Below are positions 1-64,000 of a stretch of DNA of 64,000 bases, piece after piece. The DNA comes from a virus, in UHGV virus genome UHGV-0038492; one strand, given 5' to 3'. Position 1 is the stretch's first letter; each line of letters begins with the position of its first letter. The translations under genes were made by a program, and so were the position numbers. The notes beneath the pieces were generated by a model. It did not search any database, had not been told where the DNA came from, and saw only the letters and a list, made by a program, of their open reading frames with translations.

Positions 1-284
1 TGCGCGGTCAAGCGTTTATCGACGCTTTTAACGTTTTCGTTGCTGCTGCGATTAAACACAAGCGTAGCATCTTCTATTACCCGAATGTGAACTACCACCT
101 GGATTGGTTCCACGATTCTGCTGAACGTGAAACTTACGTGGTGTTTATCAACATGCTGGTACGTTTTGCTAACTCTCAAGATAAAGCAAACTTCGCACAG
201 CGTGACAACGTTAACCGTCTGCTGCAACGCGTAACTGACCCAGAACTGCAACAGCTGCTGGCGTACTGCTTCAACGCGGCTTAA
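1..284 (+). CDS. hypothetical protein, C-terminal part (gene begins upstream of window)
   Basis: Frame is open from the window edge to TAA at 282-284; terminator hairpin follows immediately. Confidence 0.5.
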   Translation, partial: RGQAFIDAFNVFVAAAIKHKRSIFYYPNVNYHLDWFHDSAERETYVVFINMLVRFANSQDKANFAQRDNVNRLLQRVTDPELQQLLAYCFNAA

Positions 285-291
285 TAAGCAT

Positions 292-331
292 TACCCTACT
301 CCTCTCGGGAGTAGGGTAGCTTTTATTTTTT
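292..331 (+). terminator. Rho-independent terminator between convergent genes
   Basis: Stem taccctactcc / ggagtagggta with loop tctcg, then gcttttatttttt. Confidence 0.75.
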
Positions 332-332
332 C

Positions 333-2113
333 TTAGTGAGTGGTTTTGATGTATTCAAACGGATCGGTAACGGTTTCTCCCTGACGACGTAAGAATGCTT
401 CTAACACAACGTTCTTATCCGGCAGTAAGAAGAAGTCCGTTGCGATTTCCATTGCATTAACACGCCCTGCGGTAAGGTTAATCCCTACACGACGACGTAC
501 TTCTTCAGGAACACCATGAATACTCAGCAACTCGATTAACGTTGTTTCACGAGACTGGTTCATCATGTTCGTTGCAGAAGGATACGCCTGGGTTAAGTCC
601 GCATCTGCGGTTTGCCCACGGAAAGCAGTGTAGAAATCATCAAACTCTTTAATGATTCCTCGCAGACCGTTTTCTGCGTTCATACACGCAGTTAACGTAA
701 CAATCCAACCGTCCGTACCGATAACTTCTTCATCGAAATCATTACGCATTGCACTACCTACACAACCGATAACCAATCCTTGTTCATAAAGGTAATAGGT
801 GTAAGCAATACAAATACGTTTTGGTAACGAAGGGAAGATATCGTACATCGAATAACCTGCCAGTACGGAAATTGCCGAAGACAAGTCGTTCGTCTTTTTA
901 TCCAACAACACAATCATCAGGTTATCGAAGATGTTATAAACGCAGTATTCGAGCGGGAACTCTTTCTGTGCTTTTAAGTGCCATTCCAGTTTCTCCTCGT
1001 AAGGCAACTCTGGCAAGTCTAACTTGTTTAAGCCCAGTTCGGTTTCCAGAATAGCGTTAAGTTTGTAAGAAGGACGTTGGCCTTCGTGAACACGCAGTGA
1101 ACGAAATAGACACATTGCATCCACACAGTAGAACGATGCGGTACAATAAAGTACGTGCCACTGTTGTGAAGGTGCTTTGGTCAGTGATTTCGATTCCGTT
1201 TTCTTCGATGCTTCGTCTTTCTTGAAGTAAACACGACGGTATTGTTTCGGTACATCAGGATGGCAAAAGACGTCTTCTGGTGGAATCCCTGCGGCTTCCA
1301 GTGCTTCTAACATGCGTGAAATATCGAACTCGTGGTTCCATGCAACTAATAAGTCAGGTAGACGAGGGTGAATCTCTTCAAACATGCGTTGAATACAGCA
1401 GCCAGAGTTTAAGCATTCGTAAACGAAGATTTTATATCCGTCGATAACGTCTTTGATTTCAGTCTTAGGATTGCCTTCTTTGTCTTTGCCACGAAAAGCA
1501 ATTTTAGAAAGTAACTCCTTCGCACGTTTAATTAGTCGCGCTTCGAAGTTCTCACGGCCACAACGCGCAACGTAGTCTTTCGTTGCGAAGAAATGAATTT
1601 CGTCATCCAAAACAAAACTCATAATCCAAGGGTCTCGAGATTTGTCTTCTTCTCGAGTTTCCACGTCGTATACACAAATACGGTTAGGTGAAACGGCGTT
1701 AGGCCATTTCTTTACATACCTTTCTTTAATCCAGCTGGTGATAGGTAAGTCAGCCCAGTATACGTACGGAGAGGTACAGACTTGGCGTAATGAACGTTTT
1801 TTGTCAGGAAATCTTGCCCCTAGACCCATCTGGATAGTTTGTGACATCATCACATCCGTGGTCATGTATTCCTGACACTTACTGCGTTCTTCGTATTCTT
1901 TCTTTTCTTGATGGTTACGGTGTTGTGGTAAAGTAATGTAGATAGGCCGTTTCAGATTTTCACGCATGACGATACGCGGGATGAATCTGCCATCTTTAGT
2001 ATGGACGACCTCCTTTATGAGCACGAAGTCGTTTTCTTTCTGCTGATCGGTTGCGTACGAAACAAATTTGCACTCTTTGGCAATAACGTCTTCCGGTGCG
2101 TAATAGTTATTCA
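333..2113 (-). CDS. family-B DNA polymerase-like protein with 3'-5' exonuclease domain (possible fragment of a split polymerase)
   Basis: Translation shows ExoI-like VYDVETRE, ExoII-like AWNHEFDISRML and ExoIII-like YCVDAMCL in order; weak motif-A-like YDIFPSLP; no motif B/C seen. Start set at MNNYYAPE (ATG 2111-2113) rather than track start 2249, which would overlap the divergent gene. Confidence 0.5.
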
Positions 2114-2185
2114 TGTTTTCACTCTCAAATCTAGCGGCTGCTATACTGATTTGTGGGTAATGTAATTTCTCAAAAGGAAACACAA

Positions 2186-3520
2186 ATGGGATACTGGCAA
2201 AATCACATTGCATCAGTTGCGGATGCAAAGGTTGTAGCCGCAGAATCAATTAAATTCCAAGATAAAAAGAAACTCGCAGAACTGGCAGACATTATTGCTA
2301 AATTTCGTGCAGCCGGAGACTTCAGTCCGGCCGGTTACGAGAGTTCTGGCGTTTCTGATTGGGTATTTAAAACCAACGGCATTAGCATTAACTTTAAGAA
2401 CGGTAGCGAACTCGGATTATTCGACGTTGCCTTCGCAGGTGTAGAACCGCCTAAACTGGACGCGAACAGTCCGGTCATTGCGTCAATGGCGCGTGCACTG
2501 TACGCAGGCAATAAAGACCTGGATATGTACAGTAAGTTTATTAAAGAAAACGAACTGAACAGCACCATTGACGATTCCAGTGCGAAAATCAGCGGTGATT
2601 TAAGCAAAGTCGCTTCCCCGCTCTATCTGACTCCGGTGTTGTTAGAGAAGCTGGAGCTGACCGATTTGGAGGTTGCTGCGGTAATCCTTCACGAAGTCGG
2701 GCACGTTTATTATTACTTCCGTACGCTGATGCGAACCGTGGTAACGGATTTACTGGCAGACGCTGCGGCTAACCGTATCATGGAAAGCGAAGACCCAGCT
2801 GTTCGTTTACGTGTGGTTAAAGACGTTGAACGAATGCTGAACACGAAAGTGAATCAGCCTGAGACCATCTGCACTGAGTACAAGAAAGAAAACGTCTACA
2901 TGCATCTGGTAACAGATTTGCTGTTAGACCGTCCGTTCATTACCGGTAGTCAAGGCTTTGCAAACCGTACCTGGGAACGTGCTGCTGACGACTTCGCTGC
3001 CCGTTTTGGTGCGGCCCCGTACTTAGCTTCTGCGCTGTACAAAATGGAAACCAGCCCGTTCTATCTACTGCGTAACTCGTCGTATATGAACATGGGCGTC
3101 CACCTGACGATTGAGTTGTTCCGTGTGACTGCGCTGATTGCTCAAGCCGCCATTCCGATTCTTCCGGTTATCTCTGTTACGTTCGGGATGATTCTGAACG
3201 ACCCAGATAACACCATCTACGATCCGCCGCAGGAACGTTTTGAAGCGATGCGTCGTACGCTGGTAGAAGAACTGAATACCATCAAAGACAAAAACACGAA
3301 AGCGGCTAACGAGCAACGTAAACGTATTCTGGATGGTATCGCGGTAATTGACCGAATTCTCCTTACGGTTAAAGACAAAGATAACCTGTATCAGTTTATC
3401 TGGAAGACGCTGACACCGAAAGGGCGTCGTGACCGTGCTGCGGTGGATTATCAGCGCGCTATCGGGAAGTATATGTCGAATGACCTCCGTATCGCATCTG
3501 CCATGTTTAACGTCGATTAA
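2186..3520 (+). CDS. putative zinc metallopeptidase, M48/M56-like
   Basis: HEVGH (HExxH) followed ~90 aa later by ERAADDFAA (ExxAD-type third ligand motif), then a hydrophobic segment; RBS aaggaaa before ATG 2186 (track start 2153 rejected). Confidence 0.5.
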   Translation: MGYWQNHIASVADAKVVAAESIKFQDKKKLAELADIIAKFRAAGDFSPAGYESSGVSDWVFKTNGISINFKNGSELGLFDVAFAGVEPPKLDANSPVIASMARALYAGNKDLDMYSKFIKENELNSTIDDSSAKISGDLSKVASPLYLTPVLLEKLELTDLEVAAVILHEVGHVYYYFRTLMRTVVTDLLADAAANRIMESEDPAVRLRVVKDVERMLNTKVNQPETICTEYKKENVYMHLVTDLLLDRPFITGSQGFANRTWERAADDFAARFGAAPYLASALYKMETSPFYLLRNSSYMNMGVHLTIELFRVTALIAQAAIPILPVISVTFGMILNDPDNTIYDPPQERFEAMRRTLVEELNTIKDKNTKAANEQRKRILDGIAVIDRILLTVKDKDNLYQFIWKTLTPKGRRDRAAVDYQRAIGKYMSNDLRIASAMFNVD

Positions 3521-3534
3521 GTAAAGGTAAAACC

Positions 3535-3978
3535 ATGACGCATAAAGTTTCTCTGAATTCGTTAGTTCTGGATTTTAAACGTGCTAACGAAGGTAAAGGT
3601 GTTCAGGCGCAGCGTGCCCTGACTGGCCTGGTTGCATTCTCGCTGGCGTATAATGCCGATATGCCAGACAACGGACCGTATGGTTCTAACGAAGTTTCAC
3701 AAATCAAACTTCGTCCACTGATGAAAAACGTGGTATCCGACGTTAACGAGCTTTACTGCGTTGACTTAGGCACTATTGAAGACCTGACCGTTGCGTTGTT
3801 CTGTAACCGTTACGACAGCGCCTGGGGTGGACGTCGTGCAATTGAAAACTTCTCCGTACGTGAGATTTTCAACGAAGCCTTAGGTGATGATGTTTGGAAC
3901 ACCGTCAACCTGTGGCTGGAACGTTTTGTCGACGCAGTGAAATTCTACATGGATGAAACGCGAGGCAAATTATCATGA
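3535..3978 (+). CDS. hypothetical protein (147 aa)
   Basis: ORF with RBS aaaggtaaaacc; stop overlaps next start (ATGA at 3975). Confidence 0.6.
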   Translation: MTHKVSLNSLVLDFKRANEGKGVQAQRALTGLVAFSLAYNADMPDNGPYGSNEVSQIKLRPLMKNVVSDVNELYCVDLGTIEDLTVALFCNRYDSAWGGRRAIENFSVREIFNEALGDDVWNTVNLWLERFVDAVKFYMDETRGKLS

Positions 3979-5648
3979 GCATGGAAATGACAGCAAACAT
4001 TGCACAACCGCAATGGAAACTCGACGAACTTCCAACCATTATCGAACAGCGAATGGAAGAACGTATCGATTCTGTCAGCCAGCTCAACCTCTACATGCAG
4101 CGTAACGAAGCCGATTTGATTTACGGTTCACGTATTATCGCGCAGATTGAAGCGATTCTTCGTGAAGTTCGTAAAGCGGGTCTAAATCGTGACGTTGCCG
4201 TAGCGACGGAATCTTTGCGTCCAGGTACCATTCCAAAAGCAGTGCAAAGCATCCTGACGTCGAATTACAGCCGTACCCATCAGAAAGAAACCGTCATCGC
4301 GTTAGAGTCTTACGCAAACTTCGGTAAGATCAGTCTTATCGTGATGGTAATGATGGGGATTATGAAAATCCTGAACTGGATTATCAGTAACGCTGTACCG
4401 TTTGCAGGGGCTGCTGACGTGGATGGGGACGAGTATCGTGACAAGCTCTTAGAGAAGATCGATGCGGTTCCTTTCTTTGAACGTCTGAAAATTACCGCGC
4501 TGAAAGAAGCGTATATGGACGCATCGAAGGGACTGAAAGACGGCGAACTGAATAACCTGGAATTGGCTATTCTGATGGCGGATGAAGTCCTGACGAACAT
4601 GAACGCGGAAGACCTGCTGAACAAGCTCAGTGCGGCACTGGGTCGTTCTCCGTTCGTAGGGATGTTTAAAGACTACACGAAACGCCGTCAGAACGAACAG
4701 CAGGTTATCCACGATATCCTCGATACGTTGCTGCGTACCAATATCGGTTGTGCAGTATTCAGTCAGCAGGTTTGTGACGAAGTGTACAAAGGTTTACCGG
4801 CGGACGTTCGTAAAGCAGGTGTCAACATTCCTAACGAAGCGTTCTACCGCCAGATGGGAAGAAACCTGGAGAACTTCTCCGCAGGGTTAAAACGTTTAGA
4901 ACAGTCGTTAAAAGACCTCAAGACCTATTACTTCTCGGGTGACCGTAGGCTGGGTACGGATCAAGAAAACCGTATTAGCGCAACGGGCATCGTTCAAGCA
5001 CTGGCGTTGCTTAACGGTGAAATTGAAATAGGGTTAACTGATTTTGCATCGTGCCGTGGCGCACCCTTACCGACGATAATGGTGAAATCCGATCGTGACT
5101 TAATCGGCTATTCATCTCGTGAGTTCGGTAATGGTTTCATTATCGCTTCTGCGGGCGTTAACTCGTATTTCGGTTCTGCGGCTAACATGGAAATTATGCG
5201 CCAGGAGCTGAGCTTTACCAGCGGTGATTCTCGTGAACTGTTAGCGTGTCTGATTACGTTAGCTCGTAGCGGTATTACCAAAGGGCCAGCCGATACGTCT
5301 CTTGACCGTTTCAAAGTGGTAGAGAAACAGATCGAGAAAGTGGTTAGCCAGTTGAAAGACATGTCTCGCCAATCTCGCTCTGGTATGAACAGCAAAGCTT
5401 GGCAGATGATGGAACAAGCGTTCCGTGACGAAGCACAACGTTCAGAACTGTACGAATTGGACATTGGTCGTGAACTGACGACGATGACCGTGATGGACCC
5501 AGACCGAAACGTGTGGGATTCTGTTGCGTTTACAACGGAACTGATTAAGTCCTGGACAACTGCCGCCGGTGCGCTGGCGACGATTCTGAAACGGGCTAAG
5601 AACAACCCGCTGGTAAAAGGTGGGAAGTTTAATAAACTCGTCGACTAA
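3975..5648 (+). CDS. hypothetical protein (557 aa) with one internal hydrophobic segment
   Basis: Long ORF translationally coupled to upstream gene; ends at bidirectional terminator. Confidence 0.65.
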   Translation: MSMEMTANIAQPQWKLDELPTIIEQRMEERIDSVSQLNLYMQRNEADLIYGSRIIAQIEAILREVRKAGLNRDVAVATESLRPGTIPKAVQSILTSNYSRTHQKETVIALESYANFGKISLIVMVMMGIMKILNWIISNAVPFAGAADVDGDEYRDKLLEKIDAVPFFERLKITALKEAYMDASKGLKDGELNNLELAILMADEVLTNMNAEDLLNKLSAALGRSPFVGMFKDYTKRRQNEQQVIHDILDTLLRTNIGCAVFSQQVCDEVYKGLPADVRKAGVNIPNEAFYRQMGRNLENFSAGLKRLEQSLKDLKTYYFSGDRRLGTDQENRISATGIVQALALLNGEIEIGLTDFASCRGAPLPTIMVKSDRDLIGYSSREFGNGFIIASAGVNSYFGSAANMEIMRQELSFTSGDSRELLACLITLARSGITKGPADTSLDRFKVVEKQIEKVVSQLKDMSRQSRSGMNSKAWQMMEQAFRDEAQRSELYELDIGRELTTMTVMDPDRNVWDSVAFTTELIKSWTTAAGALATILKRAKNNPLVKGGKFNKLVD

Positions 5649-5699
5649 AAAAGAAGTACCCTACTCCCGAAAAGGAGTAGGGTAGCTTTTTATTTTTTT
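5646..5699. terminator. bidirectional Rho-independent terminator
   Basis: Stem taccctactcc / ggagtagggta flanked by an A-run upstream and T-run downstream; lies between convergent genes ending 5648 (+) and 5698 (-). Confidence 0.8.
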
Positions 5700-8652
5700 A
5701 GTCTGCGGTGGTGTCGTGACGGTTGTAAACGATAACAACGTCGTCTTTCAGACCGATGTCACCACTGGCTTCAATATCCAGTTTCTTACCAATCGTTGCG
5801 CGTGCAGCTTCGGATACCACAGTAAACAGACGCATGTCTTTGTCTGGACCCATCGCATCCAACTCAACCCCGATGATCGACGTGTCAAGCGTTTCGCTGA
5901 GCTCATTACCAATCTCTGTTGCCGAGATAGTAAGATGTGAACCCAAGTAGTCGTTGATAACTTGAGACGTTTTCTTACGAATCTGCGTTAACAGATCGCT
6001 GTTGCTACGGTTAGCCGCTGTGAGGTAATAACGAACGGTAAACTGGTTTTCAGCCGGTTTCGGCGTCACCACCCCGTCTTCGGTACGTGCATCGATATAA
6101 CCCATCGTGGTGATAGGAACGAAATACCCTTCCGTACGCTCTAACAACATCGGTTTTAACGTCGGTAGAACCACGGTCACGTAGTTAACGATATTCTCAA
6201 TAACTGCGTTCAGATAGGATTTCGCAGACGCTGTGGTAGCGAATTTATAACGTGCGTCGAAGACCGCCATTTCACTACGGAACTTAATAGAACGAGATTT
6301 CGCAATCTTAGGATTACCGTACTCGTCTTTTACTAAGTCCCCTTCGTGGTGCAGGATAATCTGCTGGCCGGTTTCGTCAAGCTTAGGATCGCCTTTACGG
6401 TGTTCGTAAGTGATTTGTAGCGGTGGTGTACGGCCTGCGTCATACGTGTAAACCGGAACCCCATTCTCATCACGTTTCACCACGTCAATTTCCCACGTCG
6501 CTAACACGTCTTTGTCGTAATACTCGTAGTTGATGCTGTCAGTAACAGCACGCGCTTTACGCCAATAGTACGTCATCGCTTTACCCAGTTCGATTTTGAA
6601 TATCTCGTGGGTAATACCGATAGCGTCACGAGAAGGCGCTGTGATTAACGTATCCATCTCTACACGTTCGTAGTTCCCAGGGTAATAACCTGTGCAACCG
6701 TAGAACAGGTTAAAATCTGTCAGCAGTGGAACAGGTGTTTCCGTTGGGTTACTTCCGTTAATGCGGGTGTTGGTCAGTACCAGTTCGTCGTTACGGTCAA
6801 CGTCCAGGTTAGTTTCCAGCAAGAACTCCCAAACACGTTCACTGCCCTGCTTACCGACTAACGTACCGTTAATGTACGCCAAGGTGTTATCGGAATTACG
6901 AGGACGGAAAGACAGCTGTGCAAAGACTTGGTCATCAGTCAGTGCCTGGTAAGGTGCTTCTGACTTCGTAATCGTACGCAACACATAACCTGCTTCCGTT
7001 TTCTCGATAGTGTAGTCAGCAGTAACGACGCTGAGCTCCGTCGAGACGTTGGTCGCAATAAAGCGTTTGGAGTTTAATAGCGGTTTATCCAACTGGTAAA
7101 TACGCACGTCAATCGCTTTGTTGTTAATGTCAACAACGTAATGGAACGGTGTAAACAAATAACGGTTCGTGTTTGCTGCGTTAATCAAGTCTTCCTTACG
7201 CATGGTCTTCGCCAATACCGTCATCTCGGCATCTACAGTCAGACTGGTATCCGTAAAGCGATAGAGTGTGTCAGGAAGAATGGTCAGGCGATTACCGTTG
7301 ACTTTCACTGTCGGAAGATTAACCAGCTCGTTCCAGGAGAAATAGAACGGCGCAGTAATCGTACCAATCGGTGAGCTGACGTTAGCAATCGTCGATTCCA
7401 ACATCGGTGCTGTCATGAAGTACGTACGACTGGTCACATAGTCGTTAGGTTTAGACAGCGTAAGACCGTAATCGGAAACCGTAGCTTCAAGCTGCTTTTC
7501 CGTCACAGGTAATTTACGTGCACCCACAGCGTTATTAACAACGCGAGTACGTAAGTCACTGAACGAGAGCTGACTGCGACCACCCGACAGCATCTTCCCA
7601 GCTTTTGCTGCAAGCTGTTTAATAGAGAATGCTTTAATCGGGTTGATATAGTTCGCGTCATACTCTTCGTTTAAGTCACGTAGACTGAAGCTATACTCAT
7701 CAGACGGGTATGCAGAGATGTCTAACTCCAACGGCCCTAAGGTCGTATAGACGTCCATCCTGATAGTCCCACTGACGAGATTCTTCGCCATGTAAATAGA
7801 TGGAATCGTACAACGGATGTTGCCGTTACCCACCTGAATCAATGCTGTTGGCGTGTTCGGGTCGTAAACATCCCGACTGTGGGTGTGCTGTATCTCTACC
7901 CACTTGTTGCTGCCCGTTGCCTTCATCCAAACACGAACGTAGAAGAACTTGTTAGTGTAAGCACGGGTCATGACGAAAGTGTTGTTACCTTCGACAGTGT
8001 TACTTTCTTCTTTCACCGCATACTGCATAACCGGGATATGAATAGCCAGCAGCTGTGACGACGTTGTGTTAGTGGACGTTAGTTCCCATTCCAGGGCGTT
8101 CGTGGAAACTGGTGAAATCGGCGATTGTGTTTCAGTAATCCACAGTACCTGGAATGCCGGGTTCTCGTTCGTTCCGTATGGAAGTACACGGATTTCGATT
8201 GGGTACTGAATAGCAAACGTGTAACCAGAAACCGTAAAAACAGTGTCACGTGGGATAACGACTTTACGAACCCCCGCGATTTGCAACGGATACGCTTTCG
8301 AGATTAAGCTGTCAACGTCAATTAACAGTAACAGTTCTGTAGTAGCAGGCTGCGCAAAGACGTCAACGTAATCCACGTCTGACATGTGTCGGAACAGGTC
8401 ATCGTAGGTCTGTGCCATTGACGGGAACGTTTTAGGAATAGATTCCTGGAGCCCCATCAACGTCGCGTGTCCCATCATCGTTCCCATTTCTGCCAAATAA
8501 ACGACAGGGTCGGTAGGGTCACGGAGATAAATTTGACCATCGGCATCTTCAACATCTTGAAGCTGGTTTAGCAGCATTGTCTGCATCGCCGCAGGGTTGT
8601 GTGCGAACAGCAGAAGTTTCTTTGCCAAAGTATCGTAAGTTGTTGAACTCAT
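5698..8652 (-). CDS. hypothetical large protein (984 aa)
   Basis: Long ORF; start overlaps stop of upstream minus-strand gene at 8652 (coupled pair); no catalytic motif recognised. Confidence 0.65.
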   Translation of the reverse strand: MSSTTYDTLAKKLLLFAHNPAAMQTMLLNQLQDVEDADGQIYLRDPTDPVVYLAEMGTMMGHATLMGLQESIPKTFPSMAQTYDDLFRHMSDVDYVDVFAQPATTELLLLIDVDSLISKAYPLQIAGVRKVVIPRDTVFTVSGYTFAIQYPIEIRVLPYGTNENPAFQVLWITETQSPISPVSTNALEWELTSTNTTSSQLLAIHIPVMQYAVKEESNTVEGNNTFVMTRAYTNKFFYVRVWMKATGSNKWVEIQHTHSRDVYDPNTPTALIQVGNGNIRCTIPSIYMAKNLVSGTIRMDVYTTLGPLELDISAYPSDEYSFSLRDLNEEYDANYINPIKAFSIKQLAAKAGKMLSGGRSQLSFSDLRTRVVNNAVGARKLPVTEKQLEATVSDYGLTLSKPNDYVTSRTYFMTAPMLESTIANVSSPIGTITAPFYFSWNELVNLPTVKVNGNRLTILPDTLYRFTDTSLTVDAEMTVLAKTMRKEDLINAANTNRYLFTPFHYVVDINNKAIDVRIYQLDKPLLNSKRFIATNVSTELSVVTADYTIEKTEAGYVLRTITKSEAPYQALTDDQVFAQLSFRPRNSDNTLAYINGTLVGKQGSERVWEFLLETNLDVDRNDELVLTNTRINGSNPTETPVPLLTDFNLFYGCTGYYPGNYERVEMDTLITAPSRDAIGITHEIFKIELGKAMTYYWRKARAVTDSINYEYYDKDVLATWEIDVVKRDENGVPVYTYDAGRTPPLQITYEHRKGDPKLDETGQQIILHHEGDLVKDEYGNPKIAKSRSIKFRSEMAVFDARYKFATTASAKSYLNAVIENIVNYVTVVLPTLKPMLLERTEGYFVPITTMGYIDARTEDGVVTPKPAENQFTVRYYLTAANRSNSDLLTQIRKKTSQVINDYLGSHLTISATEIGNELSETLDTSIIGVELDAMGPDKDMRLFTVVSEAARATIGKKLDIEASGDIGLKDDVVIVYNRHDTTAD

Positions 8653-9956
8653 CAGTTAGTACCTGCCTCTGTAACAAGACCATTGACGCTGTCAAGTAAT
8701 CCTGCTTTCTTGAGAATATATTGATAGTCTGCTTGGTAGACATACCAGGTAAGCTTGCGCCGTACGGAATCGATATGTGGATAGCCGTAATAGTTAAATA
8801 AAGGCAATAACTGTGGCGCGATAGGAACAAGTTGGCTGCTGGCCATCGGGATAAAATTCCCCGAAGCGACTGAGCCGGGTTGTGGGAGCATATCTGGGTT
8901 AAACATCCCAACGGTTTTATTGAACATCTCCATGTAAAGCGGATCGTTAAACCGTGCCCCGATTGCTTGCCAGTTGATGTTAATCGTTACATCGTCATTT
9001 AACTGTGGTTTTGAGTTATCGACGTTCGCCATTTGACCCGCGTTATCGTTCATCGGCCAGGCTACACAGATTGTCCAGAAACGGGTGATGTTCCCTAACG
9101 CATCGTAACGTAGACCGTAGATACGTGACTGGTAATCAATGCGTCGTTGGATGGAGTTGCGCATCTTCGGACGGAACTTACCCATCTTAACGCCCGCCAT
9201 ATACTCCAACCACACGCCCATCATTCGCATTAATGGGTCACCGTAAGGGTTGTTTAAGGACATTGACACAGAGAACGCGTTGTTGATTTCGTGCGTAGAA
9301 TCAACCATACCCCATTGTTCGCGCATCAACCCTTCACTGGCCATCCAGTTGTCGACGGACTGATCGGGTGTTCCGCTTAAACTGATCAGCTGTGTACTGA
9401 GTATTGGTATGAACGCTTGTAGATTATCGAATCTTACCTGCGGCATAAACGGAGTACCTAAGCGGTTTCTTCGTATCCCCGTTTTGCTCTCAACAGGTGA
9501 GTCCGAAAACCCTAATTCGAAATCAGGGTCGAGAGCAGCAAGTATCGAATAATCTAAAGAGTCCTTCGGCTGCAATGCCATGTTTGACATTTTACGCGAC
9601 TTGGCAATGTTGTCGTAGCACAGGTTGAAATCGGGCCGGGTAATAAATGTTAGACCGCCGTATTCTCGGTTGATTGGCGTGGGGTTAGACGCCATCATAT
9701 GGTTGAACCCCATGTAGGGGTTGGTCAAACGCTGCGCAGCAAGACCCAAACCTACAGTAAGGCGGATACGATCGTTCCATGCCGTAAGTTCGGTGTTTGC
9801 ATCGTAAGGTGTTGCCGGATTGTTGTTGCTGAGTCGGTTATTAAAATACCCGGCAACAGAAGGCACCGCGTCCGCGTTATTCGGATTGTGGAGAGAATCG
9901 TCGTAATCAGTATTCGGGTCATACCCCGGATCGTTCTTATCTGTCTCGTCACTCAT
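8652..9956 (-). CDS. hypothetical protein (434 aa)
   Basis: ORF with RBS ggag 7 nt before ATG (minus strand); first gene of a two-gene minus-strand operon. Confidence 0.65.
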   Translation of the reverse strand: MSDETDKNDPGYDPNTDYDDSLHNPNNADAVPSVAGYFNNRLSNNNPATPYDANTELTAWNDRIRLTVGLGLAAQRLTNPYMGFNHMMASNPTPINREYGGLTFITRPDFNLCYDNIAKSRKMSNMALQPKDSLDYSILAALDPDFELGFSDSPVESKTGIRRNRLGTPFMPQVRFDNLQAFIPILSTQLISLSGTPDQSVDNWMASEGLMREQWGMVDSTHEINNAFSVSMSLNNPYGDPLMRMMGVWLEYMAGVKMGKFRPKMRNSIQRRIDYQSRIYGLRYDALGNITRFWTICVAWPMNDNAGQMANVDNSKPQLNDDVTININWQAIGARFNDPLYMEMFNKTVGMFNPDMLPQPGSVASGNFIPMASSQLVPIAPQLLPLFNYYGYPHIDSVRRKLTWYVYQADYQYILKKAGLLDSVNGLVTEAGTN

Positions 9957-9982
9957 CTTTAACTCCGGAGTTCATTAGGAAA

Positions 9983-11089
9983 ATGTTAGAAAAAACGTTT
10001 GAGACAAGCGTTGTCTCTTTCCTCTCCAGACTTCCCATGCTATTTCGTTCGCGTGCGGAGTCGACGGAGGAATTTAACTCCGTGCTCTATAATGAGCACA
10101 TTACCTTAGTCGAACAAAGCCTGCTGGGTTTAGATTACCTTCCGGGAATTCTGGAGAAAATCCAAGTTTTGCTGGCAGGAAACCAACTTACTGCAATCTC
10201 ACTGTTAACGGGTGTGCCTGACGTTGATATTATCGGTACACTGGATCAAGTAAGTACCCGTCGTAGCGCACTCGATAACGCAGTGCGTAGCGGCTCACGC
10301 TTAGCAGCACTGGCAGTCGGCGAATCTTCCCGCCTAGGATTACCATCATACGATAAAATCGGCATTGCTGTGGGTGAATGCGCCCGCCGTGTCGCACAGG
10401 AATCCAAAGGTTCCGTTACCGGTGGTAAAGCAGACCCGATTAAACAACTGTTCGATCAGGAAGGGCTGTCTAACGGGAAAATGTTCTCTGTAACGTTTGA
10501 ACGTGACGGTAATAAAGTCGAACTTCCAATGCGTTTACGTTTGGACGTTAAGTCTCTTCCGACTGAGCAGATTGAAACCCTGATTGCATTCAGCGACCAG
10601 ACGAAAACGTTCTGGGAACGTTGGCTGCGTGCGCGTGTAGGTGCACTGAGCTATGTTAAAGACATTGCGTTCTGTAACGACCTGGTAGAAGAATACCGTA
10701 AGAACCGTTATCGCGATAAGTCAGGTTACTATCGTAAGATGATGGAGAAGAAAAACGGCAACTGGCTGTCTGGCTTGCTGACGCTGGCACCGTCTATTAA
10801 TAACGCTTCTTCTGTCATGGTGGTTTCTCAAGACACTATCGACGGTCTGACTGCCCAGCTAGGCGGTGAGTTTGACGATTTCAATATTCGTCAGCGTGTC
10901 TTCAAAGACACCTTAACCGTCTATTACGTGGTAGTGGACACCGCGTGGAACCGCGTTACTATTTATACTCGTGGTCAGAACGGTTCTCAGGAACTTGATA
11001 AATCCGATTTCAGCAAAGCGAAGTCCGGTAGCGCTGATGTGAACAAAATCATTGAAGCGTATCGCTCTGGCGCACAGCCAGTTCTTTAA
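9983..11089 (+). CDS. hypothetical protein (368 aa)
   Basis: ORF diverging from the minus-strand gene only 26 nt away; start uncertain because SD spacing is short. Confidence 0.6.
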   Translation: MLEKTFETSVVSFLSRLPMLFRSRAESTEEFNSVLYNEHITLVEQSLLGLDYLPGILEKIQVLLAGNQLTAISLLTGVPDVDIIGTLDQVSTRRSALDNAVRSGSRLAALAVGESSRLGLPSYDKIGIAVGECARRVAQESKGSVTGGKADPIKQLFDQEGLSNGKMFSVTFERDGNKVELPMRLRLDVKSLPTEQIETLIAFSDQTKTFWERWLRARVGALSYVKDIAFCNDLVEEYRKNRYRDKSGYYRKMMEKKNGNWLSGLLTLAPSINNASSVMVVSQDTIDGLTAQLGGEFDDFNIRQRVFKDTLTVYYVVVDTAWNRVTIYTRGQNGSQELDKSDFSKAKSGSADVNKIIEAYRSGAQPVL

Positions 11090-11099
11090 GGGGTAAGGC

Positions 11100-12035
11100 A
11101 TGGCATTCCCGAATATGCTCGCTATGTTGTTGCCGAGCTTTGAAGCAACAAACTTGAAAAACCAGCTTTCGTCCAACTGCGATGCAATTGGCGAACAACT
11201 TTTACCACGTTTCCAGTCTTTACAAGAACTGGTAGCGTCGAAAGAAGGCAAACCGTTTAAATCGAAAACGGTACAAGAAATATCCGATGAAGTGGTTAAC
11301 TACCTGCGGACTTCCGGTCTGGAAGCCAAAGGTCTCCGCAATCCATCGATGTTAGAGTACATCGTTTCCTCGATGGAAAACGTGTTGCAGTTGCGTTCTT
11401 TCTTAGACCAATGTATTGCGCGTGACATTGGTAAATCGTTAGTCACGTCTTCAATGACGTTTAATAAATTAACGGTGCTCAGACTGCTTGACCTGATTGA
11501 TTTCTTCACAGGTTACAGTGCTACGTTACTTAACTACGTTACCGCAGAAGAGATTGCCGCTGTTGAAGGCTCGAATATTGAAGTGAAGGGCATCGGTCCG
11601 AATGACCTTCAATACCTCAATACTCGTTCGGTCTCTTACTGCATCGCCATCCGTGTTTTGGCAACGCCGGTAAATAAACTGAAAGCGGATTATGCCGAAA
11701 TCCCAGAAGCGATTTTCAACGACGAAACTTACGGTGAGTTGGTTCAGCAGTTCGGTTCGGGCTCGACTGACCCGCTGGGAATGAGCAGTGTACCGTTCCC
11801 GATCTCACTGATACTTCGCGTTCGTTTGAATATTGCTGAAAGGCAGATGGATAAATACGACGAGTGTGTAGAAGCAGCGAAAGCTGCGGAGTTGCGTATC
11901 CTGCTTTACAAAAAGCAAGTAGCGGAAGGTAAGGGAGATGCGCATATCGAAAAACTCATCGAGCTAAGTGAAAAGCATCTGTTGGAACTCAAGCATAAGC
12001 GTGAGCGTCTTGAGAAGAAATACGGTTTAGTGTAA
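11100..12035 (+). CDS. hypothetical protein (311 aa)
   Basis: ORF with RBS aaggggtaagg before ATG 11100. Confidence 0.6.
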   Translation: MAFPNMLAMLLPSFEATNLKNQLSSNCDAIGEQLLPRFQSLQELVASKEGKPFKSKTVQEISDEVVNYLRTSGLEAKGLRNPSMLEYIVSSMENVLQLRSFLDQCIARDIGKSLVTSSMTFNKLTVLRLLDLIDFFTGYSATLLNYVTAEEIAAVEGSNIEVKGIGPNDLQYLNTRSVSYCIAIRVLATPVNKLKADYAEIPEAIFNDETYGELVQQFGSGSTDPLGMSSVPFPISLILRVRLNIAERQMDKYDECVEAAKAAELRILLYKKQVAEGKGDAHIEKLIELSEKHLLELKHKRERLEKKYGLV

Positions 12036-12052
12036 ACCGTTAGGAGAGCCTC

Positions 12053-12613
12053 ATGTTTGAGCACGATAGTCCCGATTTTAATGTGGCCGTAGAGCGCATT
12101 AAAACCTATATGTCGATTTTATCAAAAAACCCAATCGACACACACGATGACGAGCTTATTCACAAAACGCTGGAAGCGTGTGCGGTTATATTGCCGTATT
12201 TTCGTCTGTTCGCTGCTGACTCTGTGCAGCAGGTATTATATGACGAATATCCGCAGGTCGGATTTACCTTTAATACGTTTTATAACGAAAGCGTAGCCTT
12301 CCTGCTTGATGGTAAACGACGCACCGTGACGTTAGGACAGTGGTCCGTATTGCTGTCGTCGTACATGAATGATGTTCGCAATACGAAGAACGTTGAACAG
12401 ACGGGCTCATTGGGTGCACGTCTTCTTGCTGCTGCGTTTGGTCGCCGGGGTACTGTACGTAATATGGGTTCCGCTCACCAGTCTGTTGAGTGTAGCAAAC
12501 GTCTTTTATCTTATGCAGACCATGAACTGCTGGCACGCTGGATGACACGCCCGAACGGGTTGTCCGACATGATCTCGTCGTTAGCAGTGTTTTTGAAAAT
12601 CGCACGTCCCTAA
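12053..12613 (+). CDS. hypothetical protein (186 aa)
   Basis: ORF with RBS aggagag before ATG 12053. Confidence 0.6.
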   Translation: MFEHDSPDFNVAVERIKTYMSILSKNPIDTHDDELIHKTLEACAVILPYFRLFAADSVQQVLYDEYPQVGFTFNTFYNESVAFLLDGKRRTVTLGQWSVLLSSYMNDVRNTKNVEQTGSLGARLLAAAFGRRGTVRNMGSAHQSVECSKRLLSYADHELLARWMTRPNGLSDMISSLAVFLKIARP

Positions 12614-12672
12614 GGGGGCCCCTCATTCTAGGGGCGTGTAATTGGGTTATATAACCAAAGGAAATAAACGAA

Positions 12673-13944
12673 ATGGCAAATTTCGCAAAAACTCGCGCCG
12701 CTCGTGAATCAATGGAAGCGGCCGATGAAGTAATCGACGGTATCAGCAACGTTGAACCGGCAGAAGAGAACCTGGACGTCCAGCTTGCAGAAGTAGCCTC
12801 TATGGATGGTGAACTGGATCAGCTGGAAACTGACGGTGAAACTTTGGCCGCCGATACTGAGCGTACTGAAGACGCTATCGATCAGGCGGAAGAAGCCGTT
12901 GCTAACGGTGAAGAAATGCCGGAAGAAGCGGTTGCCCTGCACGAAGTGGCCCAGGAATCCATCGCACGTCGTTGGTGCCTGGAACGTACCAAACTGGCTC
13001 GTGAATCCTATCGCCGTGGCCGTGGCATGACTGCTGCTGCGCAGGAAGGCTGGAAAGAAACCCTGAAAGATCTTTACGATCGTTTCATTCAGTTCTGTAA
13101 AGAAGTGATTGCGAAGATCAAAGACCTGAAACTGAAATATTTCAACGTCGGTAAGACCGCACAGAAACGTGCGAAGAAATATCAGGAAATGCTGCGTAAG
13201 CTGGGCAAACAGAAGAAAGATGAAATCTCTGGTGGCTTTATCACCAAGCTGTCGATCGAAGGTAAATTCGATGCTGCTGGCTCTATCGCTATTGCGAAAG
13301 AAGTTACCGCTGGCAAAGCTAAAGGTTCCATCAGTGTTCTGGAAAAACAAGCTGGTGAAGCTGTGACCGCTGTGAGCAAAGGTGACGACGACGCATTCAA
13401 AGCAATGCGTGGCGATCAGCCGGTAGAACTGTTTGGTAAAGCGGCTTCTAAACTGCACACTCTGCCGAACTTTGAAAAAGGTGATGCGTCCAAACTGCTG
13501 GCTCTGCCGGGCAACGCATACGTTCAGGCTGGTACTAAAGAACTGGCTGGCGGTCACAAGTTCACTGCAATTGCATTCATGAGCACCGGTGACGCGTCTG
13601 AAGATAAAGACGTGAAAACTCCGTCCGTTTCTGAAATGGCTGGCGCTGCTTCTGCTCTGGAAGCAATCGGTAAAGGCTTCGAAGCTGTACTGAAAGATTT
13701 CCGTGCTTATGACGCTGAAATCGTGAAGCTGCAACAGGCTGCTGAGAAAGCTGCTACCGCACTGAATACCGAAAAAGACCAGAGCAAGTGGGATGGCCTG
13801 CGTAATGCACGTCAAGCTGCTGATTGGTCTGTGAAGAACTACCAGACCCTGAACCGCGCCGTTAGCTATGTTGCTAACACCGTTATTAGCGGTCTGAACG
13901 GCTACCTGGGTGCTGGTATCGGTGCTTACGAAAAATCTAAATAA
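12673..13944 (+). CDS. abundant protein, paralog A of tandem pair (putative high-copy virion/head internal protein with acidic N-terminal region)
   Basis: Strong RBS aaggaaa; codon usage strongly biased (ctg, cgt, ggt, aaa, gaa); shares N-terminus MANF.K..ARESME, core RKLGKQKKDEISGGFI and C-terminus GLNGY..AGI.AYEK with the next gene. Confidence 0.55.
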   Translation: MANFAKTRAARESMEAADEVIDGISNVEPAEENLDVQLAEVASMDGELDQLETDGETLAADTERTEDAIDQAEEAVANGEEMPEEAVALHEVAQESIARRWCLERTKLARESYRRGRGMTAAAQEGWKETLKDLYDRFIQFCKEVIAKIKDLKLKYFNVGKTAQKRAKKYQEMLRKLGKQKKDEISGGFITKLSIEGKFDAAGSIAIAKEVTAGKAKGSISVLEKQAGEAVTAVSKGDDDAFKAMRGDQPVELFGKAASKLHTLPNFEKGDASKLLALPGNAYVQAGTKELAGGHKFTAIAFMSTGDASEDKDVKTPSVSEMAGAASALEAIGKGFEAVLKDFRAYDAEIVKLQQAAEKAATALNTEKDQSKWDGLRNARQAADWSVKNYQTLNRAVSYVANTVISGLNGYLGAGIGAYEKSK

Positions 13945-14026
13945 TCATTTAGATTCGTAGTTCCGTACAGTTCTTGAAATAAATCATCAGGGGAACAACG
14001 CGTTCCCCTTAGAGGAAAAGCTTAAA

Positions 14027-15292
14027 ATGGCGAATTTCTACAAAAACAAAATTGCTCGTGAGTCTATGGAGTCTACTTCTACTGTAGTTCCAGACGGCAT
14101 CGAACTGCCAGCAGAATCTGTAGAAGGTACTCTGGCCGATATCGAGCATGACACCAAACCGATCGAAGCAATGGACGCAGACGCAGAGCTGCTGGCCGAA
14201 GACGGCGACGAAACCGATGCTCAGCTGGAAGTCCTGGACGAAGCTCAGGCTGCTGCTGACGGTGAAGGCGCTGAAGACGGCGAAGAGCCGATGGACGCTG
14301 AAGAAGACATGCCGGACGACGCTGCTAAAGCGCTGGACGTTGCTCAGGAATCCATCCGTTCTCGCTGGAACTTCGAACACCGTTCTTCTGTTGCTCACGA
14401 ATCCTACGGTTCTCGTAACCGCCGTCAGGTTGCTCGTGAATCCCTGTGGGAAGACATTAAAGCCTTCATGAAACGTATCCTTGATTGGCTGAAAGAACAG
14501 GGTCGTAAGATCAAAGATCGTTGGCTGAAATTCCACAACCAGGGTAAATCTATCCAGGCGCGTGCGAAGAAAAACGACGCAATTATCCGTAAGCTGGGCA
14601 AACAGAAGAAAGATGAAATCTCTGGTGGTTTCATTAAATCTCTGTCCATCGACGGTAAGTTCGTTGGTGACGACTCCACGAAACTGAAAGGTATTCTGAC
14701 CCAGGTTTCCAGCTTCTATAGCTCTAAAATGCCTTCTATGGCTGCTAAAGCCTCTGCCATGGTTGAAGATGTTACTAAAGGTAACGGCGCTAAGATTGAA
14801 AACCTGAAAGCCGAGTTCGGTGAACTGGCTAAACAAGATAATCTTAAGAACTTCAAGCTCGGTAACATGGCTGTTAAGTCTGAGTACGATAACGAAGGCG
14901 GTTTCTCCACTACCTTCGTTGAGTCTGAAAACACCGTTGAAACCAGCGTGAAAACTCCGTCTGTTGGCGATCTGGCTAAACTCAATGCCTTCTTCAACGA
15001 AGTGGGTAAACAGATTGAGAAGAACGTTCAGGATTATCGTAAAGTTGAAAGCGCACGTAAGTCTTTCGAAGACAGCATCGATAAGCTGCTGAAAGAAATC
15101 GACAAAGTTAAGATCGATGAAAAACCGGAACTGACCGAAAACGTGCGTCGCGCTCGTCGTTACGTTACCAGTGTTAACCAGGCTCTGTCTCTGGGTGAGA
15201 AAGTTATTGCTTCTACTCAGAAACATCTGGCTAACGGTCTGAACGGTTATATCTCAGCAGGTATTGCCGCTTACGAAAAGACTAAAGCTTAA
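14027..15292 (+). CDS. abundant protein, paralog B of tandem pair
   Basis: Same features as paralog A; 41 nt identical to 13195-13235 at 14588-14628; acidic N-terminal region; terminator follows. Confidence 0.55.
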   Translation: MANFYKNKIARESMESTSTVVPDGIELPAESVEGTLADIEHDTKPIEAMDADAELLAEDGDETDAQLEVLDEAQAAADGEGAEDGEEPMDAEEDMPDDAAKALDVAQESIRSRWNFEHRSSVAHESYGSRNRRQVARESLWEDIKAFMKRILDWLKEQGRKIKDRWLKFHNQGKSIQARAKKNDAIIRKLGKQKKDEISGGFIKSLSIDGKFVGDDSTKLKGILTQVSSFYSSKMPSMAAKASAMVEDVTKGNGAKIENLKAEFGELAKQDNLKNFKLGNMAVKSEYDNEGGFSTTFVESENTVETSVKTPSVGDLAKLNAFFNEVGKQIEKNVQDYRKVESARKSFEDSIDKLLKEIDKVKIDEKPELTENVRRARRYVTSVNQALSLGEKVIASTQKHLANGLNGYISAGIAAYEKTKA

Positions 15293-15307
15293 CTGAACAG
15301 TTAGGCA

Positions 15308-15355
15308 AGAGAACCACCCTGTAATGGGGTGGTTCTCCCTTTTCTTTTTTTTTCG
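15308..15355 (+). terminator. Rho-independent terminator
   Basis: Stem agagaaccaccc / ggggtggttctc followed by ccttttcttttttttt. Confidence 0.8.
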
Positions 15356-15366
15356 ATTAAAAATAA

Positions 15367-15408
15367 TCTCAGATAGATATTACCTTAGTGAGATTACGCT
15401 GTAATCTT
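15367..15408 (+). promoter_or_regulatory. conserved promoter-like element copy 1 (AT-rich box TATATTAC-like + palindrome)
   Basis: tctcAGATAGATATTACCTTAGTGAGATTACgctGTAATCt; one of five related copies, each 20-40 nt upstream of an ATG with SD. Confidence 0.5.
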
Positions 15409-15443
15409 TTAACGACCTGTTTATTACGTTTAGGAGAATTATC

Positions 15444-15620
15444 ATGAACCGCTTCCAATCCAAGAAAGAATTCCAGACAACCGAAGACATGGTGGTCACT
15501 GTGGAAACACCAACCACTGATGTCGTTTGCTTAGTGACACCCATCATAGCGCACAAGAGAAAAGAAGTTTCTCAGTGCCCAGAGGTTCGGGCAGTAAAAC
15601 GTTTTATTAAAGCGCTATAA
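15444..15620 (+). CDS. small hypothetical protein (58 aa)
   Basis: RBS taggaga 7 nt before ATG; first ORF after promoter-like element; weak terminator follows. Confidence 0.4.
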   Translation: MNRFQSKKEFQTTEDMVVTVETPTTDVVCLVTPIIAHKRKEVSQCPEVRAVKRFIKAL

Positions 15621-15625
15621 TTGCT

Positions 15626-15654
15626 AAGCCCTTCGTAGAGGGCATTATTTTTTC
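15626..15654 (+). terminator. weak terminator-like hairpin + T-run
   Basis: Short stem gccct / agggc then attattttttc. Confidence 0.4.
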
Positions 15655-15673
15655 GACCTTTAGGAGAATAGAA

Positions 15674-16225
15674 ATGAACAAATTTAATATCTTAGACGCT
15701 AAAATCGTATCCGAGTCTTCTATTCAGCAAGAAATCTTTCGTGTTCAGTTCGGTGAGAAAGTTCTGAATATTCCGCGCCCAGTTATGATTGGCTTAGCGA
15801 TATTCGTTAACAACAGTCATTGCAACGGTTCGGCGTTGTCAGTTCTTGAGTACGGTAACTATCAGTTCTATATTCCAGAACACCTCGAGTATAACCGTTT
15901 TATTGAACTTAAACCGTTCTATAAGTTCATGCTTGATGCAGGGTATTCGATTCTAACCAAAACGTATATTCGTGACTACTCGAAGTTAGAATCTTTCTAT
16001 CGTGCCCGTGGTTTTCGTGTCCCACAACCGTTTGACGGATACCAGACACGTGTTGTGTTAACTGCACCGTTAACGAAAGAACTGGCTTCCTACAAACTGG
16101 ATATCGAGCAGAAACTGCTGCGTGACGACTTACTGAAAATCTATAACCAGTTGTCCGTGGTTCCTTCTTCAACTATCTCGAACATTGAACCAGAATACGG
16201 AATAAGACAATACATGGAAGGTTAA
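15674..16225 (+). CDS. hypothetical protein (183 aa)
   Basis: RBS taggagaa before ATG 15674. Confidence 0.6.
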   Translation: MNKFNILDAKIVSESSIQQEIFRVQFGEKVLNIPRPVMIGLAIFVNNSHCNGSALSVLEYGNYQFYIPEHLEYNRFIELKPFYKFMLDAGYSILTKTYIRDYSKLESFYRARGFRVPQPFDGYQTRVVLTAPLTKELASYKLDIEQKLLRDDLLKIYNQLSVVPSSTISNIEPEYGIRQYMEG

Positions 16226-16226
16226 G

Positions 16227-16532
16227 ATGAATCCGAGAGCCGACAGAATAGACGTGATACGTTTTGAAGAGTGTGAAACCGAGTACCAGGTTAAACGTAT
16301 CGAATTACGTTTAGTTATCCCTAAGCTAAACGAGCCTGAGTGGAACGGTGAGCTGATGGTACCGCTCGCCGAACCAATTAAAACGGGGGCAGGTGAGATT
16401 AATTATCTTCATTTAGAGGCGGCGGGTCGAAAAGTAACCGTTTGGCATCTTGCCGACGGTTACAAAACCAGTCAGCTTACACGTAAAGCTTTTATTCGGA
16501 AATTAAGAGAGTCGATGGGAGTTGTGAAATGA
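16227..16532 (+). CDS. hypothetical protein (101 aa)
   Basis: ORF starting 2 nt after previous stop; RBS ggaagg. Confidence 0.55.
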   Translation: MNPRADRIDVIRFEECETEYQVKRIELRLVIPKLNEPEWNGELMVPLAEPIKTGAGEINYLHLEAAGRKVTVWHLADGYKTSQLTRKAFIRKLRESMGVVK

Positions 16533-17065
16533 CAGTTACTGTATCTTTGATTGCAGCAGCGGGACTTAATAATGAAATAGGGAAAGACAATAAACTCCCT
16601 TGGCATATTCCCGATGACTTGAAGAACTTCAAAGCACTTACGTCAGGTAGGGTCATCGTGATGGGACGCAAGACGTGGGAATCGTTGGGGTATAAGCCCT
16701 TACCGAACCGACACCATGTTATCTTAACACGAAAACAAGGCGGTGTTCCTGATATCGACGGTGTGTTGAACCTTAAAGGTGATATGGGGTCGGTTATCGA
16801 GTTTCTCAAGAAAGAAGTTGTGGAGAAAGATTACCCGAAAGAAATCTTTATTATTGGCGGTGCAGAGATTTACCAACAAGCGATGCCTTATGCGGATAAG
16901 ATTTACTTGTCTCGTGTTGAGGTTAAGGTAGAGGGTGCGGATGCGTTCTTCCCTGAAATCGATCGCGATGAGTTTAAATTGACTTATAACTTAACACACT
17001 GCTCGAAACCAGAAAGTGGTATTCCGCGTTGGCATTATCAGATTTGGAAAAGAGATGGAAACTGA
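16529..17065 (+). CDS. frd: dihydrofolate reductase
   Basis: Translation SLIAAAGLNNEIGKDNKLPWHIPDDLKNFK...VIVMGRKTWESLG...IFIIGGAEIYQQAMP matches DHFR core motifs (compare E. coli FolA LIAALA..MPW..AD..WF, VIMGRHTWESIG, VIGGGRVYEQ). Confidence 0.93.
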   Translation: MTVTVSLIAAAGLNNEIGKDNKLPWHIPDDLKNFKALTSGRVIVMGRKTWESLGYKPLPNRHHVILTRKQGGVPDIDGVLNLKGDMGSVIEFLKKEVVEKDYPKEIFIIGGAEIYQQAMPYADKIYLSRVEVKVEGADAFFPEIDRDEFKLTYNLTHCSKPESGIPRWHYQIWKRDGN

Positions 17066-17351
17066 GTTTGTAACCTTAGAAAAACTCTTTTTAGGCAGCG
17101 TCGCGAAAAGGAAGATAGTCAGTTTCACTTGGAGCCGCACTCCCGTAAAATACGCGTTTCTACGTCGTTTACACTACGAGAAAAGCATCAAGCTGGTCTT
17201 GGTCGTGTTGTTCGAAAACAAACGCGGATTGTTGATTAATAATCATCGTTTTGCGGCGGAGATCTGGGCGACCACATCTGGCGGTGAGGAAGCGTCTGTT
17301 GGCTTTGCTAACGATAAGGTTATCTTTGAGGATATACCTTATCTGTTATAG
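17055..17351 (+). CDS. hypothetical protein (98 aa)
   Basis: ORF overlapping DHFR stop by 11 nt, start at METEFV; followed by a strong terminator; weak RBS. Confidence 0.35.
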   Translation: METEFVTLEKLFLGSVAKRKIVSFTWSRTPVKYAFLRRLHYEKSIKLVLVVLFENKRGLLINNHRFAAEIWATTSGGEEASVGFANDKVIFEDIPYLL

Positions 17352-17363
17352 CACAGATAAACA

Positions 17364-17400
17364 TAAAAGGGGACTTCGGTTCCCTTTTATTTTTTTTTTC
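17364..17400 (+). terminator. Rho-independent terminator
   Basis: aaaaggggacttcggttccctttt then a run of T. Confidence 0.75.
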
Positions 17401-17441
17401 ATTTCGCGCCTGTGATATGACTATAACGAAGGAACAAGCCA

Positions 17442-18950
17442 ATGCAACAGTATTTTGAAATTCCGTCGTTAGACGCGACCATTCGCAAACCAATAATCGA
17501 TGGCGTTATACAACGTGTACTTAATGAATCAGGTATTGATAAAGCAGCGGTTGTTTTCCTTGATGAATTCAATAGCGCGCATCAACCCGATTCCACGTTA
17601 GGCGACGGTACAGAAGTTGAGTACAGCTCGCCTGAAAAGGTGTATGTTGAAGTAGAAGAAGAACGCGATGAGTGGGCCAGAATCAATCGTCAGGTTGGTC
17701 AGCAAGCCGAACCGTACTTCTTTGAAAACTCCGTCGATCAGGTGCGTGCCTGGCCCGTTAGAACGATGTATAACGTAACGGTAACGTTACGACGTACCAG
17801 TGCTTCTCGTGATGAGTTATTGCGCTGGACAAACCGTTTGGACTCGTTAGTGGACATGGGTCGTTATTCGACAATGACCGAGTCAGAAGCGTTTTATTAT
17901 ATTCCGAAACCGGCACTGAAGTTATTGAATGCCTGTTATGTCGCCGCAGGGACTCGTGTACCGACGTTTGATGATTTTAAAGCCTATCTCAAAGCGTACT
18001 TTACACCCGACGTGTTCCGCGCTGCTAACGTTGCCGGTGGTCAGGAATCTATTGCGGTACGCTATGCACCTACTCGCTTAGAGACTGTATACGACGTTCA
18101 GACACCTGCCTGGGATAAAGACGAGAACCACTGGGAAGCCACATTCGTTGTGCGTTTCTCTTATCAACGTCCCGAAGAGATTGTGGTTTCGTATCCGTAT
18201 ATCATCAACCAGACACCGCTTCCTGATGAATACTGGCCAGAGATAGATCCACCGTGGGTGTCTAACGAAGAACTGGTGTATCGTCATCCGCAACAAAAGA
18301 ATCTCGATTCAACGTGGTGGATTAACGAAACCCGTCAGTATATTCGTTTACCGTATCTACTGTCGCCGACAGAACAGTTCCACCGTACACATTCCCCGTT
18401 AAAAGATAAACTCCTGCACGTCTTCGGTACAGACGTTGTATTCGATGAAGACAACATGAGTTCACCGAAAGTGTTATCTGTCGAGGATTTACCGTACGAG
18501 TGGAATCCAGATTTGTTGCCGTATATCGAACACTGTCGAGCAATAGACCCTACCGGGCAGACGGGTGTCTTCCGTGTAGAGCTGTTCGAAGAAGGACAAA
18601 TCATCGAACCCCGTTTCTATCATTGGGAAGACAATACCTTCTTTTTGAAAGGACGTGATTTAAAAGTTAACAAGAGTTACTACCTAACCGAATCGGTGAT
18701 GTTCGATTGGCGAGGGATGAACCTGTGGCCACTCCAGCTTTATCCTAAAGCCGCGAAAGTGTTGATAGAATGGTTGTTCCCGAAATGGGATGTACCGGAC
18801 TGGTGGTGGGATAAACCCGTATTACCGCCGAGTGTTATCGACGACATTAATAAACTGATTCCTAACGTAGAAGCCCGCGTCTTGCTGACGGTGCTGAACT
18901 CGACCGTGATTACCATGCGAGGGACAGAGAATGCTCAAAGCGAAGCGTGA
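17442..18950 (+). CDS. hypothetical protein (502 aa)
   Basis: Long ORF with RBS aaggaac before ATG 17442. Confidence 0.65.
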   Translation: MQQYFEIPSLDATIRKPIIDGVIQRVLNESGIDKAAVVFLDEFNSAHQPDSTLGDGTEVEYSSPEKVYVEVEEERDEWARINRQVGQQAEPYFFENSVDQVRAWPVRTMYNVTVTLRRTSASRDELLRWTNRLDSLVDMGRYSTMTESEAFYYIPKPALKLLNACYVAAGTRVPTFDDFKAYLKAYFTPDVFRAANVAGGQESIAVRYAPTRLETVYDVQTPAWDKDENHWEATFVVRFSYQRPEEIVVSYPYIINQTPLPDEYWPEIDPPWVSNEELVYRHPQQKNLDSTWWINETRQYIRLPYLLSPTEQFHRTHSPLKDKLLHVFGTDVVFDEDNMSSPKVLSVEDLPYEWNPDLLPYIEHCRAIDPTGQTGVFRVELFEEGQIIEPRFYHWEDNTFFLKGRDLKVNKSYYLTESVMFDWRGMNLWPLQLYPKAAKVLIEWLFPKWDVPDWWWDKPVLPPSVIDDINKLIPNVEARVLLTVLNSTVITMRGTENAQSEA

Positions 18951-20301
18951 TAAGCCGTCAACATTTGAACCTGTAGACCGGCCTATCCCCGAATTAAACA
19001 AACCCCAGGACGGTGTAAAAGAAACCACCAACATCGTTACGCAACCCACACGTACAACCGTTACTGATTTAGACCGTATTCCAAAGCAATACCTAATGAA
19101 GTATCTGGAAGGGTCAGCATGGACGGTGGACTTCTTTAACTTCCTGAAAGGAAGAAACGACGCCAAGAAGTTTTTCGATTCGAAAGTGCTTACACCTGAC
19201 CAACAGGTAGAGAAAATCATCGGGTTGGAACTGCGTGTAACGACACCACTCGACCGTAGCCAAGACACCACGAACAAAACGTTCAGCATGTCAGGCGCTG
19301 CAACAATCGCAAACTCGATTATCCCTAACGAGGGTTGCTTTTTCATCGCCCCTATCGGTGACGGTCGTTTTGCGTTGTTTAACGTTACCAACGTTGTGCG
19401 TATGTCGAATAACAAAGTCGCGACGTACAACATCGAATACACGTTACTTTTCGAAGTTGACCCAGAAACCGCAGAAACGATTCGTCGTTGTACCGTACGT
19501 GAATACTACTACGTTGCAGAGCGTGCCTGGACAGGCGGTGATACACTTCTCACACCGAAAGAGTACCGCGCGTTCCTGGAAGTCGTTGACGCGATTGAAG
19601 ACATTGAGCAGACGTATGTAAAACGTTTCTACGACGGTGAAACGGCCACATTGTTGTTCCCACACGATCGGCACAGTGACGGTTTGCGTAGCCGTGCTTA
19701 CTACGATGTGTTCTTAGCGCTGTTTGTGCGCGCGCTGGGATTACGTACCGTAGGTAAGGATATTCAGATTTATCCGCACCCACCGATGAACGTGGAAGAC
19801 ATTGAAACGGTGTGGACAGCGCTGCTGCAACAGTCGCCAACGTTCTTAGCAGATTACAAACGTGACAGTTCGGTGTGGCAAACGAAAACTTTCCGTACGA
19901 TGCAACATCGTAATTCAGTAACGTGGTCGTTGATTTCTGACACCCGATTCTTTACGGAAGAGTTAAAGCCCGGTTACGGGATGGCACAACGTTTCCCCGG
20001 TCAGTGGCCAGAATGGAAACCGTTTGAACCGGTTGAAGTTGAAAACTATCGTGGGAACGAAGGAGAGTCTATTCCGGCCTTCCTACCGCTGTCCTTTAAA
20101 CCGTATTTGCTGAGCGAGACGTTCTACGACGGTTCTTACAGTTCGTTGTTGGAATACGGCTTGTACTTGTACCTGCATAAACGTCCGCTACCGTCGGTAA
20201 TTGCGTTAAAATTGTTTGAGGAGGTTTATAAACTTCCGAAAGACGCACAGTTCTATTACATTCCGATGGTGTATCTGCTTTTAAGATATTCGAGGGATTA
20301 A
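18931..20301 (+). CDS. hypothetical protein (456 aa)
   Basis: Long ORF overlapping upstream gene by 20 nt. Confidence 0.65.
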   Translation: MLKAKRDKPSTFEPVDRPIPELNKPQDGVKETTNIVTQPTRTTVTDLDRIPKQYLMKYLEGSAWTVDFFNFLKGRNDAKKFFDSKVLTPDQQVEKIIGLELRVTTPLDRSQDTTNKTFSMSGAATIANSIIPNEGCFFIAPIGDGRFALFNVTNVVRMSNNKVATYNIEYTLLFEVDPETAETIRRCTVREYYYVAERAWTGGDTLLTPKEYRAFLEVVDAIEDIEQTYVKRFYDGETATLLFPHDRHSDGLRSRAYYDVFLALFVRALGLRTVGKDIQIYPHPPMNVEDIETVWTALLQQSPTFLADYKRDSSVWQTKTFRTMQHRNSVTWSLISDTRFFTEELKPGYGMAQRFPGQWPEWKPFEPVEVENYRGNEGESIPAFLPLSFKPYLLSETFYDGSYSSLLEYGLYLYLHKRPLPSVIALKLFEEVYKLPKDAQFYYIPMVYLLLRYSRD

Positions 20302-20302
20302 T

Positions 20303-20842
20303 GTGTCAGTGAAACGTAGTGCAGCATTTATGCTGTTCCATAAGTGGGTAGCGTGGCGTGTTCCTGAATGGACAACCATCACCCAGTATATGTCGCAAGA
20401 ACACGGATTGTTCTTGCCGGATGACGAAAAGAAAGCACGAGCGATTTTGTTGAACAAGAAAACGGTGTATATGCGGCCATTTGAAGTGGCGGTGTATGCT
20501 GAGACCGGTGCTGCGTTAGATGTTCACGATCCGAATGACGGTATTATCGTTTACGGGTATATCATGGAACACCTGGCAGATTGGTTACATTACATGCAAG
20601 AACCTCATCTGACGACGCGCAAAGTGCCGATAGAAGGACTCCGGCAGTTCAACGCCTTAGCGTGTAAACTCTTTCCCGTTGCTAACCGATACGGTTACTT
20701 TAAGAAGCCGGAAGTGACGATGGCGACGTCGGTACAAGCGTTATTTGGAGAGGTGCGTTTAGAAGCGCAGCAACACCGTTTTAACGATACGATAATGCGA
20801 CGTATAGAAACGATTTATCGTAAAAGGGGAGGTATACTGTAA
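20303..20842 (+). CDS. hypothetical protein (179 aa), GTG start
   Basis: GTG at 20303 with RBS gaggg 6 nt upstream; alternative ATG at 20330. Confidence 0.55.
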   Translation: MSVKRSAAFMLFHKWVAWRVPEWTTITQYMSQEHGLFLPDDEKKARAILLNKKTVYMRPFEVAVYAETGAALDVHDPNDGIIVYGYIMEHLADWLHYMQEPHLTTRKVPIEGLRQFNALACKLFPVANRYGYFKKPEVTMATSVQALFGEVRLEAQQHRFNDTIMRRIETIYRKRGGIL

Positions 20843-22161
20843 TGTCGTTTGGTCGGTTACAGAACATAGCAAACGTGCATATCGCACAAGCGGCGGGATT
20901 ACCGGCCATCGAATACGTACCTATCATTACGGTACGTGGCACAGTTATCAGCGTGTTTAAAACGTTGTCGATAATCCATGCCAGTAACTTCGCGCAGGAC
21001 TTAACGACCATCACCCATCTTACCGTGATGATACCGTTAAGCCAACAGCGTGTGTTAACGTCTTCCGCAGACGGGGATTTGTCCGTGAAAATTCTAATGC
21101 GGACAATGAACAAGAAAACCGTTGCGAAACTCGACTATCGGGGTATCGTCGTAAACAACCACGATCCCGACATGGAATCACCCACGATGTTCTTAGGTGA
21201 GTCTGACCAGAAAGCGTTAGCGGTCGTCACCCTGGAGCTGATGGACGAGTCAATGTGGTTCTTACGTTGCCGACAAGTCGGTGGGATTTATCACGAGACA
21301 GACGGTCTTAGTGTTGTTCGTGCACTGCTGTCAGATACGTTACCTACTGGTGATGCGCCAGAAGGTCAGTTGGTGGGCGTGGAATACGAGGAAGAGGAGC
21401 AACAACCGTATCGGGATATTTTGATTCCTGACTCGGAAAGTTTCTTGTCTGTGTTCGATTACCTTCAGAATCGTTACGGGGTTTATAGCCAAGGGCTGGG
21501 GGTGTTCCTTTACAAACACCGCTGGTATATTTTCCAACCTTGGGATTCTAAGAAGTTTTCATCAGCGAAGAATAAGCTGGTGATTATAAATCTACCGAAA
21601 GAGAAAGCAGCGTATCTGAATAAGACTTGCCACATTGACGGTGACGTGATTTACCTGATTTGTGGGGGTGATGTACACACCTTCGAAGATAAAGACTCCT
21701 TAGCACTAAACCAAGGTACCGGTTATCGTGTGGGGTCTATCCGTGCGTTGGATGGTCGTGCGTCCTCGTTCTCGTCAGGTGATGTTTCTGCTACAACGTC
21801 TGATTCGTTCGTGTCAGCGGCTGACCCGACGCAATATCCGGGTGGGGTAGTTAACGCACCAATTGACCCGAACCAACACTTCTCGGACACAGATAAACCG
21901 CAACGGTCTAAGTTAGCGGCGGCGAAAGGAACGCTAACCGCAACAACCTGGAACGCATCAACGTATGGCCTACTCCGTCCGGGGATGGCAGTAAAATACA
22001 TTTATGCGAATAACTATGGTGTATACACGCGTTACGGAACATTGGTTGCAGAAGTTTTCCAAGGTGCAATTGATGGCGGTTCAGCGGCTTCACCACGGTT
22101 TAATACCATTAGTCAGTTGACGTTGTGGCTGACTAATGAAAATTTTACATCCACAACGTAA
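20842..22161 (+). CDS. hypothetical protein (439 aa)
   Basis: ATG overlapping previous stop (TAATG); RBS aaaggggagg. Confidence 0.65.
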   Translation: MSFGRLQNIANVHIAQAAGLPAIEYVPIITVRGTVISVFKTLSIIHASNFAQDLTTITHLTVMIPLSQQRVLTSSADGDLSVKILMRTMNKKTVAKLDYRGIVVNNHDPDMESPTMFLGESDQKALAVVTLELMDESMWFLRCRQVGGIYHETDGLSVVRALLSDTLPTGDAPEGQLVGVEYEEEEQQPYRDILIPDSESFLSVFDYLQNRYGVYSQGLGVFLYKHRWYIFQPWDSKKFSSAKNKLVIINLPKEKAAYLNKTCHIDGDVIYLICGGDVHTFEDKDSLALNQGTGYRVGSIRALDGRASSFSSGDVSATTSDSFVSAADPTQYPGGVVNAPIDPNQHFSDTDKPQRSKLAAAKGTLTATTWNASTYGLLRPGMAVKYIYANNYGVYTRYGTLVAEVFQGAIDGGSAASPRFNTISQLTLWLTNENFTSTT

Positions 22162-22193
22162 GTTATGTCGACAGCAACCTAAAGGATTTGTTA

Positions 22194-22994
22194 ATGAGCA
22201 ATTTACTTACTTTCCGCATGTCTGGTCAAACGTTAATGCAGATTGACGAGTACGAAAAAGAACATTTCGCTAAACCGTCTAAACTGTTAGAACGTTGCTT
22301 AAAGGTTATTCCAGGCGGCGAGCATTGTCAGCTAGATTTCGTCATGGCGTCTTCTGCTGACAAAACGGTCTCTGTTATCTACACGGTTGACGGAGTACAG
22401 GGCCATCGCTTATTACCGATTGAAGAAAAAGGTTCTTTGGGTAATTTGTTGTTCTTGCACGCAATCACGACAGCGGTAGTGACGGGTGCACTGGAAGCAC
22501 AGTACGGTTTCGCGTATTGCTATTTCTACGCACAGAAGCTGGCGAATGCGGTAGTTCCAGGAGAGCCGGAAACGTATCCGAAGTATATCGAACGTTTGCT
22601 TCCGACACACTTTGCTGAGTCTGACGACTATGAGTTCAATGCTTTCCGTTTCACGATGATTGGCGAAGCGCGCGATCCTGAAAACACCATTGCGTTACGT
22701 GCCGTTGTTCGTTACGCGGTAATTTCGTCTGACAGCGGAATGGCAAGCAACTTCAACGAAGTGTTCCCGGTTATGCAACTCGGTCCGTATATCACGTTTA
22801 ACGCGTACGTACCGTTTACTTGTCAGTTAATCGGCCCGCAGGATAACGATTCTATCCTCCCGATTACTGAAGAGAAAGGTCTGCATATTCGTGACGCCGT
22901 AGAAGTCATCAACGATAAACGTTTTACGATCTCATCGAAAAGCGGCATTGCTGATGAAGAACTTGCGGTCGTGAACAAAATGCAAGTGATGTAA
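22194..22994 (+). CDS. hypothetical protein (266 aa)
   Basis: ATG 22194 with RBS aaagga 7 nt upstream (track start 22188 is TTG). Confidence 0.6.
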   Translation: MSNLLTFRMSGQTLMQIDEYEKEHFAKPSKLLERCLKVIPGGEHCQLDFVMASSADKTVSVIYTVDGVQGHRLLPIEEKGSLGNLLFLHAITTAVVTGALEAQYGFAYCYFYAQKLANAVVPGEPETYPKYIERLLPTHFAESDDYEFNAFRFTMIGEARDPENTIALRAVVRYAVISSDSGMASNFNEVFPVMQLGPYITFNAYVPFTCQLIGPQDNDSILPITEEKGLHIRDAVEVINDKRFTISSKSGIADEELAVVNKMQVM

Positions 22995-22998
22995 AATT

Positions 22999-23040
22999 AT
23001 CCCGTTACCTTTGTGGGTAACGGGATGTCCTTTTATTTAC
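22999..23040 (+). terminator. Rho-independent terminator
   Basis: Stem tcccgttacc / ggtaacggga then tgtccttttatttac. Confidence 0.7.
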
Positions 23041-23158
23041 TCGTAAATGCGTCTTAGACGCTGTTTTACACCTTAAGACGATTAATGGTGTTTAAAAAAT
23101 AAAAGGTCGTCAGAATGCGATACAGCGCGTTTTAGAGGGTGTTTTAATTAAAATATTT

Positions 23159-23199
23159 TCAGATATATATTACTTAGGTGAGAGAATTACGTAATACTC
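23159..23199 (+). promoter_or_regulatory. conserved promoter-like element copy 2
   Basis: tttcAGATATATATTACTTAGGTGAGAGAATTACGTAATACtc with palindromic AATTACGTAATA. Confidence 0.5.
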
Positions 23200-23230
23200 A
23201 TTTATCGAATACCTAATTAGGAGCTATATC

Positions 23231-23374
23231 ATGATTTCTGTAAAACACAAAAAAGCTATCTTCGCTGTTGTTATCGCTGTTGTTCTGGGTTGCCTGTACC
23301 TGGATATCGACAAAGGCTACGACACTTGCATCGACAACGGTAATTCCGTTGCACAGTGCACTGGTCGTGGTTAA
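23231..23374 (+). CDS. small putative lipoprotein (47 aa precursor)
   Basis: RBS aggag 8 nt before ATG; hydrophobic N-terminus ending in lipobox-like VLGC; mature part has 3 Cys; highly biased codons; flanked by promoter-like element and terminator. Confidence 0.5.
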   Translation: MISVKHKKAIFAVVIAVVLGCLYLDIDKGYDTCIDNGNSVAQCTGRG

Positions 23375-23380
23375 TGTATA

Positions 23381-23410
23381 AGGCACCTTCGGGTGCCCTT
23401 AATTTTTTAT
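23381..23410 (+). terminator. Rho-independent terminator
   Basis: aggcaccttcgggtgccctt then aatttttta. Confidence 0.75.
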
Positions 23411-23428
23411 CTATTGGAGTATTTTTAA

Positions 23429-24244
23429 ATGAAAACTATCAAAGACTATTTTCCGACTGGCATCAGTAGCGACCATTTCGTACCAGCGGATTCGATGGAA
23501 ATTATCAGCAAGTCCAGTAGCGGTGAGTTTGTTATTTACCTAACTAATGTAGGAGGTAGACCGAGTTTCATTCTCCTCGAGCCTAAAGAAATAAGTGTCT
23601 GTACGGTTGCTGTAAATGTTTCTTGCGGCCTTAGCTGGTTGAAGTCCAGGCTGTTACGCTTGCTCGTGGTTAATACTGACCCAGCAGTACGCTTAGAGCG
23701 ATTAAAAGCAATGAATGAAGTTATCCTGGGTTTTCTGCTACATCCTATTTACGGTAACCCTAAAGTCGCAGAAGCAATACAAAACGTACAGTTAGTAGAG
23801 TGGAGTGATATTAACTACGAGCGTGCCTCCGAATTTGTATTACAGGCAGACGACAACACCGGTGTGTTCTCACAAACGTTGGATAACGTAACGGTAACCG
23901 CGCGTGTGTTGTTTGGTTTACAACGCGTAGAGTTTGAATTGAAACACGTCTACGTGAGCAATGAGCCAGAGATGGTGGAAACGTTGATTCGTGCGTTCGC
24001 ATATCCGTTAGACGGTGAATGGGAACAGCAGATTAACGGAGCGTTGGAAGCCATGCATTTCCTGGCTCAAACGTTAAGGAAGGATGAGAAATTGAAAGGT
24101 CGTGTTTATCCAGAACACGATTTTGTTTGTGAAGAATGTGGGGCACAGTATCAAATCCGTGTTCCTTTAACCGGCCTAACATTCCCGCAAGCCAACGTGC
24201 AATGTAAGGAATGTGGCCATGTTCAATACGTAGCGATTAAATAA
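23429..24244 (+). CDS. hypothetical protein (271 aa) with C-terminal CxxC...CxxC zinc-ribbon-like motif
   Basis: ORF with RBS ggag; C-terminus CEECGAQYQ...CKECGHVQY. Confidence 0.6.
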   Translation: MKTIKDYFPTGISSDHFVPADSMEIISKSSSGEFVIYLTNVGGRPSFILLEPKEISVCTVAVNVSCGLSWLKSRLLRLLVVNTDPAVRLERLKAMNEVILGFLLHPIYGNPKVAEAIQNVQLVEWSDINYERASEFVLQADDNTGVFSQTLDNVTVTARVLFGLQRVEFELKHVYVSNEPEMVETLIRAFAYPLDGEWEQQINGALEAMHFLAQTLRKDEKLKGRVYPEHDFVCEECGAQYQIRVPLTGLTFPQANVQCKECGHVQYVAIK

Positions 24245-24248
24245 AAGC

Positions 24249-24296
24249 AACCCCTAATCCCGAAAAGGATTAGGGGTACACTTTATTTATTTTCGC
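24249..24296 (+). terminator. Rho-independent terminator
   Basis: Stem acccctaatcc / ggattaggggt with loop cgaaaa, then T-rich tract. Confidence 0.8.
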
Positions 24297-24320
24297 AATT
24301 TCAACATAGGAGAAAAGTTC

Positions 24321-24479
24321 ATGAAACATGAACAGTTGTTTCAAAGGTTAAACGAGTTGTCCGTAAAACAGCTCGAATTTCAACGAAGGGTTAGTGAAAT
24401 AGCGCAACCAACGTTAACTCAGCCCAAAGTTGCTTATCCAAGAAACACCCAGTTGATAGTTGAAAGGAGAAGTAACTGA
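24321..24479 (+). CDS. small hypothetical protein (52 aa)
   Basis: RBS aggagaaaag before ATG; own downstream terminator hairpin. Confidence 0.35.
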   Translation: MKHEQLFQRLNELSVKQLEFQRRVSEIAQPTLTQPKVAYPRNTQLIVERRSN

Positions 24480-24485
24480 TAAAAA

Positions 24486-24516
24486 CAAGGGGGTGCTGCC
24501 ACACCCCTTTTTTACG
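24486..24516 (+). terminator. Rho-independent terminator
   Basis: aagggggtgctgccacaccccttttttac. Confidence 0.65.
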
Positions 24517-24633
24517 CTTTAACTTTTCCAAAGAGAAGTTAAAGCAGTAGGGGATGACCGACATCCCCTACTGTACGGTGCCAACGCATAAAGACGTTGG
24601 CGTTTCTTACAACGTTACTAAAGGTAATGAAAA

Positions 24634-24804
24634 ATGAACGATTATCAATTACAGATGTTTAATGCGGCGATGCGTAACCGTGAAAAACAAATTCAGTTCA
24701 ACCAACGCATGGATGAATATGTTCGCCTCGGTCTTGTTGCGGCACCTAAAACATCTAATAACCAGAATATACAGCAACCCTATGTAAGGAGAACTGGCTA
24801 CTAA
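24634..24804 (+). CDS. small hypothetical protein (56 aa)
   Basis: RBS aaaggtaatg before ATG 24634; followed by GC hairpin 24816-24837. Confidence 0.35.
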   Translation: MNDYQLQMFNAAMRNREKQIQFNQRMDEYVRLGLVAAPKTSNNQNIQQPYVRRTGY

Positions 24805-24941
24805 TTAACTAATACAGGGGGTGCACTACCACCCCCTACTTGGTTCAGTAGTTGACTTTCGTTCATAATTATTAGATGTCTTGTTTTTTTTGCTTTTCAG
24901 GACGCATAAGGGGTCGTAGGGGGAGCCGAAGCTCCCCAGAC

Positions 24942-26504
24942 TCAAAAGAGTTCGTCACCCATACCGCCTGTAAAGACGTTAATCGACGATGCAGTCACTG
25001 TTTCTTCTTTATCGCAATCCCAAGGCAGAATGCCAACTTCACGGAAAGGTATTACTGTATAATGGTAAGCTTCTTTAGTATCGATAATTGTACGGTGTTT
25101 ACCACGTTGTACTTCTAAGTAACTATGTCCATTGACAACACGTTTGTTAAAATACATCTCACCGTCAGCTTCGTTATCCAAGCTGGAGCAGTTATCGTAA
25201 AGACCGCGACCTGGTAAGTTCTTACAGAAACTTGCTGGGTCTAACGCTTTTAATTTTTTGCCTTCTGGTGAGATTTGGTGTGGTGCTAACAAGAAACCAC
25301 GGTTACGTACTACCTGGATGTTTCGAGCGATACGATAAATTTCTTTAATGTCGCTACCGGCAATCCCGTTACCGTGACCTGCTTTACTGATAGTCCCGAA
25401 ATAGTCTCCGCGAATCCCAGCTACATGATAACCTCGACGCTTTAAGTCCAGTATTAAGTCGTTTAAGTAGTGTATTTTAAAATCTGAGTTTGTGTGTTTC
25501 TGAAAGATGTATTCCCAACCGTTAGCCCGCATTTTACTACAGAGGTAGTCCGACATTTTTGTGTTGTGTAAAGCTTTCTCTTCGTCGGTAGCGTTTTCAG
25601 AAGCAACCATAACCGGTGCTTCACCTTCAAAATGACCGTAGAGCGCTTGGTACGCATACGCCAAGTTAACGTCCAGTTCGTTCTCTAAACTTAAATCGAG
25701 AATAACCGGCTGCAAATCCCCTTTAACATTTTCCATTACTTTTTCGGGTGTATTGAATACCGGAATACTGATAGACAACAACAGACTAAAAAGTGATTTA
25801 CAGTTAAAAGGCAGTGCAGGCATTAACCAAAGCTCTTCGGTAATCCCTTTGTTACAACCCAGCATCTGGTTAATGGCTTTCCATCCGGTACGTAAACCGT
25901 TACCCGCTGCTTTCTTACTGATGGAGTCGAACACATGCACGAACGGTGCACGGTTATCCGTAATAAGCTCGCCTACGAGTGAGGGAATCTTATTATGAGA
26001 GCGTTCACTGAACGTAGAGAGACTATCTCTGAGGTCGTTGAGCGCCGTTTGTAAATCAACGCGCGTTTCGGTTCCGTTCAGTGCGCCTAACGTACGACCT
26101 AATTTTTGTTTCAGTTGTACGCCTTGAATAGCTTGACGTAATTGGAAGTAGTATTGTGCTACTTGACGGTTAAGATGCTCGATGCGTGCTTCTGGTTCTT
26201 CTGGAATATCATCTTCCAGGAATTTGGTAATCGTATCGTATAGAGGACGTATTTGCGTAGTGGCCAACTTCAAACGTTTCATGACGTTTGTGTGGTCGTA
26301 AGGCATACCGCCGTCTATGATGGATGTGATGATATCCTTGATTTCGACGAGGGCGGCACGTTCGTCACCTTCCTCTACGTAATCAGGAAGCTTAGCCTCT
26401 AACAGCACTTTTCTTATGACCTCATGATCCTTCTCAGGGTCGGTCAACAGACTTTCAGTGTATAGTGTGGCTAATGCGGTTATCAACATCATTTTGTTAT
26501 TCAT
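24942..26504 (-). CDS. hypothetical protein (520 aa)
   Basis: Long minus-strand ORF; hairpin ggggagc/gctcccc just downstream of its stop; hydrophobic N-terminus. Confidence 0.6.
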   Translation of the reverse strand: MNNKMMLITALATLYTESLLTDPEKDHEVIRKVLLEAKLPDYVEEGDERAALVEIKDIITSIIDGGMPYDHTNVMKRLKLATTQIRPLYDTITKFLEDDIPEEPEARIEHLNRQVAQYYFQLRQAIQGVQLKQKLGRTLGALNGTETRVDLQTALNDLRDSLSTFSERSHNKIPSLVGELITDNRAPFVHVFDSISKKAAGNGLRTGWKAINQMLGCNKGITEELWLMPALPFNCKSLFSLLLSISIPVFNTPEKVMENVKGDLQPVILDLSLENELDVNLAYAYQALYGHFEGEAPVMVASENATDEEKALHNTKMSDYLCSKMRANGWEYIFQKHTNSDFKIHYLNDLILDLKRRGYHVAGIRGDYFGTISKAGHGNGIAGSDIKEIYRIARNIQVVRNRGFLLAPHQISPEGKKLKALDPASFCKNLPGRGLYDNCSSLDNEADGEMYFNKRVVNGHSYLEVQRGKHRTIIDTKEAYHYTVIPFREVGILPWDCDKEETVTASSINVFTGGMGDELF

Positions 26505-26517
26505 GGAGCATCCTTAA

Positions 26518-27042
26518 ATGCAAATTCGTTTTAGTCCACCGTGGGAAGTTCAGCCTAACATAGATAAAGGCGCTGCCGTTAAAAGTGTAGAATTGCTCCA
26601 GGCAGGGTTCTTTAACTGGTTATATGACTGTCCGAATGGTTTCAGTTCTATCATTATACCTGAAGTAAGTCGTTCTGCTATTTATAAAGCGTTAATGGCT
26701 CCGCCTGTACTTCCAGGTAAATATTATGATCAGGTGTTACGTCTGGTCGAATCAGGCGAAAAGGTTTCCCTTGACGATTTATATGGGGAAACAATTCCTT
26801 GTCGCTTACGCTGGGTCTTTACCCAACGTGGTGATACGATTGTGGCGTCATTTGCAGAAGCGAAGTCCGGTTCGGGTTTTTCTTCGGGTGAAGACCACGC
26901 TGCGAAAAAGATGTTCTGCGCAGAACTTTTTAAATATATGCGTACCAAGACTCGCGTCGTGGATGACTGCTTCAGTACCTCAACGCAGTTTGCCGCTAAC
27001 GAAGTGCTGACGCAATTATACGCATGTCATTTATCTCATTAA
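26518..27042 (+). CDS. hypothetical protein (174 aa), immediately upstream of capsid gene
   Basis: ORF starting 14 nt from the divergent minus-strand gene; ends 12 nt before capsid gene start. Confidence 0.6.
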   Translation: MQIRFSPPWEVQPNIDKGAAVKSVELLQAGFFNWLYDCPNGFSSIIIPEVSRSAIYKALMAPPVLPGKYYDQVLRLVESGEKVSLDDLYGETIPCRLRWVFTQRGDTIVASFAEAKSGSGFSSGEDHAAKKMFCAELFKYMRTKTRVVDDCFSTSTQFAANEVLTQLYACHLSH

Positions 27043-27054
27043 GGTATTAAACAA

Positions 27055-29340
27055 ATGAAAGATACCCGAATCTCTAATTTAGAGAAACTCGTAGAAGCCG
27101 GTACTAGTCTGGCCCAAAACGTCATCGGCAACAACACCGCCAGCGAAATGTGGAATACGATTGTTGCAGGCGAGTCCGTACGCAGCAACGCAAAAGTGTT
27201 TGGCGTTCTGCGTGACGAAGCATCACAGCACTATGCCAACGCTTTTGGTGGCAAGAAAATGTCTCATGCTGCGACTGTCGCCTCCGCAATGATTCTGGGT
27301 GCAGCTAACCACGGTAAAGACCTGCAAGAACGTGTTGCCCAGGAATACGCTAAGCCGGAATTCCACACCAAGTATAACCTGGATATTGGTATCCCTGGTG
27401 CGCAAGGTGGTGACTGGGGTCGTGAGCGCATGGTTGTTGCTCAGGAATATTACAGCAACAAAGACTACGACAAAAACCTGGGCCTGACCTGGACCCTGAA
27501 CGTACGTGCTCTGGAAACTCAGTCCAAGTTTGCTGAAACGCTGTTCCCGACCATTACCGTTGACACCAACGATGTTGGTATTACCGTACGTACTAAAGTG
27601 ACTACCGTTTCTCGCGGTATCATGAACGCGCTGCTGAGCAAAGACGTGGTTGAAGACCATCGTCGTCCGCTGCACAACGCACTGACTGACCACACCGTTC
27701 TCCAGGACGAAGCGATCAACATCGTTCCTTACGTAATGGAAACCGGTGAAAACCAGGAATACTTCGTAAGCGAAGAACTGGTTCCGAACGAAAAAGTTCG
27801 CCTGGGTCGTGTACCTCCGTACCCGACTAACTACCTGAGCTTTGCAAACGACACGCTGAACCTGTTCCAGCTGTCTGCGCATCCGGGTATCGTTCAGGAA
27901 GGTTACGATGAAACTGATGAAATCGCACCGGGTTGTGCTCTGGGCAGCCTGCTGATTTCTGTACGTAAACCTGCCGAAGAAGCGAAAGCAGGTAAATTCA
28001 TCAAACTACACGTTCGTGACATGCAGTTCGCAACCTTCCAGCGTCCTGCTGAAGGTGACGGCCGTGAACTGGTTCTGCAATTCCGTCGTACCGCGTTCTC
28101 TCTGAATGCGAAAACCACTGACTGGAAAGGCGACGCTATTCCGGCTCTGCAAGCACTGGGTCAGAACTCCTACACCCTGCGCTACGTTATCACCATCACC
28201 ATGTCCCTGTTCACCAGCGGCCAGTTCGGTGGTAAAGTAGACATTTCCGGCCACAAACTGGAAATCGAAGGTCTGTACGATGCAACTGGTAACAAAGTTG
28301 ATACCAAGTCTGGTACCGGTAAAGTTATCCTGGACGGCCTGAAACTCGAACTGATGGGCTGGCGCTTCGATGGTACTCGTACCAACGAAAACCGTCGTAC
28401 CCAGGGTCTGCTGCTTGACCCAATTTGGGAACAGGAAAACTACAAACTGCAATACGGTTCTCCGATTCTGACCAAGTCTCCGGTTGGTGTTGAATACGAC
28501 GACACTGAACGTCTGGACGACCTGATCTCTGCGGTGAACATCCGTAACGAACAGCTGGCTATTACTCAGACGCTGTCTTACACTGAAGCAGTACGTAACG
28601 CAGCCGCTGCGATGATCACTCCGTGGGACAAACCGGCTATCCGTGGTCTGGGCCGTCACTGGGTTGCTCCGTGGTTCAAAGAGTCTGACTACAAAGTCGA
28701 TGAAGTTGTTCAGTCTCTGGATACCAAAGAAGCGCTGATCAACGCTCGTCAGGGTCTGTTGCAGCGTATCGGTAGCCAGGTAACTCAGGCTATCCAGGAT
28801 TCTCGTTTCATTCCTGCACTGCGCCTGCTGACCGCTGATCCGGACATTCTGCCGAAAGTTATCATCGCAACTGACGAACCGACTGCATCTATGCTGCTGC
28901 TGGTTCAGGGCGACCAACGTCTGCTGGGCGACCGTTATGAATACGAAGTCGTTACCACCAACGATGACCGCTGGCGTATCTACAACGCAGCTGACGATTC
29001 CTGGACTCGTCGTCTGCAATGGTTCCTGAAAGTTCCGACTGCGGACGATGGTTCCTACTGCGTACTGAACTGGGGTAACCACTTCTGGTCTCCGATCATG
29101 GTTACCAACATCAACATCCAGCGTAACGGTTCTACTTCTAAAGAACTGGCTGTACAGCCGCGTAACGCGCATATCTGCCACTGCCCGATCACTGGTCTGA
29201 TTTGGGTTAAAGGCATCACCAAACTGGTTGAAGAAAAACTGGCTTACAACGTTTCTGTAGAACAGAACGGCCAGAAACAAACCGACGGTGGTGTAGCAGG
29301 TAATGTTGCTGGCGACGGTAAAGACAAAGCTGGTAAATAA
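27055..29340 (+). CDS. major capsid protein (phiKZ-like jumbo phage type), putative
   Basis: 761 aa (~83 kDa) ORF with RBS aagg, the strongest codon bias in the window, strong terminator after it; size and composition fit my recollection of phiKZ/SPN3US-type capsid proteins; no search run. Confidence 0.6.
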   Translation: MKDTRISNLEKLVEAGTSLAQNVIGNNTASEMWNTIVAGESVRSNAKVFGVLRDEASQHYANAFGGKKMSHAATVASAMILGAANHGKDLQERVAQEYAKPEFHTKYNLDIGIPGAQGGDWGRERMVVAQEYYSNKDYDKNLGLTWTLNVRALETQSKFAETLFPTITVDTNDVGITVRTKVTTVSRGIMNALLSKDVVEDHRRPLHNALTDHTVLQDEAINIVPYVMETGENQEYFVSEELVPNEKVRLGRVPPYPTNYLSFANDTLNLFQLSAHPGIVQEGYDETDEIAPGCALGSLLISVRKPAEEAKAGKFIKLHVRDMQFATFQRPAEGDGRELVLQFRRTAFSLNAKTTDWKGDAIPALQALGQNSYTLRYVITITMSLFTSGQFGGKVDISGHKLEIEGLYDATGNKVDTKSGTGKVILDGLKLELMGWRFDGTRTNENRRTQGLLLDPIWEQENYKLQYGSPILTKSPVGVEYDDTERLDDLISAVNIRNEQLAITQTLSYTEAVRNAAAAMITPWDKPAIRGLGRHWVAPWFKESDYKVDEVVQSLDTKEALINARQGLLQRIGSQVTQAIQDSRFIPALRLLTADPDILPKVIIATDEPTASMLLLVQGDQRLLGDRYEYEVVTTNDDRWRIYNAADDSWTRRLQWFLKVPTADDGSYCVLNWGNHFWSPIMVTNINIQRNGSTSKELAVQPRNAHICHCPITGLIWVKGITKLVEEKLAYNVSVEQNGQKQTDGGVAGNVAGDGKDKAGK

Positions 29341-29352
29341 TACCGAATAAAA

Positions 29353-29393
29353 AGTGTCTAAGCCCTTCGGGGCTTAGACCTTTTATTTTTTTC
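29353..29393 (+). terminator. Rho-independent terminator
   Basis: Stem gtctaagccc / gggcttagac with loop ttcg, then cttttatttttttc. Confidence 0.8.
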
Positions 29394-29406
29394 TTTCTAT
29401 TATTTT

Positions 29407-29438
29407 TTGGATAGATATTATCAAAGGGAGACTGTCAG
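29407..29438 (+). promoter_or_regulatory. conserved promoter-like element copy 3 (divergent variant)
   Basis: ttggATAGATATTATCAAAGGGAGActgtcag; shares the AT-rich box and GAGA half-site but the palindrome is degenerate. Confidence 0.35.
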
Positions 29439-29457
29439 TTGGTTTAAAGGAGACTTT

Positions 29458-29508
29458 ATGGAAAAATTACAGTTAAAACTAAAGATATGTACCATTATTA
29501 AAACTTAA
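29458..29508 (+). CDS. possible leader micro-ORF (16 aa)
   Basis: ATG with strong SD aaaggaga 6 nt upstream; ends 12 nt before the 29521 gene, which itself lacks an SD. Confidence 0.25.
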   Translation: MEKLQLKLKICTIIKT

Positions 29509-29520
29509 TCTGGCCCCTAC

Positions 29521-30531
29521 ATGAACCGTCTTGATATTGATGTGGTGCCCAGTATTACTGACCGCTCGTTGTATCAAAAGTCAGGACTGCAAAAACTCAT
29601 CACTTTTGAGAATAATACTGGTGTGCCAATTTACGTCACTGAAACCAGTGGCGGTAGCTTTATTTTAACTCCGTCCAAAAGCCCGGCTGATGAGCATGGG
29701 GTTGTTGTTTATGTAACGTATCAATCGTTCGGAAATCTGGTTAACCTGAACGGGTTTGCAGAAGTCTTACCAGAAAAACAATTCACTAAATTCTGTGCAG
29801 ATTTAAAGGAGAAAGGAGAGGTCACACTCCGATACGTGGTTGACGATATCGGTGCTTTATTACGTGGGGACTTGGTTGTATTGAAGCAGCTAGGATTCGC
29901 ATTTTCAATCACACCAGTTCGATTAGAAAGTACGCCACCGAGCGTAAGACCAGGAGGCGAGAGAACTGAATTTACATTAGGTGTTATTGTTGTGCAGCGT
30001 TACGACGATCCCGAACTATATCGATGGATTAGATTCTACGGAACGCGCATGGAAGTACAACCGATTCTATCTCGATATTACGAACCGGGTGTGTACATGG
30101 TAATCGGAGGAGGAGACAAAGTAGAAGGGAGTAGGATGATTCACTTCGAGTTCGATGACTTACTGTCACCGTTCCGTGTTTTTAAAGATAAAGAAACAGC
30201 CACTGCGTTTCGATGGCAAGAAACGTTACCGGATATTCACGAGATAAAGGAAAAGCTGGAAAGTCAATACAGAGAAAAATTAGAAAGTTTGGATTCGGCA
30301 AAAGACAAACTGGAAATAGAACACAAAAAACAACTACAGAATTTGGCTTTGGAAAAGGAGCGTTTGACTCTAGCGTATAAACAACAAGAACTAGAAGCAA
30401 AGTCTCGGGCAGAGGCACGAAAAGAATTCTACGAGACTCGTTCTTACATTCGTAAAGATGGGTCAGACCTATTTAAATCAGTCCCTGCGTATCTGGCGGC
30501 GGGTGTCGCATTTATAGGGATGCTAAAGTAA
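29521..30531 (+). CDS. hypothetical protein (336 aa) with coiled-coil-like region and C-terminal hydrophobic segment
   Basis: ORF; heptad-like charged repeats (KEKLESQYREKLESLDSAKDKLE...) and C-terminal AYLAAGVAFIGML. Confidence 0.55.
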   Translation: MNRLDIDVVPSITDRSLYQKSGLQKLITFENNTGVPIYVTETSGGSFILTPSKSPADEHGVVVYVTYQSFGNLVNLNGFAEVLPEKQFTKFCADLKEKGEVTLRYVVDDIGALLRGDLVVLKQLGFAFSITPVRLESTPPSVRPGGERTEFTLGVIVVQRYDDPELYRWIRFYGTRMEVQPILSRYYEPGVYMVIGGGDKVEGSRMIHFEFDDLLSPFRVFKDKETATAFRWQETLPDIHEIKEKLESQYREKLESLDSAKDKLEIEHKKQLQNLALEKERLTLAYKQQELEAKSRAEARKEFYETRSYIRKDGSDLFKSVPAYLAAGVAFIGMLK

Positions 30532-30541
30532 GGAGCGTGGC

Positions 30542-32317
30542 GTGTTTAAAGATGCAATCAGAAAGCTTAAAGAGGATGGCAAAATAGTACCCTTTAACCG
30601 AGCGATTGCGGAAGGTGTCGGTTATACACAGGCCAAAGACGGTATACACGAGCGTGTTCAGATTATCTTGAAACGTGAGCTGGATTATCATCCTGTTGAT
30701 AATCCGCGTGTTCCTGAAGGGCTGGCTGTATTAGGCGTACGGTTAATGTCACCGTTTGAAACGTTCATCTATAAGCTGTCTCGTTCTGAGAGCAGCAGAA
30801 TGGATAGACGTCGTGGTGTGATGTCCATTGCGAATACTGATGCGTATATGGTCATGTCAACATTCCGTATTCCAGGAGATTCTCGACCGATCTCAAGACC
30901 GATTAACTTACCCTTTATCCGTCGTGGTGGTTTAATGAACTACTACGGTACGACGTATCACGTTGCACCGGTTATTCACCAGCCAGGTATCTGTCGCGAA
31001 CACGGTGGGGTATTTGTTAACTTTGACTTTAAACGTAAAGCCTCGTTGAAATTCTGTAAGCAACCTGTCCGTGTGTTAGTCAACGGCAAGAAAGAGGAGC
31101 TATTCTTACCAGGCACCAAAAACCTGTTCAAAGCGAAGAACGCAACACATCCTGATACTGACGAGAAACCGTTAATGTATTGGTTGTTCGGACGTTACGG
31201 ATTTAAAGAAGCGATTAAACGCTATACTGGTGTTGACGTAGAAATTTATCCGTCGTTTAAGATCCCAGAACTCGATCTCAACGAGAAAGTTGTAATCAGT
31301 TCCGGTGAATCGAAATATAACCGTTCGATAATGTACGCGGTTGTCGTGCCCGCGGAAGCATTGCCGAACGTGGATAAAGTCGGTTGGGATCAAAACGAGC
31401 ATTTGTTGCTGGCCGCAATTGCCGCGTTCTTCAAAGCCGCTCATTACTATTGCAGTAAACAATCCATTAAGAACGGTAACGTCACGCCGCTCCCGCCGCT
31501 GTTTACCGCAATTAACGAGTTAGCGATGGAAGACGATATTGCTAACCTGAACTCTGCTCCGATTTGGCGTGAGATTCTGGGAAGAAGTATCGTAGGACTA
31601 AAACCTTCCGATATTGAGTTAGCACACAGTATGGCGAAACACTATACTGAATGCGATCGCTATGTTAACTCAACGTTCCGTGCAGAACTGAAGATGACCG
31701 ATCCCGACATTCCAGACGACATGGATATGTTCGATTTCTTCTGGTATGCAACGAAGCTGATGGTACGTACCCGTTTAACCAAACAGGGTGACATTCCGTC
31801 AATGTACGGAAAACGTTTAACCGTAACTGACTACTTACTGTTAGGTGACCGTGGCTTTACACCAACGGTAGCGGCTATTCGTTTCCACCTGGGACAAACG
31901 GAGAATCGTTCGCCAGAATCCTGCGCGAATATGATTCGTAGCGCACTCAATAAAGAAATTGTCACGAGTCTGGTGTTGCGTAATATCACTGGTAACGGTG
32001 GTGTAAGTTATTTCAATGCATCAACAGAGTCCATGGTACTAGGAGTATCCACACACGCAATCAGTCAAACTGAAACGGAATCTAAACGTAACAGCAAAGG
32101 CGGTAAAACGGTTAACCTTAACGACCGTACGAAGCACGCTTCTGCATCGCACCTCGAATGCGGTAACGTTTATTACATTCCGAAGTCGTCCCCATTCAAA
32201 TGGGGTGTCCTTAACCCGTATATGAAAACTAACCGTCAATTAGTGATGGTTCGTAATCCAAAACTTGACGAGTTAATCCAAGCAACCGAAGAAGACATTG
32301 CGAAGATTGGCCGTTAA
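30542..32317 (+). CDS. hypothetical protein (591 aa), GTG start
   Basis: GTG 30542 with RBS aggag 7 nt upstream; long ORF. Confidence 0.6.
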   Translation: MFKDAIRKLKEDGKIVPFNRAIAEGVGYTQAKDGIHERVQIILKRELDYHPVDNPRVPEGLAVLGVRLMSPFETFIYKLSRSESSRMDRRRGVMSIANTDAYMVMSTFRIPGDSRPISRPINLPFIRRGGLMNYYGTTYHVAPVIHQPGICREHGGVFVNFDFKRKASLKFCKQPVRVLVNGKKEELFLPGTKNLFKAKNATHPDTDEKPLMYWLFGRYGFKEAIKRYTGVDVEIYPSFKIPELDLNEKVVISSGESKYNRSIMYAVVVPAEALPNVDKVGWDQNEHLLLAAIAAFFKAAHYYCSKQSIKNGNVTPLPPLFTAINELAMEDDIANLNSAPIWREILGRSIVGLKPSDIELAHSMAKHYTECDRYVNSTFRAELKMTDPDIPDDMDMFDFFWYATKLMVRTRLTKQGDIPSMYGKRLTVTDYLLLGDRGFTPTVAAIRFHLGQTENRSPESCANMIRSALNKEIVTSLVLRNITGNGGVSYFNASTESMVLGVSTHAISQTETESKRNSKGGKTVNLNDRTKHASASHLECGNVYYIPKSSPFKWGVLNPYMKTNRQLVMVRNPKLDELIQATEEDIAKIGR

Positions 32318-32356
32318 CCACGAAAGACGTATTAAGACCTATTAGGAGAATTAAGA

Positions 32357-33967
32357 ATGGCAAGCTACAGCGAAACTCGTGAATTTATCTTGAAAGTTTT
32401 TATGGCTAAACAGGATCAGCTGTTGAACTATCTCGTCGACGCGATGAATGCGAAAGGGATAAAAGAAGATCCGTTTGTTAATGCAGCGTGTATTGTGGGT
32501 AACTGGTATCTGCAAAACCGTCGTCCTAGCGACCAGACTAACGTTGCGGTTATCGAAACCTTTAAGGCAACGCTCTATAGCCGTCTGTTAGGTTTAGGTC
32601 TGACCCCGTTGCAGCCGGACATTCATAGCGCGTTAGAGAAAGCGTTTGTGCTGGCGAATCAGCTTGCAGAAGAAGCTCGTCGTGCCGGGCAGGGTGGCTT
32701 CGGTGTACGTACTGAACCGGTTAACTTCGGTATTCAGAATTCGCAAAATGCGCAACCAACTGCACCGATTCAGGGTTCTTCTGTACCAATGGCCAGCTAT
32801 ACTCCGGCCGGTGTAACAGTGCAACCTGTACAACCCGCTCCGGTATTCGGTGGTACTCAGCAACCTCAACCTCAACCGCAAACACAGCCTGCTATTATTC
32901 AGCCGACTGTTCCGCAGGAAGTGATGAACAAAAGCAAGCCTGTGGATATGAATAAGGAAACGATGGATGATATCATTCAACGTGCTAACCGTCCTCACCA
33001 TGACATTTTGCGGGTAGAAATTGTGGAAGACTATTTAGATCACGAGCTGAAAGAAAAGATTCAGCAAAACGTTGTTTCGCCGAAAGAAGCCAACACACGC
33101 GTCAAGAATTCTGTGTATGCAGAACATCGTGACTGGGGTGATAAGGTTAGTGAACTGGTTGAAGATAACGACAAACAATATTGCTCGTATGACGATGCGG
33201 GTATCATGGTGAAAGTCGAAAGCGAATATCGTCTGTATCCGATGGCACAGACTGAAACTTCTGCGGTGTATCTCCAGGAGTTTTATAGTTCGGTTCGCCA
33301 GATTATCGACGATCTCGATACCGTACGTGATATTGACGATATTGAAAAGCTGATGGAGCGTGTTTCTAATGACGTCTTCAGACTGCGTGATCTTGCACAA
33401 CGTTTGTTAATGTACTTCCTCACCAAATCTGATGAGAATGAAACGTATCGTAGCGAATGTTCAGCGTTTACTCGTCGTTTCATTGCAACATTAACTGTGC
33501 TGGTTCACAACGCCATCTCCGTGGCATCTGCTTATGGTAAAGACGTTCCGGGTACGAAATTCGTACAGTTGGAATGCTGCCTGGATGACATGACCTACTT
33601 TAAAGAGACGGTGTACGGTCGTACCATCGGTGAAAACGGCGTGAGCAAGTCTGCGGATTATTTCCGTGAAATGTTCCTGCTGATCGCGCGTTCTCTGCGT
33701 AAGCTGCACATTCGACTGACCTGCGATAATAAAGCCATTGAACTGTCTCAGGTAACGTACACGATTTCTCTGCAAGCAGATTATCAATCCGCTAACGATC
33801 GCCACATCGTGGAAATCTCATCATTTGGTAATAGCTTCGAACCGATTGTTTCAATCTACGAAGTCATTAACCAGAAAGCACCAGAAGCGTTCATTAAACT
33901 TAAGACCCCGTCTCACGTTTATTCGCTACTGAGCACAGGTGACGTTACTGCACCGGTTCGTTATTAA
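32357..33967 (+). CDS. hypothetical protein (536 aa) with internal P/Q-rich linker
   Basis: RBS aggagaa before ATG; low-complexity QPQPQPQTQP segment. Confidence 0.6.
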   Translation: MASYSETREFILKVFMAKQDQLLNYLVDAMNAKGIKEDPFVNAACIVGNWYLQNRRPSDQTNVAVIETFKATLYSRLLGLGLTPLQPDIHSALEKAFVLANQLAEEARRAGQGGFGVRTEPVNFGIQNSQNAQPTAPIQGSSVPMASYTPAGVTVQPVQPAPVFGGTQQPQPQPQTQPAIIQPTVPQEVMNKSKPVDMNKETMDDIIQRANRPHHDILRVEIVEDYLDHELKEKIQQNVVSPKEANTRVKNSVYAEHRDWGDKVSELVEDNDKQYCSYDDAGIMVKVESEYRLYPMAQTETSAVYLQEFYSSVRQIIDDLDTVRDIDDIEKLMERVSNDVFRLRDLAQRLLMYFLTKSDENETYRSECSAFTRRFIATLTVLVHNAISVASAYGKDVPGTKFVQLECCLDDMTYFKETVYGRTIGENGVSKSADYFREMFLLIARSLRKLHIRLTCDNKAIELSQVTYTISLQADYQSANDRHIVEISSFGNSFEPIVSIYEVINQKAPEAFIKLKTPSHVYSLLSTGDVTAPVRY

Positions 33968-34005
33968 GTTTGGATTGGGGGTGGAAACATCCCCATTTTT
34001 AAGGA

Positions 34006-34260
34006 GTGCGTATGGCCGCTTATGTTGATTACAGTAAAGCCAAGATAGAGCTAAACGTAATTGATACCGTAGAGCGTTTAAAGCAACAACTTTCTTTGGA
34101 GTTATATCAACTTCGCGTCCGTATTCACGAGCGTGAACAACTTATTGAGAAACGTCCATTATTTATCGACGAGAAGCAGGTAAAACTTATCACTGCGGAG
34201 TTAGAAGTTATGGCCGCAGAGAAACTGTTACTCGAAGAACGTATCGCTGCTATTGGTTAA
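34006..34260 (+). CDS. hypothetical protein (84 aa), coiled-coil-like
   Basis: RBS aaggag before ATG 34012-region start; terminator follows. Confidence 0.5.
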   Translation: MRMAAYVDYSKAKIELNVIDTVERLKQQLSLELYQLRVRIHEREQLIEKRPLFIDEKQVKLITAELEVMAAEKLLLEERIAAIG

Positions 34261-34269
34261 TCACCACAC

Positions 34270-34305
34270 AAGGAGAGCCTAGGCTCTCCTCCTTTCTTTT
34301 TTATT
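34270..34305 (+). terminator. Rho-independent terminator
   Basis: Palindrome aggagagcctaggctctcct then cctttcttttttatt. Confidence 0.7.
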
Positions 34306-34344
34306 CCCAAATTTATTATAGTACCCACTCATTAGGGAATTAAG

Positions 34345-34644
34345 ATGATTAAGTATATTGCAATCAATGTAAACTACGAACGTAACCCACGTTTTCGTTT
34401 TGAGTTACCTGAAACCAAAGCAACCATGGAGTTTAATCGTTACCTGTTAGAACATTCAAACACCAAAATCAATCACGGTAGATACTGGCTTATCTACTAT
34501 AATGCCCGTAATGAGTTACTGAAAGCCGTCAAGAAATCAGGTCAGTCAGAACTGTTAGCGAAACTGATGGCGTTTGATGGCGATCCTTTAGCAATAGGAA
34601 TTATGTTAGACCTTGCTATCAATAAAGACGAAATAGCATGGTGA
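34345..34644 (+). CDS. hypothetical protein (99 aa)
   Basis: RBS agggaattaag before ATG 34345. Confidence 0.5.
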   Translation: MIKYIAINVNYERNPRFRFELPETKATMEFNRYLLEHSNTKINHGRYWLIYYNARNELLKAVKKSGQSELLAKLMAFDGDPLAIGIMLDLAINKDEIAW

Positions 34645-34705
34645 AAAAAAGAAAGCTACTCCGACCCCAGAAGGGTCGGAGTAAGCTCGAATTATTTTTT
34701 TTTTG
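34644..34705. terminator. bidirectional Rho-independent terminator
   Basis: Stem tactccgaccc / gggtcggagta flanked by an A-run (upstream) and T-run (downstream); between convergent genes. Confidence 0.8.
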
Positions 34706-34709
34706 CTAT

Positions 34710-37379
34710 TTAGAGAGTTTCATCGGTGTTGTCGTCTGTACCGGTATCCGTCTCGTCCGTGCCCTCAGTTGAAACTTCTTCTTCCGTTGTCGTATCGGTT
34801 TCCGTCGTTTCATCATCGGTCATGTCCAAGTCTTCATCACCGCCCAGATCGTCGCCACCAAAGTCGTTGCCCCCGCCGAAGTTATTGGCGTCTTCAGGAT
34901 TCAAATCAGCCGCTTTTGCTATCGTCTGAACTTTACCGGTCGCACGTTTTGCTAACTGAATCAGCGTCTTCGATGCTGCTGCAATTTCATCAGAAATCAT
35001 CTTGACGTTTTCACCACGTTTATCTTCATCGTAGATCAAATCAAACAGATCGGTTTCGATGCCCTGATTACGTAGCCAGTTGCGCGCGTAGAAGGTCTTA
35101 ACCATCGTCTTGAGGTCATCAGGTGACATTTCAATACCTTCGTTCTGAAGCATATTAGCAATGTCGTCCGTGACCACCAGATCTGCAAGTTTCTCGATAA
35201 ATTCATAGCGTTTATCGAAGAGATCAGCTTGAGATGCTGTTGCAGAAGTATCAGGCGGCGGCAAGGTGACCTTCATACCGTTTATAAACTTCGCCATATA
35301 CTCTGACGTTTGTTTTGTCATCTCTTCGCTAGTTACATTCGGATTCTGCTCACGGATATACTCAACGATAATACGGATGAGTTCTGCTTGCAGTTTCGGT
35401 GAAGCTTGCAGACTGTTTGTAACGTAGCGCGTAAGCGGGGTTGAGAGGATTTCCTGTTTCTTCACAATCTGTTGAGTAACCAACAGCGATTTAGAATAAA
35501 TCTGAGAAGCAAACTCCAGGTTCTCCGGGGTAAGTACAAGGTCAGGATCAACACACGCGATGTGACATGTACGGCGTAACAGGTTCTCGTCAATTTGTTG
35601 ATCAGGAACTTTATACTCCGGCGTGGTATCAGACACAGATACTTTGTGGCTGGCGTAGTAATCGTTACCCGTTACGTTAAAGGCAATCCCCGCGTTAGCC
35701 CCCATTGACCAGGCGTCGTTGATATCACCCCACATCGGCAGGCGACGATTGTAGGAATTAAGGATATCTGATTTAACTTGGTCAACAGTTTTTTGACCGT
35801 TTGCATCATCTGGTGACAGCTCAATGTCGTACTGCATGTGACGTGCCGAGTTCAGTACAGATGAGTTCATCGTTGCGAACAGCAGCGCCATCCTGACAGT
35901 AGAGATAATAAAGGAGCGCTCAGTAATAGAAACCCCGATACCGTCTTCGTTAAAGTCCGTTGCAAAATAGCACAAGTTATTAACCGGAATGTAAACCACC
36001 TGAGTATGACGTTTTGCGAGATGCCGCGCTAACAGAATACGACCGAATGTTTCGGTAATATTCATGCTGATTTCTGCGCCACCTAGTGCCTGACTTAATG
36101 CGCGTGCAAATTCGTTTTCAGCGATTTCACCACAACGTGTACTTAAACGGTTGGCGATTTCCGGGGTAATACGAGAAGTGTTCCCTAAGCCCAGATTAGA
36201 ACGGTTAATGATGCTGTCCGTCATCCCGTCGTTATTCAGGTAGTTCATAAAGTTCGCATCGCCGTACAGCGAGGAGCGAGCATTGATGAAGTTACCCATG
36301 TCATCTACGATGGTCAGATAACCGATAGGGTTACGAACGTCATCGCCAATTACCAGTGGCAGCGTTGACTCTGCGGGCAGTAAACGTTCGATGTATTCGA
36401 TTTTGTTATTCTCATCCATTGAGATAATAGGAATATCACCGTACGTTTGTGTTTTCGGTGTTGACTTATACGCCTCGTTTAAATCACCCAAGTTAATGAA
36501 CCCTTTTTCAGCAGCGTCACGCTGACGGTCATCGAAAGATTGATTAGGGTCGAACGGACTGCCACCGTTTGGTGTAGACGGCTTTTCATATGCGGCTTGC
36601 TCTAATTGCCCGTACAATCCCGTACGTGCGTTCTCATGCGCAATACGACGATACAAATCCGGCAGCATGGTAATGCGCGGGTTATCGGTAATCGTGATTT
36701 CCATCTGGAATTTATCCGAGAACATCGAATCGTGCTTACCGAAATCGATTTTCAATGTTTGTGGACCAGTAACGGCTCCGCGTAAACGGTTGAGAATTGA
36801 TTCTACACCAACTCGCTGCCCTTCTTTCGGCGCATTAATAGGCCCGAGGATACCAAGCTGTTGTTCGAAGAACGCCGTTTGAGAACGACGAATAGATTCA
36901 GTAGCGACCTTTGTATTCAGACCGAATAATTGGTCGAAGCCGGTATCCGAGATTATCATCACTGGACTTGCGCCTTTGGTTTTTAACGCATCGTAAATCC
37001 ACTGATATAATTTCTTAGGTAGCTGACGAATGTTATCGTGATAATCACGGGTCGGTGTCAGTAGCGCGTTACGCAGATCAATGGGGATGTCCGCGAAGTT
37101 GTCGTAAATCAACGTCGTGTTGATTAAGTCTTTTGTTGATAGCAGGCTCGAAGTTGCAATAGTAACGATTGTTTCGAGTTCAGGTAACGCATCAAAGATA
37201 CGTTCCGCATTTTTGATAGTACGAATACGTGAACTCGCAATTGCCGTGAGTTCTTGACGTGTTGGCGTAGAACCACCCTCGCTACGCGTACCGCGTTGTT
37301 GCTGAGGTGCTGGGCCCGTAGTTTTACGAAGAATTGCAGCTACGGCGGGGTCGCCCGTTAATTTACTAATATCGTCCAT
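34710..37379 (-). CDS. large virion protein, candidate portal protein (889 aa) with acidic C-terminal tail
   Basis: Long minus-strand ORF ~100 kDa with D/E/T-rich C-terminus; lies six genes from the capsid gene, as I recall for phiKZ-like phages; functional call is inference only. Confidence 0.4.
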   Translation of the reverse strand: MDDISKLTGDPAVAAILRKTTGPAPQQQRGTRSEGGSTPTRQELTAIASSRIRTIKNAERIFDALPELETIVTIATSSLLSTKDLINTTLIYDNFADIPIDLRNALLTPTRDYHDNIRQLPKKLYQWIYDALKTKGASPVMIISDTGFDQLFGLNTKVATESIRRSQTAFFEQQLGILGPINAPKEGQRVGVESILNRLRGAVTGPQTLKIDFGKHDSMFSDKFQMEITITDNPRITMLPDLYRRIAHENARTGLYGQLEQAAYEKPSTPNGGSPFDPNQSFDDRQRDAAEKGFINLGDLNEAYKSTPKTQTYGDIPIISMDENNKIEYIERLLPAESTLPLVIGDDVRNPIGYLTIVDDMGNFINARSSLYGDANFMNYLNNDGMTDSIINRSNLGLGNTSRITPEIANRLSTRCGEIAENEFARALSQALGGAEISMNITETFGRILLARHLAKRHTQVVYIPVNNLCYFATDFNEDGIGVSITERSFIISTVRMALLFATMNSSVLNSARHMQYDIELSPDDANGQKTVDQVKSDILNSYNRRLPMWGDINDAWSMGANAGIAFNVTGNDYYASHKVSVSDTTPEYKVPDQQIDENLLRRTCHIACVDPDLVLTPENLEFASQIYSKSLLVTQQIVKKQEILSTPLTRYVTNSLQASPKLQAELIRIIVEYIREQNPNVTSEEMTKQTSEYMAKFINGMKVTLPPPDTSATASQADLFDKRYEFIEKLADLVVTDDIANMLQNEGIEMSPDDLKTMVKTFYARNWLRNQGIETDLFDLIYDEDKRGENVKMISDEIAAASKTLIQLAKRATGKVQTIAKAADLNPEDANNFGGGNDFGGDDLGGDEDLDMTDDETTETDTTTEEEVSTEGTDETDTGTDDNTDETL

Positions 37380-39574
37380 TGGGGTCTCCGATGCAGAGAT
37401 TTAACATATTTCGTGAACAGAACATCGCGTTGGCGAAATCACTGATTATTAAATCAGAATCAATCGCACAACAGATGAATCTGGCAATAACCGAGAACGG
37501 CGGTTTCGTTTCCGATAACCGAAGTACGTGGCGATACTACCTGCATTTAGCAGGACAACGTCACGAATGGGATAAGCCCATTTACATAACGTCGCTCGAC
37601 ACGCAAGAGCAGATAGAATTAACGACAGCCAACCTGTCCCGTCATAAAAAGACCTCAAACGTATTTCGTTCGAACGGCGAGTACATTGAGGAGCTGATCA
37701 GAACGTATCCTGACTACGCGATTTATATCCGGGGTGTGTTTAATCCGGTGGATATAAACTACGCCATCCGTGTGGCTGACTGCTCTATCCTCTATTACGA
37801 CAGTTCATTAGTGGAGTCGCAAGAGACGTCGCTGATGTCGAGATTGGAAGACAGAATAAGGGCAGCTCACGTTCGCTATATGTCAGAAGGGTGGAAAGTT
37901 CACAACGATGCGTTCGTGTTAGCATTCTACTGTATTCTGTATCCGCAGCTACCCGGCATTATCGGCTATATCCGTTCTTCTTTACAGCATACCACGGAAA
38001 CACATTCTTTTTACGTGACCGAGTTCTTAGCATCACACCAAGAACTTCACGAGTTTATGCCTTATCTGACCCAGAAACAGAAATTCATTCTGTATCGGAA
38101 TATTCGTTACTGGGAGCGTAATTCAGGGAAAGAGGAGATTTTCGACTGGCAGATTGATGCGCTACTGACAGGTTGGGGGATGCCTGCGGTCGGGTATAAT
38201 GTTGCGCAGCAGATACACGAACCGAAGGATGATGACGATTCCACGTTAACACCGTTACCGATTGGTTATCAGCAATCGCTTAACTATACGGAAAAGGATT
38301 CTGGTCGAGACCTTGACATTGTAACGACGACGGACATTATCCAGAAGGAAGTCGCGTTAGCGTACAATAACCCGGCGTACGAACCGGAGTATCAAGAAGA
38401 CTTAGATACCCGTTTAAGTTTAACGCAATACCCTAACCTAAAAACCAAACTCATTGAAGTTACAGCAGTCGATCCAGAAGCGATTGAGCGCTTCGAGTAT
38501 CTGCATAACCTCTTTAACGAATGGGTACATCTCGTCGCGAAAGGGAAATACAACATTTACCACGAGATTCTTAACCCAACAAACGGGGATACCTTAAAGC
38601 TTAGCTCAAAAGAGTTATTGGCGCTGTTCTTGTACGCGGCGTATAAAGGGTATTCTGACGTTGCGTTAGAAGAGATTCCTGTGTTCAACGTATTCGGGGT
38701 GTTAATCAAACGCTGGGTTCCATTCGATGAAATGGAACAACATTTAATCCCGAGCTGGGAAAACCGTTTCGATGCGTTGATTAACTATTATACCGATACG
38801 CACACAGAAGTCGTCGGAACGATTCTTAGTGCTGATGAACTTTACGACACGGTTAATGAAATCATTACCCAGAAACGCCGTCGTTGGCGTTATAGCCAAA
38901 ACCGTCGGAAGATTCCTGACCGCGCTGCGGGCTTGATGCTGTTTAACTACCATTATCGTGATTATCGTTGCGATTTAAAACTGAACTACCGTAACTACGA
39001 TGAGTTCTTTAAAACGTTTGGGTTAGACTATACGTTGGTTTCGGCGGAGACGTGGCAAGACATTGCTATTGATGCGTTTAACACCGCAACTAACCTGGAA
39101 ACCCGCGCAACGATTTCACAGTCTGAGATTCAGCGTGCGATGGTACGACTGATGACGAAGCTGTCATCCTACACCGTACATTTTGCTGCACGAATGGGGT
39201 CAGATTCTTACGACGTTATGGACCCGCTCTGTCCTATCTTAGGGGATATCCCTATGAGTGGGGAGGGGACAATTACAATTATTGAACCCCTCTTAGGCGT
39301 ACAGCAAGTTACGCGTCACCAGTATATGTCCACCGACACTGTGTTACCGGCAGCGCCTGTTATTAAAGAACTGTCGATGCCACAGCACATCAAACTCAGG
39401 ATGAACATTTACATGGGTATCCGAGTGAAAGTAACACAGCAGGTTGTGGTGGATATTAACGAGCCGACTACCGGGGTTGTTAAAGTGAAATCTTCGCTTG
39501 ACGATTGGACGTTAAACGAACAGGTGAAAATTAACGATCTGGACGGCTTCACGCTTGACCAGCTACCTAAGTGA
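37379..39574 (+). CDS. hypothetical protein (731 aa)
   Basis: Long ORF diverging from the portal-candidate gene; start codons of the two genes abut. Confidence 0.65.
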   Translation: MGSPMQRFNIFREQNIALAKSLIIKSESIAQQMNLAITENGGFVSDNRSTWRYYLHLAGQRHEWDKPIYITSLDTQEQIELTTANLSRHKKTSNVFRSNGEYIEELIRTYPDYAIYIRGVFNPVDINYAIRVADCSILYYDSSLVESQETSLMSRLEDRIRAAHVRYMSEGWKVHNDAFVLAFYCILYPQLPGIIGYIRSSLQHTTETHSFYVTEFLASHQELHEFMPYLTQKQKFILYRNIRYWERNSGKEEIFDWQIDALLTGWGMPAVGYNVAQQIHEPKDDDDSTLTPLPIGYQQSLNYTEKDSGRDLDIVTTTDIIQKEVALAYNNPAYEPEYQEDLDTRLSLTQYPNLKTKLIEVTAVDPEAIERFEYLHNLFNEWVHLVAKGKYNIYHEILNPTNGDTLKLSSKELLALFLYAAYKGYSDVALEEIPVFNVFGVLIKRWVPFDEMEQHLIPSWENRFDALINYYTDTHTEVVGTILSADELYDTVNEIITQKRRRWRYSQNRRKIPDRAAGLMLFNYHYRDYRCDLKLNYRNYDEFFKTFGLDYTLVSAETWQDIAIDAFNTATNLETRATISQSEIQRAMVRLMTKLSSYTVHFAARMGSDSYDVMDPLCPILGDIPMSGEGTITIIEPLLGVQQVTRHQYMSTDTVLPAAPVIKELSMPQHIKLRMNIYMGIRVKVTQQVVVDINEPTTGVVKVKSSLDDWTLNEQVKINDLDGFTLDQLPK

Positions 39575-39581
39575 GAAAACC

Positions 39582-40109
39582 ATGGCATATCGCGTCGACT
39601 TAACGAAAACTCCGAAACAAATTCTGGTAGATCGTATTAACTACGTTTTCGGGGTATCCTATACCACTGATAACATCGATTTTAACGATAAAGGTGTGCA
39701 ACCACTGACGAAAGACGAAGCCCGTCGTTACGGACTGGAATCGAAAGTGGCCGCTGACTTTAAAAACGGTGTTACAGGGAACCAGGAATTCATCTTAACC
39801 CGTGTTGACCTGGCAACGTTCTTAGCTGACGAACCGGTTACGGTACCGAAAGGCGAAGTAACCAGCAGCCAAGAACTGGCAGACTATATCGTTGCCCAGA
39901 CCGGTATTGATTTGACCCAAGACGACATTATGATCGAGCCTATCAGTGAGGAACTCGATTCTTATGATGTTCGCTTAGTCCCGAATCACTTATCTTTTAA
40001 AGGAACGATTCCGGTCGTATTTACTGACCCCACACCACGCACGTTGGCGTCTCTCGTGACGAAACTTGCGCTGGACGGGTTCCGCCCTGGAGAATTAATC
40101 AATGTCTAA
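39582..40109 (+). CDS. hypothetical protein (175 aa)
   Basis: ATG 39582 after stop of upstream gene (track start 39555 is TTG and overlaps). Confidence 0.55.
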   Translation: MAYRVDLTKTPKQILVDRINYVFGVSYTTDNIDFNDKGVQPLTKDEARRYGLESKVAADFKNGVTGNQEFILTRVDLATFLADEPVTVPKGEVTSSQELADYIVAQTGIDLTQDDIMIEPISEELDSYDVRLVPNHLSFKGTIPVVFTDPTPRTLASLVTKLALDGFRPGELINV

Positions 40110-40989
40110 TGTCAAAGTTTACGACGGTAAACTCTCGACGGTAACACTTAATGCGATGCGTCTGGCTACCGCATTAATTACCGGTGCCGATGTGCAATAC
40201 CCACAGAAGTCCACACTGAATGAGTTTTATAAACTCATGCAAACCCCAGTGCCGGACGGTAAAGCACGTCCCCATTTGCAGTACATGGCGATTGGTAACC
40301 GTGGCCATATGGTCGACACATCAGACGTTGTTGCTGATGTTGTTCCTGTAGCTAAAGAACCTATCGCGTCCGGGATGTTTTCACGCGTTCCGTTTGTCCT
40401 GCGTACTAAAGACAACGATTTGTCTGATGAACAGCGTAAGAACTACGCTTTCCGTACTCTGGAAACCATCAACAAACGTGAGTATTGGGCGTACTACTTA
40501 AAACGCATTGACATGCGTGCAGTAAAAACTACCGACTACGACATTAAGCGTGAGAACGGTGTTGAAACTGTAGAAGACTTTGTCTATACGGATACTGAAC
40601 TGAACCCGGTACCGAAAGTGTTGCCGGACTACGATTACGATGATGACGGTACCGTTGCAATTCCTGACGGCCGTTATGTGGAATCAGGTGCAGACCTGGT
40701 TATTCCGTGGACGGACTTTGACGTTCAGGAGTACATGAACGTGACCAGCATTATGCGCGGTAGCCCTCGTAGTTCGATTATCTCTGAACTGGCACTGTGC
40801 TCTGGCTTAGACCAGGTAACGTCCGGTGACTCTGCTACAGGTTCGAAGTTCAGCTACACTGAAGCTATCGGTGTACAAGCCCTGTATTACATTTCGATGT
40901 TTACTAACCTGGCGCAGACGAACGATAAACTGTCACTGACAATCCGTATCGGTCAACCTGCACCGTTCTTCTTAGGGACAGCGAATTAA
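40102..40989 (+). CDS. hypothetical protein (295 aa)
   Basis: ORF overlapping the upstream gene by 8 nt. Confidence 0.6.
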   Translation: MSNVKVYDGKLSTVTLNAMRLATALITGADVQYPQKSTLNEFYKLMQTPVPDGKARPHLQYMAIGNRGHMVDTSDVVADVVPVAKEPIASGMFSRVPFVLRTKDNDLSDEQRKNYAFRTLETINKREYWAYYLKRIDMRAVKTTDYDIKRENGVETVEDFVYTDTELNPVPKVLPDYDYDDDGTVAIPDGRYVESGADLVIPWTDFDVQEYMNVTSIMRGSPRSSIISELALCSGLDQVTSGDSATGSKFSYTEAIGVQALYYISMFTNLAQTNDKLSLTIRIGQPAPFFLGTAN

Positions 40990-41633
40990 TGTTGATTCCT
41001 GAGCCGAGACTTCCCGATAAAATGGTCAGGATCGCGGCGATAGACCCCGGTACGAGCCATCTCGGGATGGCGGTGCTGGATTGGGAATATGGCAGCGACC
41101 AAGCCGAAGTGGTGTGGGCTGATACCATGCACGTATTAGACCCAACACATCCAAGTGCGTTTGCAGAGTGTGTCGGTAAACGCGACGATCGCTTAGTAAA
41201 ACTCGAAGCGTGCTACCGTGAGTTTCTTCGGATTGCGCGTCCGACGTTTGTTGCAACAGAAACGCCGTTTATGCGGCGGGCAAAACTCTCCGCGTATGAG
41301 TCTGGTGTAGAGTTACAGCTGATGTTAAGACGGGCGTTATGGGACGTGTTTCCAGAGAAAGTGTTACACGGGTTCAATCCGATTATTGTAAAATCATTCG
41401 TCGGTGTGGAAGCGAAAGGAACGGACAAAACAGATATGTTTCGTGCCGTAACGAAGTTGTATCGCGACCACGCGTTGTTTGACATTACAACGTTGGATGA
41501 GCACAGTATCGATGCCGTGGCGGTGGGGAATATCTTTGTCAGGGTAAACCTGTTAAACTTGAATAGTCTCCTACCGCCAAAACAAAAGTCTGCTAAGACA
41601 GCAAAACGGCGGAGAAGACGTCGGAGGAAATAG
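40989..41633 (+). CDS. RuvC-like Holliday junction resolvase with poly-Arg C-terminal tail
   Basis: IAAIDPGTSHLGMAVLD (first catalytic Asp), VATETPF (Glu), HSIDAVAVGN (Asp cluster) in RuvC order; C-terminus KRRRRRRRK; start may instead be ATG 41022. Confidence 0.65.
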   Translation: MLIPEPRLPDKMVRIAAIDPGTSHLGMAVLDWEYGSDQAEVVWADTMHVLDPTHPSAFAECVGKRDDRLVKLEACYREFLRIARPTFVATETPFMRRAKLSAYESGVELQLMLRRALWDVFPEKVLHGFNPIIVKSFVGVEAKGTDKTDMFRAVTKLYRDHALFDITTLDEHSIDAVAVGNIFVRVNLLNLNSLLPPKQKSAKTAKRRRRRRRK

Positions 41634-41635
41634 CG

Positions 41636-42214
41636 ATGTCGCAACCAACACAAGACGTGTCAGCCGCAATTCTTGACATTCTTATCCAAGCAGGGAACAG
41701 AAAGTTAAGTAAAGAGCAGTCCGAAGAACTGTCTAAGATTCTCAAAGACAACTTCGGTGATGATGTCTCTGTAGACGTAACGCGGTCGGGTACAAAGATT
41801 CTGTCGGAGCTACGCCCAACGCTTCTTGAGAACATTGGAAAGATGGCGGAAAACTTTCAGCAGCAAGCCACAAATGCTGTAGAGAGTTTAGGTGACGAAG
41901 TAAGCAAAGAAACGATGTTGACACTGTGGCCGAAACTTGCCGGTGCACAGAAGTTCATTATTGTTCTGCTTGCACTCGCCACTGTGGTCGTGACAGGCTT
42001 CTTAGCGTACGACACGCATCAGAACTATCCAACAGACAGTATGGAAGTGTTGTTTGTATCCTTACTTCCGCTGTTCGGACTGGTAGTATTTGCAACGTGG
42101 CCGATTAAAACGTTGGCTTACAAGTCGTTGGAGATTGCTACCAAAGTTGTCGAGAAGAAACTTGAGAAATCAGGTCAGGTCGTCGCGAAGACGGAAACAA
42201 AGACAACGAAATAA
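41636..42214 (+). CDS. membrane protein (192 aa), two predicted transmembrane helices
   Basis: RBS ggagg; hydrophobic segments FIIVLLALATVVVTGFLAY and VLFVSLLPLFGLVVFATW. Confidence 0.55.
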   Translation: MSQPTQDVSAAILDILIQAGNRKLSKEQSEELSKILKDNFGDDVSVDVTRSGTKILSELRPTLLENIGKMAENFQQQATNAVESLGDEVSKETMLTLWPKLAGAQKFIIVLLALATVVVTGFLAYDTHQNYPTDSMEVLFVSLLPLFGLVVFATWPIKTLAYKSLEIATKVVEKKLEKSGQVVAKTETKTTK

Positions 42215-42216
42215 AA

Positions 42217-42258
42217 CCAACCTCTACCTTCGGGTAGAGGTTTTCTTCTTTTTATTTT
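42217..42258 (+). terminator. Rho-independent terminator
   Basis: Stem cctctacc / ggtagagg with loop ttcg, then ttttcttctttttatttt. Confidence 0.8.
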
Positions 42259-42302
42259 ACAATTTTTGATCATACTGTGAGACTTGAACAAGGAGACTTA
42301 TC

Positions 42303-42956
42303 ATGGAACCACTACGTTTAATGACCAGAACGCTACTGATTCCTATCTGGGAATTGAAGCTTGCCCCATTGTCTGCCTCTAATGGGGAGGTCATTGATTT
42401 TATTAAAGACGAAGAATTTGTGTTGACGGCTTTCCAGGAGACGCTGCATCGTTATTATAATGCAGTGCCTTTATCTGGCGGATTAGATTGCCCTGGTGTA
42501 GAAGGGAGTACGTCTGCGTTAATCGCAGAGTATTTAGAACAGAAAGGAATCGGGGTTGGGAAAGGCCGGGTTTATGTGGACGCCGATAAACTGAGGAGTT
42601 ACCAGATTGAGCTGACGTTTCAGATAAGAAAATTACTTACCCGCTACGGTCTTTTCTCGATTAACTGTAAGGTTGATGACGTACGGATGTTAGACCACGG
42701 TTTTACCACTGTCCTCAAAACCTGTCGCGGTAAAAGATTCGTACAGTTTGCGTGGTGGGTACCAGTATTGCGTGGTGAGAGAAAAACGGTGGAGGGGTTG
42801 TACGGCTGGGCGCTATGGAGCGAAGTTCCAGTAAATAAACTCGATGCAGTTATTCCAAAGCACCGAAACGTTCCGCTTAGCAGTTTATTTACTTCCGGCG
42901 AGAACACTACGTGGGCTGAATTCGTTAATAACGTTATGTCAATTGGGGAACAATAA
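42303..42956 (+). CDS. hypothetical protein (217 aa)
   Basis: RBS aaggagac before ATG 42303. Confidence 0.6.
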   Translation: MEPLRLMTRTLLIPIWELKLAPLSASNGEVIDFIKDEEFVLTAFQETLHRYYNAVPLSGGLDCPGVEGSTSALIAEYLEQKGIGVGKGRVYVDADKLRSYQIELTFQIRKLLTRYGLFSINCKVDDVRMLDHGFTTVLKTCRGKRFVQFAWWVPVLRGERKTVEGLYGWALWSEVPVNKLDAVIPKHRNVPLSSLFTSGENTTWAEFVNNVMSIGEQ

Positions 42957-43432
42957 TGCAGCAATTAGATATTACCGAAGACAAAATCTCCGCTAAATTT
43001 CCACAATTACGTGAATACATCAAAGACTTAAATTCGATACGCGAAACACCGGTCCGCATTACCTTAGCGGTAGAAGATGACATTACACACGGTATTGCGA
43101 TTTGGGAACCGGGCAATCTTATCTATTTGGTGGTGGCGGAAGGTTCTCGACGTTTCGGTGTGGGTTCGTTCTTATTGCAGTACGTTCAGTTGAATTCCGA
43201 TCGTCAAATGGTGACGTGTCGTGTCCACCCTTCGAACATTGACGGCCTGTGTTTCTTTTCGAAAAAAGGCTACCAGATTGACCGTTGGTATATCGCCAGC
43301 GACTCTCGTCGGTATTTTCGTATGACGAACGGTAACGTTGTTTCGTCATACGCCCCGCCGGAAGAAGGATATTTGGTGGATTTTATCGAAAACACGCCCA
43401 TCTTTCTCTCTGTTGCGGATAAAATTTATTAA
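42956..43432 (+). CDS. GNAT-family N-acetyltransferase (158 aa)
   Basis: Acetyl-CoA-binding-like motif VVAEGSRRFGVGSFLLQYV, then a GNAT-like C-terminal region; coupled start (TAATG). Confidence 0.6.
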   Translation: MQQLDITEDKISAKFPQLREYIKDLNSIRETPVRITLAVEDDITHGIAIWEPGNLIYLVVAEGSRRFGVGSFLLQYVQLNSDRQMVTCRVHPSNIDGLCFFSKKGYQIDRWYIASDSRRYFRMTNGNVVSSYAPPEEGYLVDFIENTPIFLSVADKIY

Positions 43433-43448
43433 CCGTTGAGAGTCTAAA

Positions 43449-43925
43449 ATGATACGTGTCGAATATGAGACGCGGTGCTTAGAAGACAATCGAGCAAAAG
43501 CATTACGTTGTGTTGAAATCGTCCCCGAGCACGAACTGGATATCCAAGCTGGTAAGGTTCGGGGCGTTCCGGTTAAGATCGTACAACATAGCCATTGTTC
43601 GCAATATAAAGAGAAAGCTGTCCCAGTAGTACGTTCCAGTAAACGAGAAGACTTTTCAGAACTCCGTAAGTGTTTTCAACGACACTACCGTCGGAGTAAA
43701 TGGAAAGTGTTGGTATTAATGTTAGTCGACGATTTCATTAAAGACCTGGTTTGGGAAGAAGTGCTTAAAGAGCGTGGTTTTCAACCCAAACCGTTCTCGT
43801 ATCACTGGGAACGTTTCAAAAAGAAATACCACGAGTCATTGCGTTGGTCTCCGAACACCCGGAATATGATGCCACGTTTGGAATCAATGCCTTGGCTTCG
43901 TGTTTATCTCGATGAGGTAAACTGA
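43449..43925 (+). CDS. hypothetical protein (158 aa), basic
   Basis: RBS gagag before ATG; stop overlaps next start. Confidence 0.55.
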   Translation: MIRVEYETRCLEDNRAKALRCVEIVPEHELDIQAGKVRGVPVKIVQHSHCSQYKEKAVPVVRSSKREDFSELRKCFQRHYRRSKWKVLVLMLVDDFIKDLVWEEVLKERGFQPKPFSYHWERFKKKYHESLRWSPNTRNMMPRLESMPWLRVYLDEVN

Positions 43926-44314
43926 TGAAACGTTTTATTACTCCATTTCTAATGTTACTTTCGTTTTCTGTATTAGCTGATTTTAAACCTTACGATATCA
44001 GTCGTTACGAACCCGCTGTCCCTGGCGATAAACCGGTTGTGTTTAAAGCAGACGACCAACCCGTCACTGCGGTTCAAAACGATGAGTTTGCAGTGGTGAA
44101 TTACGGCAAAACGGACTTATGTCCTGCGGGTGGATTTTATCTGGTGAACATCAAACGTCGGACTTACCAGTTTGTTGATCCGGGTAGCTGCTCTGCAATG
44201 GTTAAGGTGACGTTAGAAACCGTACCTTACACGAATAAAAACATTAATATACAACGTTTAACCTTTTATGCGGGTGATGAAATCACAGCACGTTATCCGT
44301 TATACGGGTATTAG
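43925..44314 (+). CDS. secreted or periplasmic protein with N-terminal signal peptide (129 aa)
   Basis: N-terminus MKRFITPFLMLLSFSVLADF resembles a Sec signal peptide; RBS gaggtaa. Confidence 0.55.
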   Translation: MKRFITPFLMLLSFSVLADFKPYDISRYEPAVPGDKPVVFKADDQPVTAVQNDEFAVVNYGKTDLCPAGGFYLVNIKRRTYQFVDPGSCSAMVKVTLETVPYTNKNINIQRLTFYAGDEITARYPLYGY

Positions 44315-44337
44315 TGATTAGCCCCCACGGAGTTCGT

Positions 44338-44976
44338 ATGTCTTTTGTAATTGATTTCGACGTTGGCCACAGACAGAACTTACTTAATCTCGTTAGTTAT
44401 TGTAACAGTGACAGTGTACGGAAAAAGCTTTCGGCTGAAAAGGTAGACGTTACGCTCGTCGGTGCCCCAACACCGGAAGGACGCTATAAGGTAAAGTTAA
44501 CGAACCGTAACGACATAAACGATGCGGTACTGATTACCTACACAAAGCTTCAACTGAACGACTTCCTTGAGATTCCTGCCAAGTATCTGGATTGGTTTGA
44601 TTTCGAAAACGGTCAACCTAAGAACTACGATACGTGGGCAGCTTCCGCTAAAGTCGCTGTAGAGAAAATGTGCCAAGACCGAGGTATGGTGATATCTCGC
44701 GCTTGGGACACCGGTTCACAGTGTCACATTGAGTTTGACGAGTCTATCGAACGGTATGTGGTTGTCTACGAGTGCGACTCTTTTATTTATAGTGCGAGAA
44801 ACCGATTCATCTTACCTCTACACTTAGGGCAGGTGATCAACGACACGACATTAGACGGTCTTGATTACAATAACGAACTGAACAAGAAACCATTGGCGGA
44901 TTTGGACGGTGAGTTAGAAGTGTGGATGGGTCAGGCGTTGGTTGAGACAGTCGTCTTAAGCGGCCTGGAAGTATAA
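44338..44976 (+). CDS. hypothetical protein (212 aa)
   Basis: ATG 44338 with RBS ggag 6 nt upstream (track start 44314 is GTG). Confidence 0.55.
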   Translation: MSFVIDFDVGHRQNLLNLVSYCNSDSVRKKLSAEKVDVTLVGAPTPEGRYKVKLTNRNDINDAVLITYTKLQLNDFLEIPAKYLDWFDFENGQPKNYDTWAASAKVAVEKMCQDRGMVISRAWDTGSQCHIEFDESIERYVVVYECDSFIYSARNRFILPLHLGQVINDTTLDGLDYNNELNKKPLADLDGELEVWMGQALVETVVLSGLEV

Positions 44977-44985
44977 TAGTAACGG

Positions 44986-45030
44986 CGGGTAGAGAGAGCT
45001 TTCGGGCTCTCTCTACTTTTCTTTTTTTTC
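44986..45030 (+). terminator. Rho-independent terminator
   Basis: Stem gtagagagagc / gctctctctac with loop tttcg, then ttttcttttttttc. Confidence 0.8.
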
Positions 45031-45059
45031 CATTATCGACGGTCTTTATGGAGGTGACC

Positions 45060-45614
45060 ATGAAAGACTATAGAATTGCAATCATCGGGTCTCGAGAAAC
45101 ACCGGAAGACGTTATGCAGGAAATGTTAGACACGTTACGGGAAGGGTTTCGAATCTTACGAAAGAAAGGCTACACGATTACCACCCGTTCTGGCGGGTGT
45201 TATAAAGGCCCAGACCAGCTTCAGTTTATGATAGCACGTACCGAGGACGTTAAGAGCGTTTGTTATCTGCCGGATGAAAAGAAAATGTGGTTAGGGAAAA
45301 TACACCCTAAGGTAGAGTTTCGTTATATCCCACAAGACGTTCAGTACCGAGCGATAGTTGCTTCACTTCACCCAAATCCAGATAAGCTCTCACCGATTGC
45401 CTGGGCGCTACACGGCCGTAATCTGAATATCATCGCAGGTGACTGCTTAGACGAACCGGTAGACGCAGTCTATTACTTTAGCGACCACGACAAACACGGA
45501 AACGCAAAAGGTGGTACTGCGATGGGTGTAAAATACGCGAAGTCAATCGACGTTCCTTGTTACTACCATACCGTCGATCGGGATAAGTGGTTGGAAAGTC
45601 TTCGTTTATTATGA
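45060..45614 (+). CDS. SLOG/DprA-like Rossmann-fold protein, putative (184 aa)
   Basis: N-terminal strand motif RIAIIGSRE and C-terminal glycine motif KGGTAMGV resemble the SMF/DprA-LOG superfamily pattern; RBS ggagg 5 nt before ATG 45060. Confidence 0.35.
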   Translation: MKDYRIAIIGSRETPEDVMQEMLDTLREGFRILRKKGYTITTRSGGCYKGPDQLQFMIARTEDVKSVCYLPDEKKMWLGKIHPKVEFRYIPQDVQYRAIVASLHPNPDKLSPIAWALHGRNLNIIAGDCLDEPVDAVYYFSDHDKHGNAKGGTAMGVKYAKSIDVPCYYHTVDRDKWLESLRLL

Positions 45615-45737
45615 ACTTGACTTTAACCGCGTAGTTGAGTTCAGCGATTCACCGTGCGATGGGAACAGAAGTTACTGTGTATCCGTTAGCAGGGTGAACT
45701 GGGTAAAAGTAAGATCAAAGCAAACGAGTAAATTATC

Positions 45738-46871
45738 ATGTCAACGTTAGATAGCGACTTAGAAGTGCTTTGTGACGATTACGACCGACTCGTAGCGTTA
45801 GAATCCATTGGAGTAAAAGACAATTATCCGGCTATCGTTGCTATCCGTAAACGTTGGCTTTTGGATGATGTGGTTGTTGCGTCAGAGTCTGCGGCCATGA
45901 TGCACCGTGCACAGTTTTTGTCAGACACGGAACCTGATAAAGGGATAGGCAAAGCGGCGGCACGACTCACCGGACGTGCGGTTCGTGGCGTAAGTCGGGT
46001 AGCAGGACGTGCTGCCAGTGCAGGTGCAAAAGCATCGGCGAACTTCGCAGGTAAACATTCCAAACAACTTGCTTTACGTTTTGTGGATTTTGCTGAGGCT
46101 GCGGGTAAAGAAGTCATTAAGGAATTAAAAGAAGCGACGTCTAAAGCGACGACCTTAGAGCGCAAACTGCAAAAGTTAAATGCACGTCTAAATTTAATCG
46201 GTGACAAAGACACCTTAAAACCGGTTGACTGCGACACGGGAAGCTGGACGACCAAAGTTTGTTTAGAAGACAAACCTAACGTAAAAGCGTGTATTGAGTT
46301 CAGTAAGAACCTGAACGCAATGGATGCGATGGTCAACGAGTATACCGTTAAAACGCGCACCATTATCGGTAAGAGCAAGAAAGTTACTGAGAGTGGCTTG
46401 GAGAAAGTAGGTCGCTCAACGAACTGGGCGATTAAACGTAGTGCAGGGCTGTTCGGTATTATCGATCCGTTTAAAACGGTGAAAGCGTATCCGTGGCCAG
46501 GTAACGTGGTGGTCGTTGAACACGACAACGGTAAGATTGAGTGGGCGATTGCCCGTGATGGTGATTTTGGCCACTCAATCAAATCTCTGAACTTACACGA
46601 AATCGGTTCGGCTCTCGAAGCCGTTGAAAAAATTATCCGAGCTTTACGTCAGCGTGGTACGAAGCGACGTAGCGTTGGTTATACCGGTATTTACGATGAA
46701 GTTCAGCGAATGAAAAAAGAGCTGAAGTCGTTAGACGGTCGTGAGTTACGCGATGCTACCGTTCGGTATAAGAACGCACTGCGTTTAGAAGATGCGTTTA
46801 CTACCTCGTTAGTGCGTGTTGCGGAAGGCTTACTGGAATGGTGCAGGTTGTCGCTGATTGAGGTTAAATAA
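45738..46871 (+). CDS. hypothetical protein (377 aa)
   Basis: Long ORF; Ala/Arg-rich low-complexity stretch near residue 80. Confidence 0.6.
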   Translation: MSTLDSDLEVLCDDYDRLVALESIGVKDNYPAIVAIRKRWLLDDVVVASESAAMMHRAQFLSDTEPDKGIGKAAARLTGRAVRGVSRVAGRAASAGAKASANFAGKHSKQLALRFVDFAEAAGKEVIKELKEATSKATTLERKLQKLNARLNLIGDKDTLKPVDCDTGSWTTKVCLEDKPNVKACIEFSKNLNAMDAMVNEYTVKTRTIIGKSKKVTESGLEKVGRSTNWAIKRSAGLFGIIDPFKTVKAYPWPGNVVVVEHDNGKIEWAIARDGDFGHSIKSLNLHEIGSALEAVEKIIRALRQRGTKRRSVGYTGIYDEVQRMKKELKSLDGRELRDATVRYKNALRLEDAFTTSLVRVAEGLLEWCRLSLIEVK

Positions 46872-47338
46872 TGCGTATTACTATTATTCTCAAACCCGAC
46901 AGTAAATACGGAAAGTTATACGGCGACCAGGTACTCAAACTGCACAACATGTTGTTCGCAGAAGAGAAAGTGCGTATTAGTCAGTTAACTGGACGTGACA
47001 CGTTCAACCCCATCGAACGTTTAGAAGAGATTTGGCCTCAAGACTATCTCTGTGCGTGTGCGGTGGGTGACAACGAACAGCTTCTGGGATTTATGACGTT
47101 CTCATTGGGTTCTTGCTCAAAAGACACGTTTGTTTACATCGGGAATTACTATGTGATTCCTGAAGCACGTTCTCAAGGGGTAGGGCGTGCGCTTATGGAC
47201 AAAGTCCGTGAATACGGAAAGTCCAAAGGTTGTGGTTGGATGAGTCTGGATGTGTTAGACAACAACGTTAAAGCTATCTCCTTGTATGAGAAAATGGGAT
47301 TCCGTACCGAATGCAGGGAAATGATAAAGGAAATCTAA
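46871..47338 (+). CDS. GNAT-family N-acetyltransferase (155 aa)
   Basis: Classic motif A IPEARSQGVGRALMDKV and C-terminal LYEKMGF; coupled start (TAATG). Confidence 0.75.
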   Translation: MRITIILKPDSKYGKLYGDQVLKLHNMLFAEEKVRISQLTGRDTFNPIERLEEIWPQDYLCACAVGDNEQLLGFMTFSLGSCSKDTFVYIGNYYVIPEARSQGVGRALMDKVREYGKSKGCGWMSLDVLDNNVKAISLYEKMGFRTECREMIKEI

Positions 47339-47339
47339 A

Positions 47340-47972
47340 ATGGCTGCAAGATTCGTACCGTTTCATGACGGGTCTAGATATACTTTTGGTGTAGAGCGTT
47401 ACGCTGTGGGTTTTCGTCCTGGTTGGAGAGTGGTACGAATCGATAAAGCGTGTTGGTGTTTACCGACCGGCATTTTTGATTACTTTACGCCTGAAGCTTT
47501 AACGCGGTTTGTTTCTCTGGGTTCTCCCACGCAACGTGCTGCGTGGGAAAAGAATATTCGTTGCCGTTATTTGGGTAAAACACGAAACGCGACGGTACGT
47601 GGTGTTTATCACGTAGGGAGTCGTTGGTTACACGTTGAGCCAACACATCCCCGTTGTGCCGTCACACCCTTTAACGGTGAATATCGCGGTCAGGTGTACA
47701 CGGGGTTACATTTTGCGTTCCCGGATAACCCTGACCTTAATTATTTTCTGGCTACCCCGAAAGACGTTACATTAGCCACGTTCTATAAATACCTTTTGTT
47801 CTATCCTGCCTACGTCGTTGCAGAATACGAACACAAAGCATTTCCTCTGCCTTACGGTAGAGACAGGAGATTAGCAGGATGTTCTATCGAGAACTTCAGC
47901 AATACACCGACGCTCTCCGAAAAGCGACCATTGATGCTCACAACAACCTCAGAGATGTCGTTAGCGTTATAG
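47340..47972 (+). CDS. hypothetical protein (210 aa)
   Basis: ORF starting 2 nt after previous stop; 3' end overlaps the next ORF by 94 nt. Confidence 0.5.
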   Translation: MAARFVPFHDGSRYTFGVERYAVGFRPGWRVVRIDKACWCLPTGIFDYFTPEALTRFVSLGSPTQRAAWEKNIRCRYLGKTRNATVRGVYHVGSRWLHVEPTHPRCAVTPFNGEYRGQVYTGLHFAFPDNPDLNYFLATPKDVTLATFYKYLLFYPAYVVAEYEHKAFPLPYGRDRRLAGCSIENFSNTPTLSEKRPLMLTTTSEMSLAL

Positions 47973-48250
47973 AACAGTGTTCGGATGTATTGTATGCGGA
48001 AACGATTGAAACGCCAACCCACGACGGTGTGAAATCGCTCCAGCTACACGTTTGTAGTAAACACGGCAGTCTGTCGTTAAACTTCCGTGTAGGTTTAGAT
48101 TATTACATGGTTCGTAAGAGCTATTTAAGTTGTGACGGTGACCTTTATCCGGTTGTCTGGAACAACGATTATTCTAAGTTTGTTTATCCACTTGAAGAAC
48201 ACCGACGCACGGTTTATGAATTTGTGAAAGCTGTTCTCGAGGGGTTCTAA
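47879..48250 (+). CDS. hypothetical protein (123 aa)
   Basis: ATG with RBS aggag ~10 nt upstream; unusual 94 nt overlap with upstream ORF. Confidence 0.4.
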   Translation: MFYRELQQYTDALRKATIDAHNNLRDVVSVIEQCSDVLYAETIETPTHDGVKSLQLHVCSKHGSLSLNFRVGLDYYMVRKSYLSCDGDLYPVVWNNDYSKFVYPLEEHRRTVYEFVKAVLEGF

Positions 48251-48263
48251 AGAGGGTATTGTG

Positions 48264-48869
48264 ATGTCAGAGATGATTCTCGACTCATTACTGCTGATTA
48301 CGGTGGCGTATATCAACAAAACCGGTAAGCTACCAAAGCGTGGGGTGACGATTGAACGGGAGGGGTTTAAGCACCGCTACCCGTTAACGAAAGTTCTCGA
48401 TTTGGCAGCGCGGTTAGCGAAGATGCGTAGACCGACGTCAGACGCAGCACCGAAGTACGTCTTAGTGGTACTCCAACGTGCGATTTCTGAAGTCCGTCGT
48501 GCGCGTCGTCGTGCCTCGTTTCGCTTTTATCCAAACTCTACGCAGCAGGTTGTGGGGGTCTATAACGAAATGGTTGTTGATTTACGTACCGAACACTGTA
48601 ACGTTACAGGACTTGCGTATAACCGCCTCAAACGCATTCTGGACGACTCAGACGCGTTTACCACACCGCAAGAAGGTCAAGCGGCTTTAGCGCTTCTACG
48701 AGGCGCTGAGCTCGTTATTGTGGACACCGCAGTACAGGCCGCAAGAATGCAGCACTATCTTGCTAAGCAAGGATTAGTTTTACTGTGTGTTCCGTCTGCA
48801 CAGGCTGCTAATCTTACCGCACCGGAAACGTCAGAAGTGTGGAGTGGTCCGATTGTTGACCATCAATAA
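48264..48869 (+). CDS. hypothetical protein (201 aa)
   Basis: ATG 48264 with RBS agaggg 7 nt upstream; terminator follows. Confidence 0.55.
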   Translation: MSEMILDSLLLITVAYINKTGKLPKRGVTIEREGFKHRYPLTKVLDLAARLAKMRRPTSDAAPKYVLVVLQRAISEVRRARRRASFRFYPNSTQQVVGVYNEMVVDLRTEHCNVTGLAYNRLKRILDDSDAFTTPQEGQAALALLRGAELVIVDTAVQAARMQHYLAKQGLVLLCVPSAQAANLTAPETSEVWSGPIVDHQ

Positions 48870-48872
48870 AAC

Positions 48873-48912
48873 CTTACCCCTACCTATCGGTAGGGGCGGG
48901 TTTCTTTTTTTA
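48873..48912 (+). terminator. Rho-independent terminator
   Basis: Stem cccctacc / ggtagggg with loop tatc, then cgggtttcttttttt. Confidence 0.8.
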
Positions 48913-49008
48913 TCCTAAAATTTATTACAACCAATAGCTATTATGTGAACGCCGGTATGGAATAAAGAAGTATCGGTTTAAATTTTTGTGCGTAAAGGTA
49001 AAACGATA

Positions 49009-49632
49009 ATGCTTAAGACAGTGTCTATTGATGGCCCTGACTTTTCTGGGAAATCGACGTTGTGCAAAATAGTAAAAGGTATGCTGGAATCTGCGGGGTT
49101 AAAGGTCTGCATCCGTAATCACCCTACGACGGAGACCGAAGCGGGTATCCGCGCACGCAGTTTAGTCGTTCAGTCCGCAGCAAAAGCAAAAATTGCCGAA
49201 GCGATGTGCGACGATTTCCTTCACACGTTAGACCATGTTGTTGACGATTACGATGTTGTTATTTTCGACAGGTTCTGTCCCTCTACAATCGTTTACCAGG
49301 GTGTCGACGGTAAAGACGAAGTTTTCCGACGTAAGCTAACGCGTCATTTCCACGCACCAGATTTGTACGTTTGGACGGACGTGGATTACGACGGCGCAGT
49401 AGCACGCTTTAAGAAACGGGTAGAAGAACAAGGTAAGAATTGGGACGACGAGGTTCTTACCGTTAAGTATTTAAAAGACAACCAAAGTTGGGAAGCGTTA
49501 CGTGACCACTACCGCTTTGCCCACCACATCCTCACTGAAGGCGGTTGTCTGCACCATTTATTACCCGTGAAGCAAGACGACGATTACCGTTTGAAAGCGG
49601 CTGAAATCGTTGCTTGTATTTTAGAGAATTAA
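49009..49632 (+). CDS. tmk: thymidylate kinase-like nucleoside monophosphate kinase
   Basis: P-loop IDGPDFSGKST and DR...YQG motif (VIFDRFCPSTIVYQG) in Tmk order; start set at ATG 49009 with RBS aaagg. Confidence 0.75.
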   Translation: MLKTVSIDGPDFSGKSTLCKIVKGMLESAGLKVCIRNHPTTETEAGIRARSLVVQSAAKAKIAEAMCDDFLHTLDHVVDDYDVVIFDRFCPSTIVYQGVDGKDEVFRRKLTRHFHAPDLYVWTDVDYDGAVARFKKRVEEQGKNWDDEVLTVKYLKDNQSWEALRDHYRFAHHILTEGGCLHHLLPVKQDDDYRLKAAEIVACILEN

Positions 49633-49637
49633 TCACA

Positions 49638-49676
49638 TACCCCTACCTTCGGGTAGGGGATTATTTAATTTTTTCT
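49638..49676 (+). terminator. Rho-independent terminator
   Basis: Stem acccctacc / ggtagggg with loop ttcg, then attatttaatttttt. Confidence 0.8.
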
Positions 49677-49717
49677 CAGATATATATTACCTTAGTGAGA
49701 TTACACAGTAATCTCTT
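49677..49717 (+). promoter_or_regulatory. conserved promoter-like element copy 4
   Basis: tcAGATATATATTACCTTAGTGAGATTACacaGTAATCTC with perfect 8 bp inverted repeat GAGATTAC/GTAATCTC. Confidence 0.5.
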
Positions 49718-49750
49718 TACGACTTGTTCTACAGATTAGGATTAAATATC

Positions 49751-50110
49751 ATGGCTTACAATCACAACTCTATTGTTTTAGCAAAACGTAAATTCGGTCT
49801 TCATCTTTCTTACGTGATTCGTCATTTGACAGCGAAAGACATTACACAGCGTGAACTTGCCCAGCTTGCGAAAGTTTCACAGCCGGTTATTTCATCTATT
49901 AAGAACGATCATAGCGAACGCCTGAGTCTACCAATAATGATGAAGGTTGCTGATGCAATTCGTCTGAAATATCAGATTACGTTTAATTCTGTTAAAGGGC
50001 GTTGCTCAGTAACGGTTCACGTAGAGTCTGCGTTGGACTACGTTGCAAATACGTCCCTTAAACGTACAGCGAAAAATATTCGTTTTGTTACTAACAGCGC
50101 AACACACTAA
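49751..50110 (+). CDS. XRE-family helix-turn-helix DNA-binding protein, putative regulator (119 aa)
   Basis: HTH-like segment ITQRELAQLAKVSQPVISSIKN; RBS agga before ATG 49751; directly downstream of promoter-like element copy 4. Confidence 0.55.
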   Translation: MAYNHNSIVLAKRKFGLHLSYVIRHLTAKDITQRELAQLAKVSQPVISSIKNDHSERLSLPIMMKVADAIRLKYQITFNSVKGRCSVTVHVESALDYVANTSLKRTAKNIRFVTNSATH

Positions 50111-50131
50111 TCAACCTAAAGGAGTATTATC

Positions 50132-50815
50132 ATGGCACCGAAAACTAAGAAAACTGAAGTTAAAGAAACTGTAGAAAAGCCGACTGATACTAAGGAAGCG
50201 GAAGTTAAGCAGACTGGGCCTAGCAAGAAGCTTGCGCTTATGCCACCCACCACAGAAATACACGGGGATAAAATCTTAAGTTACACTCCGCGCGCGAGTT
50301 TAACGATGGATATTTACCATTACCCGGTATTCGACCTGTACACGCTTGTCTGTCGACTCGACGATGAGATACTGGCAGTCGTTCCAGGTATCCACAAAGA
50401 AAAACTGCTTACGGGTTCAGTCATTAGCGAGATTTTCCTGCGCTTGATGTTTAAATCAGACGATAAGATGATCAGCCAGATTGCTAGTAAATTGACTGAC
50501 TTCTTTGTTGAGGCTTCAACGTGGTTAGGCTTTCACCCAACGGCTTATTTCATTTTCGACACCAAAATGTTGTATGCTGAAATGGGCGATAGCGTTAAGT
50601 ATCCTATCTTGCTTAATGAAGAAGTCGTTCCGTTTTCCCTTACCAGTCCTAACAAACATCTTCGCTTTCATCCTGCGTTAGAAAACCTGATTGAATACAA
50701 TCGGTTGGAAAAATATTACGCTTATCATCGCATGTTCTTTGAACTTCTGCGTGATAAATTAAGAGGCAAAGTTCCAGATTCTAGTGCAGCATTCACTAGT
50801 TCTAAGCTTTGGTAG
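50132..50815 (+). CDS. hypothetical protein (227 aa) with Lys/Thr/Glu-rich N-terminus
   Basis: RBS aaaggag before ATG; terminator follows. Confidence 0.6.
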   Translation: MAPKTKKTEVKETVEKPTDTKEAEVKQTGPSKKLALMPPTTEIHGDKILSYTPRASLTMDIYHYPVFDLYTLVCRLDDEILAVVPGIHKEKLLTGSVISEIFLRLMFKSDDKMISQIASKLTDFFVEASTWLGFHPTAYFIFDTKMLYAEMGDSVKYPILLNEEVVPFSLTSPNKHLRFHPALENLIEYNRLEKYYAYHRMFFELLRDKLRGKVPDSSAAFTSSKLW

Positions 50816-50825
50816 TTTGTAACAA

Positions 50826-50857
50826 ACAGGGAGCTTCGGCTCCCTTTTTCTTTTTAC
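50826..50857 (+). terminator. Rho-independent terminator
   Basis: Stem agggagc / gctccct with loop ttcg, then ttttctttttt. Confidence 0.75.
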
Positions 50858-50901
50858 AACTTTTTCTTTTGTTGTGAGGAAAGCCGATAAGGAGTATTAA
50901 A

Positions 50902-51888
50902 ATGGTATATCGTAAAACGATAGAAAGAACCTCTTCTGATTTAACCGTAGGACGCTTAACCCGTAGAGATATTCGCAATCCTCAGCTTCAGGCATGTTTA
51001 ACGGGGCCTAACGGTGCGGTGATTCGAGAAGCACTGTGTAATACCGAGCTGAATACGTTCTCTTTACAAAAAGGAAAAACAATCCAAGGGTTTATCATCA
51101 CAAAACACATTTACGGCGACCCAACGTTACACTGCTTGTATATGCACGAAATTGTACCTGGGTGTTTGAACAAACTGAGCCTTCTATTGGTACTTGACTA
51201 TACGGGTTTTACGTACCTTAACCGAATTGCCAGAGGTGTGGAAGAAATCGCCGAGCTTAACGATTTAGGGTTTAGACATACCCACACAGCATATCGTTTA
51301 GGTACACGTAAGTTACTGGATGTCACTTTACCGACGAACGTGAAGAACGTCTCCGACGACTTCTATAAAGACTTAACCGGAGCACAACGTGAACAGCTTA
51401 TGATGTTGCTTGGCACTAGCGTCGTTGAAAACATCAATGCTGACCCTGTAACGCGTTCTCGACAAATAATGCCACAAGTTGAAACATTGGTGGAATTAGT
51501 GCGGCACGTCAATCACTACACTTACGTTTGGATGGACGGTAATGACGTTGTGGGTGTGGTGCAAGTTAAATCACGCAATCTTAGCGAGTGCGAACTAAAA
51601 GCCATTGCGGTAAGTGAAACACACCGGGGCCGTGGGATTGGGCGTGCGTTGTTGTACCGTGCTTTACAGATTGCATCGACAACAGCGGCACCATTAGAAA
51701 TAGGGTGTTACAATAACAACCCAGCATTTAGACACCTGGCCGTAGATTTGTTTAAATTCCGTCCCTACGAGTACGAATTTGTTTTAGTGCGCGACGACGA
51801 TGTCGTCAGTTGGGAGCGTCGGAAAAACCGCGTCGAGTTAGTGTTAGGCGACGAAATGTCATCGTTACAAGGCGGAATTAATGCATAA
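50902..51888 (+). CDS. GNAT-domain protein (328 aa; acetyltransferase fold in C-terminal half)
   Basis: RBS aaggag before ATG; C-terminal half carries VGVVQV...IAVSETHRGRGIGRALLYRA motif; N-terminal half unassigned. Confidence 0.55.
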   Translation: MVYRKTIERTSSDLTVGRLTRRDIRNPQLQACLTGPNGAVIREALCNTELNTFSLQKGKTIQGFIITKHIYGDPTLHCLYMHEIVPGCLNKLSLLLVLDYTGFTYLNRIARGVEEIAELNDLGFRHTHTAYRLGTRKLLDVTLPTNVKNVSDDFYKDLTGAQREQLMMLLGTSVVENINADPVTRSRQIMPQVETLVELVRHVNHYTYVWMDGNDVVGVVQVKSRNLSECELKAIAVSETHRGRGIGRALLYRALQIASTTAAPLEIGCYNNNPAFRHLAVDLFKFRPYEYEFVLVRDDDVVSWERRKNRVELVLGDEMSSLQGGINA

Positions 51889-52696
51889 ACCAATTATAAA
51901 GTGGATGGGTGGCAAATCGCGGATTATCGACACCTTACTACAAGTCTTACCTGAACGTACCACTTTCGTTGAACCGTTTGTTGGCGCAGGGTCAGTGTTT
52001 TTGAACACACGTTATAAACGTTACATTCTTGCTGACTCTAACCCTGACTTAATCCAGTTGCTGAATGTAGCGAAAGACCAACCTGAAGAACTTATCTTGA
52101 AGTCGAAACCGCTATTCGAAGACGGTAACGATTGTATTAAGTATATGGAGAGACGAGAACTGTTTAATCGCGAAACGGATATGGCTCCGTTAGACCGGGC
52201 AGCAATGTTTCTGTACTTAATGCGTCACGGTTTTAACGGGATGTGTCGTTACAACGGCAGCGGGGGTTTTAACGTTCCGTTTGGTCGCTATCCTAACGGT
52301 GTGTATTACCCGTTAGAAGAGATTCGTGGTTGGGCTAAACGTTGTCAAGAACCGGAATACTTAGAAATTGTTTGTGAAGATTTCCGAACAGTTTTAGAGC
52401 GTACGCCGGAAGACAGTGTGATTTACGCAGACCCACCGTATATACCGCTCTCAGAGACCGCTAAACACGCGCAATACCATCGGAAGGAGTTTTCCCAGGC
52501 CGACCATCGGGAACTCGCCAGAGCGCTGTTTAAGCAGGTTGAGAAGGGGAATAGCGTTGTGTTGTCCAATGCGGATACGTTACTAACGCGTGAGATTTAT
52601 TACGGGTTCGAATGGCGTTCTGTGGAAGTTGGCCGATACATGGGTGCGTCAGGTGCTGCTCGTAAAACGGTAACGGAATTGTTAGGAGTGCTCTAA
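51881..52696 (+). CDS. dam: DNA adenine methyltransferase (Dam-like, N6-adenine)
   Basis: WMGGKSR, VEPFVGAGSVFLNT, YILADSNPDLI and catalytic DPPY motifs in Dam order; closely parallels E. coli Dam. Confidence 0.93.
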   Translation: MHKPIIKWMGGKSRIIDTLLQVLPERTTFVEPFVGAGSVFLNTRYKRYILADSNPDLIQLLNVAKDQPEELILKSKPLFEDGNDCIKYMERRELFNRETDMAPLDRAAMFLYLMRHGFNGMCRYNGSGGFNVPFGRYPNGVYYPLEEIRGWAKRCQEPEYLEIVCEDFRTVLERTPEDSVIYADPPYIPLSETAKHAQYHRKEFSQADHRELARALFKQVEKGNSVVLSNADTLLTREIYYGFEWRSVEVGRYMGASGAARKTVTELLGVL

Positions 52697-53469
52697 TGCG
52701 TATAGTGGATATCCACGATTATCGTAATGACCATTTAGCGATTGGTGTAGAAGGTAAGATGGTTTCGTTAACCCGTGTACGCAAAGGGTTAATGGAAAAG
52801 GAGATCATTCGGGAGTCCGAAGACCCTACCTTTATCATCCTTTCGAACACTAATCAGTTACAGGGCATCTTTTCAGGGCGTGCTGACGGTAAGATTTTCT
52901 ATATGTCCGCAATCGTTGTGTTTGCGAAGAAGAACATCAACTTTGCCCAACTCAAACGTTTGTTAAACGTGAAGATGTTTGATGTCACCTACCCTGCTAA
53001 TGACCTAAAACGTCGTGATCAGTTAATGGCGTTTTTGGGTATGCAGCCAACGTCAATCGATTATGACCTTACGATTACTGAAAAGCCGGAAGTACGTACT
53101 GACTTACCTGACGTGGTCGACGTTGAATCCCTAACGTTAGAAGAGACGTTTACGATTCCTAAGGTTGTTAATGTCAACCTGGACACGCACTGTTTAGGGT
53201 TGTTAGCCGTAGGTGCAGCAGAAGGGTTGTGTTGTCGTAAAGACGGTAAGGTTGAAGGAATCTTAGTCTATTCGAAAATCAACGAAAAGACGTTTGCCAC
53301 CGAAGGCTTTTTCTATAACGACTGTACTTACGGAAACGCACTACTAACCACGTATTTCCGTATTGCTTATCTGAAAGGCGCAACTGTACGCCTCACGTTT
53401 CCATACACAGCTCCACCGTCTATGGGTGGAGTTGAGGTAGAACCATTAACCGGCCACTTTATCTTTTAA
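52696..53469 (+). CDS. hypothetical protein (257 aa)
   Basis: Coupled start (TAATG) directly after dam. Confidence 0.6.
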   Translation: MRIVDIHDYRNDHLAIGVEGKMVSLTRVRKGLMEKEIIRESEDPTFIILSNTNQLQGIFSGRADGKIFYMSAIVVFAKKNINFAQLKRLLNVKMFDVTYPANDLKRRDQLMAFLGMQPTSIDYDLTITEKPEVRTDLPDVVDVESLTLEETFTIPKVVNVNLDTHCLGLLAVGAAEGLCCRKDGKVEGILVYSKINEKTFATEGFFYNDCTYGNALLTTYFRIAYLKGATVRLTFPYTAPPSMGGVEVEPLTGHFIF

Positions 53470-53478
53470 GGATGATGA

Positions 53479-53706
53479 ATGGAAATCAAACGTATTGTAA
53501 CCAAAAACAAACAGATTGTTTACGTCGCAGGTGATAACGAATTCTCGGCGGTAATCAACAGCGAAAATGTGCTCGTTATCGGTTATCCGGGTAAAGTTAT
53601 TACGCGCAGTCACCAACGTGTGATTGACAAACTTATCGCAAAAGCGAAAGCGCGTGACGGTGTTGGTTCAGTACAAACCCACACGGGGTTAACGCTGGCC
53701 CTCTAG
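53479..53706 (+). CDS. hypothetical protein (75 aa)
   Basis: RBS aaggatg before ATG 53479. Confidence 0.5.
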   Translation: MEIKRIVTKNKQIVYVAGDNEFSAVINSENVLVIGYPGKVITRSHQRVIDKLIAKAKARDGVGSVQTHTGLTLAL

Positions 53707-53745
53707 TCAGCAGGTAATATGACCTCTTAACTGGAGACTTTAATA

Positions 53746-54252
53746 ATGAGTGAGACTCTGGATTTTAATCAGCTCGAACAACACGATTTCGACCTCGGTG
53801 TTCGTGATATCGATGCTGATCATGAAACACGTTGTAAAGAGCTGTTTAACCGTTACGGTCAGCTCATCACCGGTGCCTCTGATGACACCGAATTCAGTTT
53901 AGATGAGTTTGAAAAAGTTCTGTCGTGTTTTATCACTGACTGTCTGGCGAAGAAAGCGTTGCTGGTCGAACTGAACTTAGACTCCGTCGAACCTACTGAT
54001 GCCCATGCGGTGTTGAAAGAATCCATTATCCCAACTGATGAGATTATGGACACTGTCGCAGGTATTCGCGGTACGTTTGAAACTGCCGTAGAAGAATACA
54101 CGGAACAGCTTCGTGAATCAGGACTGACGTTGTGTGCGCCAGCAGGTGAGCCTTTACCGTCCGACGAAGAAACTGAAGAAGCGCGTAGTCGCTTAGCGCG
54201 TTATGTTATTACGTCTATCTTGGTAGATGATCGCGAAGAGAATCTGCTATAA
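53746..54252 (+). CDS. highly acidic hypothetical protein (168 aa)
   Basis: RBS tggagac; composition rich in Asp/Glu (net charge roughly -20 by eye); terminator follows. Confidence 0.6.
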   Translation: MSETLDFNQLEQHDFDLGVRDIDADHETRCKELFNRYGQLITGASDDTEFSLDEFEKVLSCFITDCLAKKALLVELNLDSVEPTDAHAVLKESIIPTDEIMDTVAGIRGTFETAVEEYTEQLRESGLTLCAPAGEPLPSDEETEEARSRLARYVITSILVDDREENLL

Positions 54253-54254
54253 GC

Positions 54255-54295
54255 TGCCCCTCTCTCCGTTTGGAGAGAGGGTGTATTTATTTTTA
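54255..54295 (+). terminator. Rho-independent terminator
   Basis: Stem cccctctctcc / ggagagaggg with loop gttt, then gtatttattttt. Confidence 0.8.
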
Positions 54296-54350
54296 CGCGT
54301 ATAGCCGTAGTTATGCACAAGTAAACAAAATTAATTGAGGAAACAATCTG

Positions 54351-54668
54351 ATGTGGTTAAGTGCTATTCACCGTGATTTGCCAAAACGTGAAGTGTCGTT
54401 TACTGTTGAGGACGCACCGATTGAGGTAGGCGTCGCGAAATTCGAAAGAATCGAAGAAGGGCAGTTTGTTGTAATGGATGACAACGACAACGAATTTATG
54501 TTGTTCCATCCGGAAGTTGACACGTCTGAAATTTGTGACGGTGTTCTTTTGTTGTCTTGGCAAAACCCTGAAACCAAAGAATGGATGTGGTGTGTTGCTA
54601 AACCGACAAATGAAGCCGAAACTGCATACGTGTTTGGGGAAATTTATGTCGAGCCAGAACCGCACTAA
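54351..54668 (+). CDS. hypothetical protein (105 aa)
   Basis: RBS gaggaaa before ATG 54351. Confidence 0.55.
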   Translation: MWLSAIHRDLPKREVSFTVEDAPIEVGVAKFERIEEGQFVVMDDNDNEFMLFHPEVDTSEICDGVLLLSWQNPETKEWMWCVAKPTNEAETAYVFGEIYVEPEPH

Positions 54669-54957
54669 TACTGATGAGTCCAATATACAGCGCTTGCAAC
54701 GGGCACTAACTGCGCCTCTAGGCGGCGAGATTCACGATCGTTGGGTAATTGCGAGGGTGGTAGAGATTGATTATTCTCAGGGACAGTTAATGTTAAATAA
54801 CTGCTCGACGAACGTGCCTTTCACGTTACCGCGCGATATATTCCGTCTTACGCCCAACGTTGATGAAATACTGACAATTGACAGGAAACTTCTATCGATA
54901 GAACTTCAGCATTTCCCCCTGCCTGGTAAGTCGGTTAACATTGCTTTGTCCAGTTAA
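54655..54957 (+). CDS. hypothetical protein (100 aa)
   Basis: ATG 54655 with RBS gggga 5 nt upstream, overlapping upstream gene by 14 nt (track start 54478 rejected). Confidence 0.45.
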   Translation, partial: QNRTNTDESNIQRLQRALTAPLGGEIHDRWVIARVVEIDYSQGQLMLNNCSTNVPFTLPRDIFRLTPNVDEILTIDRKLLSIELQHFPLPGKSVNIALSS

Positions 54958-54970
54958 CGGTCTAAAAAAT

Positions 54971-55004
54971 TTAAGATATATTTCATCTATGTGAGAATTC
55001 TCAC
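54971..55004 (+). promoter_or_regulatory. conserved promoter-like element copy 5 (variant)
   Basis: ttaAGATATATTTCATCTATGTGAGAATTCTCAC with perfect palindrome GTGAGAATTCTCAC. Confidence 0.4.
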
Positions 55005-55027
55005 TTAACTAAATGGAGTAATCTAAA

Positions 55028-55297
55028 ATGGCTAAGATTTACATTGTTGAAAAACGTTCAGGTAATGTTATTTCTTATCACGAAGAAGGTAAACCTGAAA
55101 AAGTTAAAACACTCAAGCTTGAAGGTTTTGATGTGAAAAGCCTGCGTAAAGGCGTGAAGATTACTTTCAAAGGTTTGATTCGTGCAGGTAACTTACACAT
55201 CATCAAAACAGATGGAACGATGGTTGCGTTAGCACCGGCTACCGCTGCGAAAACGACAGCCGGTCGTGGTTGCTACGGCAGCAGTCGTAAGTTTTAA
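55028..55297 (+). CDS. hypothetical small basic protein (89 aa)
   Basis: RBS tggag before ATG; between promoter-like element and terminator. Confidence 0.55.
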   Translation: MAKIYIVEKRSGNVISYHEEGKPEKVKTLKLEGFDVKSLRKGVKITFKGLIRAGNLHIIKTDGTMVALAPATAAKTTAGRGCYGSSRKF

Positions 55298-55301
55298 GCA
55301 G

Positions 55302-55342
55302 TGCCCCTCTCTCCGCTAGGAGAGAGGGTACTTTTATTTTTC
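55302..55342 (+). terminator. Rho-independent terminator (near-duplicate of 54255-54295)
   Basis: Stem cccctctctcc / ggagagaggg with loop gcta, then tacttttattttt. Confidence 0.8.
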
Positions 55343-55355
55343 TTCGAGGTGTGTG

Positions 55356-55844
55356 ATGACAACGGTATTAGTAACAAAGGATTACATTTTAGCCGATCGG
55401 TTGGTTGATTACGGCGGTACAGTTAAAGAGCTTCCTAAATTACACAAATACAAAAACAAATTCGTTGTTTACACTGGGGAACGTGTATTGGACTCTGATC
55501 TCTGGAAAACGATGATAATGTCCGCAGCAGAAAAATATTTAATTGAAGAAAAGCGAACTAAGGTTGAAGGGATATTTAAAGATCTTATCGAAAAAGAACG
55601 ACTTTTCGATCAGGTTATTATTTTTACAGCTAAGGAAACGTTTTGGCTAGGGTTGGTAGCAGATAAATTTGAAGCCCACACATTGAATAAAAACACGGTT
55701 TGGACAACGGGTTCAGGTCAAGGTTTTGCTCGAGCAGCATGGGCATCAGGCATAGCCGAAAAGAATATCGTCCCCTTAGTAGGTTCGATCGATACAGCGA
55801 CATCACAGTCTTACGACTTGTTTTACAGGAAGCATTTACGATGA
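55356..55844 (+). CDS. hypothetical protein (162 aa)
   Basis: ATG 55356 with RBS gaggt 5 nt upstream. Confidence 0.55.
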   Translation: MTTVLVTKDYILADRLVDYGGTVKELPKLHKYKNKFVVYTGERVLDSDLWKTMIMSAAEKYLIEEKRTKVEGIFKDLIEKERLFDQVIIFTAKETFWLGLVADKFEAHTLNKNTVWTTGSGQGFARAAWASGIAEKNIVPLVGSIDTATSQSYDLFYRKHLR

Positions 55845-56362
55845 AAATAAATGCGGTTTTAATTGGCGAAGAAATATTCGTGAATACAAAAACACAATAC
55901 TTGTGCTACGAAGGCATTACTGTAATAGATGACTATTACGGTAAGTACGGTTGGTGGATTCCGTCACCTAACTCTTTGCGATTAGAAGAAGCAATAACTG
56001 CCGAAGAAAACAAACTGGATGATGAATGGACTTATATCAGCTCCGTAATTGACGTTAGCGGACGAATTAAAGACGTCTTCTGGGCTAAAGGTATAGGGTG
56101 GCGTGTTACGCTACATCAAGCCACACCGGTAAGATTGTTGTACGACCACACTGACACTTCGGAGTTAGCGTTTACCATTGAGACGCTCTCAGTGCGTAAA
56201 GATTTAGATAACGTAGGTAAAGGGAAGTGGTCGATTGAACGTATAGAGGAAATTCTCAGTCACTTTAAAGCCAACAACCAATTTAAACGTTGGTGTACGC
56301 TACCTGAGTTAGTAGAAGAGTTGAAAAAGCGGGATTGCAAGCCGCTACCTTTTAATCCGTAA
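55841..56362 (+). CDS. hypothetical protein (173 aa)
   Basis: ATGA start/stop overlap with upstream gene (track start 55700 rejected as too overlapping). Confidence 0.5.
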   Translation: MKINAVLIGEEIFVNTKTQYLCYEGITVIDDYYGKYGWWIPSPNSLRLEEAITAEENKLDDEWTYISSVIDVSGRIKDVFWAKGIGWRVTLHQATPVRLLYDHTDTSELAFTIETLSVRKDLDNVGKGKWSIERIEEILSHFKANNQFKRWCTLPELVEELKKRDCKPLPFNP

Positions 56363-56406
56363 CTTTTTACGAATGCAGCTATTTTAATGATTAGGAGAAT
56401 ATAGAG

Positions 56407-56802
56407 ATGACAGCAATACTAGGTGTAATGGCAAGAAAAGCCGACATCATTGAAACGTTTATTGAGCAATACAACAACTCGCCGTATACGCGTTTTAGAT
56501 TACATAAACCGAAGAATAGTACAGAATGGGTTCGCTGGTTCAGGATTTGGGATAAAACAATAAGTAAAATTGATCCGTTATTTAGAATAACGGTTGAACC
56601 TGCTTATTGGATTGTAATGGAAATTTCGCTATTACGTATTATCGAAAAACGTCCGATTGACACTATGACGATGTTTGGGAAAGATACGTATAAAATGTTG
56701 ACCAATGGTTTTGTGGGTAATGGGGAACACACGTTGTATCAGGCGATGCTGGAAATGTGTTTGTTCGATTTAGTTACTTACGAATTGGGGATTTCAAAAT
56801 GA
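56407..56802 (+). CDS. hypothetical protein (131 aa)
   Basis: RBS aggagaatatagag before ATG 56407. Confidence 0.55.
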   Translation: MTAILGVMARKADIIETFIEQYNNSPYTRFRLHKPKNSTEWVRWFRIWDKTISKIDPLFRITVEPAYWIVMEISLLRIIEKRPIDTMTMFGKDTYKMLTNGFVGNGEHTLYQAMLEMCLFDLVTYELGISK

Positions 56803-57263
56803 ATTGCTTCGAATCTAAAGAAATTGTTGAGTTGTTTAAGCAACGTGAGAAAACAACATTCCGTGACCTGTACGATTCCGATTACCGTCCTCTGTTTGCG
56901 GTATTGTTGAAACTGGATAAAGAACCCGAAATCGCACTAGCAGAAGTTCAGCATCATCACATCAGTTTCGTGTTAACTGAAAACAAGGAACGTTGGGTAG
57001 ATGACATACTGGGTCGTATTGCGCTTTTGGAAACGCCGCATCGCTGGGAAGTGGTTATTCAGAAATCGTTGTTCCCGCGTGAAGACATTTTCAACAATTA
57101 TCGTCCGAAACAGTATTACAACCACGACGGGTCACCAAAACGTGCTTTTCTGGCACCCCAGCATTTCGTAACCTACGTAACGTTGCGTTACAAAGACACC
57201 GTGGTACCGTTTGACACCTACCTGGAAATGCGTGAGATAATTTTAGGGAAGAATCCAACATGA
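56799..57263 (+). CDS. hypothetical protein (154 aa)
   Basis: ATGA overlap with upstream gene; start at MNCFES. Confidence 0.5.
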   Translation: MNCFESKEIVELFKQREKTTFRDLYDSDYRPLFAVLLKLDKEPEIALAEVQHHHISFVLTENKERWVDDILGRIALLETPHRWEVVIQKSLFPREDIFNNYRPKQYYNHDGSPKRAFLAPQHFVTYVTLRYKDTVVPFDTYLEMREIILGKNPT

Positions 57264-57742
57264 TTCAATTTTCTGTTGACGCAGAAAGACTGGCGTCGTT
57301 TAAAGAACGTGCTCAGTCTGCAACTAAAAACGGCTATATCGAGAAAGGTGTTCGTGATACCTGTAAACTAATTAACGACCATCCGCACCTGGCGACAATG
57401 TGGAGCTGTGAAGGTCACGGTATGTATTCTAAGTCACCTGGAAATCTGCATATCGTTTTTGCAACAGACGCTATTGGAAGTCAGATTCCAATGCAGGTTA
57501 TGTCCGAACTTGCAAAATCGGATTTACCTAATTTTTGGAATCTTAGTTTGTGTCGTCTTTATATACCAGATTCATACACGGATTTGGTATATCTTGAACC
57601 TGACTATGGGCTAAACACCGACGACACGTCTTACTGGGCTTGGAAAATCGGATACATGTGCTTGATTAATCGGCCAGCATTAATTGAGACACGTCAAGCT
57701 CTTTACAAAGCATTTCACACAGTATTAGTTGAGAATAAATAA
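57260..57742 (+). CDS. hypothetical protein (160 aa)
   Basis: ATGA overlap with upstream gene. Confidence 0.55.
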   Translation: MIQFSVDAERLASFKERAQSATKNGYIEKGVRDTCKLINDHPHLATMWSCEGHGMYSKSPGNLHIVFATDAIGSQIPMQVMSELAKSDLPNFWNLSLCRLYIPDSYTDLVYLEPDYGLNTDDTSYWAWKIGYMCLINRPALIETRQALYKAFHTVLVENK

Positions 57743-58434
57743 TGGCTACCAAACAAAAGAAACCTCGTAACAAAAAGTATAACCCGAAAGCGGCTGCTAA
57801 CCGTACTGCGCACACCATTGCTGAAAATGCGCTAAACCGTATTACTTTCGTCGGTAGCTCTATTCGTCCTATTGGTCCGTACGCAGGCCGTGGTTTCCAG
57901 TTCACAACGTCACCGCGTATGCGCATGGCAGCGACTGATATGTTAATCGGTGGTTTGTTTGACGAACCACGTAACTGGAAACTCTGGGTTGCGCATCTGT
58001 ACGAAACGGATAATGGTGTACAAGCAGAAACCGTCGTGGCAACGCTTGACGACTACACGTTAAGTGACTTCTGTCAACACGGCGACAAAATCATCAAGTC
58101 GTTACGTGAGACAGAAGAAAACTACTTCGGTTACGCTTTCGTTGCTGCACCTAACGAACGCTATGATTTCGACCAGGGAGAAGAACGCTTACTGGAAAAC
58201 TTCATGCATTCTGGACTGTTAGACAAATCCTTACACTTACCTGAAGAAGAACTGATGGTTTCGCGTAAGGATATGGTAACGTTGCTGTTAGCCGACCGTG
58301 GTCGTTTTGATATCACCGAGCCACATGTACGTAAGGTACAGAAACTCGTGGATAAGGTAGACGAAACTGACCTGGACACTAATGAAGTCGCAACGCGTAT
58401 TCAAAGTGTAGTAAACCAGATTGAGGATTACTAA
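57742..58434 (+). CDS. hypothetical protein (230 aa) with basic N-terminus
   Basis: TAATG overlap with upstream gene; N-terminal KQKKPRNKKYNPK. Confidence 0.6.
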   Translation: MATKQKKPRNKKYNPKAAANRTAHTIAENALNRITFVGSSIRPIGPYAGRGFQFTTSPRMRMAATDMLIGGLFDEPRNWKLWVAHLYETDNGVQAETVVATLDDYTLSDFCQHGDKIIKSLRETEENYFGYAFVAAPNERYDFDQGEERLLENFMHSGLLDKSLHLPEEELMVSRKDMVTLLLADRGRFDITEPHVRKVQKLVDKVDETDLDTNEVATRIQSVVNQIEDY

Positions 58435-58436
58435 AC

Positions 58437-58967
58437 GTGATAGCACGACTTGTGGGTTGGTTTAAGCAACGTCGTGCAAAGGCGGTCGAATGGCCGCCTA
58501 TTACGCATGACGAGAAAGTGGCTCTTTTTTTGGGGTATAACAAAGACTTGGGGAGATTAGGCGAGTTAATGCACTTAACGGAACGCCAGGTTTTTGCTAA
58601 GATTTCGAGCAGCGAGTTGCGTAAAGAAGTAATTCCCCACCTATCCTTTTTAGGGCAGGTTTATGCAAAGACGACAGAGGAATTTTTATCAACCCAAGGT
58701 AGCGAACGGCCACATATTCGGTTTTCCGTCGTAGGTGAACCTGATACGGTAGGTGAAATCGATTTTAAGATGCTGTATCGCAGAATAAAAGATGATGGGT
58801 TTATACATGTTAAACGATTATCAGAAACTTCTGTGGTGATTTATCATCGCACTGATCAGGATTTGTTAGGGTGTGTTATAAAGCTATCAAATTTACATAG
58901 TTTTTACGTTGATTTACTTACGGACTTTTATCCAGAACCTTGGTGCTTTATAGATGAAAATAAATGA
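58437..58967 (+). CDS. hypothetical protein (176 aa), GTG start
   Basis: GTG 58437 with RBS gagga 9 nt upstream. Confidence 0.5.
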   Translation: MIARLVGWFKQRRAKAVEWPPITHDEKVALFLGYNKDLGRLGELMHLTERQVFAKISSSELRKEVIPHLSFLGQVYAKTTEEFLSTQGSERPHIRFSVVGEPDTVGEIDFKMLYRRIKDDGFIHVKRLSETSVVIYHRTDQDLLGCVIKLSNLHSFYVDLLTDFYPEPWCFIDENK

Positions 58968-59166
58968 CGGATATATCATTTCAGCAATCGTTTCAACTGC
59001 GTTGATTGTAGCGATGTTGATGTTCTACGTTAAGACGTCTGACGAATCACGTAGAGACTCCCTTTATCGTGAATGTATGTCAGGCACTACTGTAGATAGC
59101 CCACGTTACGCTGAATTAGTAATGGCGTGTACGGAATACGCTAATCGAATGGGAGGAGGGAAATGA
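58954..59166 (+). CDS. small membrane/secreted protein (70 aa)
   Basis: N-terminal hydrophobic segment IISAIVSTALIVAMLMFYV, then LYRECM...ACTEY; sequence-related to the next ORF. Confidence 0.45.
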   Translation: MKINDGYIISAIVSTALIVAMLMFYVKTSDESRRDSLYRECMSGTTVDSPRYAELVMACTEYANRMGGGK

Positions 59167-59360
59167 AAATTTGGTTGCCGATTGTAGTTTTTATCGTTAT
59201 TGCAGGGGCTTTAGCGAATGCCGAGTACGACTCTCGTACTTTAGAAACGAAACGTGAATTGTACCAGGACTGTATAAAGGATTATACACCGGGCACAGAA
59301 CTTCATGCGCAAGCTGTAAAAAGCTGTGCGCTGATGGCTGAATCGCAGACTCGTTCCTAA
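59163..59360 (+). CDS. small secreted protein with signal peptide (65 aa)
   Basis: Strong RBS ggaggagg; N-terminus MKIWLPIVVFIVIAGALANA (AxA cleavage-like), then LYQDCI...SCALM; related to previous ORF. Confidence 0.5.
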   Translation: MKIWLPIVVFIVIAGALANAEYDSRTLETKRELYQDCIKDYTPGTELHAQAVKSCALMAESQTRS

Positions 59361-59734
59361 TGCGTATCTGGACGCTACAACTCGCTAAGTGGCGGTTAGC
59401 TAAGCAGAAAGGATTTCACGCAGTGGATATCACTGTGAAGTCAGGGCGGAAGGAACTCGCCCCCGACTGGGATTTCCTAATGGCGTATAAAAACTCTGCC
59501 CAAGACGCCGCCGCTGAGCGTGAATACACGATAAAGTATTTGTACAAGCTCGAACGACTGTTAGATGCCGATGCCGAAACGTTGGTCTCGTTGCTTAGAC
59601 ACGAAGATTTGGTTTTGATGTGTTATTGTCCCGCAGGTAAGTTTTGTCATCGTCACCTACTGGCGAGCAAACTTCAAGAAGTAGGAATGATGTTCGGTAT
59701 CGATGTTGAGTTGTGTGGCGAATTAACCGAATGA
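59360..59734 (+). CDS. DUF488-like protein (124 aa), putative
   Basis: C-terminal LVLMCYCPAGKFCHRHLLA resembles the Cys-x-Cys...CHR signature I associate with DUF488; coupled TAATG start. Confidence 0.45.
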   Translation: MRIWTLQLAKWRLAKQKGFHAVDITVKSGRKELAPDWDFLMAYKNSAQDAAAEREYTIKYLYKLERLLDADAETLVSLLRHEDLVLMCYCPAGKFCHRHLLASKLQEVGMMFGIDVELCGELTE

Positions 59735-59796
59735 AAAACTTTATCAAAACCTTCCGAAAATCACCAATCGTTCTTGATTTTTAAGTACAGAATAGT

Positions 59797-59842
59797 CTCC
59801 TACCGCCCGATTCTATGGGCGGTAGGTGTTTTATTTTTTTTT
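59797..59842 (+). terminator. Rho-independent terminator
   Basis: Stem cctaccgccc / gggcggtagg with loop gattctat, then tgttttattttttttt. Confidence 0.8.
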
Positions 59843-59859
59843 CGATCTTGGAGGGTTAA

Positions 59860-60423
59860 GTGGCCACATCTTACGTACCTGATTTGAGTCTGACCTCAGC
59901 AGAGCTAGTGGTCGCTTTAATCAATCATGATAACGGGTTACAGCTTACACTAAACGAAATCCGTATTAGCGGAACTGTAACAAACCCATCCCCAACAACT
60001 TCGCGACGTAACACTATCACCGAAATCAGTAAAATCAGAAAACCAGATGGTGCGTCTGTTGTGGTTTACTACGACAGACTTGACGCCGATGAGGTATTAA
60101 CGTCCGAACCTATTTTGATTTCGTTAGACGGTACCGAAGCGAACATTCGTGATGTGCTTAGTGTTGTAAATGAATACTGCGGTACGAATTTACAACCTGA
60201 GGACTTACGTGCCTCAGATATTACTTCAGGTAATGATCCTATTGCTATTAACGTTGCTGACGATTCTCCTGCCTGGATGAATGCGTTTATGGTGACGTTG
60301 TTTGATAAAACCGAACGTGCGTTAGCGAACGAAGAAGATGAAATCTTCTGCATCGGTGACGATAGCGTTCTTACATTCGAGGTTACAGATGGCGACAGCA
60401 CTGAAGAAGACGAGACTCCATGA
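59860..60423 (+). CDS. hypothetical protein (187 aa), acidic C-terminus
   Basis: RBS ggaggg before ATG 59860. Confidence 0.55.
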   Translation: MATSYVPDLSLTSAELVVALINHDNGLQLTLNEIRISGTVTNPSPTTSRRNTITEISKIRKPDGASVVVYYDRLDADEVLTSEPILISLDGTEANIRDVLSVVNEYCGTNLQPEDLRASDITSGNDPIAINVADDSPAWMNAFMVTLFDKTERALANEEDEIFCIGDDSVLTFEVTDGDSTEEDETP

Positions 60424-60850
60424 GCTCGAAAGCTACGCAGGCACACCCCAAGGCGGGGTACTGCTGTATAGCAAAGACAATAAAGAATATAAAATTGATG
60501 TTGATAAGTTAGCCCCGGTTGCGACAGTCACCACGGTTAACGGTTCGAATAATGCCGCCACGTTGGATTTCAATACCAGCACTGACATTATTCTGGTGTT
60601 AAACGATCCTAACACTACAGTGACGTTCGCAGCCCTTACCAACGTTGCAGAAAATACCCGTTTCGAAGTAATGCTAACGATTAAGCAAGGAACAGGGGCG
60701 AATAAAGTAACCTGGCCTGAAAACGTTAAATGGCCTCACGGTGCACAACCGGTTTTATCCTACGCGGCAAATGCGGAAGACACTCTGTCGCTTTATACCC
60801 TTGATGGGGGTGCCACCTGGAAAGGTTCTCTTCTTGCAGCGGGTTACTAA
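60389..60850 (+). CDS. hypothetical protein (153 aa)
   Basis: ATG 60389 with RBS gagg 6 nt upstream (track start 60338 rejected); stop abuts next start. Confidence 0.5.
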   Translation: MATALKKTRLHELESYAGTPQGGVLLYSKDNKEYKIDVDKLAPVATVTTVNGSNNAATLDFNTSTDIILVLNDPNTTVTFAALTNVAENTRFEVMLTIKQGTGANKVTWPENVKWPHGAQPVLSYAANAEDTLSLYTLDGGATWKGSLLAAGY

Positions 60851-63800
60851 ATGAGAAAACATTTTCAGCGTCACGCGATTAGCTACGCGTTATCGTTAGC
60901 TTACGGACACCAATCCTTCGTTACCCGGAATACGGGAACGACTCACGACGCGCACAACGAACACTATATTCAAAACGAAGAAGGTGTTCTGTCGAATAAC
61001 CGTCATTTCATTGCTGACACTATGGCGGAATACCAACCGAACGGGGATGCGACGACCGAGGGTCAGTCGTTACACGTTATTGGTTACTGCCACATGTATA
61101 TCGCGACGAAAGACGAAAGATGGTTAGATGCGGCGAAACGTGCCTGGGATGCGTACAACACGTACTTCTACGTCGGACAACCTATTCCGACCACACCCCA
61201 GCGTCGTATTTGTAACTGGTTGGTAAACGGGAAAGAACCGGTATTAGCACATTATCCAATACATCCTACAGAACCTACCCAAGGTGGGTATAAAAGCGTT
61301 CCTGTAAGGTTTACAAACGGACAGTGTAAAATACCGCATGGTGCACCGTTCTGGGGAGAGTATTTGGATACCTTTACGTTTGCGCATCGTGGTCACCCTG
61401 CCTGGGAAGCCATTAACGCAGACGTACAGATTATCAAGGAAGACAAAGAAGGGTCAATTAATTGGGAAGATGTTTTAACTCACGTTATTACCAATCCTGA
61501 TAAACCCTACGAGGCCAAAGCGTGGGTTGATTGGCCTACGTTATTAAACAACGCTACAGGGTACACCCCGCTTTGGGGTGGGAGCGCAACAAAAGCCCCT
61601 AAACACGACGTTGACTGGATAATTGCCTGGACAGGTAACAAAATCCAGGACAGTGAGATTATTGAAACAGGATTAGCAGATGCTGATAAAGGTACCGTAC
61701 AGTTAAAAGACACGCAGTTAAACGGTGTCTATTTGATTAACTACGCGGTAAAACTGCCTGTCGAACACGGTGGTTACGAGTTTAAACGTAACGAACCGTG
61801 GCACAACCGTCCAGTTCACACGCCGTTCTTAGGATCGAAAAACCAATACGGTAACGCCGCTGATGCTGAACTGTGGTTTATTGACGCCTGTTATTTGCTG
61901 TGGCGAATCACGGGTGAAGAGAAATACAAACAAGCATTAGACTGTACTTTCTACACAGCACACGAGTACACGTATATTGATGCGGTAGATAAATTCTTCC
62001 GTCGTTCTACCGCTGCGGAAACACCGTTTACGGACGGCATTTCGTACGACTTCAATTACCCGGACACCGTAAGTGCTACATACGGCCGTGATGAGAATGG
62101 GGATATTACCATCCATGTGCCTGAAGCGGCACAACACTTTATGGAGCAGAAAGCGGTTCGATTCAGGATTAACAAAGACTCCAAACTACGTGTCACGTAC
62201 GGCGGGGTTTGTAAGAACGGCGATCCTGTCTACTGTAAAGCAATGGTAAACATTAACCCTGTGAAAGCTGATACCGAGGAAGTAAACTGGTACGGTTTAA
62301 CTTTACCTCGGTCTACGGTAAATACCGTTAAGCAGTACGATGTTGACTTAGGCCAACTTGCCCGTATTAGCACCCCAGAAGGGGAAGATTACCTGATAGC
62401 TGATGACCGTGCGTGTTCGGACTATGGTGGTTGTACGTGGGAAGAACGTTTTGAGGACAGCATTTACGACGGTCGCGCGGGTACCGTTATAGAAGCTGAA
62501 TTTCCTGATGACGGTGCCGGGTTTATTATCGGGTTCTGGTTAACCGCTGAAGAGAAGGTAAAACCGGTTTCTATTGTCTACCGTGCGGACGCAGATTTTA
62601 ACCTGCGTTTAGCTGACAGCGATAAGTGGCGTTGGTGGTGGATGTTACCCAACACAAACAACGAATGGCGTCAGGTAACGTTAAATCCGGATGATGCCAC
62701 ACTTTCCAGTTATCAGCCGGACCACACAGACGACGACCCTAAACCGGCAGCGCCGAATTTCGATAAGGTGGATCAGGTCACGATTCTCCCTGACTCTACG
62801 GTTGACCATGCGCACTTTGCTTACTATTGTGTTAACGATGTTCCACCGCTCTTTAATAAAGACGACGGTTATATTCTCACCTTCCGTATTGGGTTACGCG
62901 GCGGTGGAGAGTTTGATGCGAAGGTCGGCGACTGTACGATCAAAGATTACCGTTTGGATTCGTTAGCGTATTGTCCGGGTACGATACCGTTCTCGAACAA
63001 CTATTCAGAAGGTTCAGAACAGTTAGGTGCTTGGCACGGGATGCCTTATCCGGGTTATCAGTATCCGTTTATGTACACTATCCACAAAGACGACCGGTAT
63101 AAGCTGTGGTTAGATAACCAGATTCAATTCATGTACGATTCGCAGTTGGCTTACCAACGGCAGCTCGGTGAATTAGGGCCTGGTTGTGCAGCTTATATTT
63201 GGAACCGTTGGGACAACTACACCTACGGAGAAGCGGATACCTGGACAACGTTCCATTGGAGCGACGACCATCCGTGGCCAGGGTATCAACCTCGTGCGTT
63301 TCATGCTGCGTGTCGTTGCTGGTACGAACTGAAACTAAGAGGTAAAGAGGTTCCTGAAGCGTTAACAAGCTATATTGAAAACTGGGTGAATTGGCTAGGT
63401 GGGTTTGTGGATCGGTTTAACGGACACACCCCTAACGAGTTTCCTACAGCACCGAATAAACCCGTTTGGGTGGAAGATGACTTCAACGCACATATGTGTG
63501 CGTTGTGGTTAGCAGGCTGTTGTTGGGCATTACTCGCTGGTGCAACGAATCCGAACTACGATAAGGTAGTTAATGCGGCAATTAAGGAGTTAGGTGAAGG
63601 GTTTACGATTACCTCAATTCCGAATAAGCCGATTAACGGGGCGTGGTCTCCAGCCGCTCGAGAGTCTTCCGATAACGGTATGGCTTTTGGGTTCTACAGT
63701 GGGGAAGCGTTCCGTGCGTTAGGTCTCTACGTTACTTACAAAACTTACGGAGCCAACGCTAATATTTATCGTGACTTAGCGATTACTGACCACAGTCAAG

Positions 63801-63856
63801 CGGTTTTAGACGTTACGTTAACGATAGAAGACGATGCATTAAAACCAGAGCAATAA
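60851..63856 (+). CDS. large hypothetical protein (1001 aa), Trp/Tyr-rich, possibly a carbohydrate-active or receptor-binding virion protein
   Basis: Very long ORF directly after the two small genes; aromatic-rich segments (GYCHMYIATKDERWLDAAKRAWDAY) suggest an alpha-helical-toroid sugar-binding fold; weak inference. Confidence 0.6.
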   Translation: MRKHFQRHAISYALSLAYGHQSFVTRNTGTTHDAHNEHYIQNEEGVLSNNRHFIADTMAEYQPNGDATTEGQSLHVIGYCHMYIATKDERWLDAAKRAWDAYNTYFYVGQPIPTTPQRRICNWLVNGKEPVLAHYPIHPTEPTQGGYKSVPVRFTNGQCKIPHGAPFWGEYLDTFTFAHRGHPAWEAINADVQIIKEDKEGSINWEDVLTHVITNPDKPYEAKAWVDWPTLLNNATGYTPLWGGSATKAPKHDVDWIIAWTGNKIQDSEIIETGLADADKGTVQLKDTQLNGVYLINYAVKLPVEHGGYEFKRNEPWHNRPVHTPFLGSKNQYGNAADAELWFIDACYLLWRITGEEKYKQALDCTFYTAHEYTYIDAVDKFFRRSTAAETPFTDGISYDFNYPDTVSATYGRDENGDITIHVPEAAQHFMEQKAVRFRINKDSKLRVTYGGVCKNGDPVYCKAMVNINPVKADTEEVNWYGLTLPRSTVNTVKQYDVDLGQLARISTPEGEDYLIADDRACSDYGGCTWEERFEDSIYDGRAGTVIEAEFPDDGAGFIIGFWLTAEEKVKPVSIVYRADADFNLRLADSDKWRWWWMLPNTNNEWRQVTLNPDDATLSSYQPDHTDDDPKPAAPNFDKVDQVTILPDSTVDHAHFAYYCVNDVPPLFNKDDGYILTFRIGLRGGGEFDAKVGDCTIKDYRLDSLAYCPGTIPFSNNYSEGSEQLGAWHGMPYPGYQYPFMYTIHKDDRYKLWLDNQIQFMYDSQLAYQRQLGELGPGCAAYIWNRWDNYTYGEADTWTTFHWSDDHPWPGYQPRAFHAACRCWYELKLRGKEVPEALTSYIENWVNWLGGFVDRFNGHTPNEFPTAPNKPVWVEDDFNAHMCALWLAGCCWALLAGATNPNYDKVVNAAIKELGEGFTITSIPNKPINGAWSPAARESSDNGMAFGFYSGEAFRALGLYVTYKTYGANANIYRDLAITDHSQAVLDVTLTIEDDALKPEQ

Positions 63857-63936
63857 TAACCCGCTTATAAAAAAAATATTGGGGGGGGGGTAAGCTACTC
63901 CCCCCGATCTTTAGCTCCCGATAGAGAACTTAATAT

Positions 63937-64000
63937 CATGGCAAAAGCGGTAAAGAAAATACGATTACATAATCTTAGACCATATACCGGTGATATCGGT
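63937..64000 (+). CDS. hypothetical protein, N-terminal fragment (runs off window)
   Basis: ATG 63937 opens a frame to the window end (MAKAVKKIRLHNLRPYTGDIG); weak RBS. Confidence 0.3.

What the first reader, a model, noticed from the sequence alone, without database searches (positions are those of the whole stretch)
333..2113. Stand-alone family-B polymerase-type exonuclease domain protein, suggesting a split replicative DNA polymerase
Exo I (VYDVETRE), Exo II (WNHEFD) and Exo III (YCVDA) motifs occur in order, and a motif-A-like YDIFPSLP follows. The protein ends without recognisable motif B (KxxxNSxYG) or motif C (DTD). The polymerase may be split across genes or highly diverged, as reported for some jumbo phages.
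Basis: partly seen in the sequence, partly recalled or inferred. Interest (0 to 1): 0.45.

Follow-up and report, generated by a model that had tools for sequence, protein, structure and literature searches.

The report
Exonuclease-side subunit of split phage polymerase
This gene encodes the front half of a two-piece DNA-copying enzyme that phiKZ-like giant phages are already known to have; it is ordinary for this phage group, except that it probably also carries one of the enzyme's catalytic motifs.

Summary
The ORF is real: window 333-2114, minus strand, 593 aa. The window is from an uncultured phiKZ-like jumbo phage, 81% identical in this protein to Erwinia phage Asesino and 76% to Salmonella phage SPN3US.

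The protein matches PHROG 3011 ("DNA polymerase") end to end. By profile and predicted fold, its closest solved relative is the RB69/T4 family B polymerase.

Two motifs were mis-assigned:
- The true Exo III is YNIFD (393-397), not YCVDA.
- The true motif A is DADLTQAYPS (504-513), not YDIFPSLP.

So this is not only an exonuclease. It comprises the N-terminal domain, the proofreading domain and the first palm segment with motif A.

Motifs B and C are absent from the ORF and from the whole window. In contigs of the same phage lineage they lie on a 765-aa "divDNApol" protein (PF20286) encoded about 27 kb to the left of the window.

This split has been published since 2008-2011, so the finding is a new member of a known kind. 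My only addition is a likely correction: the motif A aspartate sits on this subunit, not on the polymerase subunit as published. That would make the active site composite, as in the split gp43A/gp43B of Aeromonas phage 44RR.

The parts
333..2114 (-). Gene for the 593-aa N-terminal (exonuclease-side) subunit of the phiKZ-type split family B DNA polymerase
   Evidence: ORF list and translation. PHROG 3011 'DNA polymerase' matched end to end, E 2.5e-252. 81% identical to Asesino gp61 and 76% to SPN3US YP_009153338, both annotated 'DNA polymerase' in RefSeq.
750..2114 (-). Residues 1-455: PolB N-terminal domain plus 3'-5' exonuclease domain. This is the part that folds confidently on its own.
   Evidence: AlphaFold2 pLDDT is mostly above 90 for residues 1-455. 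Foldseek best matches are RB69 gp43 (E 9e-14, about 470 aligned columns), followed by Pol epsilon.
1650..1673 (-). Exo I, VYDVETRE (D150, E152)
   Evidence: D150 and E152 are invariant in 29 of 29 homologues. They align with RB69 FDIEV, D114/E116.
1323..1340 (-). Exo II, WNHEFD (N260, D264)
   Evidence: N260 is invariant and D264 is D in 28 of 29. Aligned with RB69 'WNVESFDIPY' and T4 'WNIEGFDVPY'.
1116..1130 (-). It is actually the conserved strand-helix segment between Exo II and Exo III.
   Evidence: Aligned with RB69 'VLDYIDLYKKF' and T4 'SILDYLDLYKKF'.
924..938 (-). True Exo III, YNIFD (Y393, D397)
   Evidence: Y393 and D397 are invariant in 29 of 29. Aligned with RB69 and T4 'YNIID'.
822..845 (-). 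It is not motif A.
   Evidence: D425 is Asp in only 13 of 29 homologues. hhalign places the string opposite T4 residues about 345-357, well before T4 motif A at residue 408.
576..605 (-). True polymerase motif A, DADLTQAYPS (D504, D506, Y511, P512)
   Evidence: These four residues are invariant in 29 of 29. The segment is aligned with RB69 and T4 'FDLTSLYPS' within one collinear alignment. A profile of residues 456-593 alone finds T4 401-427 at 10.7 bits, against a best score of 6.4 among 2000 shuffled T4 sequences.
375..584 (-). Residues 511-580: helical C-terminal segment after motif A, proposed to dock onto the polymerase subunit
   Evidence: The pLDDT of 10-residue blocks is 31-73 when the protein is modelled alone. 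It is 77-95 when residues 421-593 are modelled joined to the 765-aa partner by a GS linker. No coordinates or PAE were returned, so contact between the two parts is inferred.
291..319 (.). 13-bp-stem hairpin between the stop codon of this gene (333-335) and the end of the convergent upstream-cut gene (87-284). It is a probable terminator for both genes.
   Evidence: Terminator-like hits on both strands; sequence read directly. This is a consensus match only.

Best explanation
**What it is.** The gene encodes the N-terminal subunit of the two-gene family B replicative DNA polymerase typical of phiKZ-like (chimallin-encoding) jumbo phages. The 593-aa protein carries:
- the PolB N-terminal domain;
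- a complete DEDDy 3'-5' proofreading site (D150, E152, D264, Y393, D397);
- the first palm segment with motif A (D504-x-D506-LTQAYPS);
- a roughly 70-residue helical tail.

**The partner.** It is a 765-aa 'divDNApol' protein encoded about 27 kb to the left of the window, on the opposite strand to this gene, so the two genes converge. It carries the fingers with motif B, a roughly 225-residue helical insert, motif C (SDTDS), the KxY strand and the thumb.

**How it most likely works.** The two proteins assemble non-covalently. [quoted passage not shown] The motif A strand completes the palm next to motif C. The polymerase active site would then be built from both chains, while proofreading resides wholly on this chain.

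**Shown here:** homology, motif positions and their conservation, co-occurrence of the two genes, and absence of the partner from the window.

**Inferred:** physical assembly, and catalytic use of D506.
For: **Family and fold.**
- PHROG 3011, E 2.5e-252.
- Family profile against PDB: RB69 gp43 at E 9e-8, in three collinear pieces covering Exo I-II, Exo III and motif A.
- hhalign against T4 gp43: one alignment, probability 96.6%, query 229-526 to T4 183-428, running through Exo II, Exo III and motif A.
- Foldseek: RB69 gp43, E 9e-14.

**Conservation.** All exonuclease residues and motif A residues listed above are invariant or nearly so.

**Motif A tested on its own.** A profile of the C-terminal region alone hits T4 motif A. 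None of 2000 shuffled T4 sequences reached its score.

**The partner.**
- It matches PF20286. Its residues 94-189 match PF00136 positions 98-190, and residues 88-166 match Pol zeta 1021-1098. These cover the hairpin before the fingers and motif B.
- Q153, K157, N160, N161, G165 and S417-D-T-D-S421 are invariant.
- T4 motif A maps to about PF00136 position 61. That corresponds to about partner residue 57, where no conserved Asp exists.

**The published motif A site.** EL D229 maps to partner D226. That position is Asn in 7 of 25 family members. It lies after motif B and between helices in a high-confidence helical region of the model.

**Assembly.** Residues 511-580 gain confidence only when modelled together with the partner.

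**Same genome.** Both genes occur in about 300 phage records with the same distribution of organism names. In contigs of this lineage they are linked by synteny.

**Precedent.** Aeromonas phage 44RR2.8t gp43A (498 aa) carries motif A, and gp43B (391 aa) carries motifs B and C. The split 43A and 43B products of the related phage 25 co-purify and have polymerase activity (PMC2988022).
Against: - **Motif A strand not resolved.** Residues 461-510 stay at pLDDT 38-56 even in the fusion model. The motif C hairpin is only moderately confident, at 62-72. The model therefore does not show the strand docked beside motif C.
- **No direct view of contacts.** Neither coordinates nor PAE were available.
- **Weak on its own.** The motif A match is short: 9-10 bits, with a domain E-value of about 94 in the PDB search. 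Its weight comes from collinearity and invariance.
- **Published analyses differ.** Two studies place both catalytic aspartates on the polymerase subunit or treat this protein as an exonuclease only (PMC3201878, PMC7824862).
- **Partner not in the window.** It was found in other contigs of the same lineage, so same-molecule linkage for this exact window rests on synteny.
- **No experiment.**
Confidence: 0.75

Rival explanations
1. The protein is only a stand-alone proofreading exonuclease that associates with a self-sufficient polymerase subunit. Both catalytic aspartates are on the polymerase subunit, and the C-terminal 140 residues of this protein serve only as an adaptor.
For: This is the published view. 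PMC3201878 marks EL D229 and D398 on the polymerase chain. PMC7824862 says the polymerases lack a fused exonuclease, which is 'encoded elsewhere'. The motif A strand is not confidently placed in my fusion model.
Against: - EL D229 maps to partner D226, which is Asn in 7 of 25 family members. It lies after motif B, out of canonical order, and sits in a confidently helical region.
- This protein has an invariant D-x-D...YP segment. It aligns collinearly with T4/RB69 motif A and the following 'N-S-x-ET'.
- The AR9 orthologue is annotated as having 'a partial catalytic domain' (PMC5312081).
Confidence: 0.2
2. The protein belongs to a different DEDD exonuclease family (RNase D, DnaQ or RNase T type) unrelated to PolB, and the motif resemblance is coincidental.
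For: No Pfam family, including PF03104, is matched directly. phmmer against PDB with the single sequence finds nothing.
Against: - All PDB profile matches shown (the best 60 of 68, E up to 1) are family B polymerases.
- All of the 50 best Foldseek matches are RB69 gp43 or Pol epsilon.
- hhalign to T4 gp43 gives probability 96.6%.
- A distant family member, P0062, passes the PF03104 threshold with 26.8 bits against a cut-off of 23.
- The protein has the PolB N-terminal domain and a PolB motif A.
Confidence: 0.02
3. The gene is a decaying fragment of a once-intact polymerase gene, or the two halves are rejoined after translation by a split intein.
For: The gene lacks motifs B and C. Split PolB genes joined by split inteins exist in archaea (from my own knowledge, not tested here).
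Against: - Full-length conservation in 287 of 302 phage records, with invariant catalytic residues.
- The same 593-aa product is called on many contigs.
- No intein or Hint family was found on either half.
- The junction segments are conserved and are predicted as ordinary helices.
Confidence: 0.02

Closest known systems
phiKZ-type split family B DNA polymerase, exonuclease-side subunit (SPN3US YP_009153338, Asesino gp61, EL gi 82700984; PHROG 3011)
   Same: Full-length homology at 76-81% identity to SPN3US and Asesino. The neighbouring genes are the same. The partner is the same (PF20286 divDNApol, preceded by an SH3DP gene) at about the same distance of roughly 27 kb.
   Different: Nothing structural. 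It is a new orthologue from an uncultured lineage. A 99%-identical protein is already in NCBI as a hypothetical protein in an assembly labelled E. coli.
Split gp43A/gp43B polymerase of T4-related Aeromonas phages 44RR2.8t and 25
   Same: A PolB divided between motif A and motif B. The N-terminal chain has the exonuclease and motif A, and the C-terminal chain has motifs B and C. The phage 25 products co-purify and are active (PMC2988022).
   Different: - In 44RR the two cistrons are adjacent on one strand, 49 nt apart. The break is at the tip of the fingers, near PF00136 position 140.
- Here the genes are about 27 kb apart and convergent, and the break lies before the 'SPNG'-type hairpin, between PF00136 positions about 61 and 98.
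- Both sides of the break carry extra sequence: about 80 residues after motif A and about 98 residues before the hairpin, against 45 residues in T4.
- The sequences are far more divergent from T4.
Single-chain RB69/T4 gp43
   Same: Same order of Exo I, Exo II, Exo III and motif A. The N-terminal and exonuclease domains have the same fold.
   Different: About 15% identity. The chain ends about 80 residues after motif A. No clamp-type partner was examined here.
Bacillus phage AR9 gp132 / gp152
   Same: [quoted passage not shown] This is the same division of labour that I infer here.
   Different: The AR9 proteins were not aligned here. The host is Gram-positive and the phage is only distantly related.

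Membership tests
Family B DNA polymerase, N-terminal plus 3'-5' exonuclease module | Exo I motif DxE with conserved Asp and Glu | tested here: met
   D150 and E152 are invariant in 29 of 29 and align with RB69 D114/E116.
Family B DNA polymerase, N-terminal plus 3'-5' exonuclease module | Exo II motif N-x(2-3)-F-D | tested here: met
   N260 is invariant and D264 is D in 28 of 29. 'WNHE-FD' aligns with T4 'WNIEGFD'.
Family B DNA polymerase, N-terminal plus 3'-5' exonuclease module | Exo III motif Y-x(3)-D | tested here: met
Y393 and D397 are invariant and align with T4/RB69 YNIID.
Family B DNA polymerase, N-terminal plus 3'-5' exonuclease module | Fold of the PolB N-terminal and exonuclease domains | tested here: met
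   AlphaFold2 pLDDT is mostly above 90 for residues 1-455. Foldseek gives RB69 gp43 at E 9e-14 over about 470 columns.
Family B DNA polymerase, N-terminal plus 3'-5' exonuclease module | Direct match to the curated Pfam model PF03104. This is a detection criterion, not a defining property. | tested here: not met
   No PF03104 hit for this protein at E up to 1. A distant family member, P0062, passes with 26.8 bits against a cut-off of 23. The divergence exceeds what a single-sequence HMM search can reach.
Family B DNA polymerase catalytic core | Motif A (DxxSLYPS) with the metal-binding Asp | tested here: met
   D506-LTQAYPS is aligned with T4 D408-LTSLYPS. D506, Y511 and P512 are invariant. 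The C-terminal-only profile beats all 2000 shuffled T4 sequences. Catalytic use was not tested.
Family B DNA polymerase catalytic core | Motif B (KxxxNSxYG) and motif C (DTD) on the same chain | tested here: not met
   Both are absent from the ORF and from the window. They are present on the separate 765-aa partner: K157..N161..G165 and S417-DTD-S421. This protein alone is therefore not a complete PolB.
phiKZ-type split PolB, exonuclease-side subunit (PHROG 3011) | End-to-end match to the family profile | tested here: met
   Residues 3-583 match profile positions 2-573 of 576, E 2.5e-252.
phiKZ-type split PolB, exonuclease-side subunit (PHROG 3011) | A divDNApol (PF20286) partner gene in the same genome | tested here: met
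   The partner is not in the window. Contigs of the same lineage carry it, linked gene by gene to this gene: L018/L009, then L008, then this gene. The two genes co-occur in 302 and 299 phage records.
phiKZ-type split PolB, exonuclease-side subunit (PHROG 3011) | Physical complex with the partner and joint polymerase activity | not testable with these tools
   The only support is an indirect AlphaFold2 signal: residues 511-580 go from pLDDT 31-73 alone to 77-95 in the fusion.
T4-type split gp43A/gp43B (phages 44RR, 25) | Adjacent cistrons split by a short untranslated spacer at the tip of the fingers | tested here: not met
   Here the genes are about 27 kb apart and convergent, and the break comes before the fingers. 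In 44RR the spacer is 49 nt and the break is near PF00136 position 140.
Split-intein-joined PolB | Intein (Hint) halves at the junction | tested here: not met
   No Hint or intein family was found on either half.

The most novel reading that the evidence does not exclude
In the whole phiKZ-like group, the polymerase active site is composite. The motif A aspartate (D506 here) would be supplied in trans by the protein usually called the 'exonuclease', and the published placement of both catalytic aspartates on the polymerase subunit (EL D229) would be wrong. The 'exonuclease' subunit would then be indispensable for DNA synthesis itself, not only for proofreading. The roughly 180 extra residues flanking the break would form a dedicated assembly interface.
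Probability: 0.65. Interest if true: 0.35.

Novelty: new member of a known kind. Interest (0 to 1): 0.2.

Why it matters
For genome annotation it matters little. The gene family, the split and the partner are all documented, and RefSeq already labels the orthologues 'DNA polymerase'.

The modest value lies in the motif map. If motif A really sits on this subunit, three things follow:
- The two genes must be treated as one enzyme when essentiality screens of nucleus-forming phages are interpreted.
- Work to express the enzyme would have to co-express both proteins, with or without the small SH3DP protein.
- Domain diagrams in the literature that show a self-contained polymerase subunit would need correcting.

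It also gives a second, independent example, beside T4-related phages 44RR and 25, of a PolB broken between motifs A and B.

Tried and rejected
1. **Partner inside the window.** tblastn with the SPN3US polymerase half gave nothing better than E 0.34. Regex scans of all six frames for motifs B and C found only one chance string containing a stop codon. The 761-aa ORF at 27055-29340, similar in length to the partner, is the major head protein.

2. **Single-sequence searches.** Pfam and phmmer against PDB found nothing meaningful. A family profile was needed.

3. **hhalign of the polymerase half or of the fusion alignment against the single T4 sequence.** It recovered only the KxY/KxG strand, at 2% probability. 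A single-sequence template is too weak.

4. **Pfam on the C-terminal 153 residues alone.** No hit.

5. **Fusion AlphaFold2 model.** It was meant to show motif A docking next to motif C. The tail became ordered, but the motif A strand did not, and no coordinates were returned. The result is therefore suggestive only.

6. **Partner on the same NCBI contig.** The index returned other contigs of the same lineage, so linkage rests on overlapping synteny.

7. **Primary papers.** Cornelissen 2012 and Thomas 2008 are not held. A search for gp43A first returned an irrelevant RB69 paper.

8. **Rejected ideas.** An intein junction, a pseudogene, and an RNase D or DnaQ-type nuclease (see rival explanations).
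Full report
**1. The observation**

The ORF lies on the minus strand. Its stop codon is at 333-335, and the first ATG that matches all homologues is at 2114, one base beyond the finding's 2113. It encodes 593 aa. A longer TTG-initiated reading to 2249 is not supported. The Asesino orthologue is 596 aa, and gene callers report 593 aa on every contig that carries the identical protein.

**2. Where the window comes from**

- Megablast and tblastn against phage genomes place the window among SPN3US/Asesino-like jumbo phages. These belong to the phiKZ-related group, which encodes multisubunit RNA polymerases.
- The protein is 81% identical to Asesino gp61 and 76% identical to SPN3US YP_009153338. 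RefSeq annotates both as 'DNA polymerase'.
- A 99%-identical protein occurs on a 223.8-kb contig of an NCBI third-party assembly labelled Escherichia coli. The identical protein occurs on several metagenome-derived contigs.
- The neighbouring genes are conserved phage proteins of unknown or virion function. The major head protein is at 27055-29340.
- A 13-bp-stem hairpin at 291-319 separates this gene from the convergent gene that ends at 284.

**3. What the protein is**

A single-sequence search finds no Pfam family and no solved structure. PHROG 3011 ('DNA polymerase') is matched end to end at E 2.5e-252.

A profile of 29 homologues (alignment A1) hits RB69 gp43 at E 9e-8. The match comes in three collinear pieces:
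- Exo I and Exo II.
- The segment from 'VLDYIDLYKKF' through Exo III 'YNIID'.
- Motif A, 'FDLTSLYPSIIRQVNISPET'.

hhalign of A1 against T4 gp43 gives one continuous alignment at 96.6% probability and E 5e-10. It runs from query 229-526 to T4 183-428 and gives the same correspondences.

AlphaFold2 folds residues 1-455 with pLDDT mostly above 90. Foldseek returns RB69 gp43 at E 9e-14 over about 470 columns, followed by Pol epsilon.

**4. The motif map, corrected**

|---|---|---|---|
| Exo I | VYDVETRE (148-155) | correct; D150 and E152 invariant | |
| Exo II | WNHEFD (259-264) | correct; N260 invariant, D264 is D in 28/29 | |
| Exo III | YCVDA (329-333) | wrong; this segment equals T4 'SILDYLDLY' | |
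| Exo III (true) | YNIFD (393-397) | Y393 and D397 invariant | |
| Motif A | YDIFPSLP (424-431) | wrong; D425 is Asp in 13/29 and aligns well upstream of T4 motif A | |
| Motif A (true) | DADLTQAYPS (504-513) | D504, D506, Y511, P512 invariant | |

The true motif A is followed by 'NQSRETT', which corresponds to T4 'NISPETI'.

I tested motif A independently of the exonuclease part. A profile of residues 456-593 alone found T4 gp43 residues 401-427 with 10.7 bits. The best score among 2000 shuffled T4 sequences was 6.4.

The protein is therefore the N-terminal domain, a complete DEDDy exonuclease, and the first palm segment. It is not a bare exonuclease domain.

**5. The missing half**

Motifs B and C are absent from the ORF and from the whole window.

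In SPN3US the other half is YP_009153312, 759 aa. It is the very protein used as the exemplar of the 'divergent DNA polymerase' in PMC7824862, and its gene lies about 27 kb from the exonuclease-side gene.

In contigs of this window's own lineage I reached the orthologue by walking along the genes:
- It is a 765-aa PF20286 (divDNApol) protein at L018:11193-13490.
- A small SH3DP gene (PF20287) lies directly upstream.
- It is separated from the exonuclease-side gene by the same series of genes as in SPN3US.

In window orientation the partner lies roughly 27 kb to the left of position 1, on the plus strand, convergent with this gene.

The two genes co-occur in 302 and 299 phage records, with near-identical counts by organism name.

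**6. Where the break falls**

The partner's residues 94-189 match Pfam DNA_pol_B positions 98-190. This is below the Pfam threshold (E 4e-4 to 1e-3). Its profile aligns residues 88-166 with yeast Pol zeta 1021-1098 (E 0.03). Both cover the 'SPNG'-type hairpin, the two fingers helices and motif B.

Elements of the partner, in order:
- Motif B: Q153, K157, N160, N161 and G165, all invariant.
- 'SVLTSTCR', with T184 and R188 invariant. I read this, from my own knowledge of PolB sequences, as the 'SVTxxGR' helix; this equivalence was not tested here.
- An insert of about 225 residues that the model predicts as helical.
- Motif C: S417-D-T-D-S421, invariant.
- K496-H-Y.

T4 gp43 residues 365-492 match Pfam positions 18-144. 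T4 motif A (D408) therefore corresponds to about position 61. On the partner this would fall near residue 57, where there is no conserved Asp. The invariant residues in the first 87 positions are only F7, Y14, R16 and R78.

The break thus lies between motif A and the hairpin that precedes the fingers. Where T4 has 45 residues between motif A and that hairpin, this enzyme has about 80 on one chain and about 98 on the other.

**7. Comparison with the literature**

- The split is known. PMC3201878 (2011) discovered the divergent polymerase half in phiKZ-like phages and noted that the exonuclease domain had been detected earlier as a separate ORF.
- PMC5105663 refers to the 'split subunit DNA polymerase'.
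- PMC7824862 restates that the exonuclease is 'encoded elsewhere'.

PMC3201878 marks both active-site aspartates on the polymerase chain of phage EL, at D229 and D398. I mapped these using an EL-like phage whose protein has Asp at exactly these positions:
- D398 is the second Asp of motif C, D420 here.
- D229 corresponds to partner D226. That position is Asp in 18 and Asn in 7 of 25 family members. It lies after motif B, and it falls between helices in a region modelled with pLDDT above 95.

This is hard to reconcile with a metal-binding motif A aspartate at the end of a beta strand. The invariant D506 on the exonuclease-side subunit is the better candidate.

The idea is not wholly new. [quoted passage not shown]

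**8. Assembly**

Modelled alone, residues 456-593 are poorly ordered; the means of 10-residue blocks run from 27 to 73.

I then modelled residues 421-593 joined by a 25-residue GS linker to the 765-aa partner, using an alignment with six paired rows plus unpaired rows for each half:
- Residues 511-580 rise to pLDDT 77-95.
- The partner's first 100 residues score 85-97.
- Residues 461-510, which include the motif A strand, stay at 38-56.
- The motif C hairpin is only at 62-72.

The best structural matches of the fusion model are RB69 and T4 gp43, at E about 1e-3 with low TM-scores, as expected for a very divergent polymerase domain.

I read this as support for docking of the C-terminal tail onto the partner. 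It is not a demonstration that motif A completes the palm. There was no partner-alone control, and neither coordinates nor PAE were returned.

**9. Precedent**

In Aeromonas phage 44RR2.8t the annotated split polymerase has two chains:
- gp43A, 498 aa, contains motif A (D397-LTSLYPS) and the first fingers helix.
- gp43B, 391 aa, contains motifs B and C.

The corresponding products of phage 25 co-purify and have polymerase activity (PMC2988022). A PolB whose active site is assembled from two chains broken between motifs A and B is therefore established biochemistry.

The present enzyme differs in three ways. The exact break point is before the fingers rather than at their tip. The genes are far apart and convergent rather than adjacent. 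The junction carries extra sequence on both sides.

**10. Verdict**

- Two of the four motif assignments are wrong.
- 'Stand-alone exonuclease domain' understates what the protein contains.
- The phenomenon has been in the literature for over a decade, so I rate it a new member of a known kind with low interest.
- The one point of some value is the likely relocation of motif A to this subunit. I hold this at about 0.65-0.7. It is directly testable with a two-chain structure prediction and simple mutants.

Noticed in passing
L009:5553-7160 and L018:6261-7868, compared with L011:5203-6702 + 6909-7160, L023:5911-6162 + 6369-7868, and L006:15748-17172 + 17454-17705: One gene lies about 3-5 kb downstream of the polymerase half; its SPN3US counterpart is annotated 'RNA polymerase beta subunit'. 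In some contigs it is a single 535-aa ORF. In others it appears as 499 or 474 aa plus an 83-aa ORF after a gap of about 200-280 nt. This could be an intron, an indel or a frameshift variant.
   Followed up: no
Salmonella phage SPFM records: P0050-P0059, P0154 and P0181, H55: Several SPFM phage proteins score highly with HMMER against both polymerase halves, yet BLAST aligns only 3-23% of the query. This looks like frame-shifted or low-quality sequence in those records.
   Followed up: no
L004 and L008 (GCA_024614745.1, contig DAILKQ010000003.1); L009-L011; L018-L023: This jumbo-phage lineage is present as a 223.8-kb contig in an NCBI third-party assembly labelled Escherichia coli. It is also present in many metagenome and Logan assemblies: a neighbouring 278-aa protein is indexed in 399 blocks of the collection. 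It appears to be a widespread uncultured relative of Asesino and SPN3US.
   Followed up: partly
L018:13593-14006 (minus strand), and the equivalent gene in L006, L007 and L019-L023: A 137-aa SH3DP protein (PF20287, phrog_3235) is encoded directly upstream of the polymerase half in every contig examined. PMC7824862 raised it as a possible extra subunit. I did not include it in the models.
   Followed up: no
window 504-513 of the protein, i.e. window 576-605 (minus strand): Motif A carries a second invariant aspartate two residues upstream (D504-A-D506). T4 and RB69 have Ser-Phe there. Its role is unknown.
   Followed up: no
window 291-319: A perfect-looking 13-bp-stem hairpin lies between two convergent genes (ends at 284 and 333) and is followed by a T-run on the plus strand. 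It is probably a shared terminator.
   Followed up: partly
window 27055-29340 (plus strand): A 761-aa major head protein (phrog_3231, E 1e-278). Its length is close to that of the polymerase half, but it is unrelated.
   Followed up: yes

Follow-up and report, generated by a model that had tools for sequence, protein, structure and literature searches.

The open reading frame at positions 2186 to 3520 of a stretch of the virus genome UHGV-0038492 most probably encodes an internal head protein of Chimalliviridae-type jumbo phages, orthologous to SPN3US gp45 and phiKZ gp84 and built around an M48-type gluzincin core. Earlier work had described the family of this 444-aa protein both as conserved head proteins (gp45/gp84) and as zincin-like metallopeptidases, and the open reading frame described here is a further orthologue. 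What is new is the assignment to M48 specifically, the recognition of a transmembrane (TM)-like segment throughout the family, and the operon that the gene shares with the TM-bearing ejection protein gp47. The stretch of DNA analysed, which spans 64,000 nucleotides and is referred to below as the window, is about 72% identical at the nucleotide level to Salmonella phage SPN3US (genus Seoulvirus) over the alignable part. The features of the locus are collected in Table 1.

Table 1. Features of the peptidase gene, its predicted product and the adjoining genes (positions in the window; residues numbered in the 444-aa protein).
Feature	Positions	Strand	Residues	Basis or remark
Ribosome-binding site AAGGA	2174..2178	+		7 nt 5' of ATG 2186; read from the sequence
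CDS, 444-aa head protein with M48-like peptidase domain	2186..3520	+	1-444	ATG 2186; stop codon ends at 3520
Predicted N-terminal leader, MGYWQNHIASVADAKVVAAE	2186..2245	+	1-20	Conserved cleavage motif, pLDDT step, SPN3US gp45 precedent
N-terminal helical subdomain of the mature protein	2246..2425	+	21-80	AF2 helices 27-43, 48-52 and 56-64; pLDDT 96-98
M48-like catalytic core	2426..3055	+	81-290	Beta-sheet subdomain, HExxH helix, 90-residue helical insert, Glu-bearing helix
HEVGH motif	2690..2704	+	169-173	Predicted two zinc-binding His (H169, H173) and catalytic Glu (E170)
ERAAD motif	2975..2989	+	264-268	Predicted third zinc ligand E264, plus D268; M48 ExxAD motif
Hydrophobic TM-like segment, VHLTIELFRVTALIAQAAIPILPVISVTFGMIL	3098..3196	+	305-337	Kyte-Doolittle and family alignment
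C-terminal helical domain	3212..3517	+	343-444	AF2 helices 348-443
147-aa co-operonic gene	3535..3978	+		SPN3US gp46 orthologue (phrog_8529); same position as phiKZ gp85
557-aa co-operonic gene	3975..5648	+		SPN3US gp47 orthologue (phrog_8131), 43% identity; start overlaps preceding stop codon
Bidirectional intrinsic-terminator-like hairpin	5657..5684	.		11- to 12-bp stem, T-run on both strands

The ATG at position 2186 corresponds to M1 of SPN3US gp45 in the protein alignment. A longer start for the same open reading frame, the GTG at 2153 proposed by the ORF lister, found no support in that alignment, and the longer version is an unlikely product because ATG 2186 both has the AAGGA and aligns with M1 of gp45.

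The 444-aa protein matched phrog_2767 with an E-value of 1.7e-151 over residues 1-442 of 444. It shares 72% identity with SPN3US gp45, which carries the annotation 'putative virion structural protein 1', and is equally close to SEGD1 gp047 (AMR59696.1), the orthologue of the same gene; the match to phiKZ gp84, annotated as 'structural head protein', was more distant (BLASTP E-value of 4e-19, 26% identity). SPN3US gp45, SEGD1 gp047 and phiKZ gp84 share with the 444-aa protein the genomic position, an N-terminal A-x-E motif and the catalytic motifs. The present protein comes from another phage, with the nucleotide identity to SPN3US given above, and is no different in kind from the gp45 family. 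By tblastn, 206 phage records contain the family, and almost all of these are jumbo phages, among others of Erwinia, Pseudomonas, Salmonella, Serratia, Ralstonia, Vibrio and Klebsiella; an exhaustive HMMER scan returned 1,422 clusters at 50% identity. The gene order is fixed: a DNA polymerase gene on the minus strand is followed by the peptidase gene, a gene of about 140 aa and a gene of about 400-570 aa, and then by the convergent gp87-like and gp88-like virion genes, both on the minus strand. The same arrangement recurs in SPN3US, phiKZ, Ralstonia RSF1, Serratia 2050HW, Vibrio XC31, Klebsiella FBKp24 and Halocynthia phage JM-2012; Xanthomonas RTH11 preserves part of it. The peptidase gene is thus a core syntenic gene of the phiKZ/SPN3US-like jumbo phages, and for this reason the remark in the preliminary description that such proteases are uncommon in phage genomes does not hold for this lineage. 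Related 'zincin protease' entries occur even in Bacillus phage AR9.

Iyer et al. 2021 (PMC7824862) had named the SEGD1 orthologue a "conserved, uncharacterized zincin-like metallopeptidase". Machine-made names of family records include 'beta-barrel assembly-enhancing protease', 'M48 family lipoprotein protease' and 'integral membrane metallopeptidase'. With the label given to AMR59696.1 and the database names, the family was therefore already on record as protease-like. In the literature searched, no experimental work on the peptidase of the gp45/gp84 family was found, zinc binding and peptidase activity included, and the jumbo-phage, EPI-vesicle, structural, core-genome and review papers searched contained no functional statement on gp84/PHIKZ084, M48 or metalloprotease.

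The N-terminus of the protein carries the signs of a processed leader. The junction reads V-A-A-E20|S; E20 is conserved in all 135 relatives aligned (135/135), and 122 of the 135 have S, A or G at P-2. Leader lengths vary from 6 to 30 residues across the relatives, with a mode of 12, and the conserved junction at which the leaders end has the form [S/A/G]-x-E | [A/S]-I-x-[F/Y/H]-Q. In the AF2 model, the pLDDT rises from about 50 for residues 1-20 to 96 from residue 21 onward. These features have a direct precedent in SPN3US, in which gp45 (50.3 kDa, 'Head, unknown function') was shown by mass spectrometry to be cut at ASE-20 by the prohead protease gp245, and all experiments detected it in purified virions and in tailless heads (Thomas and Weintraub studies; PMC10052503, Table 2). 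The 20-residue propeptide of gp45 is the only SPN3US propeptide whose length is comparable to that of T4 capsid-targeting sequences (PMC5694885). [quoted passage not shown] By analogy with SPN3US gp45, the 444-aa protein is itself a predicted substrate of the prohead protease (PMC10052503), the leader would be removed by that enzyme after A-A-E20 in this phage, and residues 1-20 probably act as a capsid-targeting sequence.

The T4 gp21-type serine prohead protease (SPN3US gp245, phiKZ gp175) is also found in the prohead of the same phages. Its catalytic class and fold are unrelated to those of the M48-like protein, in line with the preliminary description, which had set the putative peptidase apart from the expected serine prohead protease; it cuts gp45 and is not replaced by it (PMC10052503).

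Downstream of the peptidase gene, the orthologues of SPN3US gp46 and gp47 complete a three-gene unit, which is closed against the convergent gene 5698-8652 by the hairpin listed in Table 1; no comparable hairpin is present between positions 2186 and 5648. The SPN3US gp47 protein is essential, and virions of its amber mutant look normal and are non-infectious. It is cut at ALE-111, the mature protein begins with a predicted TM helix, and its authors inferred that it is an ejection protein interacting with the host membrane (PMC5694885). The orthologue in the window keeps the ALE-111 site and has, shortly after it, a TM-like helix (residues 119-137) with a 19-residue Kyte-Doolittle (KD19) value of 2.16.

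Within the predicted mature peptidase, the N-terminal helical subdomain opens with the conserved [A/S]-I-x-[F/Y/H]-Q motif, and the 90-residue insert that separates HEVGH from ERAAD in the catalytic core is amphipathic and helical. The hydrophobic stretch that had been noticed after ERAAD is indeed present, at residues 305-337, where the best 19-residue Kyte-Doolittle window reaches 1.9. Across the family, this is the most hydrophobic stretch of the protein (70% strongly hydrophobic and 6% charged residues, median best KD19 window of 2.17), and 96 of the 135 members have an uncharged run of at least 18 residues in it. It is at the same time the part of the protein with the lowest conservation, with an entropy of 3.05 bits over the 135 relatives. 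Since the hydrophobic character is kept and the sequence itself varies, the segment bears the signature of a lipid-facing helix and not that of a specific protein core. The C-terminal helical domain begins with the motif Y345-D346-x-P-x-x-R351, in which R351 is invariant and Y345 and D346 are conserved in at least 90% of the 135 relatives.

Packaging in the capsid narrows the roles offered in the preliminary description, host takeover or the processing of membrane proteins, to two options: action within the capsid, or delivery by ejection. We tentatively prefer the second option, in which the gp45-type protein would be an ejected, membrane-acting peptidase; this reading, drawn from context, is plausible while falling short of probable. 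It is favoured because the protein is retained in mature virions, has a TM-like segment and shares its operon with an ejection protein. In such a scheme, the leader would direct the 444-aa protein into the prohead, where the serine prohead protease would trim it and uncover the conserved A/S-I-x-F-Q N-terminus. A competent zinc endopeptidase would then be stored within the DNA-filled capsid and, like its operon partner gp47, ejected along with the DNA. The TM-like segment at residues 305-337 could anchor the peptidase in the host inner membrane or in the membrane of the early infection vesicle, where it may cut host proteins close to that membrane or phage proteins that were ejected as well. 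A more specific version, in which the peptidase and the gp47-like protein enter the inner membrane together and cleavage of host or phage membrane proteins forms, maintains or later opens the lipid early phage infection vesicle, is improbable as it stands.

The other option, that of an enzyme acting inside the capsid, corresponds to a second maturation protease of the prohead, which would degrade released propeptides or scaffold-like fragments, or add cuts of its own, for exit from the capsid. A maturation role was put forward for the SEGD1-type zincin by Iyer et al. 2021 (PMC7824862), and it agrees with the fact that gp45 is a head protein processed alongside other core head proteins, as well as with the need to clear propeptides of 111-254 residues from SPN3US-type heads (PMC10052503). 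Loss of the short leader could activate a zymogen, the new N-terminus being highly conserved, and propeptides degraded to small peptides would go unseen in virion proteomes. However, all 14 of the 14 mapped SPN3US head cleavages fit the AXE motif of gp245, with no second specificity reported (PMC10052503), and gp45 stays in mature virions and is not cleared. Moreover, a maturation protease would leave the family-wide TM-like segment without a role, and the operon partner gp47 is an ejection protein and not an assembly factor. We consequently regard a maturation role as rather unlikely, and favour delivery by ejection.

Whichever role applies, the peptidase assignment stands on profile and fold comparisons. 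The only Pfam family matched by the 444-aa protein at E<=1 was Peptidase M48 (PF01435), with an E-value of 9.6e-4 and a score of 19.5 bits against a gathering cutoff of 20.3 bits; neither M56 nor M78 appeared in that search. Among 100 diverse relatives, 35 matched PF01435 at E<=0.01 (best E-value of 3.4e-6), none matched M56 or M78 in Pfam at the same threshold, and SprT-like was the sole other zincin family matched, weakly and by 2 of the 100. The NCBIfam search added a 13-bit HtpX fragment match only. A profile built from the 135 relatives found human ZMPSTE24 among the PDB sequences with an E-value of 3.9e-5, in an alignment that pairs HElGH with HELGH and 'RsfEqlADqFA' with 'RRFEFQADAFA', whereas phmmer with the single 444-aa sequence against PDB sequences gave nothing meaningful. 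When the same 135-relative profile was compared by hhalign with an alignment of BepA orthologues (18 sequences), the probability was 91.9% and the E-value 6.9e-7 over 83 columns, corresponding to query residues 90-175. This alignment covers the beta-sheet subdomain, that is, the N-terminal half of the domain; HEVGH pairs with HEISH of BepA, and the family-invariant G137 falls on the invariant N-A edge-strand motif of BepA. Against single BepA or HtpX sequences, the hhalign probabilities were 38% and 79%, over no more than 29-37 columns surrounding HExxH. The PF01435 alignment ends at profile position 164 of 186, so that the last 20 or so positions of the M48 profile are unmatched in the 444-aa protein. 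The idea that YDPPQER (residues 345-351) represents the displaced C-terminal end of the profile was probed with four constructs in which the hydrophobic insert was deleted and which were rescored against Pfam; the alignment was not extended and the score shifted by at most 1.4 bits, and the idea was dropped.

The structural comparison points in the same direction. The AF2 model of the 444-aa protein had a pLDDT of 89.6 and a pTM of 0.90, and the top five Foldseek matches in the PDB were all ZMPSTE24 or Ste24, with E-values that were non-significant (at least 0.14). No enzymes other than M48 structures stood among the top fold matches of the model, and a BFVD search connected the family with entries named 'Peptidase M48 domain-containing protein' and with the AR9 'Zincin protease'. 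The predicted fold is thus closest to M48 zincins, in agreement with a gluzincin fold. Together with the profile matches, it supports the view that the 444-aa protein is an M48-like zinc metallopeptidase. The zincin identity claimed in the preliminary description is accordingly supported, and the outcome named there as grounds for rejecting it, a lack of significant M48, M56 or M78 profile matches together with a fold unlike that of zincins, did not arise. Of its wording 'M48/M56-like', the M48 part stands, given the matches to PF01435, ZMPSTE24 and BepA, and the M56 part falls, as neither the query (E<=1) nor the 100 relatives (E<=0.01) gave a Pfam match to that family.

A zincin outside M48, whether M56, SprT-like or a separate clade peculiar to phages, as with the metallopeptidase domains found in polyvalent proteins, would account for a query score that lies under the Pfam M48 cutoff, for the weak SprT-like matches of two relatives and for the wording of Iyer et al. 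2021, who say 'zincin-like' only (PMC7824862). The position of the hydrophobic segment also differs from that in M48A or M48B. Ste24 has seven TM helices, and HtpX has TM pairs located N-terminal to, and between, the two motifs; unlike these membrane proteases, the phage protein has a single hydrophobic segment, which comes after the Glu helix. Nevertheless, M48 was the only repeatedly matched family, the ExxAD helix pairs with that of ZMPSTE24, the BepA comparison reached 92% probability, and M48 supplied every enzyme among the top fold matches, with M56 and M78 unmatched. There is, in our judgement, only a slim chance that the protein lies outside M48.

The catalytic residues complete the case for an M48-type enzyme. 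The observation that HEVGH is followed by ERAAD some 90 residues later proved exact, the distance from H173 to E264 being 91 residues, with a range of 90-96 residues across 135 homologues. H169, E170, G172, H173, E264 and D268 are invariant in all 135 of these homologues, in an alignment with a mean column identity of 25%, and HExxH is present in 147 of the 150 best library matches. In the AF2 model, HEVGH lies on a predicted helix at residues 160-199 and ERAAD on another at residues 256-288. A chance origin of the motif pair was rejected on two grounds. Only one of the 104 stop-to-stop open reading frames of at least 100 aa in the whole window (26,419 aa) contains HExxH, namely that at 2186-3520; and when its protein was shuffled, HExxH arose in 0.26% of the trials and both motifs at the observed spacing in 0.0045%. 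As read from the sequence, the M48-type catalytic set is complete, with H169, H173 and E264 as predicted zinc ligands, E170 as the putative general base, and D268 in addition; we infer that the protein can act as a zinc endopeptidase. Pseudo-enzymes usually lose their catalytic residues. Descent of a catalytically inert structural or ejection protein from a zincin, with which the literature label 'Head, unknown function' (PMC10052503) would agree, is therefore very improbable, since H169, E170, H173, E264 and D268 are invariant over 135 relatives that share about 25% identity, with a motif spacing that stays within 90-96 residues.

Compared with cellular M48 enzymes, that is, ZMPSTE24/Ste24 (M48A), HtpX (M48B), BepA and small soluble M48 enzymes such as PDB 3c37, the group that supplied the best profile and fold matches, the phage protein has in common the HExxH helix, the ExxAD helix and the beta-sheet with its edge strand. 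It differs from them in the 90-residue helical insert between the motifs, in the extra N- and C-terminal helical domains, and in being a leader-bearing protein packaged in the capsid; a TPR domain is absent. HExxH zincin domains are likewise found inside phage heads in the polyvalent proteins N4 vRNAP and P1 DdrB, for which in-head processing or action after injection has been proposed (Iyer et al. 2017, PMC5512222). Those zincins, however, are domains of giant multidomain proteins and belong to clades unrelated to the classical families, whereas the phage protein studied here is a stand-alone, M48-like protein of 48 kDa.

Some 50 different proteins are packed into the heads of phiKZ-like jumbo phages, most of them without a known function. 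The gp45-type peptidase is one of the few packaged head proteins with a recognisable enzyme fold, and the M48 assignment, the intact active site, the TM-like segment and the operon shared with gp47 turn it into a concrete, testable hypothesis for a head protein. Action at a membrane after ejection, if true, would bear on how jumbo phages build their first protective compartment. The vesicle role, should it apply, would make this the first enzyme assigned to the step of the early phage infection vesicle around the injected Chimalliviridae genome.

Finally, nine longer proteins were found to carry the peptidase domain, as rare metagenomic variants fused to other modules. Six longer metagenomic proteins, extended at the N-terminus by 370-1,035 residues, keep the [S/A/G]-x-E junction described above just before the peptidase module, which suggests that the module is always released with an identical N-terminus. 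The nine longer proteins gave no Pfam matches. With PHROGs, P0020 matched the gp47 family and P0065 and P0086 weakly matched other families, and the remaining six matched nothing outside the M48 module. P0020 was rejected as a Rosetta-stone link to gp47, as its BLASTP match is a propeptide-like stretch of about 100 residues that includes an ALE site and not a full fusion; its 7.8-kb contig retains separate downstream genes.

Longer relatives of the M48-like peptidase were found in metagenomic data, six of which (P0020, P0034, P0088, P0096, P0095 and P0065) carry 370–1,035 additional N-terminal residues and keep an x-x-E|[A/S/G]-[I/V] junction directly before the peptidase module, as if this module were released from a polyprotein. 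Moreover, residues 392–491 of P0020 show a sequence likeness to the gp47-like protein's propeptide region (E 7e-9), which takes in the latter's ALE site for the serine prohead protease and hints at a capsid-targeting module common to both proteins.

The gp47 orthologue encoded in the window retains this prohead-protease site as ALE-111, directly followed by a TM-like helix (residues 119–137; KD19, the 19-residue Kyte-Doolittle value, 2.16). The start codon of the gene and the stop codon of the preceding 147-aa gene (3535–3978) overlap. Beyond the 3' end of the gp47 orthologue lies the perfect hairpin, which has T-runs on either strand and resembles an intrinsic terminator acting in both directions.

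Features of the window and of the contig carrying P0020
Feature	Coordinates	Strand	Remarks
DNA polymerase ORF as listed	333-2249	-	TTG start
Orthologue of SPN3US gp47	3975-5648	+	gp47 is an essential head ejection protein
Perfect hairpin	5657-5684		11- to 12-bp; flanked by convergent genes with their ends at 5648 and 5698
Internal head protein genes, phrog_2497	12673-13944; 14027-15292	+	two tandem paralogues
Major capsid gene	27055-29340	+	
Very long antisense ORFs	12709-13815; 14009-15226; 28006-29280	-	368-424 aa
P0020	2846-6466 (contig L014)		

When the AF2 model of the peptidase was searched against the BFVD library of predicted viral structures, two proteins of Bacillus phage AR9, both named 'Zincin protease', were matched (A0A172JHV9, E 3.6e-5; A0A172JI27, E 9.3e-3). 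Judging from these modelled structures, the family may reach past the nucleus-forming phages into the AR9/PBS1 group, where it is possibly represented by two paralogues.

In many assemblies of enterobacterial isolates, the annotation 'hypothetical protein' is attached to the exact peptidase protein (2186–3517) and to proteins closely related to the major capsid protein (27055–29337), a result that by implication would extend to the whole window. The isolates include Salmonella Enteritidis, Chester, Newport, Kentucky and Braenderup, as well as E. coli, Shigella and Enterobacter; the contigs bearing the peptidase and capsid records measure approximately 222–227 kb, and the 90%-identity clusters of the two proteins comprise 384 and 378 members. 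Thus, this jumbo phage of approximately 225 kb seems to accompany isolates in culture, whether in a carrier state or pseudolysogeny or through recurrent contamination. This phage was not found in the phage collection searched, whose top match showed approximately 72% nucleotide identity.

The tandem phrog_2497 genes are probably the counterparts of those for gp53 and gp54, two abundant ejection proteins of SPN3US. Like the major capsid gene, each tandem gene contains one antisense ORF of striking length, probably a non-coding by-product of codon usage.

Finally, the listed DNA polymerase ORF overlaps the start of the peptidase gene, and its resemblance to the SPN3US polymerase extends only from residue 46 (MNNYYAPEDV) onward. 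The true start is probably an ATG near 2114, a position that would give a divergent intergenic region of 71 bp.

Follow-up and report, generated by a model that had tools for sequence, protein, structure and literature searches.

Stem-loops that determine the stability or processing of operon mRNAs include the REP hairpins of E. coli papBA and malEFG, the 5' hairpin of ompA, the C(UUCG)G hairpins of phage T4, and structures that act as obstacles to RNase E. The element described here resembles these in being a GC-rich helix without a U-tract that lies between low-copy and high-copy cistrons, and in showing covariation, the mark of selection on RNA pairing. The same phage has a second hairpin before the next paralogous gene and others elsewhere in its genome. 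The element differs from the operon stem-loops in that about 40 nucleotides (nt) of its primary sequence are frozen across genera, in that its 5' arm is coding sequence that includes a stop codon, and in that a conserved GGTTAACC box is attached to it.

A second point of comparison is phage phiKZ, in which the start-site motif of late promoters is TATG (PMC4666361, PMC7598289, PMC12809450), written T-3ATG+1 (PMC4666361). Hairpins between the phiKZ internal head protein genes (94,290 to 94,330, 97,620 to 97,655, and 101,340 to 101,370; locus L068) are directly followed by TTATG. Because the hairpins directly precede TTATG, the phiKZ terminator motif, which ends in YTTATK, overlaps the TATG of the late promoter. 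This suggests that the sites are coupled modules that join a terminator motif (PMC10914365) with a late promoter (PMC4666361). The locus studied here lies in the same neighborhood (gp89 to gp91 and phiKZ_IP paralogs) and likewise has a GC hairpin followed by a short Shine-Dalgarno (SD) leader. It differs in that no TATG follows the helix, and the phiKZ hairpins are mutually different in sequence. The phiKZ gp91/gp92 junction has a 9-nt gap, with no hairpin or such helix.

The nut boxB and put RNAs of lambda-type phages share with this locus a short GCCC(C)U...AGGG(G)C stem without a U-tract, and the two adjacent hairpins that can be drawn here are similar to HK022 put. Unlike lambda boxB, however, the short stem has a variable, pyrimidine-rich loop rather than a GNRA-like pentaloop, and no boxA was found. 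Also, there is no terminator to override before the second paralog, and the pairing under selection is that of a longer helix. Phage translational operators, such as the targets of T4 gp43 and RegA, the MS2 coat protein hairpin, and the Mu com-mom system, are, like this element, gene-specific conserved hairpins near a ribosome-binding site; here, however, the SD sequence and start codon lie outside the helix and no cognate protein is known. The element is an undescribed but otherwise conventional cis-acting RNA structure whose sequence is conserved to an unusual depth.

The window that we analyzed is a 64,000-nt stretch of virus genome UHGV-0038492, and comparison with known genomes identifies its source as a jumbo phage related to phiKZ and belonging to the SPN3US/phiEaH2 group. 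Collinear matches around the element, at ~75% nucleotide identity, come from jumbo phages such as Erwinia phage phiEaH2 and Salmonella phage SPN3US. A much closer relative, with 97.5% identity, is NZ_CP173450.1, a circular record of 221,873 bp filed as an E. coli plasmid. This record is a complete jumbo phage genome labeled as a "plasmid" of a urinary E. coli isolate (loci L063 to L067), and its deposition as such suggests either a carrier state or co-purified phage. A host-derived origin of the element was rejected, as the sole E. coli match is this phage itself. An IMG/VR match to a high-GC contig (L059) was set aside as chance. Two-piece matches in Salmonella phages SPFM5 and SPFM8 (GenBank LR535903 and LR535906; L010 and L011) are spurious and stem from scrambled 60-nt blocks, apparently permuted near the gp52/gp53 junction, in these entries.

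Gene order in the region, with gp88 on the minus strand followed by gp89, gp90, gp91, and the internal head protein paralogs, is the same as in phiKZ. The plus-strand open reading frame (ORF) just upstream of the element (12053 to 12613) encodes a phiKZ gp91-like protein of the vertex-binding protein family (Pfam PF25618, 29 bits against a cutoff of 27). Downstream on the same strand is paralog A (12673 to 13944), an SPN3US gp53-like internal head protein of the phiKZ_IP family (Pfam PF12699, E = 1.7e-72), whose identity is also backed by synteny with SPN3US and phiKZ; the SD sequence AAGGAA (12658 to 12663) precedes its ATG start at 12673. Pfam likewise identified paralog B (14027 to 15292), a phiKZ-like internal head protein homologous to SPN3US gp54, and an ORF of the phiKZ major capsid protein family (27055 to 29340). 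The first canonical intrinsic terminator after the gp89-gp91-A-B block, on the plus strand with a 13-bp stem and a long T-run, is at 15309 to 15350, and an early promoter box (15377 to 15384) lies downstream of it. The first-pass annotation had supposed that paralog A is very highly expressed, and the literature on its homologue bears this out: in SPN3US, gp53 and gp54 reach by spectral counts a virion abundance nearly that of the major capsid protein, and they far exceed the amounts expected from simple co-expression with upstream genes (PMC5694885).

Within the 59 nt between these two genes, the same annotation had singled out a GC hairpin without a T-run and a perfect palindrome. The letters of the hairpin are as described: GCCCCT (12618 to 12623) and AGGGGC (12630 to 12635) enclose a 6-nt loop, and GTGTAATT, not a T-run, comes next. 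This pairing is probably not the selected one, as covariation favors a longer helix. The latter is an irregular stem-loop at 12598 to 12643 on the plus strand, found in the MFE and alifold structures. It comprises a lower stem (12598 to 12602 with 12639 to 12643), a main stem (12603 to 12612 with 12629 to 12638), and an upper stem (12613 to 12616 with 12620 to 12623) around a triloop (12617 to 12619), with a variable 3' bulge at 12624 to 12628. The last codons of the gp91-like ORF (ATC GCA CGT CCC) and its TAA stop (12611 to 12613) form the 5' arm. The 3' bulge breaks the run of 19 helix pairs; RNase III sites comprise about 20 bp of double-stranded RNA.

Among 15 distinct sequences, 87.7% of the cells of the 19-pair helix are paired, and sliding the partner arm lowers this to 35 to 56%. 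Compensatory changes on both sides occur in five pairs (nine cells), a result reached by 0 of 500 shuffles. As distant relatives we used two Vibrio phages, in which the gp91-like protein is 28% identical, and four metagenomic contigs (38 to 59%). In these, A-U at 12599/12642 becomes C-G, G-C at 12606/12635 becomes A-U, G.U at 12602/12639 becomes U-A or A-U, U.G at 12607/12634 becomes U-A or C-G, and a mismatch at 12601/12640 becomes G-C or A-U. Changes that are compensatory or preserve wobble pairs maintain the long helix in loci L069, L070, L072, and L073 and in the Vibrio phages.

On the plus strand, a covariance model gave 69 to 76 bits (71 quoted) at one known site per enterobacterial genome or locus and 36 bits at the Vibrio phage site; on the minus strand, scores were 12 to 18 bits (15 quoted). 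This strand asymmetry and the G.U pairs at 12602/12639 and 12607/12634 argue for a sense-strand RNA present once per genome. Scans of the entire 222-kb relative genome and of 24 kb of phiKZ sequence with the model returned nothing further, and no second copy was returned by exact or 3-mismatch search, BLAST, or whole-genome regular expressions, so we rejected the idea of a repeated element or terminator family member. Rfam gave no match at E <= 1 across 11500 to 16000.

Several other readings of the junction were tried and dropped. Long-range pairing of 12542 to 12552 with 12632 to 12642 is absent in relatives, and a switch that sequesters the SD sequence was discarded because the SD is unpaired in all predicted conformers. 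Frameshifting (+1 or -1), readthrough, or gene-60-type bypass at CCC-TAA fails since every frame stops within 6 to 14 codons. Extension past the stop runs into an in-frame TAA (12652 to 12654) before paralog A begins, and the frames are broken by loop indels whose lengths are not divisible by 3. A minus-strand ORF at 12270 to 12749 is a mechanical call that the same indels break between phages.

Perfect 12-bp palindromes occur in the window at the chance rate (15 seen versus 16 in shuffles), and a 6-bp GC stem is likewise common by chance. It is therefore conservation, and not their own statistics, that argues for the reality of the hairpin and the palindrome. Across 12 GenBank phages from five genera and 21 IMG/VR loci, the string ATCGCACGTCCCT[A/G]A[G/T]GGGGCCCCT-(loop)-AGGGGCGTGT is retained unchanged, whereas the coding sequence flanking it diverges (alignments of 10 and then 12 phages, in which the loop has 4 to 6 nt). 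The loop of the short stem varies between phages in both sequence and length (3 to 6 nt). In an alignment of five genomes from five genera across 9983 to 15700 (5.7 kb), the most conserved 40-mer is 12600 to 12639, with 83% invariant columns compared to a mean of 38%, and 12507 to 12546 ranks second.

We also mapped synonymous sites of the gp91-like ORF in 21 sequences. There were 66 degenerate codons with an invariant amino acid, 13 of which keep one codon in every sequence. All but two of these 13 cluster, at GTA-TTA-TAT (12233 to 12241), TAT-GCA-GAC..GAA (12512 to 12526), and ATC-GCA-CGT-CCC (12599 to 12610). The three clusters coincide with two TATG boxes and with the 5' arm of the helix, which this map thus places under synonymous constraint.

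The palindrome GGTTATATAACC exists, at 12645 to 12656 rather than one base earlier as first reported (12644 to 12655). It had also been placed about 20 nt upstream of the SD sequence; it actually ends 3 nt before the GGA of the SD and 17 nt before the ATG (12673). It sits inside an imperfect extended dyad, TTGGGTTATATAACCAAA (12642 to 12659), and has the core GGTT..AACC. Only the lineage of the window has the 12-bp form. In most relatives the palindrome is 10 bp long (GGTTATAACC), and in Derbicusvirus, the metagenomic relatives, and the Vibrio phages it is reduced to an 8-bp form, GGTTAACC, often with TTGG/CCAA flanks that produce dyads of 10 to 14 bp. The 8-bp core is present in all lineages examined, including the Vibrio phages. 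The box lies 1 to 5 nt 3' of the helix in enterobacterial and metagenomic lineages, the Vibrio phages have an additional hairpin between the two, and the distance from the box to the SD sequence downstream is 3 to 8 nt. It is a single-copy feature of the complete 222-kb relative genome and of the 64-kb window; other copies of the 8-bp core in the loci fall within genes, without the A-rich segment and SD context. Half-site spacing is 0, 2, or 4 bp across lineages, and a dimeric DNA-binding regulator is awkward to reconcile with a center that varies in this way. An RNA hairpin formed by the palindrome itself would be plausible for the 10- to 12-bp forms with their flanks, but it was rejected because several 8-bp lineages allow only 2 to 3 bp, and a stable hairpin is not possible with the 8-bp form. 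Elsewhere in the window, a different palindrome, AACTCCGGAGTT (9961 to 9972), occupies the 26-nt gap between two divergent genes (8652 to 9956, minus; 9983 to 11089, plus); it is conserved in all five genomes compared and has a GGAG SD sequence in both directions.

The first-pass annotation took the palindrome for a possible middle or late promoter, or a regulator site, of a class serving structural genes and distinct from the early promoter motif. The distinction from the early motif holds. The early box of this clade is CAGATATATATTACC, found after terminators, and the pattern CAGATA(T)ATATTACC is not matched; the element has only ATAT.ACC in common with it and lacks the flanks, and relatives carry the 8-bp form. 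A promoter class is not supported. No TATG occurs in 12614 to 12672, so a phiKZ-type late promoter is not indicated. The middle promoter box (AAanTTACc-like, ~24 nt before the start) is absent, the element reading TAACC with no TATG downstream, and no sigma-70 promoter (-35/-10 with 16- to 18-nt spacing) was called in 12500 to 12700. The predicted recurrence near other structural genes also failed to appear, as GGTT(AT)nAACC, TATATAACC, and the hairpin arms each occur once in the 221,873-bp relative genome. What survives of the regulator-site proposal is a conserved cis element, which may still play a gene-specific regulatory part, conceivably at the level of DNA.

Recognizable promoter-like signals are found elsewhere in the window. 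Early-type boxes at 15377 to 15384, 49684 to 49691, and 29415 to 29422 (the variant ATATTATC) stand directly 3' of T-run terminators, and an inverted repeat, AGATTAC-NNN-GTAATCT, follows those at 15377 and 49684. Middle-type sequences, TTTTTAC(AGTT)-N10-12-TATG, lie upstream of genes at 22144 to 22167 and 54292 to 54315, and many more are present in NZ_CP173450.1; their architecture parallels the phiKZ middle promoter, in which an AAanTTACc box near -24 is combined with TATG at the start. In NZ_CP173450.1, TATG is scarce (730 copies on both strands, versus 1000 to 2600 for the other G-containing tetramers counted) and is enriched upstream of genes. It is present in 5 of the 76 plus-strand 10-mers common to five genomes, compared with 0 to 2.4% for control tetramers, and in 0 of 42 on the minus strand.

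Two conserved plus-strand blocks centered on TATG lie in the gp91-like ORF. The block at 12507 to 12546, with TATG at 12512 to 12515, is a candidate late promoter and start site 161 nt upstream of the paralog A ATG, and GTATTATATGACGA (12233 to 12246), with TATG at 12239 to 12242, is a second candidate. Both are invariant across genera, with synonymous sites fixed. Because the fixed-codon clusters match TATG boxes and the intergenic stretch is without a promoter motif, we infer that the late promoters of paralog A are likely embedded in the upstream gene and that the features flagged initially lie in the leader. Additional conserved TATG sites were seen at 26415 and 26782. A conserved palindromic hairpin at 26913 to 26942, consisting of GTTCTGCGCAGAAC, TTTTT, and AAATATATG, is inside the ORF at 26518 to 27042 and ~115 nt upstream of the major capsid gene; it is similar to the phiKZ hairpin-TTATG modules, and the 50 nt from 26888 to 26937 are identical in the window, SPN3US, and phiEaH2.

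As for intrinsic termination, the long helix provides a GC-rich stem-loop but no U-tract. Immediately 3' of it is GGGTTATATAAC, with no T-run, and a terminator scan did not call it; long T-runs accompany all clear terminators of the window.

The short hairpin GCCCCT-CATTCT-AGGGGC (12618 to 12635, plus strand) competes with the long helix for its 3' arm. No covariation was found for its 6-bp stem among relatives, and in three lineages G12634A disrupts it (C12619-G12634) while preserving the long helix. However, when the end of the upstream ORF is masked, as it would be by a ribosome, the short hairpin becomes the predicted fold. The short stem is thus probably at best an alternative pairing, the long helix being the selected one. 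In the Vibrio phages the stop codon does not fall within the 5' arm but further along, so strict coupling to termination of translation is not conserved.

A useful comparison is the GC hairpin without a T-run at 13989 to 14009 (plus strand), 5' of the paralog B SD sequence (TAGAGGA). Here, six of eight pairs show compensatory changes among 12 phages, and the sequence is wholly different from phage to phage. The A-B intergenic region has 64% sequence conservation, yet a GC hairpin is always found just before the SD. Covariation of the paralog B pairs indicates that hairpins in this position are selected RNA structures, and about 10 other T-run-less GC hairpins adjoin SD sequences in the 222-kb relative genome. 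What sets the paralog A element apart from the paralog B hairpin is that its sequence, too, is frozen.

Taken together, our preferred reading, to which we assign a probability of about 0.5, is that the element is not a promoter but an RNA structure, encoded once and on the sense strand, that forms part of the leader or intercistronic region of the first internal head protein mRNA. Its structure, strand, conservation, and uniqueness and the absence of promoter motifs are direct observations; the start sites and a role in stability, processing, or coupling we infer. Late transcription would begin at one or both TATG boxes of the upstream ORF (12512, 12239) or extend into the region from the gp89-like gene, and a stable helix without a T-run would not terminate these transcripts efficiently. 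We regard the helix as a barrier rather than a terminator because it lacks a T-run and because the first canonical terminator comes only past paralog B (15309 to 15350). Such a barrier would set the A-B segment, with its very high expression, apart from the low-copy cistrons upstream, shielding the upstream RNA as a 3' cap and stopping RNase E 5'-to-3' scanning and processing that enter from upstream. It is possible that the single-stranded GGUUA box at the foot of the helix is a processing or recognition site. Ribosomes terminating on the upstream ORF would melt the 5' arm, and the 3' arm could then re-pair with CCCCU to form the short hairpin; that ribosomes could remodel the helix in this way is suggested by the change in predicted fold upon masking. 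The coding nature of the 5' arm and the two alternative partners of the 3' arm might plausibly explain why the sequence is frozen here but drifts freely in the hairpin before paralog B. Against this reading, a simple stability hairpin needs no sequence invariance, and phiKZ itself lacks such a helix. The invariance of the AAGGGGGCCCCT helix top and of the box suggests sequence-specific recognition by some factor, and the DNA dyad symmetry of the 8-bp core would fit a protein site.

Alternatively, the site could act at the level of DNA, with the GGTT(AT)nAACC dyad, alone or together with the GC dyads, serving as an operator or promoter-proximal element bound by a phage protein or a form of RNA polymerase; binding would switch on the internal head protein genes. 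This would account for an 8-bp core that is kept even where an RNA hairpin is impossible and for dyads that in several lineages, as in TTTGGTTAACCAAA and ATTGGTTAACCAAT, reach 10 to 14 bp. The site lies just before a very highly expressed gene (PMC5694885), and phiKZ middle promoters depend on an unknown factor (PMC4666361). The annotation of the relative genome also includes a gene for an XRE-family regulator. By coordinate mapping this gene apparently corresponds to the ORF at 49724 to 50110, directly after an early promoter box, and its product is a possible DNA-binding factor. We nonetheless consider a DNA-level site unlikely. There is one copy per genome, the early box is not matched, TATG is lacking from 12614 to 12672 although the clade clearly uses it, the start would need to fall ~3 to 15 nt from the SD sequence, half-site spacing shifts by 2 and 4 bp between lineages, and the G.U pairs and strand asymmetry of the neighboring helix point to RNA. 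Slightly less likely again is a leaky or factor-dependent terminator, or an attenuator, of the upstream structural operon, read by the non-virion RNA polymerase and conserved in sequence because the polymerase or a factor recognizes it. A GC-rich helix right after a stop codon would suit this role, as would a CCCCT...AGGGG stem similar in composition to the canonical terminators of the phage and the arrangement of the phiKZ internal head protein genes, which are separated by a hairpin and then TTATG; many mapped 201phi2-1 and phiKZ terminators are non-classical and have conserved sequence motifs (PMC11512511, PMC10914365). However, the T-run of all clear terminators in the window is missing here, terminator sequences normally drift, as the paralog B hairpin does, and termination would deprive the most abundant genes of transcription unless they had a promoter after the helix, where none is seen. 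The phage nucleus established for phiKZ-like phages would, if it forms here as well, uncouple transcription from translation, which would make ribosome-dependent attenuation improbable.

A translational operator seems to us more doubtful still. Here a phage or host RNA-binding protein would recognize the GGUUAACC box along with the invariant top of the helix, thereby controlling when or how strongly the gp53-like protein is translated. Such an operator would explain why sequence invariance exceeds structural need, and it fits a single-copy, gene-specific element 3 to 8 nt from the SD sequence. Yet no candidate binding protein was identified, the SD is unpaired in every predicted conformer, parts of the bulge and loop are variable, and the SPN3US literature searched holds no experimental hint of such control. 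Finally, the palindrome and the short GC stem are of sizes that arise at the chance rate, and they might have no function at all. This is very improbable, being contradicted by the invariance, the covariation, the synonymous-site constraint, and orthologous retention down to phages whose flanking-gene proteins are 28 to 40% identical.

Returning to the RNA element in the paralog A leader, we consider it a long shot that the invariant helix top (AAGGGGGCCCCU) and the box together form a recognition signal read by a conserved phage factor or by the phage RNA polymerase. If so, they would constitute an RNA operator or "address" particular to this gene, governing when, in what amount, or where in the cell the massively abundant internal head proteins are made; in a nucleus-forming jumbo phage, the mRNA might be marked for export or preferential translation. 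A sequence-specific element of post-transcriptional control would thereby be described for the first time in a phiKZ-like phage. If the element is a stability hairpin and nothing else, it would be a routine addition to phage RNA biology. A genetic system exists for SPN3US, making the prediction directly testable. Apart from the four-base late promoter, little is understood of the signals that govern gene expression in phiKZ-like jumbo phages, and the conserved helix and the putative embedded TATG promoters offer mutable targets for learning how neighboring genes reach very different protein doses.

Follow-up and report, generated by a model that had tools for sequence, protein, structure and literature searches.

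gp53 and gp54 of the jumbo phage SPN3US are highly abundant virion proteins whose propeptides are removed by a protease (PMC5694885, PMC10052503); each is present at more than 600 copies per virion and is ejected (PMC5694885, PMC7552025). The maturation cleavage of gp53 has been mapped to (E)GWKETLKDLFER, and gp54 is cleaved at E-137, (E)SLWDDIK (PMC10052503). The N-terminal 15 residues of the two proteins are identical and have been likened to the capsid targeting sequences (CTS) of T4 (Ali et al., 2017; PMC5694885). Interlocus (ectopic) gene conversion has been treated in general terms for duplicated genes (PMC10503786, PMC3966223); our literature search for gene conversion in giant-phage or phiKZ_IP paralogs found no specific report.

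We analysed a 64,000-nt stretch of virus genome UHGV-0038492 (the window), which carries a tandem pair of genes, paralog 1 (P1) and paralog 2 (P2; Table 1). Both proteins score far above the gathering cutoff (27 bits) of the PF12699 (phiKZ_IP) profile HMM (P1, 245.3 bits; P2, 197.2 bits; profile positions 2–387 of 387 covered) and match phrog_2497, 'internal head protein' (E 1.2e-147 and 5.4e-117, respectively). Gene order in the window is that of SPN3US 50907–58689, with P1 syntenic to SPN3US 53606–54883 and P2 to 54961–56220, a PhiKZ_gp91-like gene upstream and a DHFR gene downstream. The proteins of the two phages are comparable in length, and paralog 1 is 69% identical between them at the amino-acid level. 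An alignment of 23 genomes resolves two clean ortholog groups, with P1 in the paralog-1 group and P2 in the paralog-2 group; the tandem pair is present as these two groups in Seoulvirus, Erskinevirus, Machinavirus, Derbicusvirus and uncultured relatives (at least four genera). Judged by sequence, P1 and P2 are the orthologs of SPN3US gp53 and gp54, virion paralog family A, and the initial annotation was correct in likening the pair to abundant paralogous head proteins of SPN3US-like jumbo phages. The low identity between P1 and P2 (~33% amino acid, 49% nucleotide), together with the two clean ortholog groups across at least four genera, indicates that the duplication is ancient.

Unlike SPN3US, the window phage comes from an uncultured clade. 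Compared with any cultured phage, its DNA is 76–80% identical in the gene region and ~83% identical in the capsid gene. Searching solved structures with the sequences of the paralogs gave none, and Foldseek against the PDB gave nothing at E ≤ 0.001. A pore-forming-toxin fold was considered and is not supported, since ClyA-family toxins (NheA, MakB, SmhA, HblL1) matched only at E > 1 and TM < 0.25.

Table 1. Coordinates of the features discussed, numbered from the first nucleotide of the window.
Feature	Coordinates	Strand	Description
Conserved hairpin element	12598..12656	+	Spans the upstream gene's stop codon, then palindrome GGTTATATAACC; just 5' of P1
Paralog 1 (P1)	12673..13944	+	423 aa; phiKZ_IP internal head / ejection protein; SPN3US gp53 ortholog
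P1 acidic propeptide (predicted)	12673..13047	+	Residues 1–125; ends AQE-125, then GWKETLK; pI 4.2
41-nt block in P1	13195..13235	+	Codons R175 to G188; probable conversion recipient
Secondary identical patch (VKTPS)	13611..13625	+	15 nt; identical to 14947–14961; weak signal
Intergenic GC stem-loop	13989..14009	+	GGGGAAC-AACGC-GTTCCCC; 8-bp stem by folding; no T-run
Paralog 2 (P2)	14027..15292	+	421 aa; phiKZ_IP internal head / ejection protein; SPN3US gp54 ortholog
P2 acidic propeptide (predicted)	14027..14440	+	Residues 1–138; ends ARE-138, then SLWEDIK; pI 4.1
41-nt block in P2	14588..14628	+	Codons R188 to G201; probable donor
Intrinsic terminator, canonical	15309..15352	+	After P2; 13-bp stem then T-run; terminator scan, z = -3.4

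The likeness to gp53 and gp54 extends to processing signals. Every motif first quoted for the pair was located (MANFAKTRAARESME and MANFYKNKIARESME; RKLGKQKKDEISGGFI in both proteins; GLNGYLGAGIGAYEK and GLNGYISAGIAAYEK), and the N-terminal regions are acidic, as claimed, with the remainder of each protein basic (pI 9.4 for P1 and 9.5 for P2). The predicted mature domains are of ~32 kDa, like those of gp53 and gp54, and the propeptides end in AXE motifs at the same aligned sites: AQE-125 of P1, before GWKETLK, is the mapped gp53 site, and ARE-138 of P2, before SLW-DIK, corresponds to E-137 of gp54. Further motifs lie within the propeptides of P1 (ARE-12, SME-15) and P2 (ARE-12, SME-15, AHE-125). 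At the sequence level, AQE-125, ARE-138 and ARE-12 are conserved as AXE sites at which a gp245-type prohead protease would release long acidic propeptides.

Codon bias in both genes matches that of the capsid gene, as had been observed, which lends indirect support to a high copy number in the virion. Nc is 31.9 for P1 and 33.6 for P2, with Fop 0.79. The major head protein gene (27055–29340) has Nc 33.2 and Fop 0.83, and the window medians are 49.6 and 0.51, respectively; Nc, unlike Fop, does not depend on a list of preferred codons. The genes for SPN3US gp53 and gp54 likewise equal their major capsid gene in codon bias.

The GC hairpin lacking a T-run that had been noted between the genes is indeed there, adjoining the P2 Shine-Dalgarno sequence tAGAGGA. 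Among 16 phages its position is kept and its sequence is free, with double compensatory changes in 5/7 pairs. The hairpin element upstream of P1 is near-invariant in 12 phages of at least four genera, occurs once in the window and has no Rfam match. Its palindrome was tried as a repeated promoter motif and rejected, being present once in the window and absent upstream of the capsid gene.

As first described, these diverged genes have in common a block of exactly 41 identical nucleotides; it cannot be extended by one base on either side. No exact direct repeat in the window is longer, a whole-window repeat scan (16-nt seed) ranks it top of the four families returned, and a search of the 64 kb with up to three mismatches finds these two sites only, compared with 0 expected. 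The block is surrounded by a 185-nt stretch of 71% identity. Identity of the paralogs in the block (41/41 nt) rises well above the 49% background, as expected of gene conversion, and a Sawyer-type permutation of polymorphic sites gave 0/5000. The block encodes the best-conserved motif of the family, RKLGKQKKDEISGG, in which L177, G178, K182, S186, G187 and F189 are invariant; this motif is predicted to form a β-hairpin where a long helix of the mature protein ends.

Amino-acid conservation and strong codon bias by themselves already give a probability of ~1e-3; once the peptide is identical, identical nucleotides are therefore no extreme improbability. The same conserved peptide, written with the same strong codon bias, could have arrived at the same nucleotides by chance or convergence, with no exchange of DNA. 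The six invariant residues of the motif, the extreme bias of both genes and the fact that several of the common codons (CGT, CTG, CAG, GAA, ATC) are the preferred ones all speak for such an origin. We nevertheless consider it very unlikely. Even when the residues are taken as identical and codons are drawn from the genes' own usage, 13 consecutive identical codons have P ~1.2e-3, or 1.6e-3 when the empirical rate of same-codon use is applied (0.61 where the paralogs share a residue elsewhere in the genes). Even the matching peptide is a derived state, since 2–5 of its residues differ in the sister lineage and in every distant phage. Moreover, the non-preferred codons AAG, AAG and GAT are also common to both copies, identity at the block is seen in none of the family's other phages with equally strong bias, and the directional changes described below (9/9) are left unexplained. 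Strong codon bias and conservation of the protein sharpen the appearance of the patch but are not its origin.

Among relatives, identity of 35–49 nt at the site of the block is found in seven independent assemblies (the window, L009, L010, L011, L037, L038 and L039), and the identical block is confined to this one small uncultured clade. In Seoulvirus, Erskinevirus, Machinavirus, Derbicusvirus and uncultured relatives, the longest exact match between P1 and P2 is 13–29 nt and lies elsewhere. In the sister lineage (L012/L034), P1 keeps a paralog-1-type sequence (CGC AAG CTG GGC AAA CAA GAT AAA GAC AAC ATT TCT GGC), and P2 already has the block, differing once inside it (AAA in place of AAG) and once more in the codon next to it. 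Within the block, the window P1 differs from L012 P2 at 1 nt and from L012 P1 at 9 nt; all of the latter (9/9) match P2, compared with 18/97 outside the block. The 40-codon flanks of the window P1 cluster with P1 orthologs (the paralog distance there is 0.43–0.53); by nearest neighbours, the block sorts with its genome and the flanks with their orthologs. By position alone, nine differences falling within 41 nt do not reach significance once the scan is corrected for (10468/20000), and among the substitution tests only directionality is informative. The ancestral recipient sequence is read from one sister lineage with two near-identical genomes, L012 and L034, which limits the case for conversion; it gives the direction, most likely from P2 to P1.

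We conclude that the 41-nt identity is very probably the footprint of short-tract interlocus gene conversion, P2 into P1, in a recent ancestor of one uncultured clade. The two genes would share the stretch because one of them recently copied a short patch from the other.

Recombination with another phage would be a different source: P1 would have taken the patch from P1 or P2 of a co-infecting phage and not from its neighbour gene. Related phages do recombine frequently in this region, as seen from clear exchange of P2 alleles between phages, from P1 and P2 genealogies that disagree (L039 P1 is 1.9% from L011 P1, and L039 P2 is ~15% from all other P2) and from P2 dS of ~1.0 in the central region vs 0.35–0.4 in the flanks. 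However, the closest known donor is the resident P2 (0–1 differences), the nearest foreign P1 alleles being 5–9 nt off, and P2 of a co-infecting relative as donor would still be interlocus gene conversion, merely in trans. We judge a foreign source improbable to much the same degree as chance. A chimeric or collapsed assembly could also make two stretches identical, and the relatives recovered here are metagenome-assembled contigs, and short repeats can mislead assemblers. But seven assemblies, produced independently by different projects, all carry the patch with small private differences. Neither reading frame is broken and each flank is of its own paralog's type, leaving a negligible probability of artefact.

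Alongside recent gene conversion, the initial annotation had offered selection on the nucleic acid itself. On this reading both genes would have to carry the 41 nt as a functional element of RNA or DNA, for example a structure, an internal start, a site of pausing or processing, or a target of a protein or sRNA. Synonymous positions are identical between the copies, P1 and P2 agree at a GAA/GAG synonymous site in 7/7 converted genomes, and the 3' part of the block can pair with downstream sequence in the P2 context (z = -2.2), as such an element might. The partner of this P2 hairpin, however, is missing from P1. The block folds worse than shuffled sequence both alone (z = +1.0) and in the P1 context (z = +1.4), and folding of the block alone and in both gene contexts gave no shared or stable structure. 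A scan of 12000–16000 against Rfam at E ≤ 1 gave 0 matches.

Comparison of homolog pairs also speaks against such an element. Synonymous conservation of the block is absent in distant relatives; beyond the one clade, P1–P2 identity at the block is 60–75%. The block does undergo synonymous change inside the clade (GAG, TCC, CTT, GGC, CGC), and divergence of P1 orthologs there is 2 observed vs 2.2 expected. The block holds an out-of-frame ATG after a purine-rich run, and P1 has an overlapping ORF of 65 aa (13169–13366). As an internal start or overlapping ORF this was rejected, the ATG being absent from L012 P1 and all distant homologs and the P2 counterpart having only ~24 codons. The normal synonymous divergence in relatives, named at the outset among the observations that would refute the proposal, largely rules out a nucleic-acid signal, to which we assign a very small probability. 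Of the two explanations first offered, conversion is thus borne out by the sister lineage, the 9/9 differences and the restriction to one clade, and selection is not supported by the distant relatives, the ortholog divergence, the folding or the Rfam search.

Under conversion, ~40 nt coding for RKLGKQKKDEISGG would have been copied non-reciprocally from paralog 2 into paralog 1. The copy would have replaced the paralog-1 version, RKLGKQDKDNISGG in the sister lineage, changing two residues and five synonymous positions in one step. Recombination-dependent replication or template switching is the probable route, acting inside a single genome or between genomes replicating together, and the event would be tolerated because no crossover occurs. 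In L012, the 129 nt surrounding the block show 65% identity between the paralogs, with a longest perfect run of 11 nt. Such pre-conversion homology is short for canonical homologous recombination, a point that counts against conversion.

The patch may have been re-homogenised at least once since it was first copied: the matched GAA/GAG state in 7/7 genomes, seen despite the disagreement of the P1 and P2 genealogies, hints at repeated conversion events. The evidence for repetition is mainly this one synonymous site. In comparison with distant phages, the P2 block of the clade is itself partly paralog-1-like, so an earlier exchange, from P1 to P2, may lie deeper in its history. A sliding-window search for such an older P1-to-P2 exchange was weakly positive at aa 178–187 in all clade P2 (+0.05), the hypervariable centre of P2 being equally noisy.

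As in interlocus gene conversion elsewhere, a short non-reciprocal identity patch lies within diverged paralogs, the patch groups by genome and its flanks by ortholog, and exchange recurs at the most conserved segments. Unlike the usual cases, the genes are very old and ~50% identical, perfect homology beforehand was 11 nt, the tract is unusually short (~40 nt) and the host genome is that of a lytic giant phage.

Other patches occur in the family. In the window, the VKTPS patch spans 13 polymorphic sites in a row, slightly beyond the 99% null. P1–P2 patches at the 5' end measure 45–47 nt in L012/L034 and 23–29 nt in SPN3US, SPAsTU, L017, L018 and L025, and SPFM19 has a 29-nt patch at AQESIRKRW. 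SPN3US, unlike the window phage, has no identical block at the present site; its paralog patches lie at codons 3–10 and 93–99. These lineage-specific patches indicate that exchange between the paralogs is recurrent.

The protein ends show a related pattern. The N-terminal peptide up to ARE-12 / S-x-E-15 is common to both paralogs in each genome, in keeping with the T4 CTS analogy. It varies from phage to phage yet matches within each phage, synonymous sites included, with nucleotide identity of 0.81 within genomes vs 0.67 across genomes (P<5e-5). The peptide is therefore evolving in concert and is not simply conserved, and comparison of the sequences indicates that the N- and C-terminal codons of both paralogs evolve in concert family-wide. 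Within-phage matching that includes synonymous sites is new relative to the CTS proposal, in which the targeting role is putative and drawn by analogy.

A broader interpretation, which we put forward tentatively and think somewhat doubtful, is that gp53/gp54-type paralogs are partly kept in step by recurrent micro-conversion focused on functional signals, with the 41-nt block as one instance of a general mechanism co-ordinating two essential co-assembling virion proteins. These signals would comprise the N-terminal ~15 codons (the proposed capsid-targeting/first-cleavage peptide) and the extreme C-terminus, joined in this clade by the RKLGKQKK-DEISGG hairpin. Copies with matching signals would be favoured by selection because both proteins need the same assembly and processing partners and co-assemble in one inner shell.

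The identity of the block very probably reflects an ordinary evolutionary process, and the practical value of recognising this is small but real. It removes a false lead, in that the block is no hidden RNA or DNA signal in two phage genes of the very highly expressed type. It also indicates that anciently duplicated, ~50%-identical essential genes of giant phages still swap patches of ~25–50 nt. In PF12699 families, with their 2–7 members per phage, such exchange can distort phylogenies and dN/dS estimates and cause paralogs to be misassigned. The concerted N- and C-terminal codons lend comparative support to the published idea that the N-terminus of gp53/gp54 is a targeting or processing signal, and suggest that this signal may co-evolve with a phage-specific partner.

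P1 and P2 encode proteins that are 33% identical (49% at the gene level). Both matched PF12699 (phiKZ_IP) in a profile search (245 and 197 bits, respectively; cutoff 27) and PHROG 2497, 'internal head protein'. By synteny they correspond to gp53 (53606-54883) and gp54 (54961-56220) of Salmonella phage SPN3US, and the pair is flanked by a PhiKZ_gp91-like gene upstream and DHFR downstream. The initial annotation had named abundant paralogous head proteins in SPN3US-like phages, and these matches bear it out; the peptide motifs it quoted are all found in P1 and P2. The tandem pair also occurs in Erskinevirus, Machinavirus, Derbicusvirus and uncultured relatives, and an alignment of the proteins from all pairs resolved two clean ortholog groups, so the duplication is older than these genera. 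By DNA identity in the P1/P2 gene region and the capsid gene we found no cultured phage close to the window (the closest share 76-80% and ~83%, respectively).

Coordinates of the gene pair, its repeats and flanking elements
Feature	Position	Strand	Description
P1 ORF	12673-13944	+	423 aa
P2 ORF	14027-15292	+	421 aa
Identical block	13195-13235, 14588-14628		41 nt
Second identical patch	13611-13625, 14947-14961		15 nt (19 nt in relatives L010 and L011), conserved VKTPSV motif
Codons 1-15	12673-12717, 14027-14071		
Last 23 codons	13876-13944, 15221-15292		
P2 central region	14672-14956		residues 216-310
Hairpin element upstream of P1	12598-12656		~45 nt (ATCGCACGTCCCTAAGGGGGCCCCTcaTTCTAGGGGCGTGTAATT), 15-bp hairpin, spans stop codon of PhiKZ_gp91-like gene
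Intergenic stem-loop	13989-14009		between P1 and P2, without T-run; directly adjoins P2 Shine-Dalgarno tAGAGGA
Terminator after P2	15309-15352		canonical
Intergenic repeat	15356-15421, 49663-49728		66 nt, 83% identity
Major head protein gene	27055-29340		phrog_3231

The reported nucleotide identity between the paralogs is confirmed: it spans exactly 41 nt and cannot be extended at either end. No other site in the 64 kb matches the block with up to 3 mismatches (0 expected by chance). A direct-repeat scan of the whole window with a 16-nt seed gave four families, of which the block pair ranks first, inside a 185-nt stretch of 71% identity. Permutation of polymorphic sites gave 0/5000, and a codon-usage null, given the identical residues, 1.2e-3. 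In an AlphaFold2 model built from a 12-sequence alignment (mean pLDDT 74.9, pTM 0.76) a long helix (residues 119-175) ends at the block, which forms a small beta-hairpin (177-186) with pLDDT ~89-91.

Close relatives were gathered from IMG/VR and by a metagenome scan queried with the block sequence; their loci, on metagenome-assembled contigs, carry L numbers. Seven independent assemblies (the window, L009, L010, L011, L037, L038 and L039) have 35-49 nt of P1-P2 identity at the block site, which excludes an assembly artefact as its source. The identity is absent from the sister lineage (the near-identical genomes L012 and L034), in which the P1 block, CGC AAG CTG GGC AAA CAA GAT AAA GAC AAC ATT TCT GGC (RKLGKQDKDNISG), is the paralog-1 type found in distant phages and P2 already has the block, with one difference within the 41 nt. 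Of the block positions, 9 differ between window P1 and L012 P1, and window P1 has the paralog 2 base at 9/9, compared with 18/97 differences outside the block. Over the block, window P1 is separated by 1 nt from L012 P2 and by 9 nt from L012 P1; its 40-codon flanks cluster with those of its P1 orthologs, at a paralog distance of 0.43-0.53. This pattern is the classical signature of short interlocus gene conversion, one of two explanations that the initial annotation had offered, and a copy from paralog 2 into paralog 1 is the most parsimonious direction. That another phage supplied the P1 block is unlikely, the resident paralog being by far the best match. Convergence by chance, in which the same peptide and codon bias yield the same nucleotides, is an improbable account of the block: codon bias accounts neither for the derived peptide identity, nor for the non-preferred codons in common, nor for the 9/9 directionality.

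The second explanation offered, that the block is kept identical for an RNA or DNA function, fails. Outside the one clade the identity is absent: in nine distant phages P1-P2 identity in the block region is 60-75%, and the longest exact within-genome match (13-29 nt) never falls at the block site. Members of the clade do differ by synonymous changes in the block, where P1 orthologs show the divergence expected (2 observed, 2.2 expected). Folding of the block, alone and in its P1 context, is no better than that of shuffled sequence, and a small hairpin possible in the P2 context has no counterpart in P1. An Rfam scan around the gene pair (12000-16000, E<=1) gave no match, the block included.

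We place the conversion later than the divergence from L012/L034 (P1 dS 0.29) and earlier than the diversification of the seven genomes (dS ~0.21). A caveat is that P1 and P2 of the unconverted lineage share only 65% identity over the 129 nt surrounding the block, the longest perfect run being 11 nt, so the exchange mechanism must have tolerated low homology. Template switching during recombination-dependent replication, or relaxed strand annealing, would be a candidate route; a UvsX homolog has been reported in SPN3US (PMC5694885).

The sole block site polymorphic in both paralogs within the converted clade is a synonymous GAA/GAG, and its state is equal in P1 and P2 in 7/7 genomes (GAA in the window, L009, L037 and L039; GAG in L010, L011 and L038). 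The P1 and P2 genealogies disagree: L039 P1 is 1.9% from L011 P1, which it resembles on both sides of the block, and L039 P2 is ~15% from every other P2. We give about even chances to at least one further homogenising event within the clade, because the case rests on this one site. Relative to distant phages the clade's P2 block is partly paralog-1-like, and an older exchange in the opposite direction (P1 to P2) is possible. Among the close relatives (L009-L012, L034, L037-L039) P2 outpaces P1 in divergence 2-8 times (window and L009, 5.2% and 0.6%). Together with a dS of ~1.0 in the P2 central region and a P2 genealogy incongruent with that of P1 (L039), this suggests frequent allele exchange of the P2 centre between phages.

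P1-P2 nucleotide identity was compared within and across genomes in 15 representative phages. Identity in codons 1-15 was higher within genomes than across them (0.81 vs 0.67, P<5e-5), as was that in the last 23 codons (0.67 vs 0.63, P<5e-5), indicating that the termini evolve in concert family-wide. Three control regions showed no difference (P 0.12-0.80), nor did the block region (aa 175-190; 0.69 vs 0.68, P 0.24); the block itself is a clade-specific event. The N-terminal peptide and C-terminal tail vary from phage to phage yet agree between paralogs. Other stretches of the pair also show significant, lineage-specific patches: L012/L034 have 45-47 nt at the extreme 5' end (paralog 1 to paralog 2), SPN3US, SPAsTU, L017, L018 and L025 have 23-29 nt at the 5' end, and SPFM19 has 29 nt at AQESIRKRW. 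The smaller VKTPSV patch of the clade that carries the block barely exceeds the 99% permutation null. Ali et al. (2017; PMC5694885) noted that gp53 and gp54 of SPN3US share their first 15 residues and interpreted these as a capsid-targeting-like signal; the covariation adds that this signal would be phage-specific and kept matched between paralogs.

In SPN3US, gp53 and gp54 ('paralog family A') each number >600 copies in a virion, are the principal components of a T=1 inner shell in a maturation intermediate and are ejected into the host; the prohead protease gp245 cleaves them at AXE motifs, leaving mature N-termini (E-125)GWKETLK and (E-137)SLWDDIK, respectively, with an extra cut at ARE-12 (PMC5694885, PMC10052503, PMC7552025). 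By motif comparison these sites are kept in P1 (AQE-125, then GWKETLK) and P2 (ARE-138, then SLWEDIK), with ARE-12 in both. The predicted propeptides have an acidic pI (4.1-4.2) and the predicted mature parts (~32 kDa) a basic one (9.4-9.5), in support of the propeptides that the initial annotation had suggested. Codon bias is extreme (Nc 31.9 and 33.6; Fop 0.79 for both; window medians 49.6 and 0.51) and no gene in the window other than that for the major head protein equals it (Nc 33.2, Fop 0.83), which supports the suggested high expression. Virion abundance in the window phage would follow from orthology with gp53/gp54.

The hairpin that the initial annotation noted between the genes is indeed present. 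In 16 phages its position is kept while its sequence varies, with compensatory double changes in 5/7 pairs, so it is a real structural element; it may serve in transcript stabilisation, processing or attenuation. The 66-nt repeat, one copy of which lies directly 3' of the P2 terminator, has a near-exact 31-nt core (TCTCAGATAnATATTACCTTAGTGAGATTAC) containing short inverted repeats and may act as a promoter or regulatory site. The ~45-nt element upstream of P1 hardly varies across 12 phages from 4 or more genera, although the coding DNA around it is 20-45% diverged, and a conserved palindrome, GGTTATA(TA)ACC, follows it. It has no second copy in the window and no Rfam match, and looks like a candidate sequence-specific promoter, processing or binding site before the most highly expressed gene pair.

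The block is best explained by short interlocus gene conversion between anciently duplicated tandem genes for known, abundant head proteins of giant phages. Most worth follow-up are the concerted termini and the invariant element upstream of P1.
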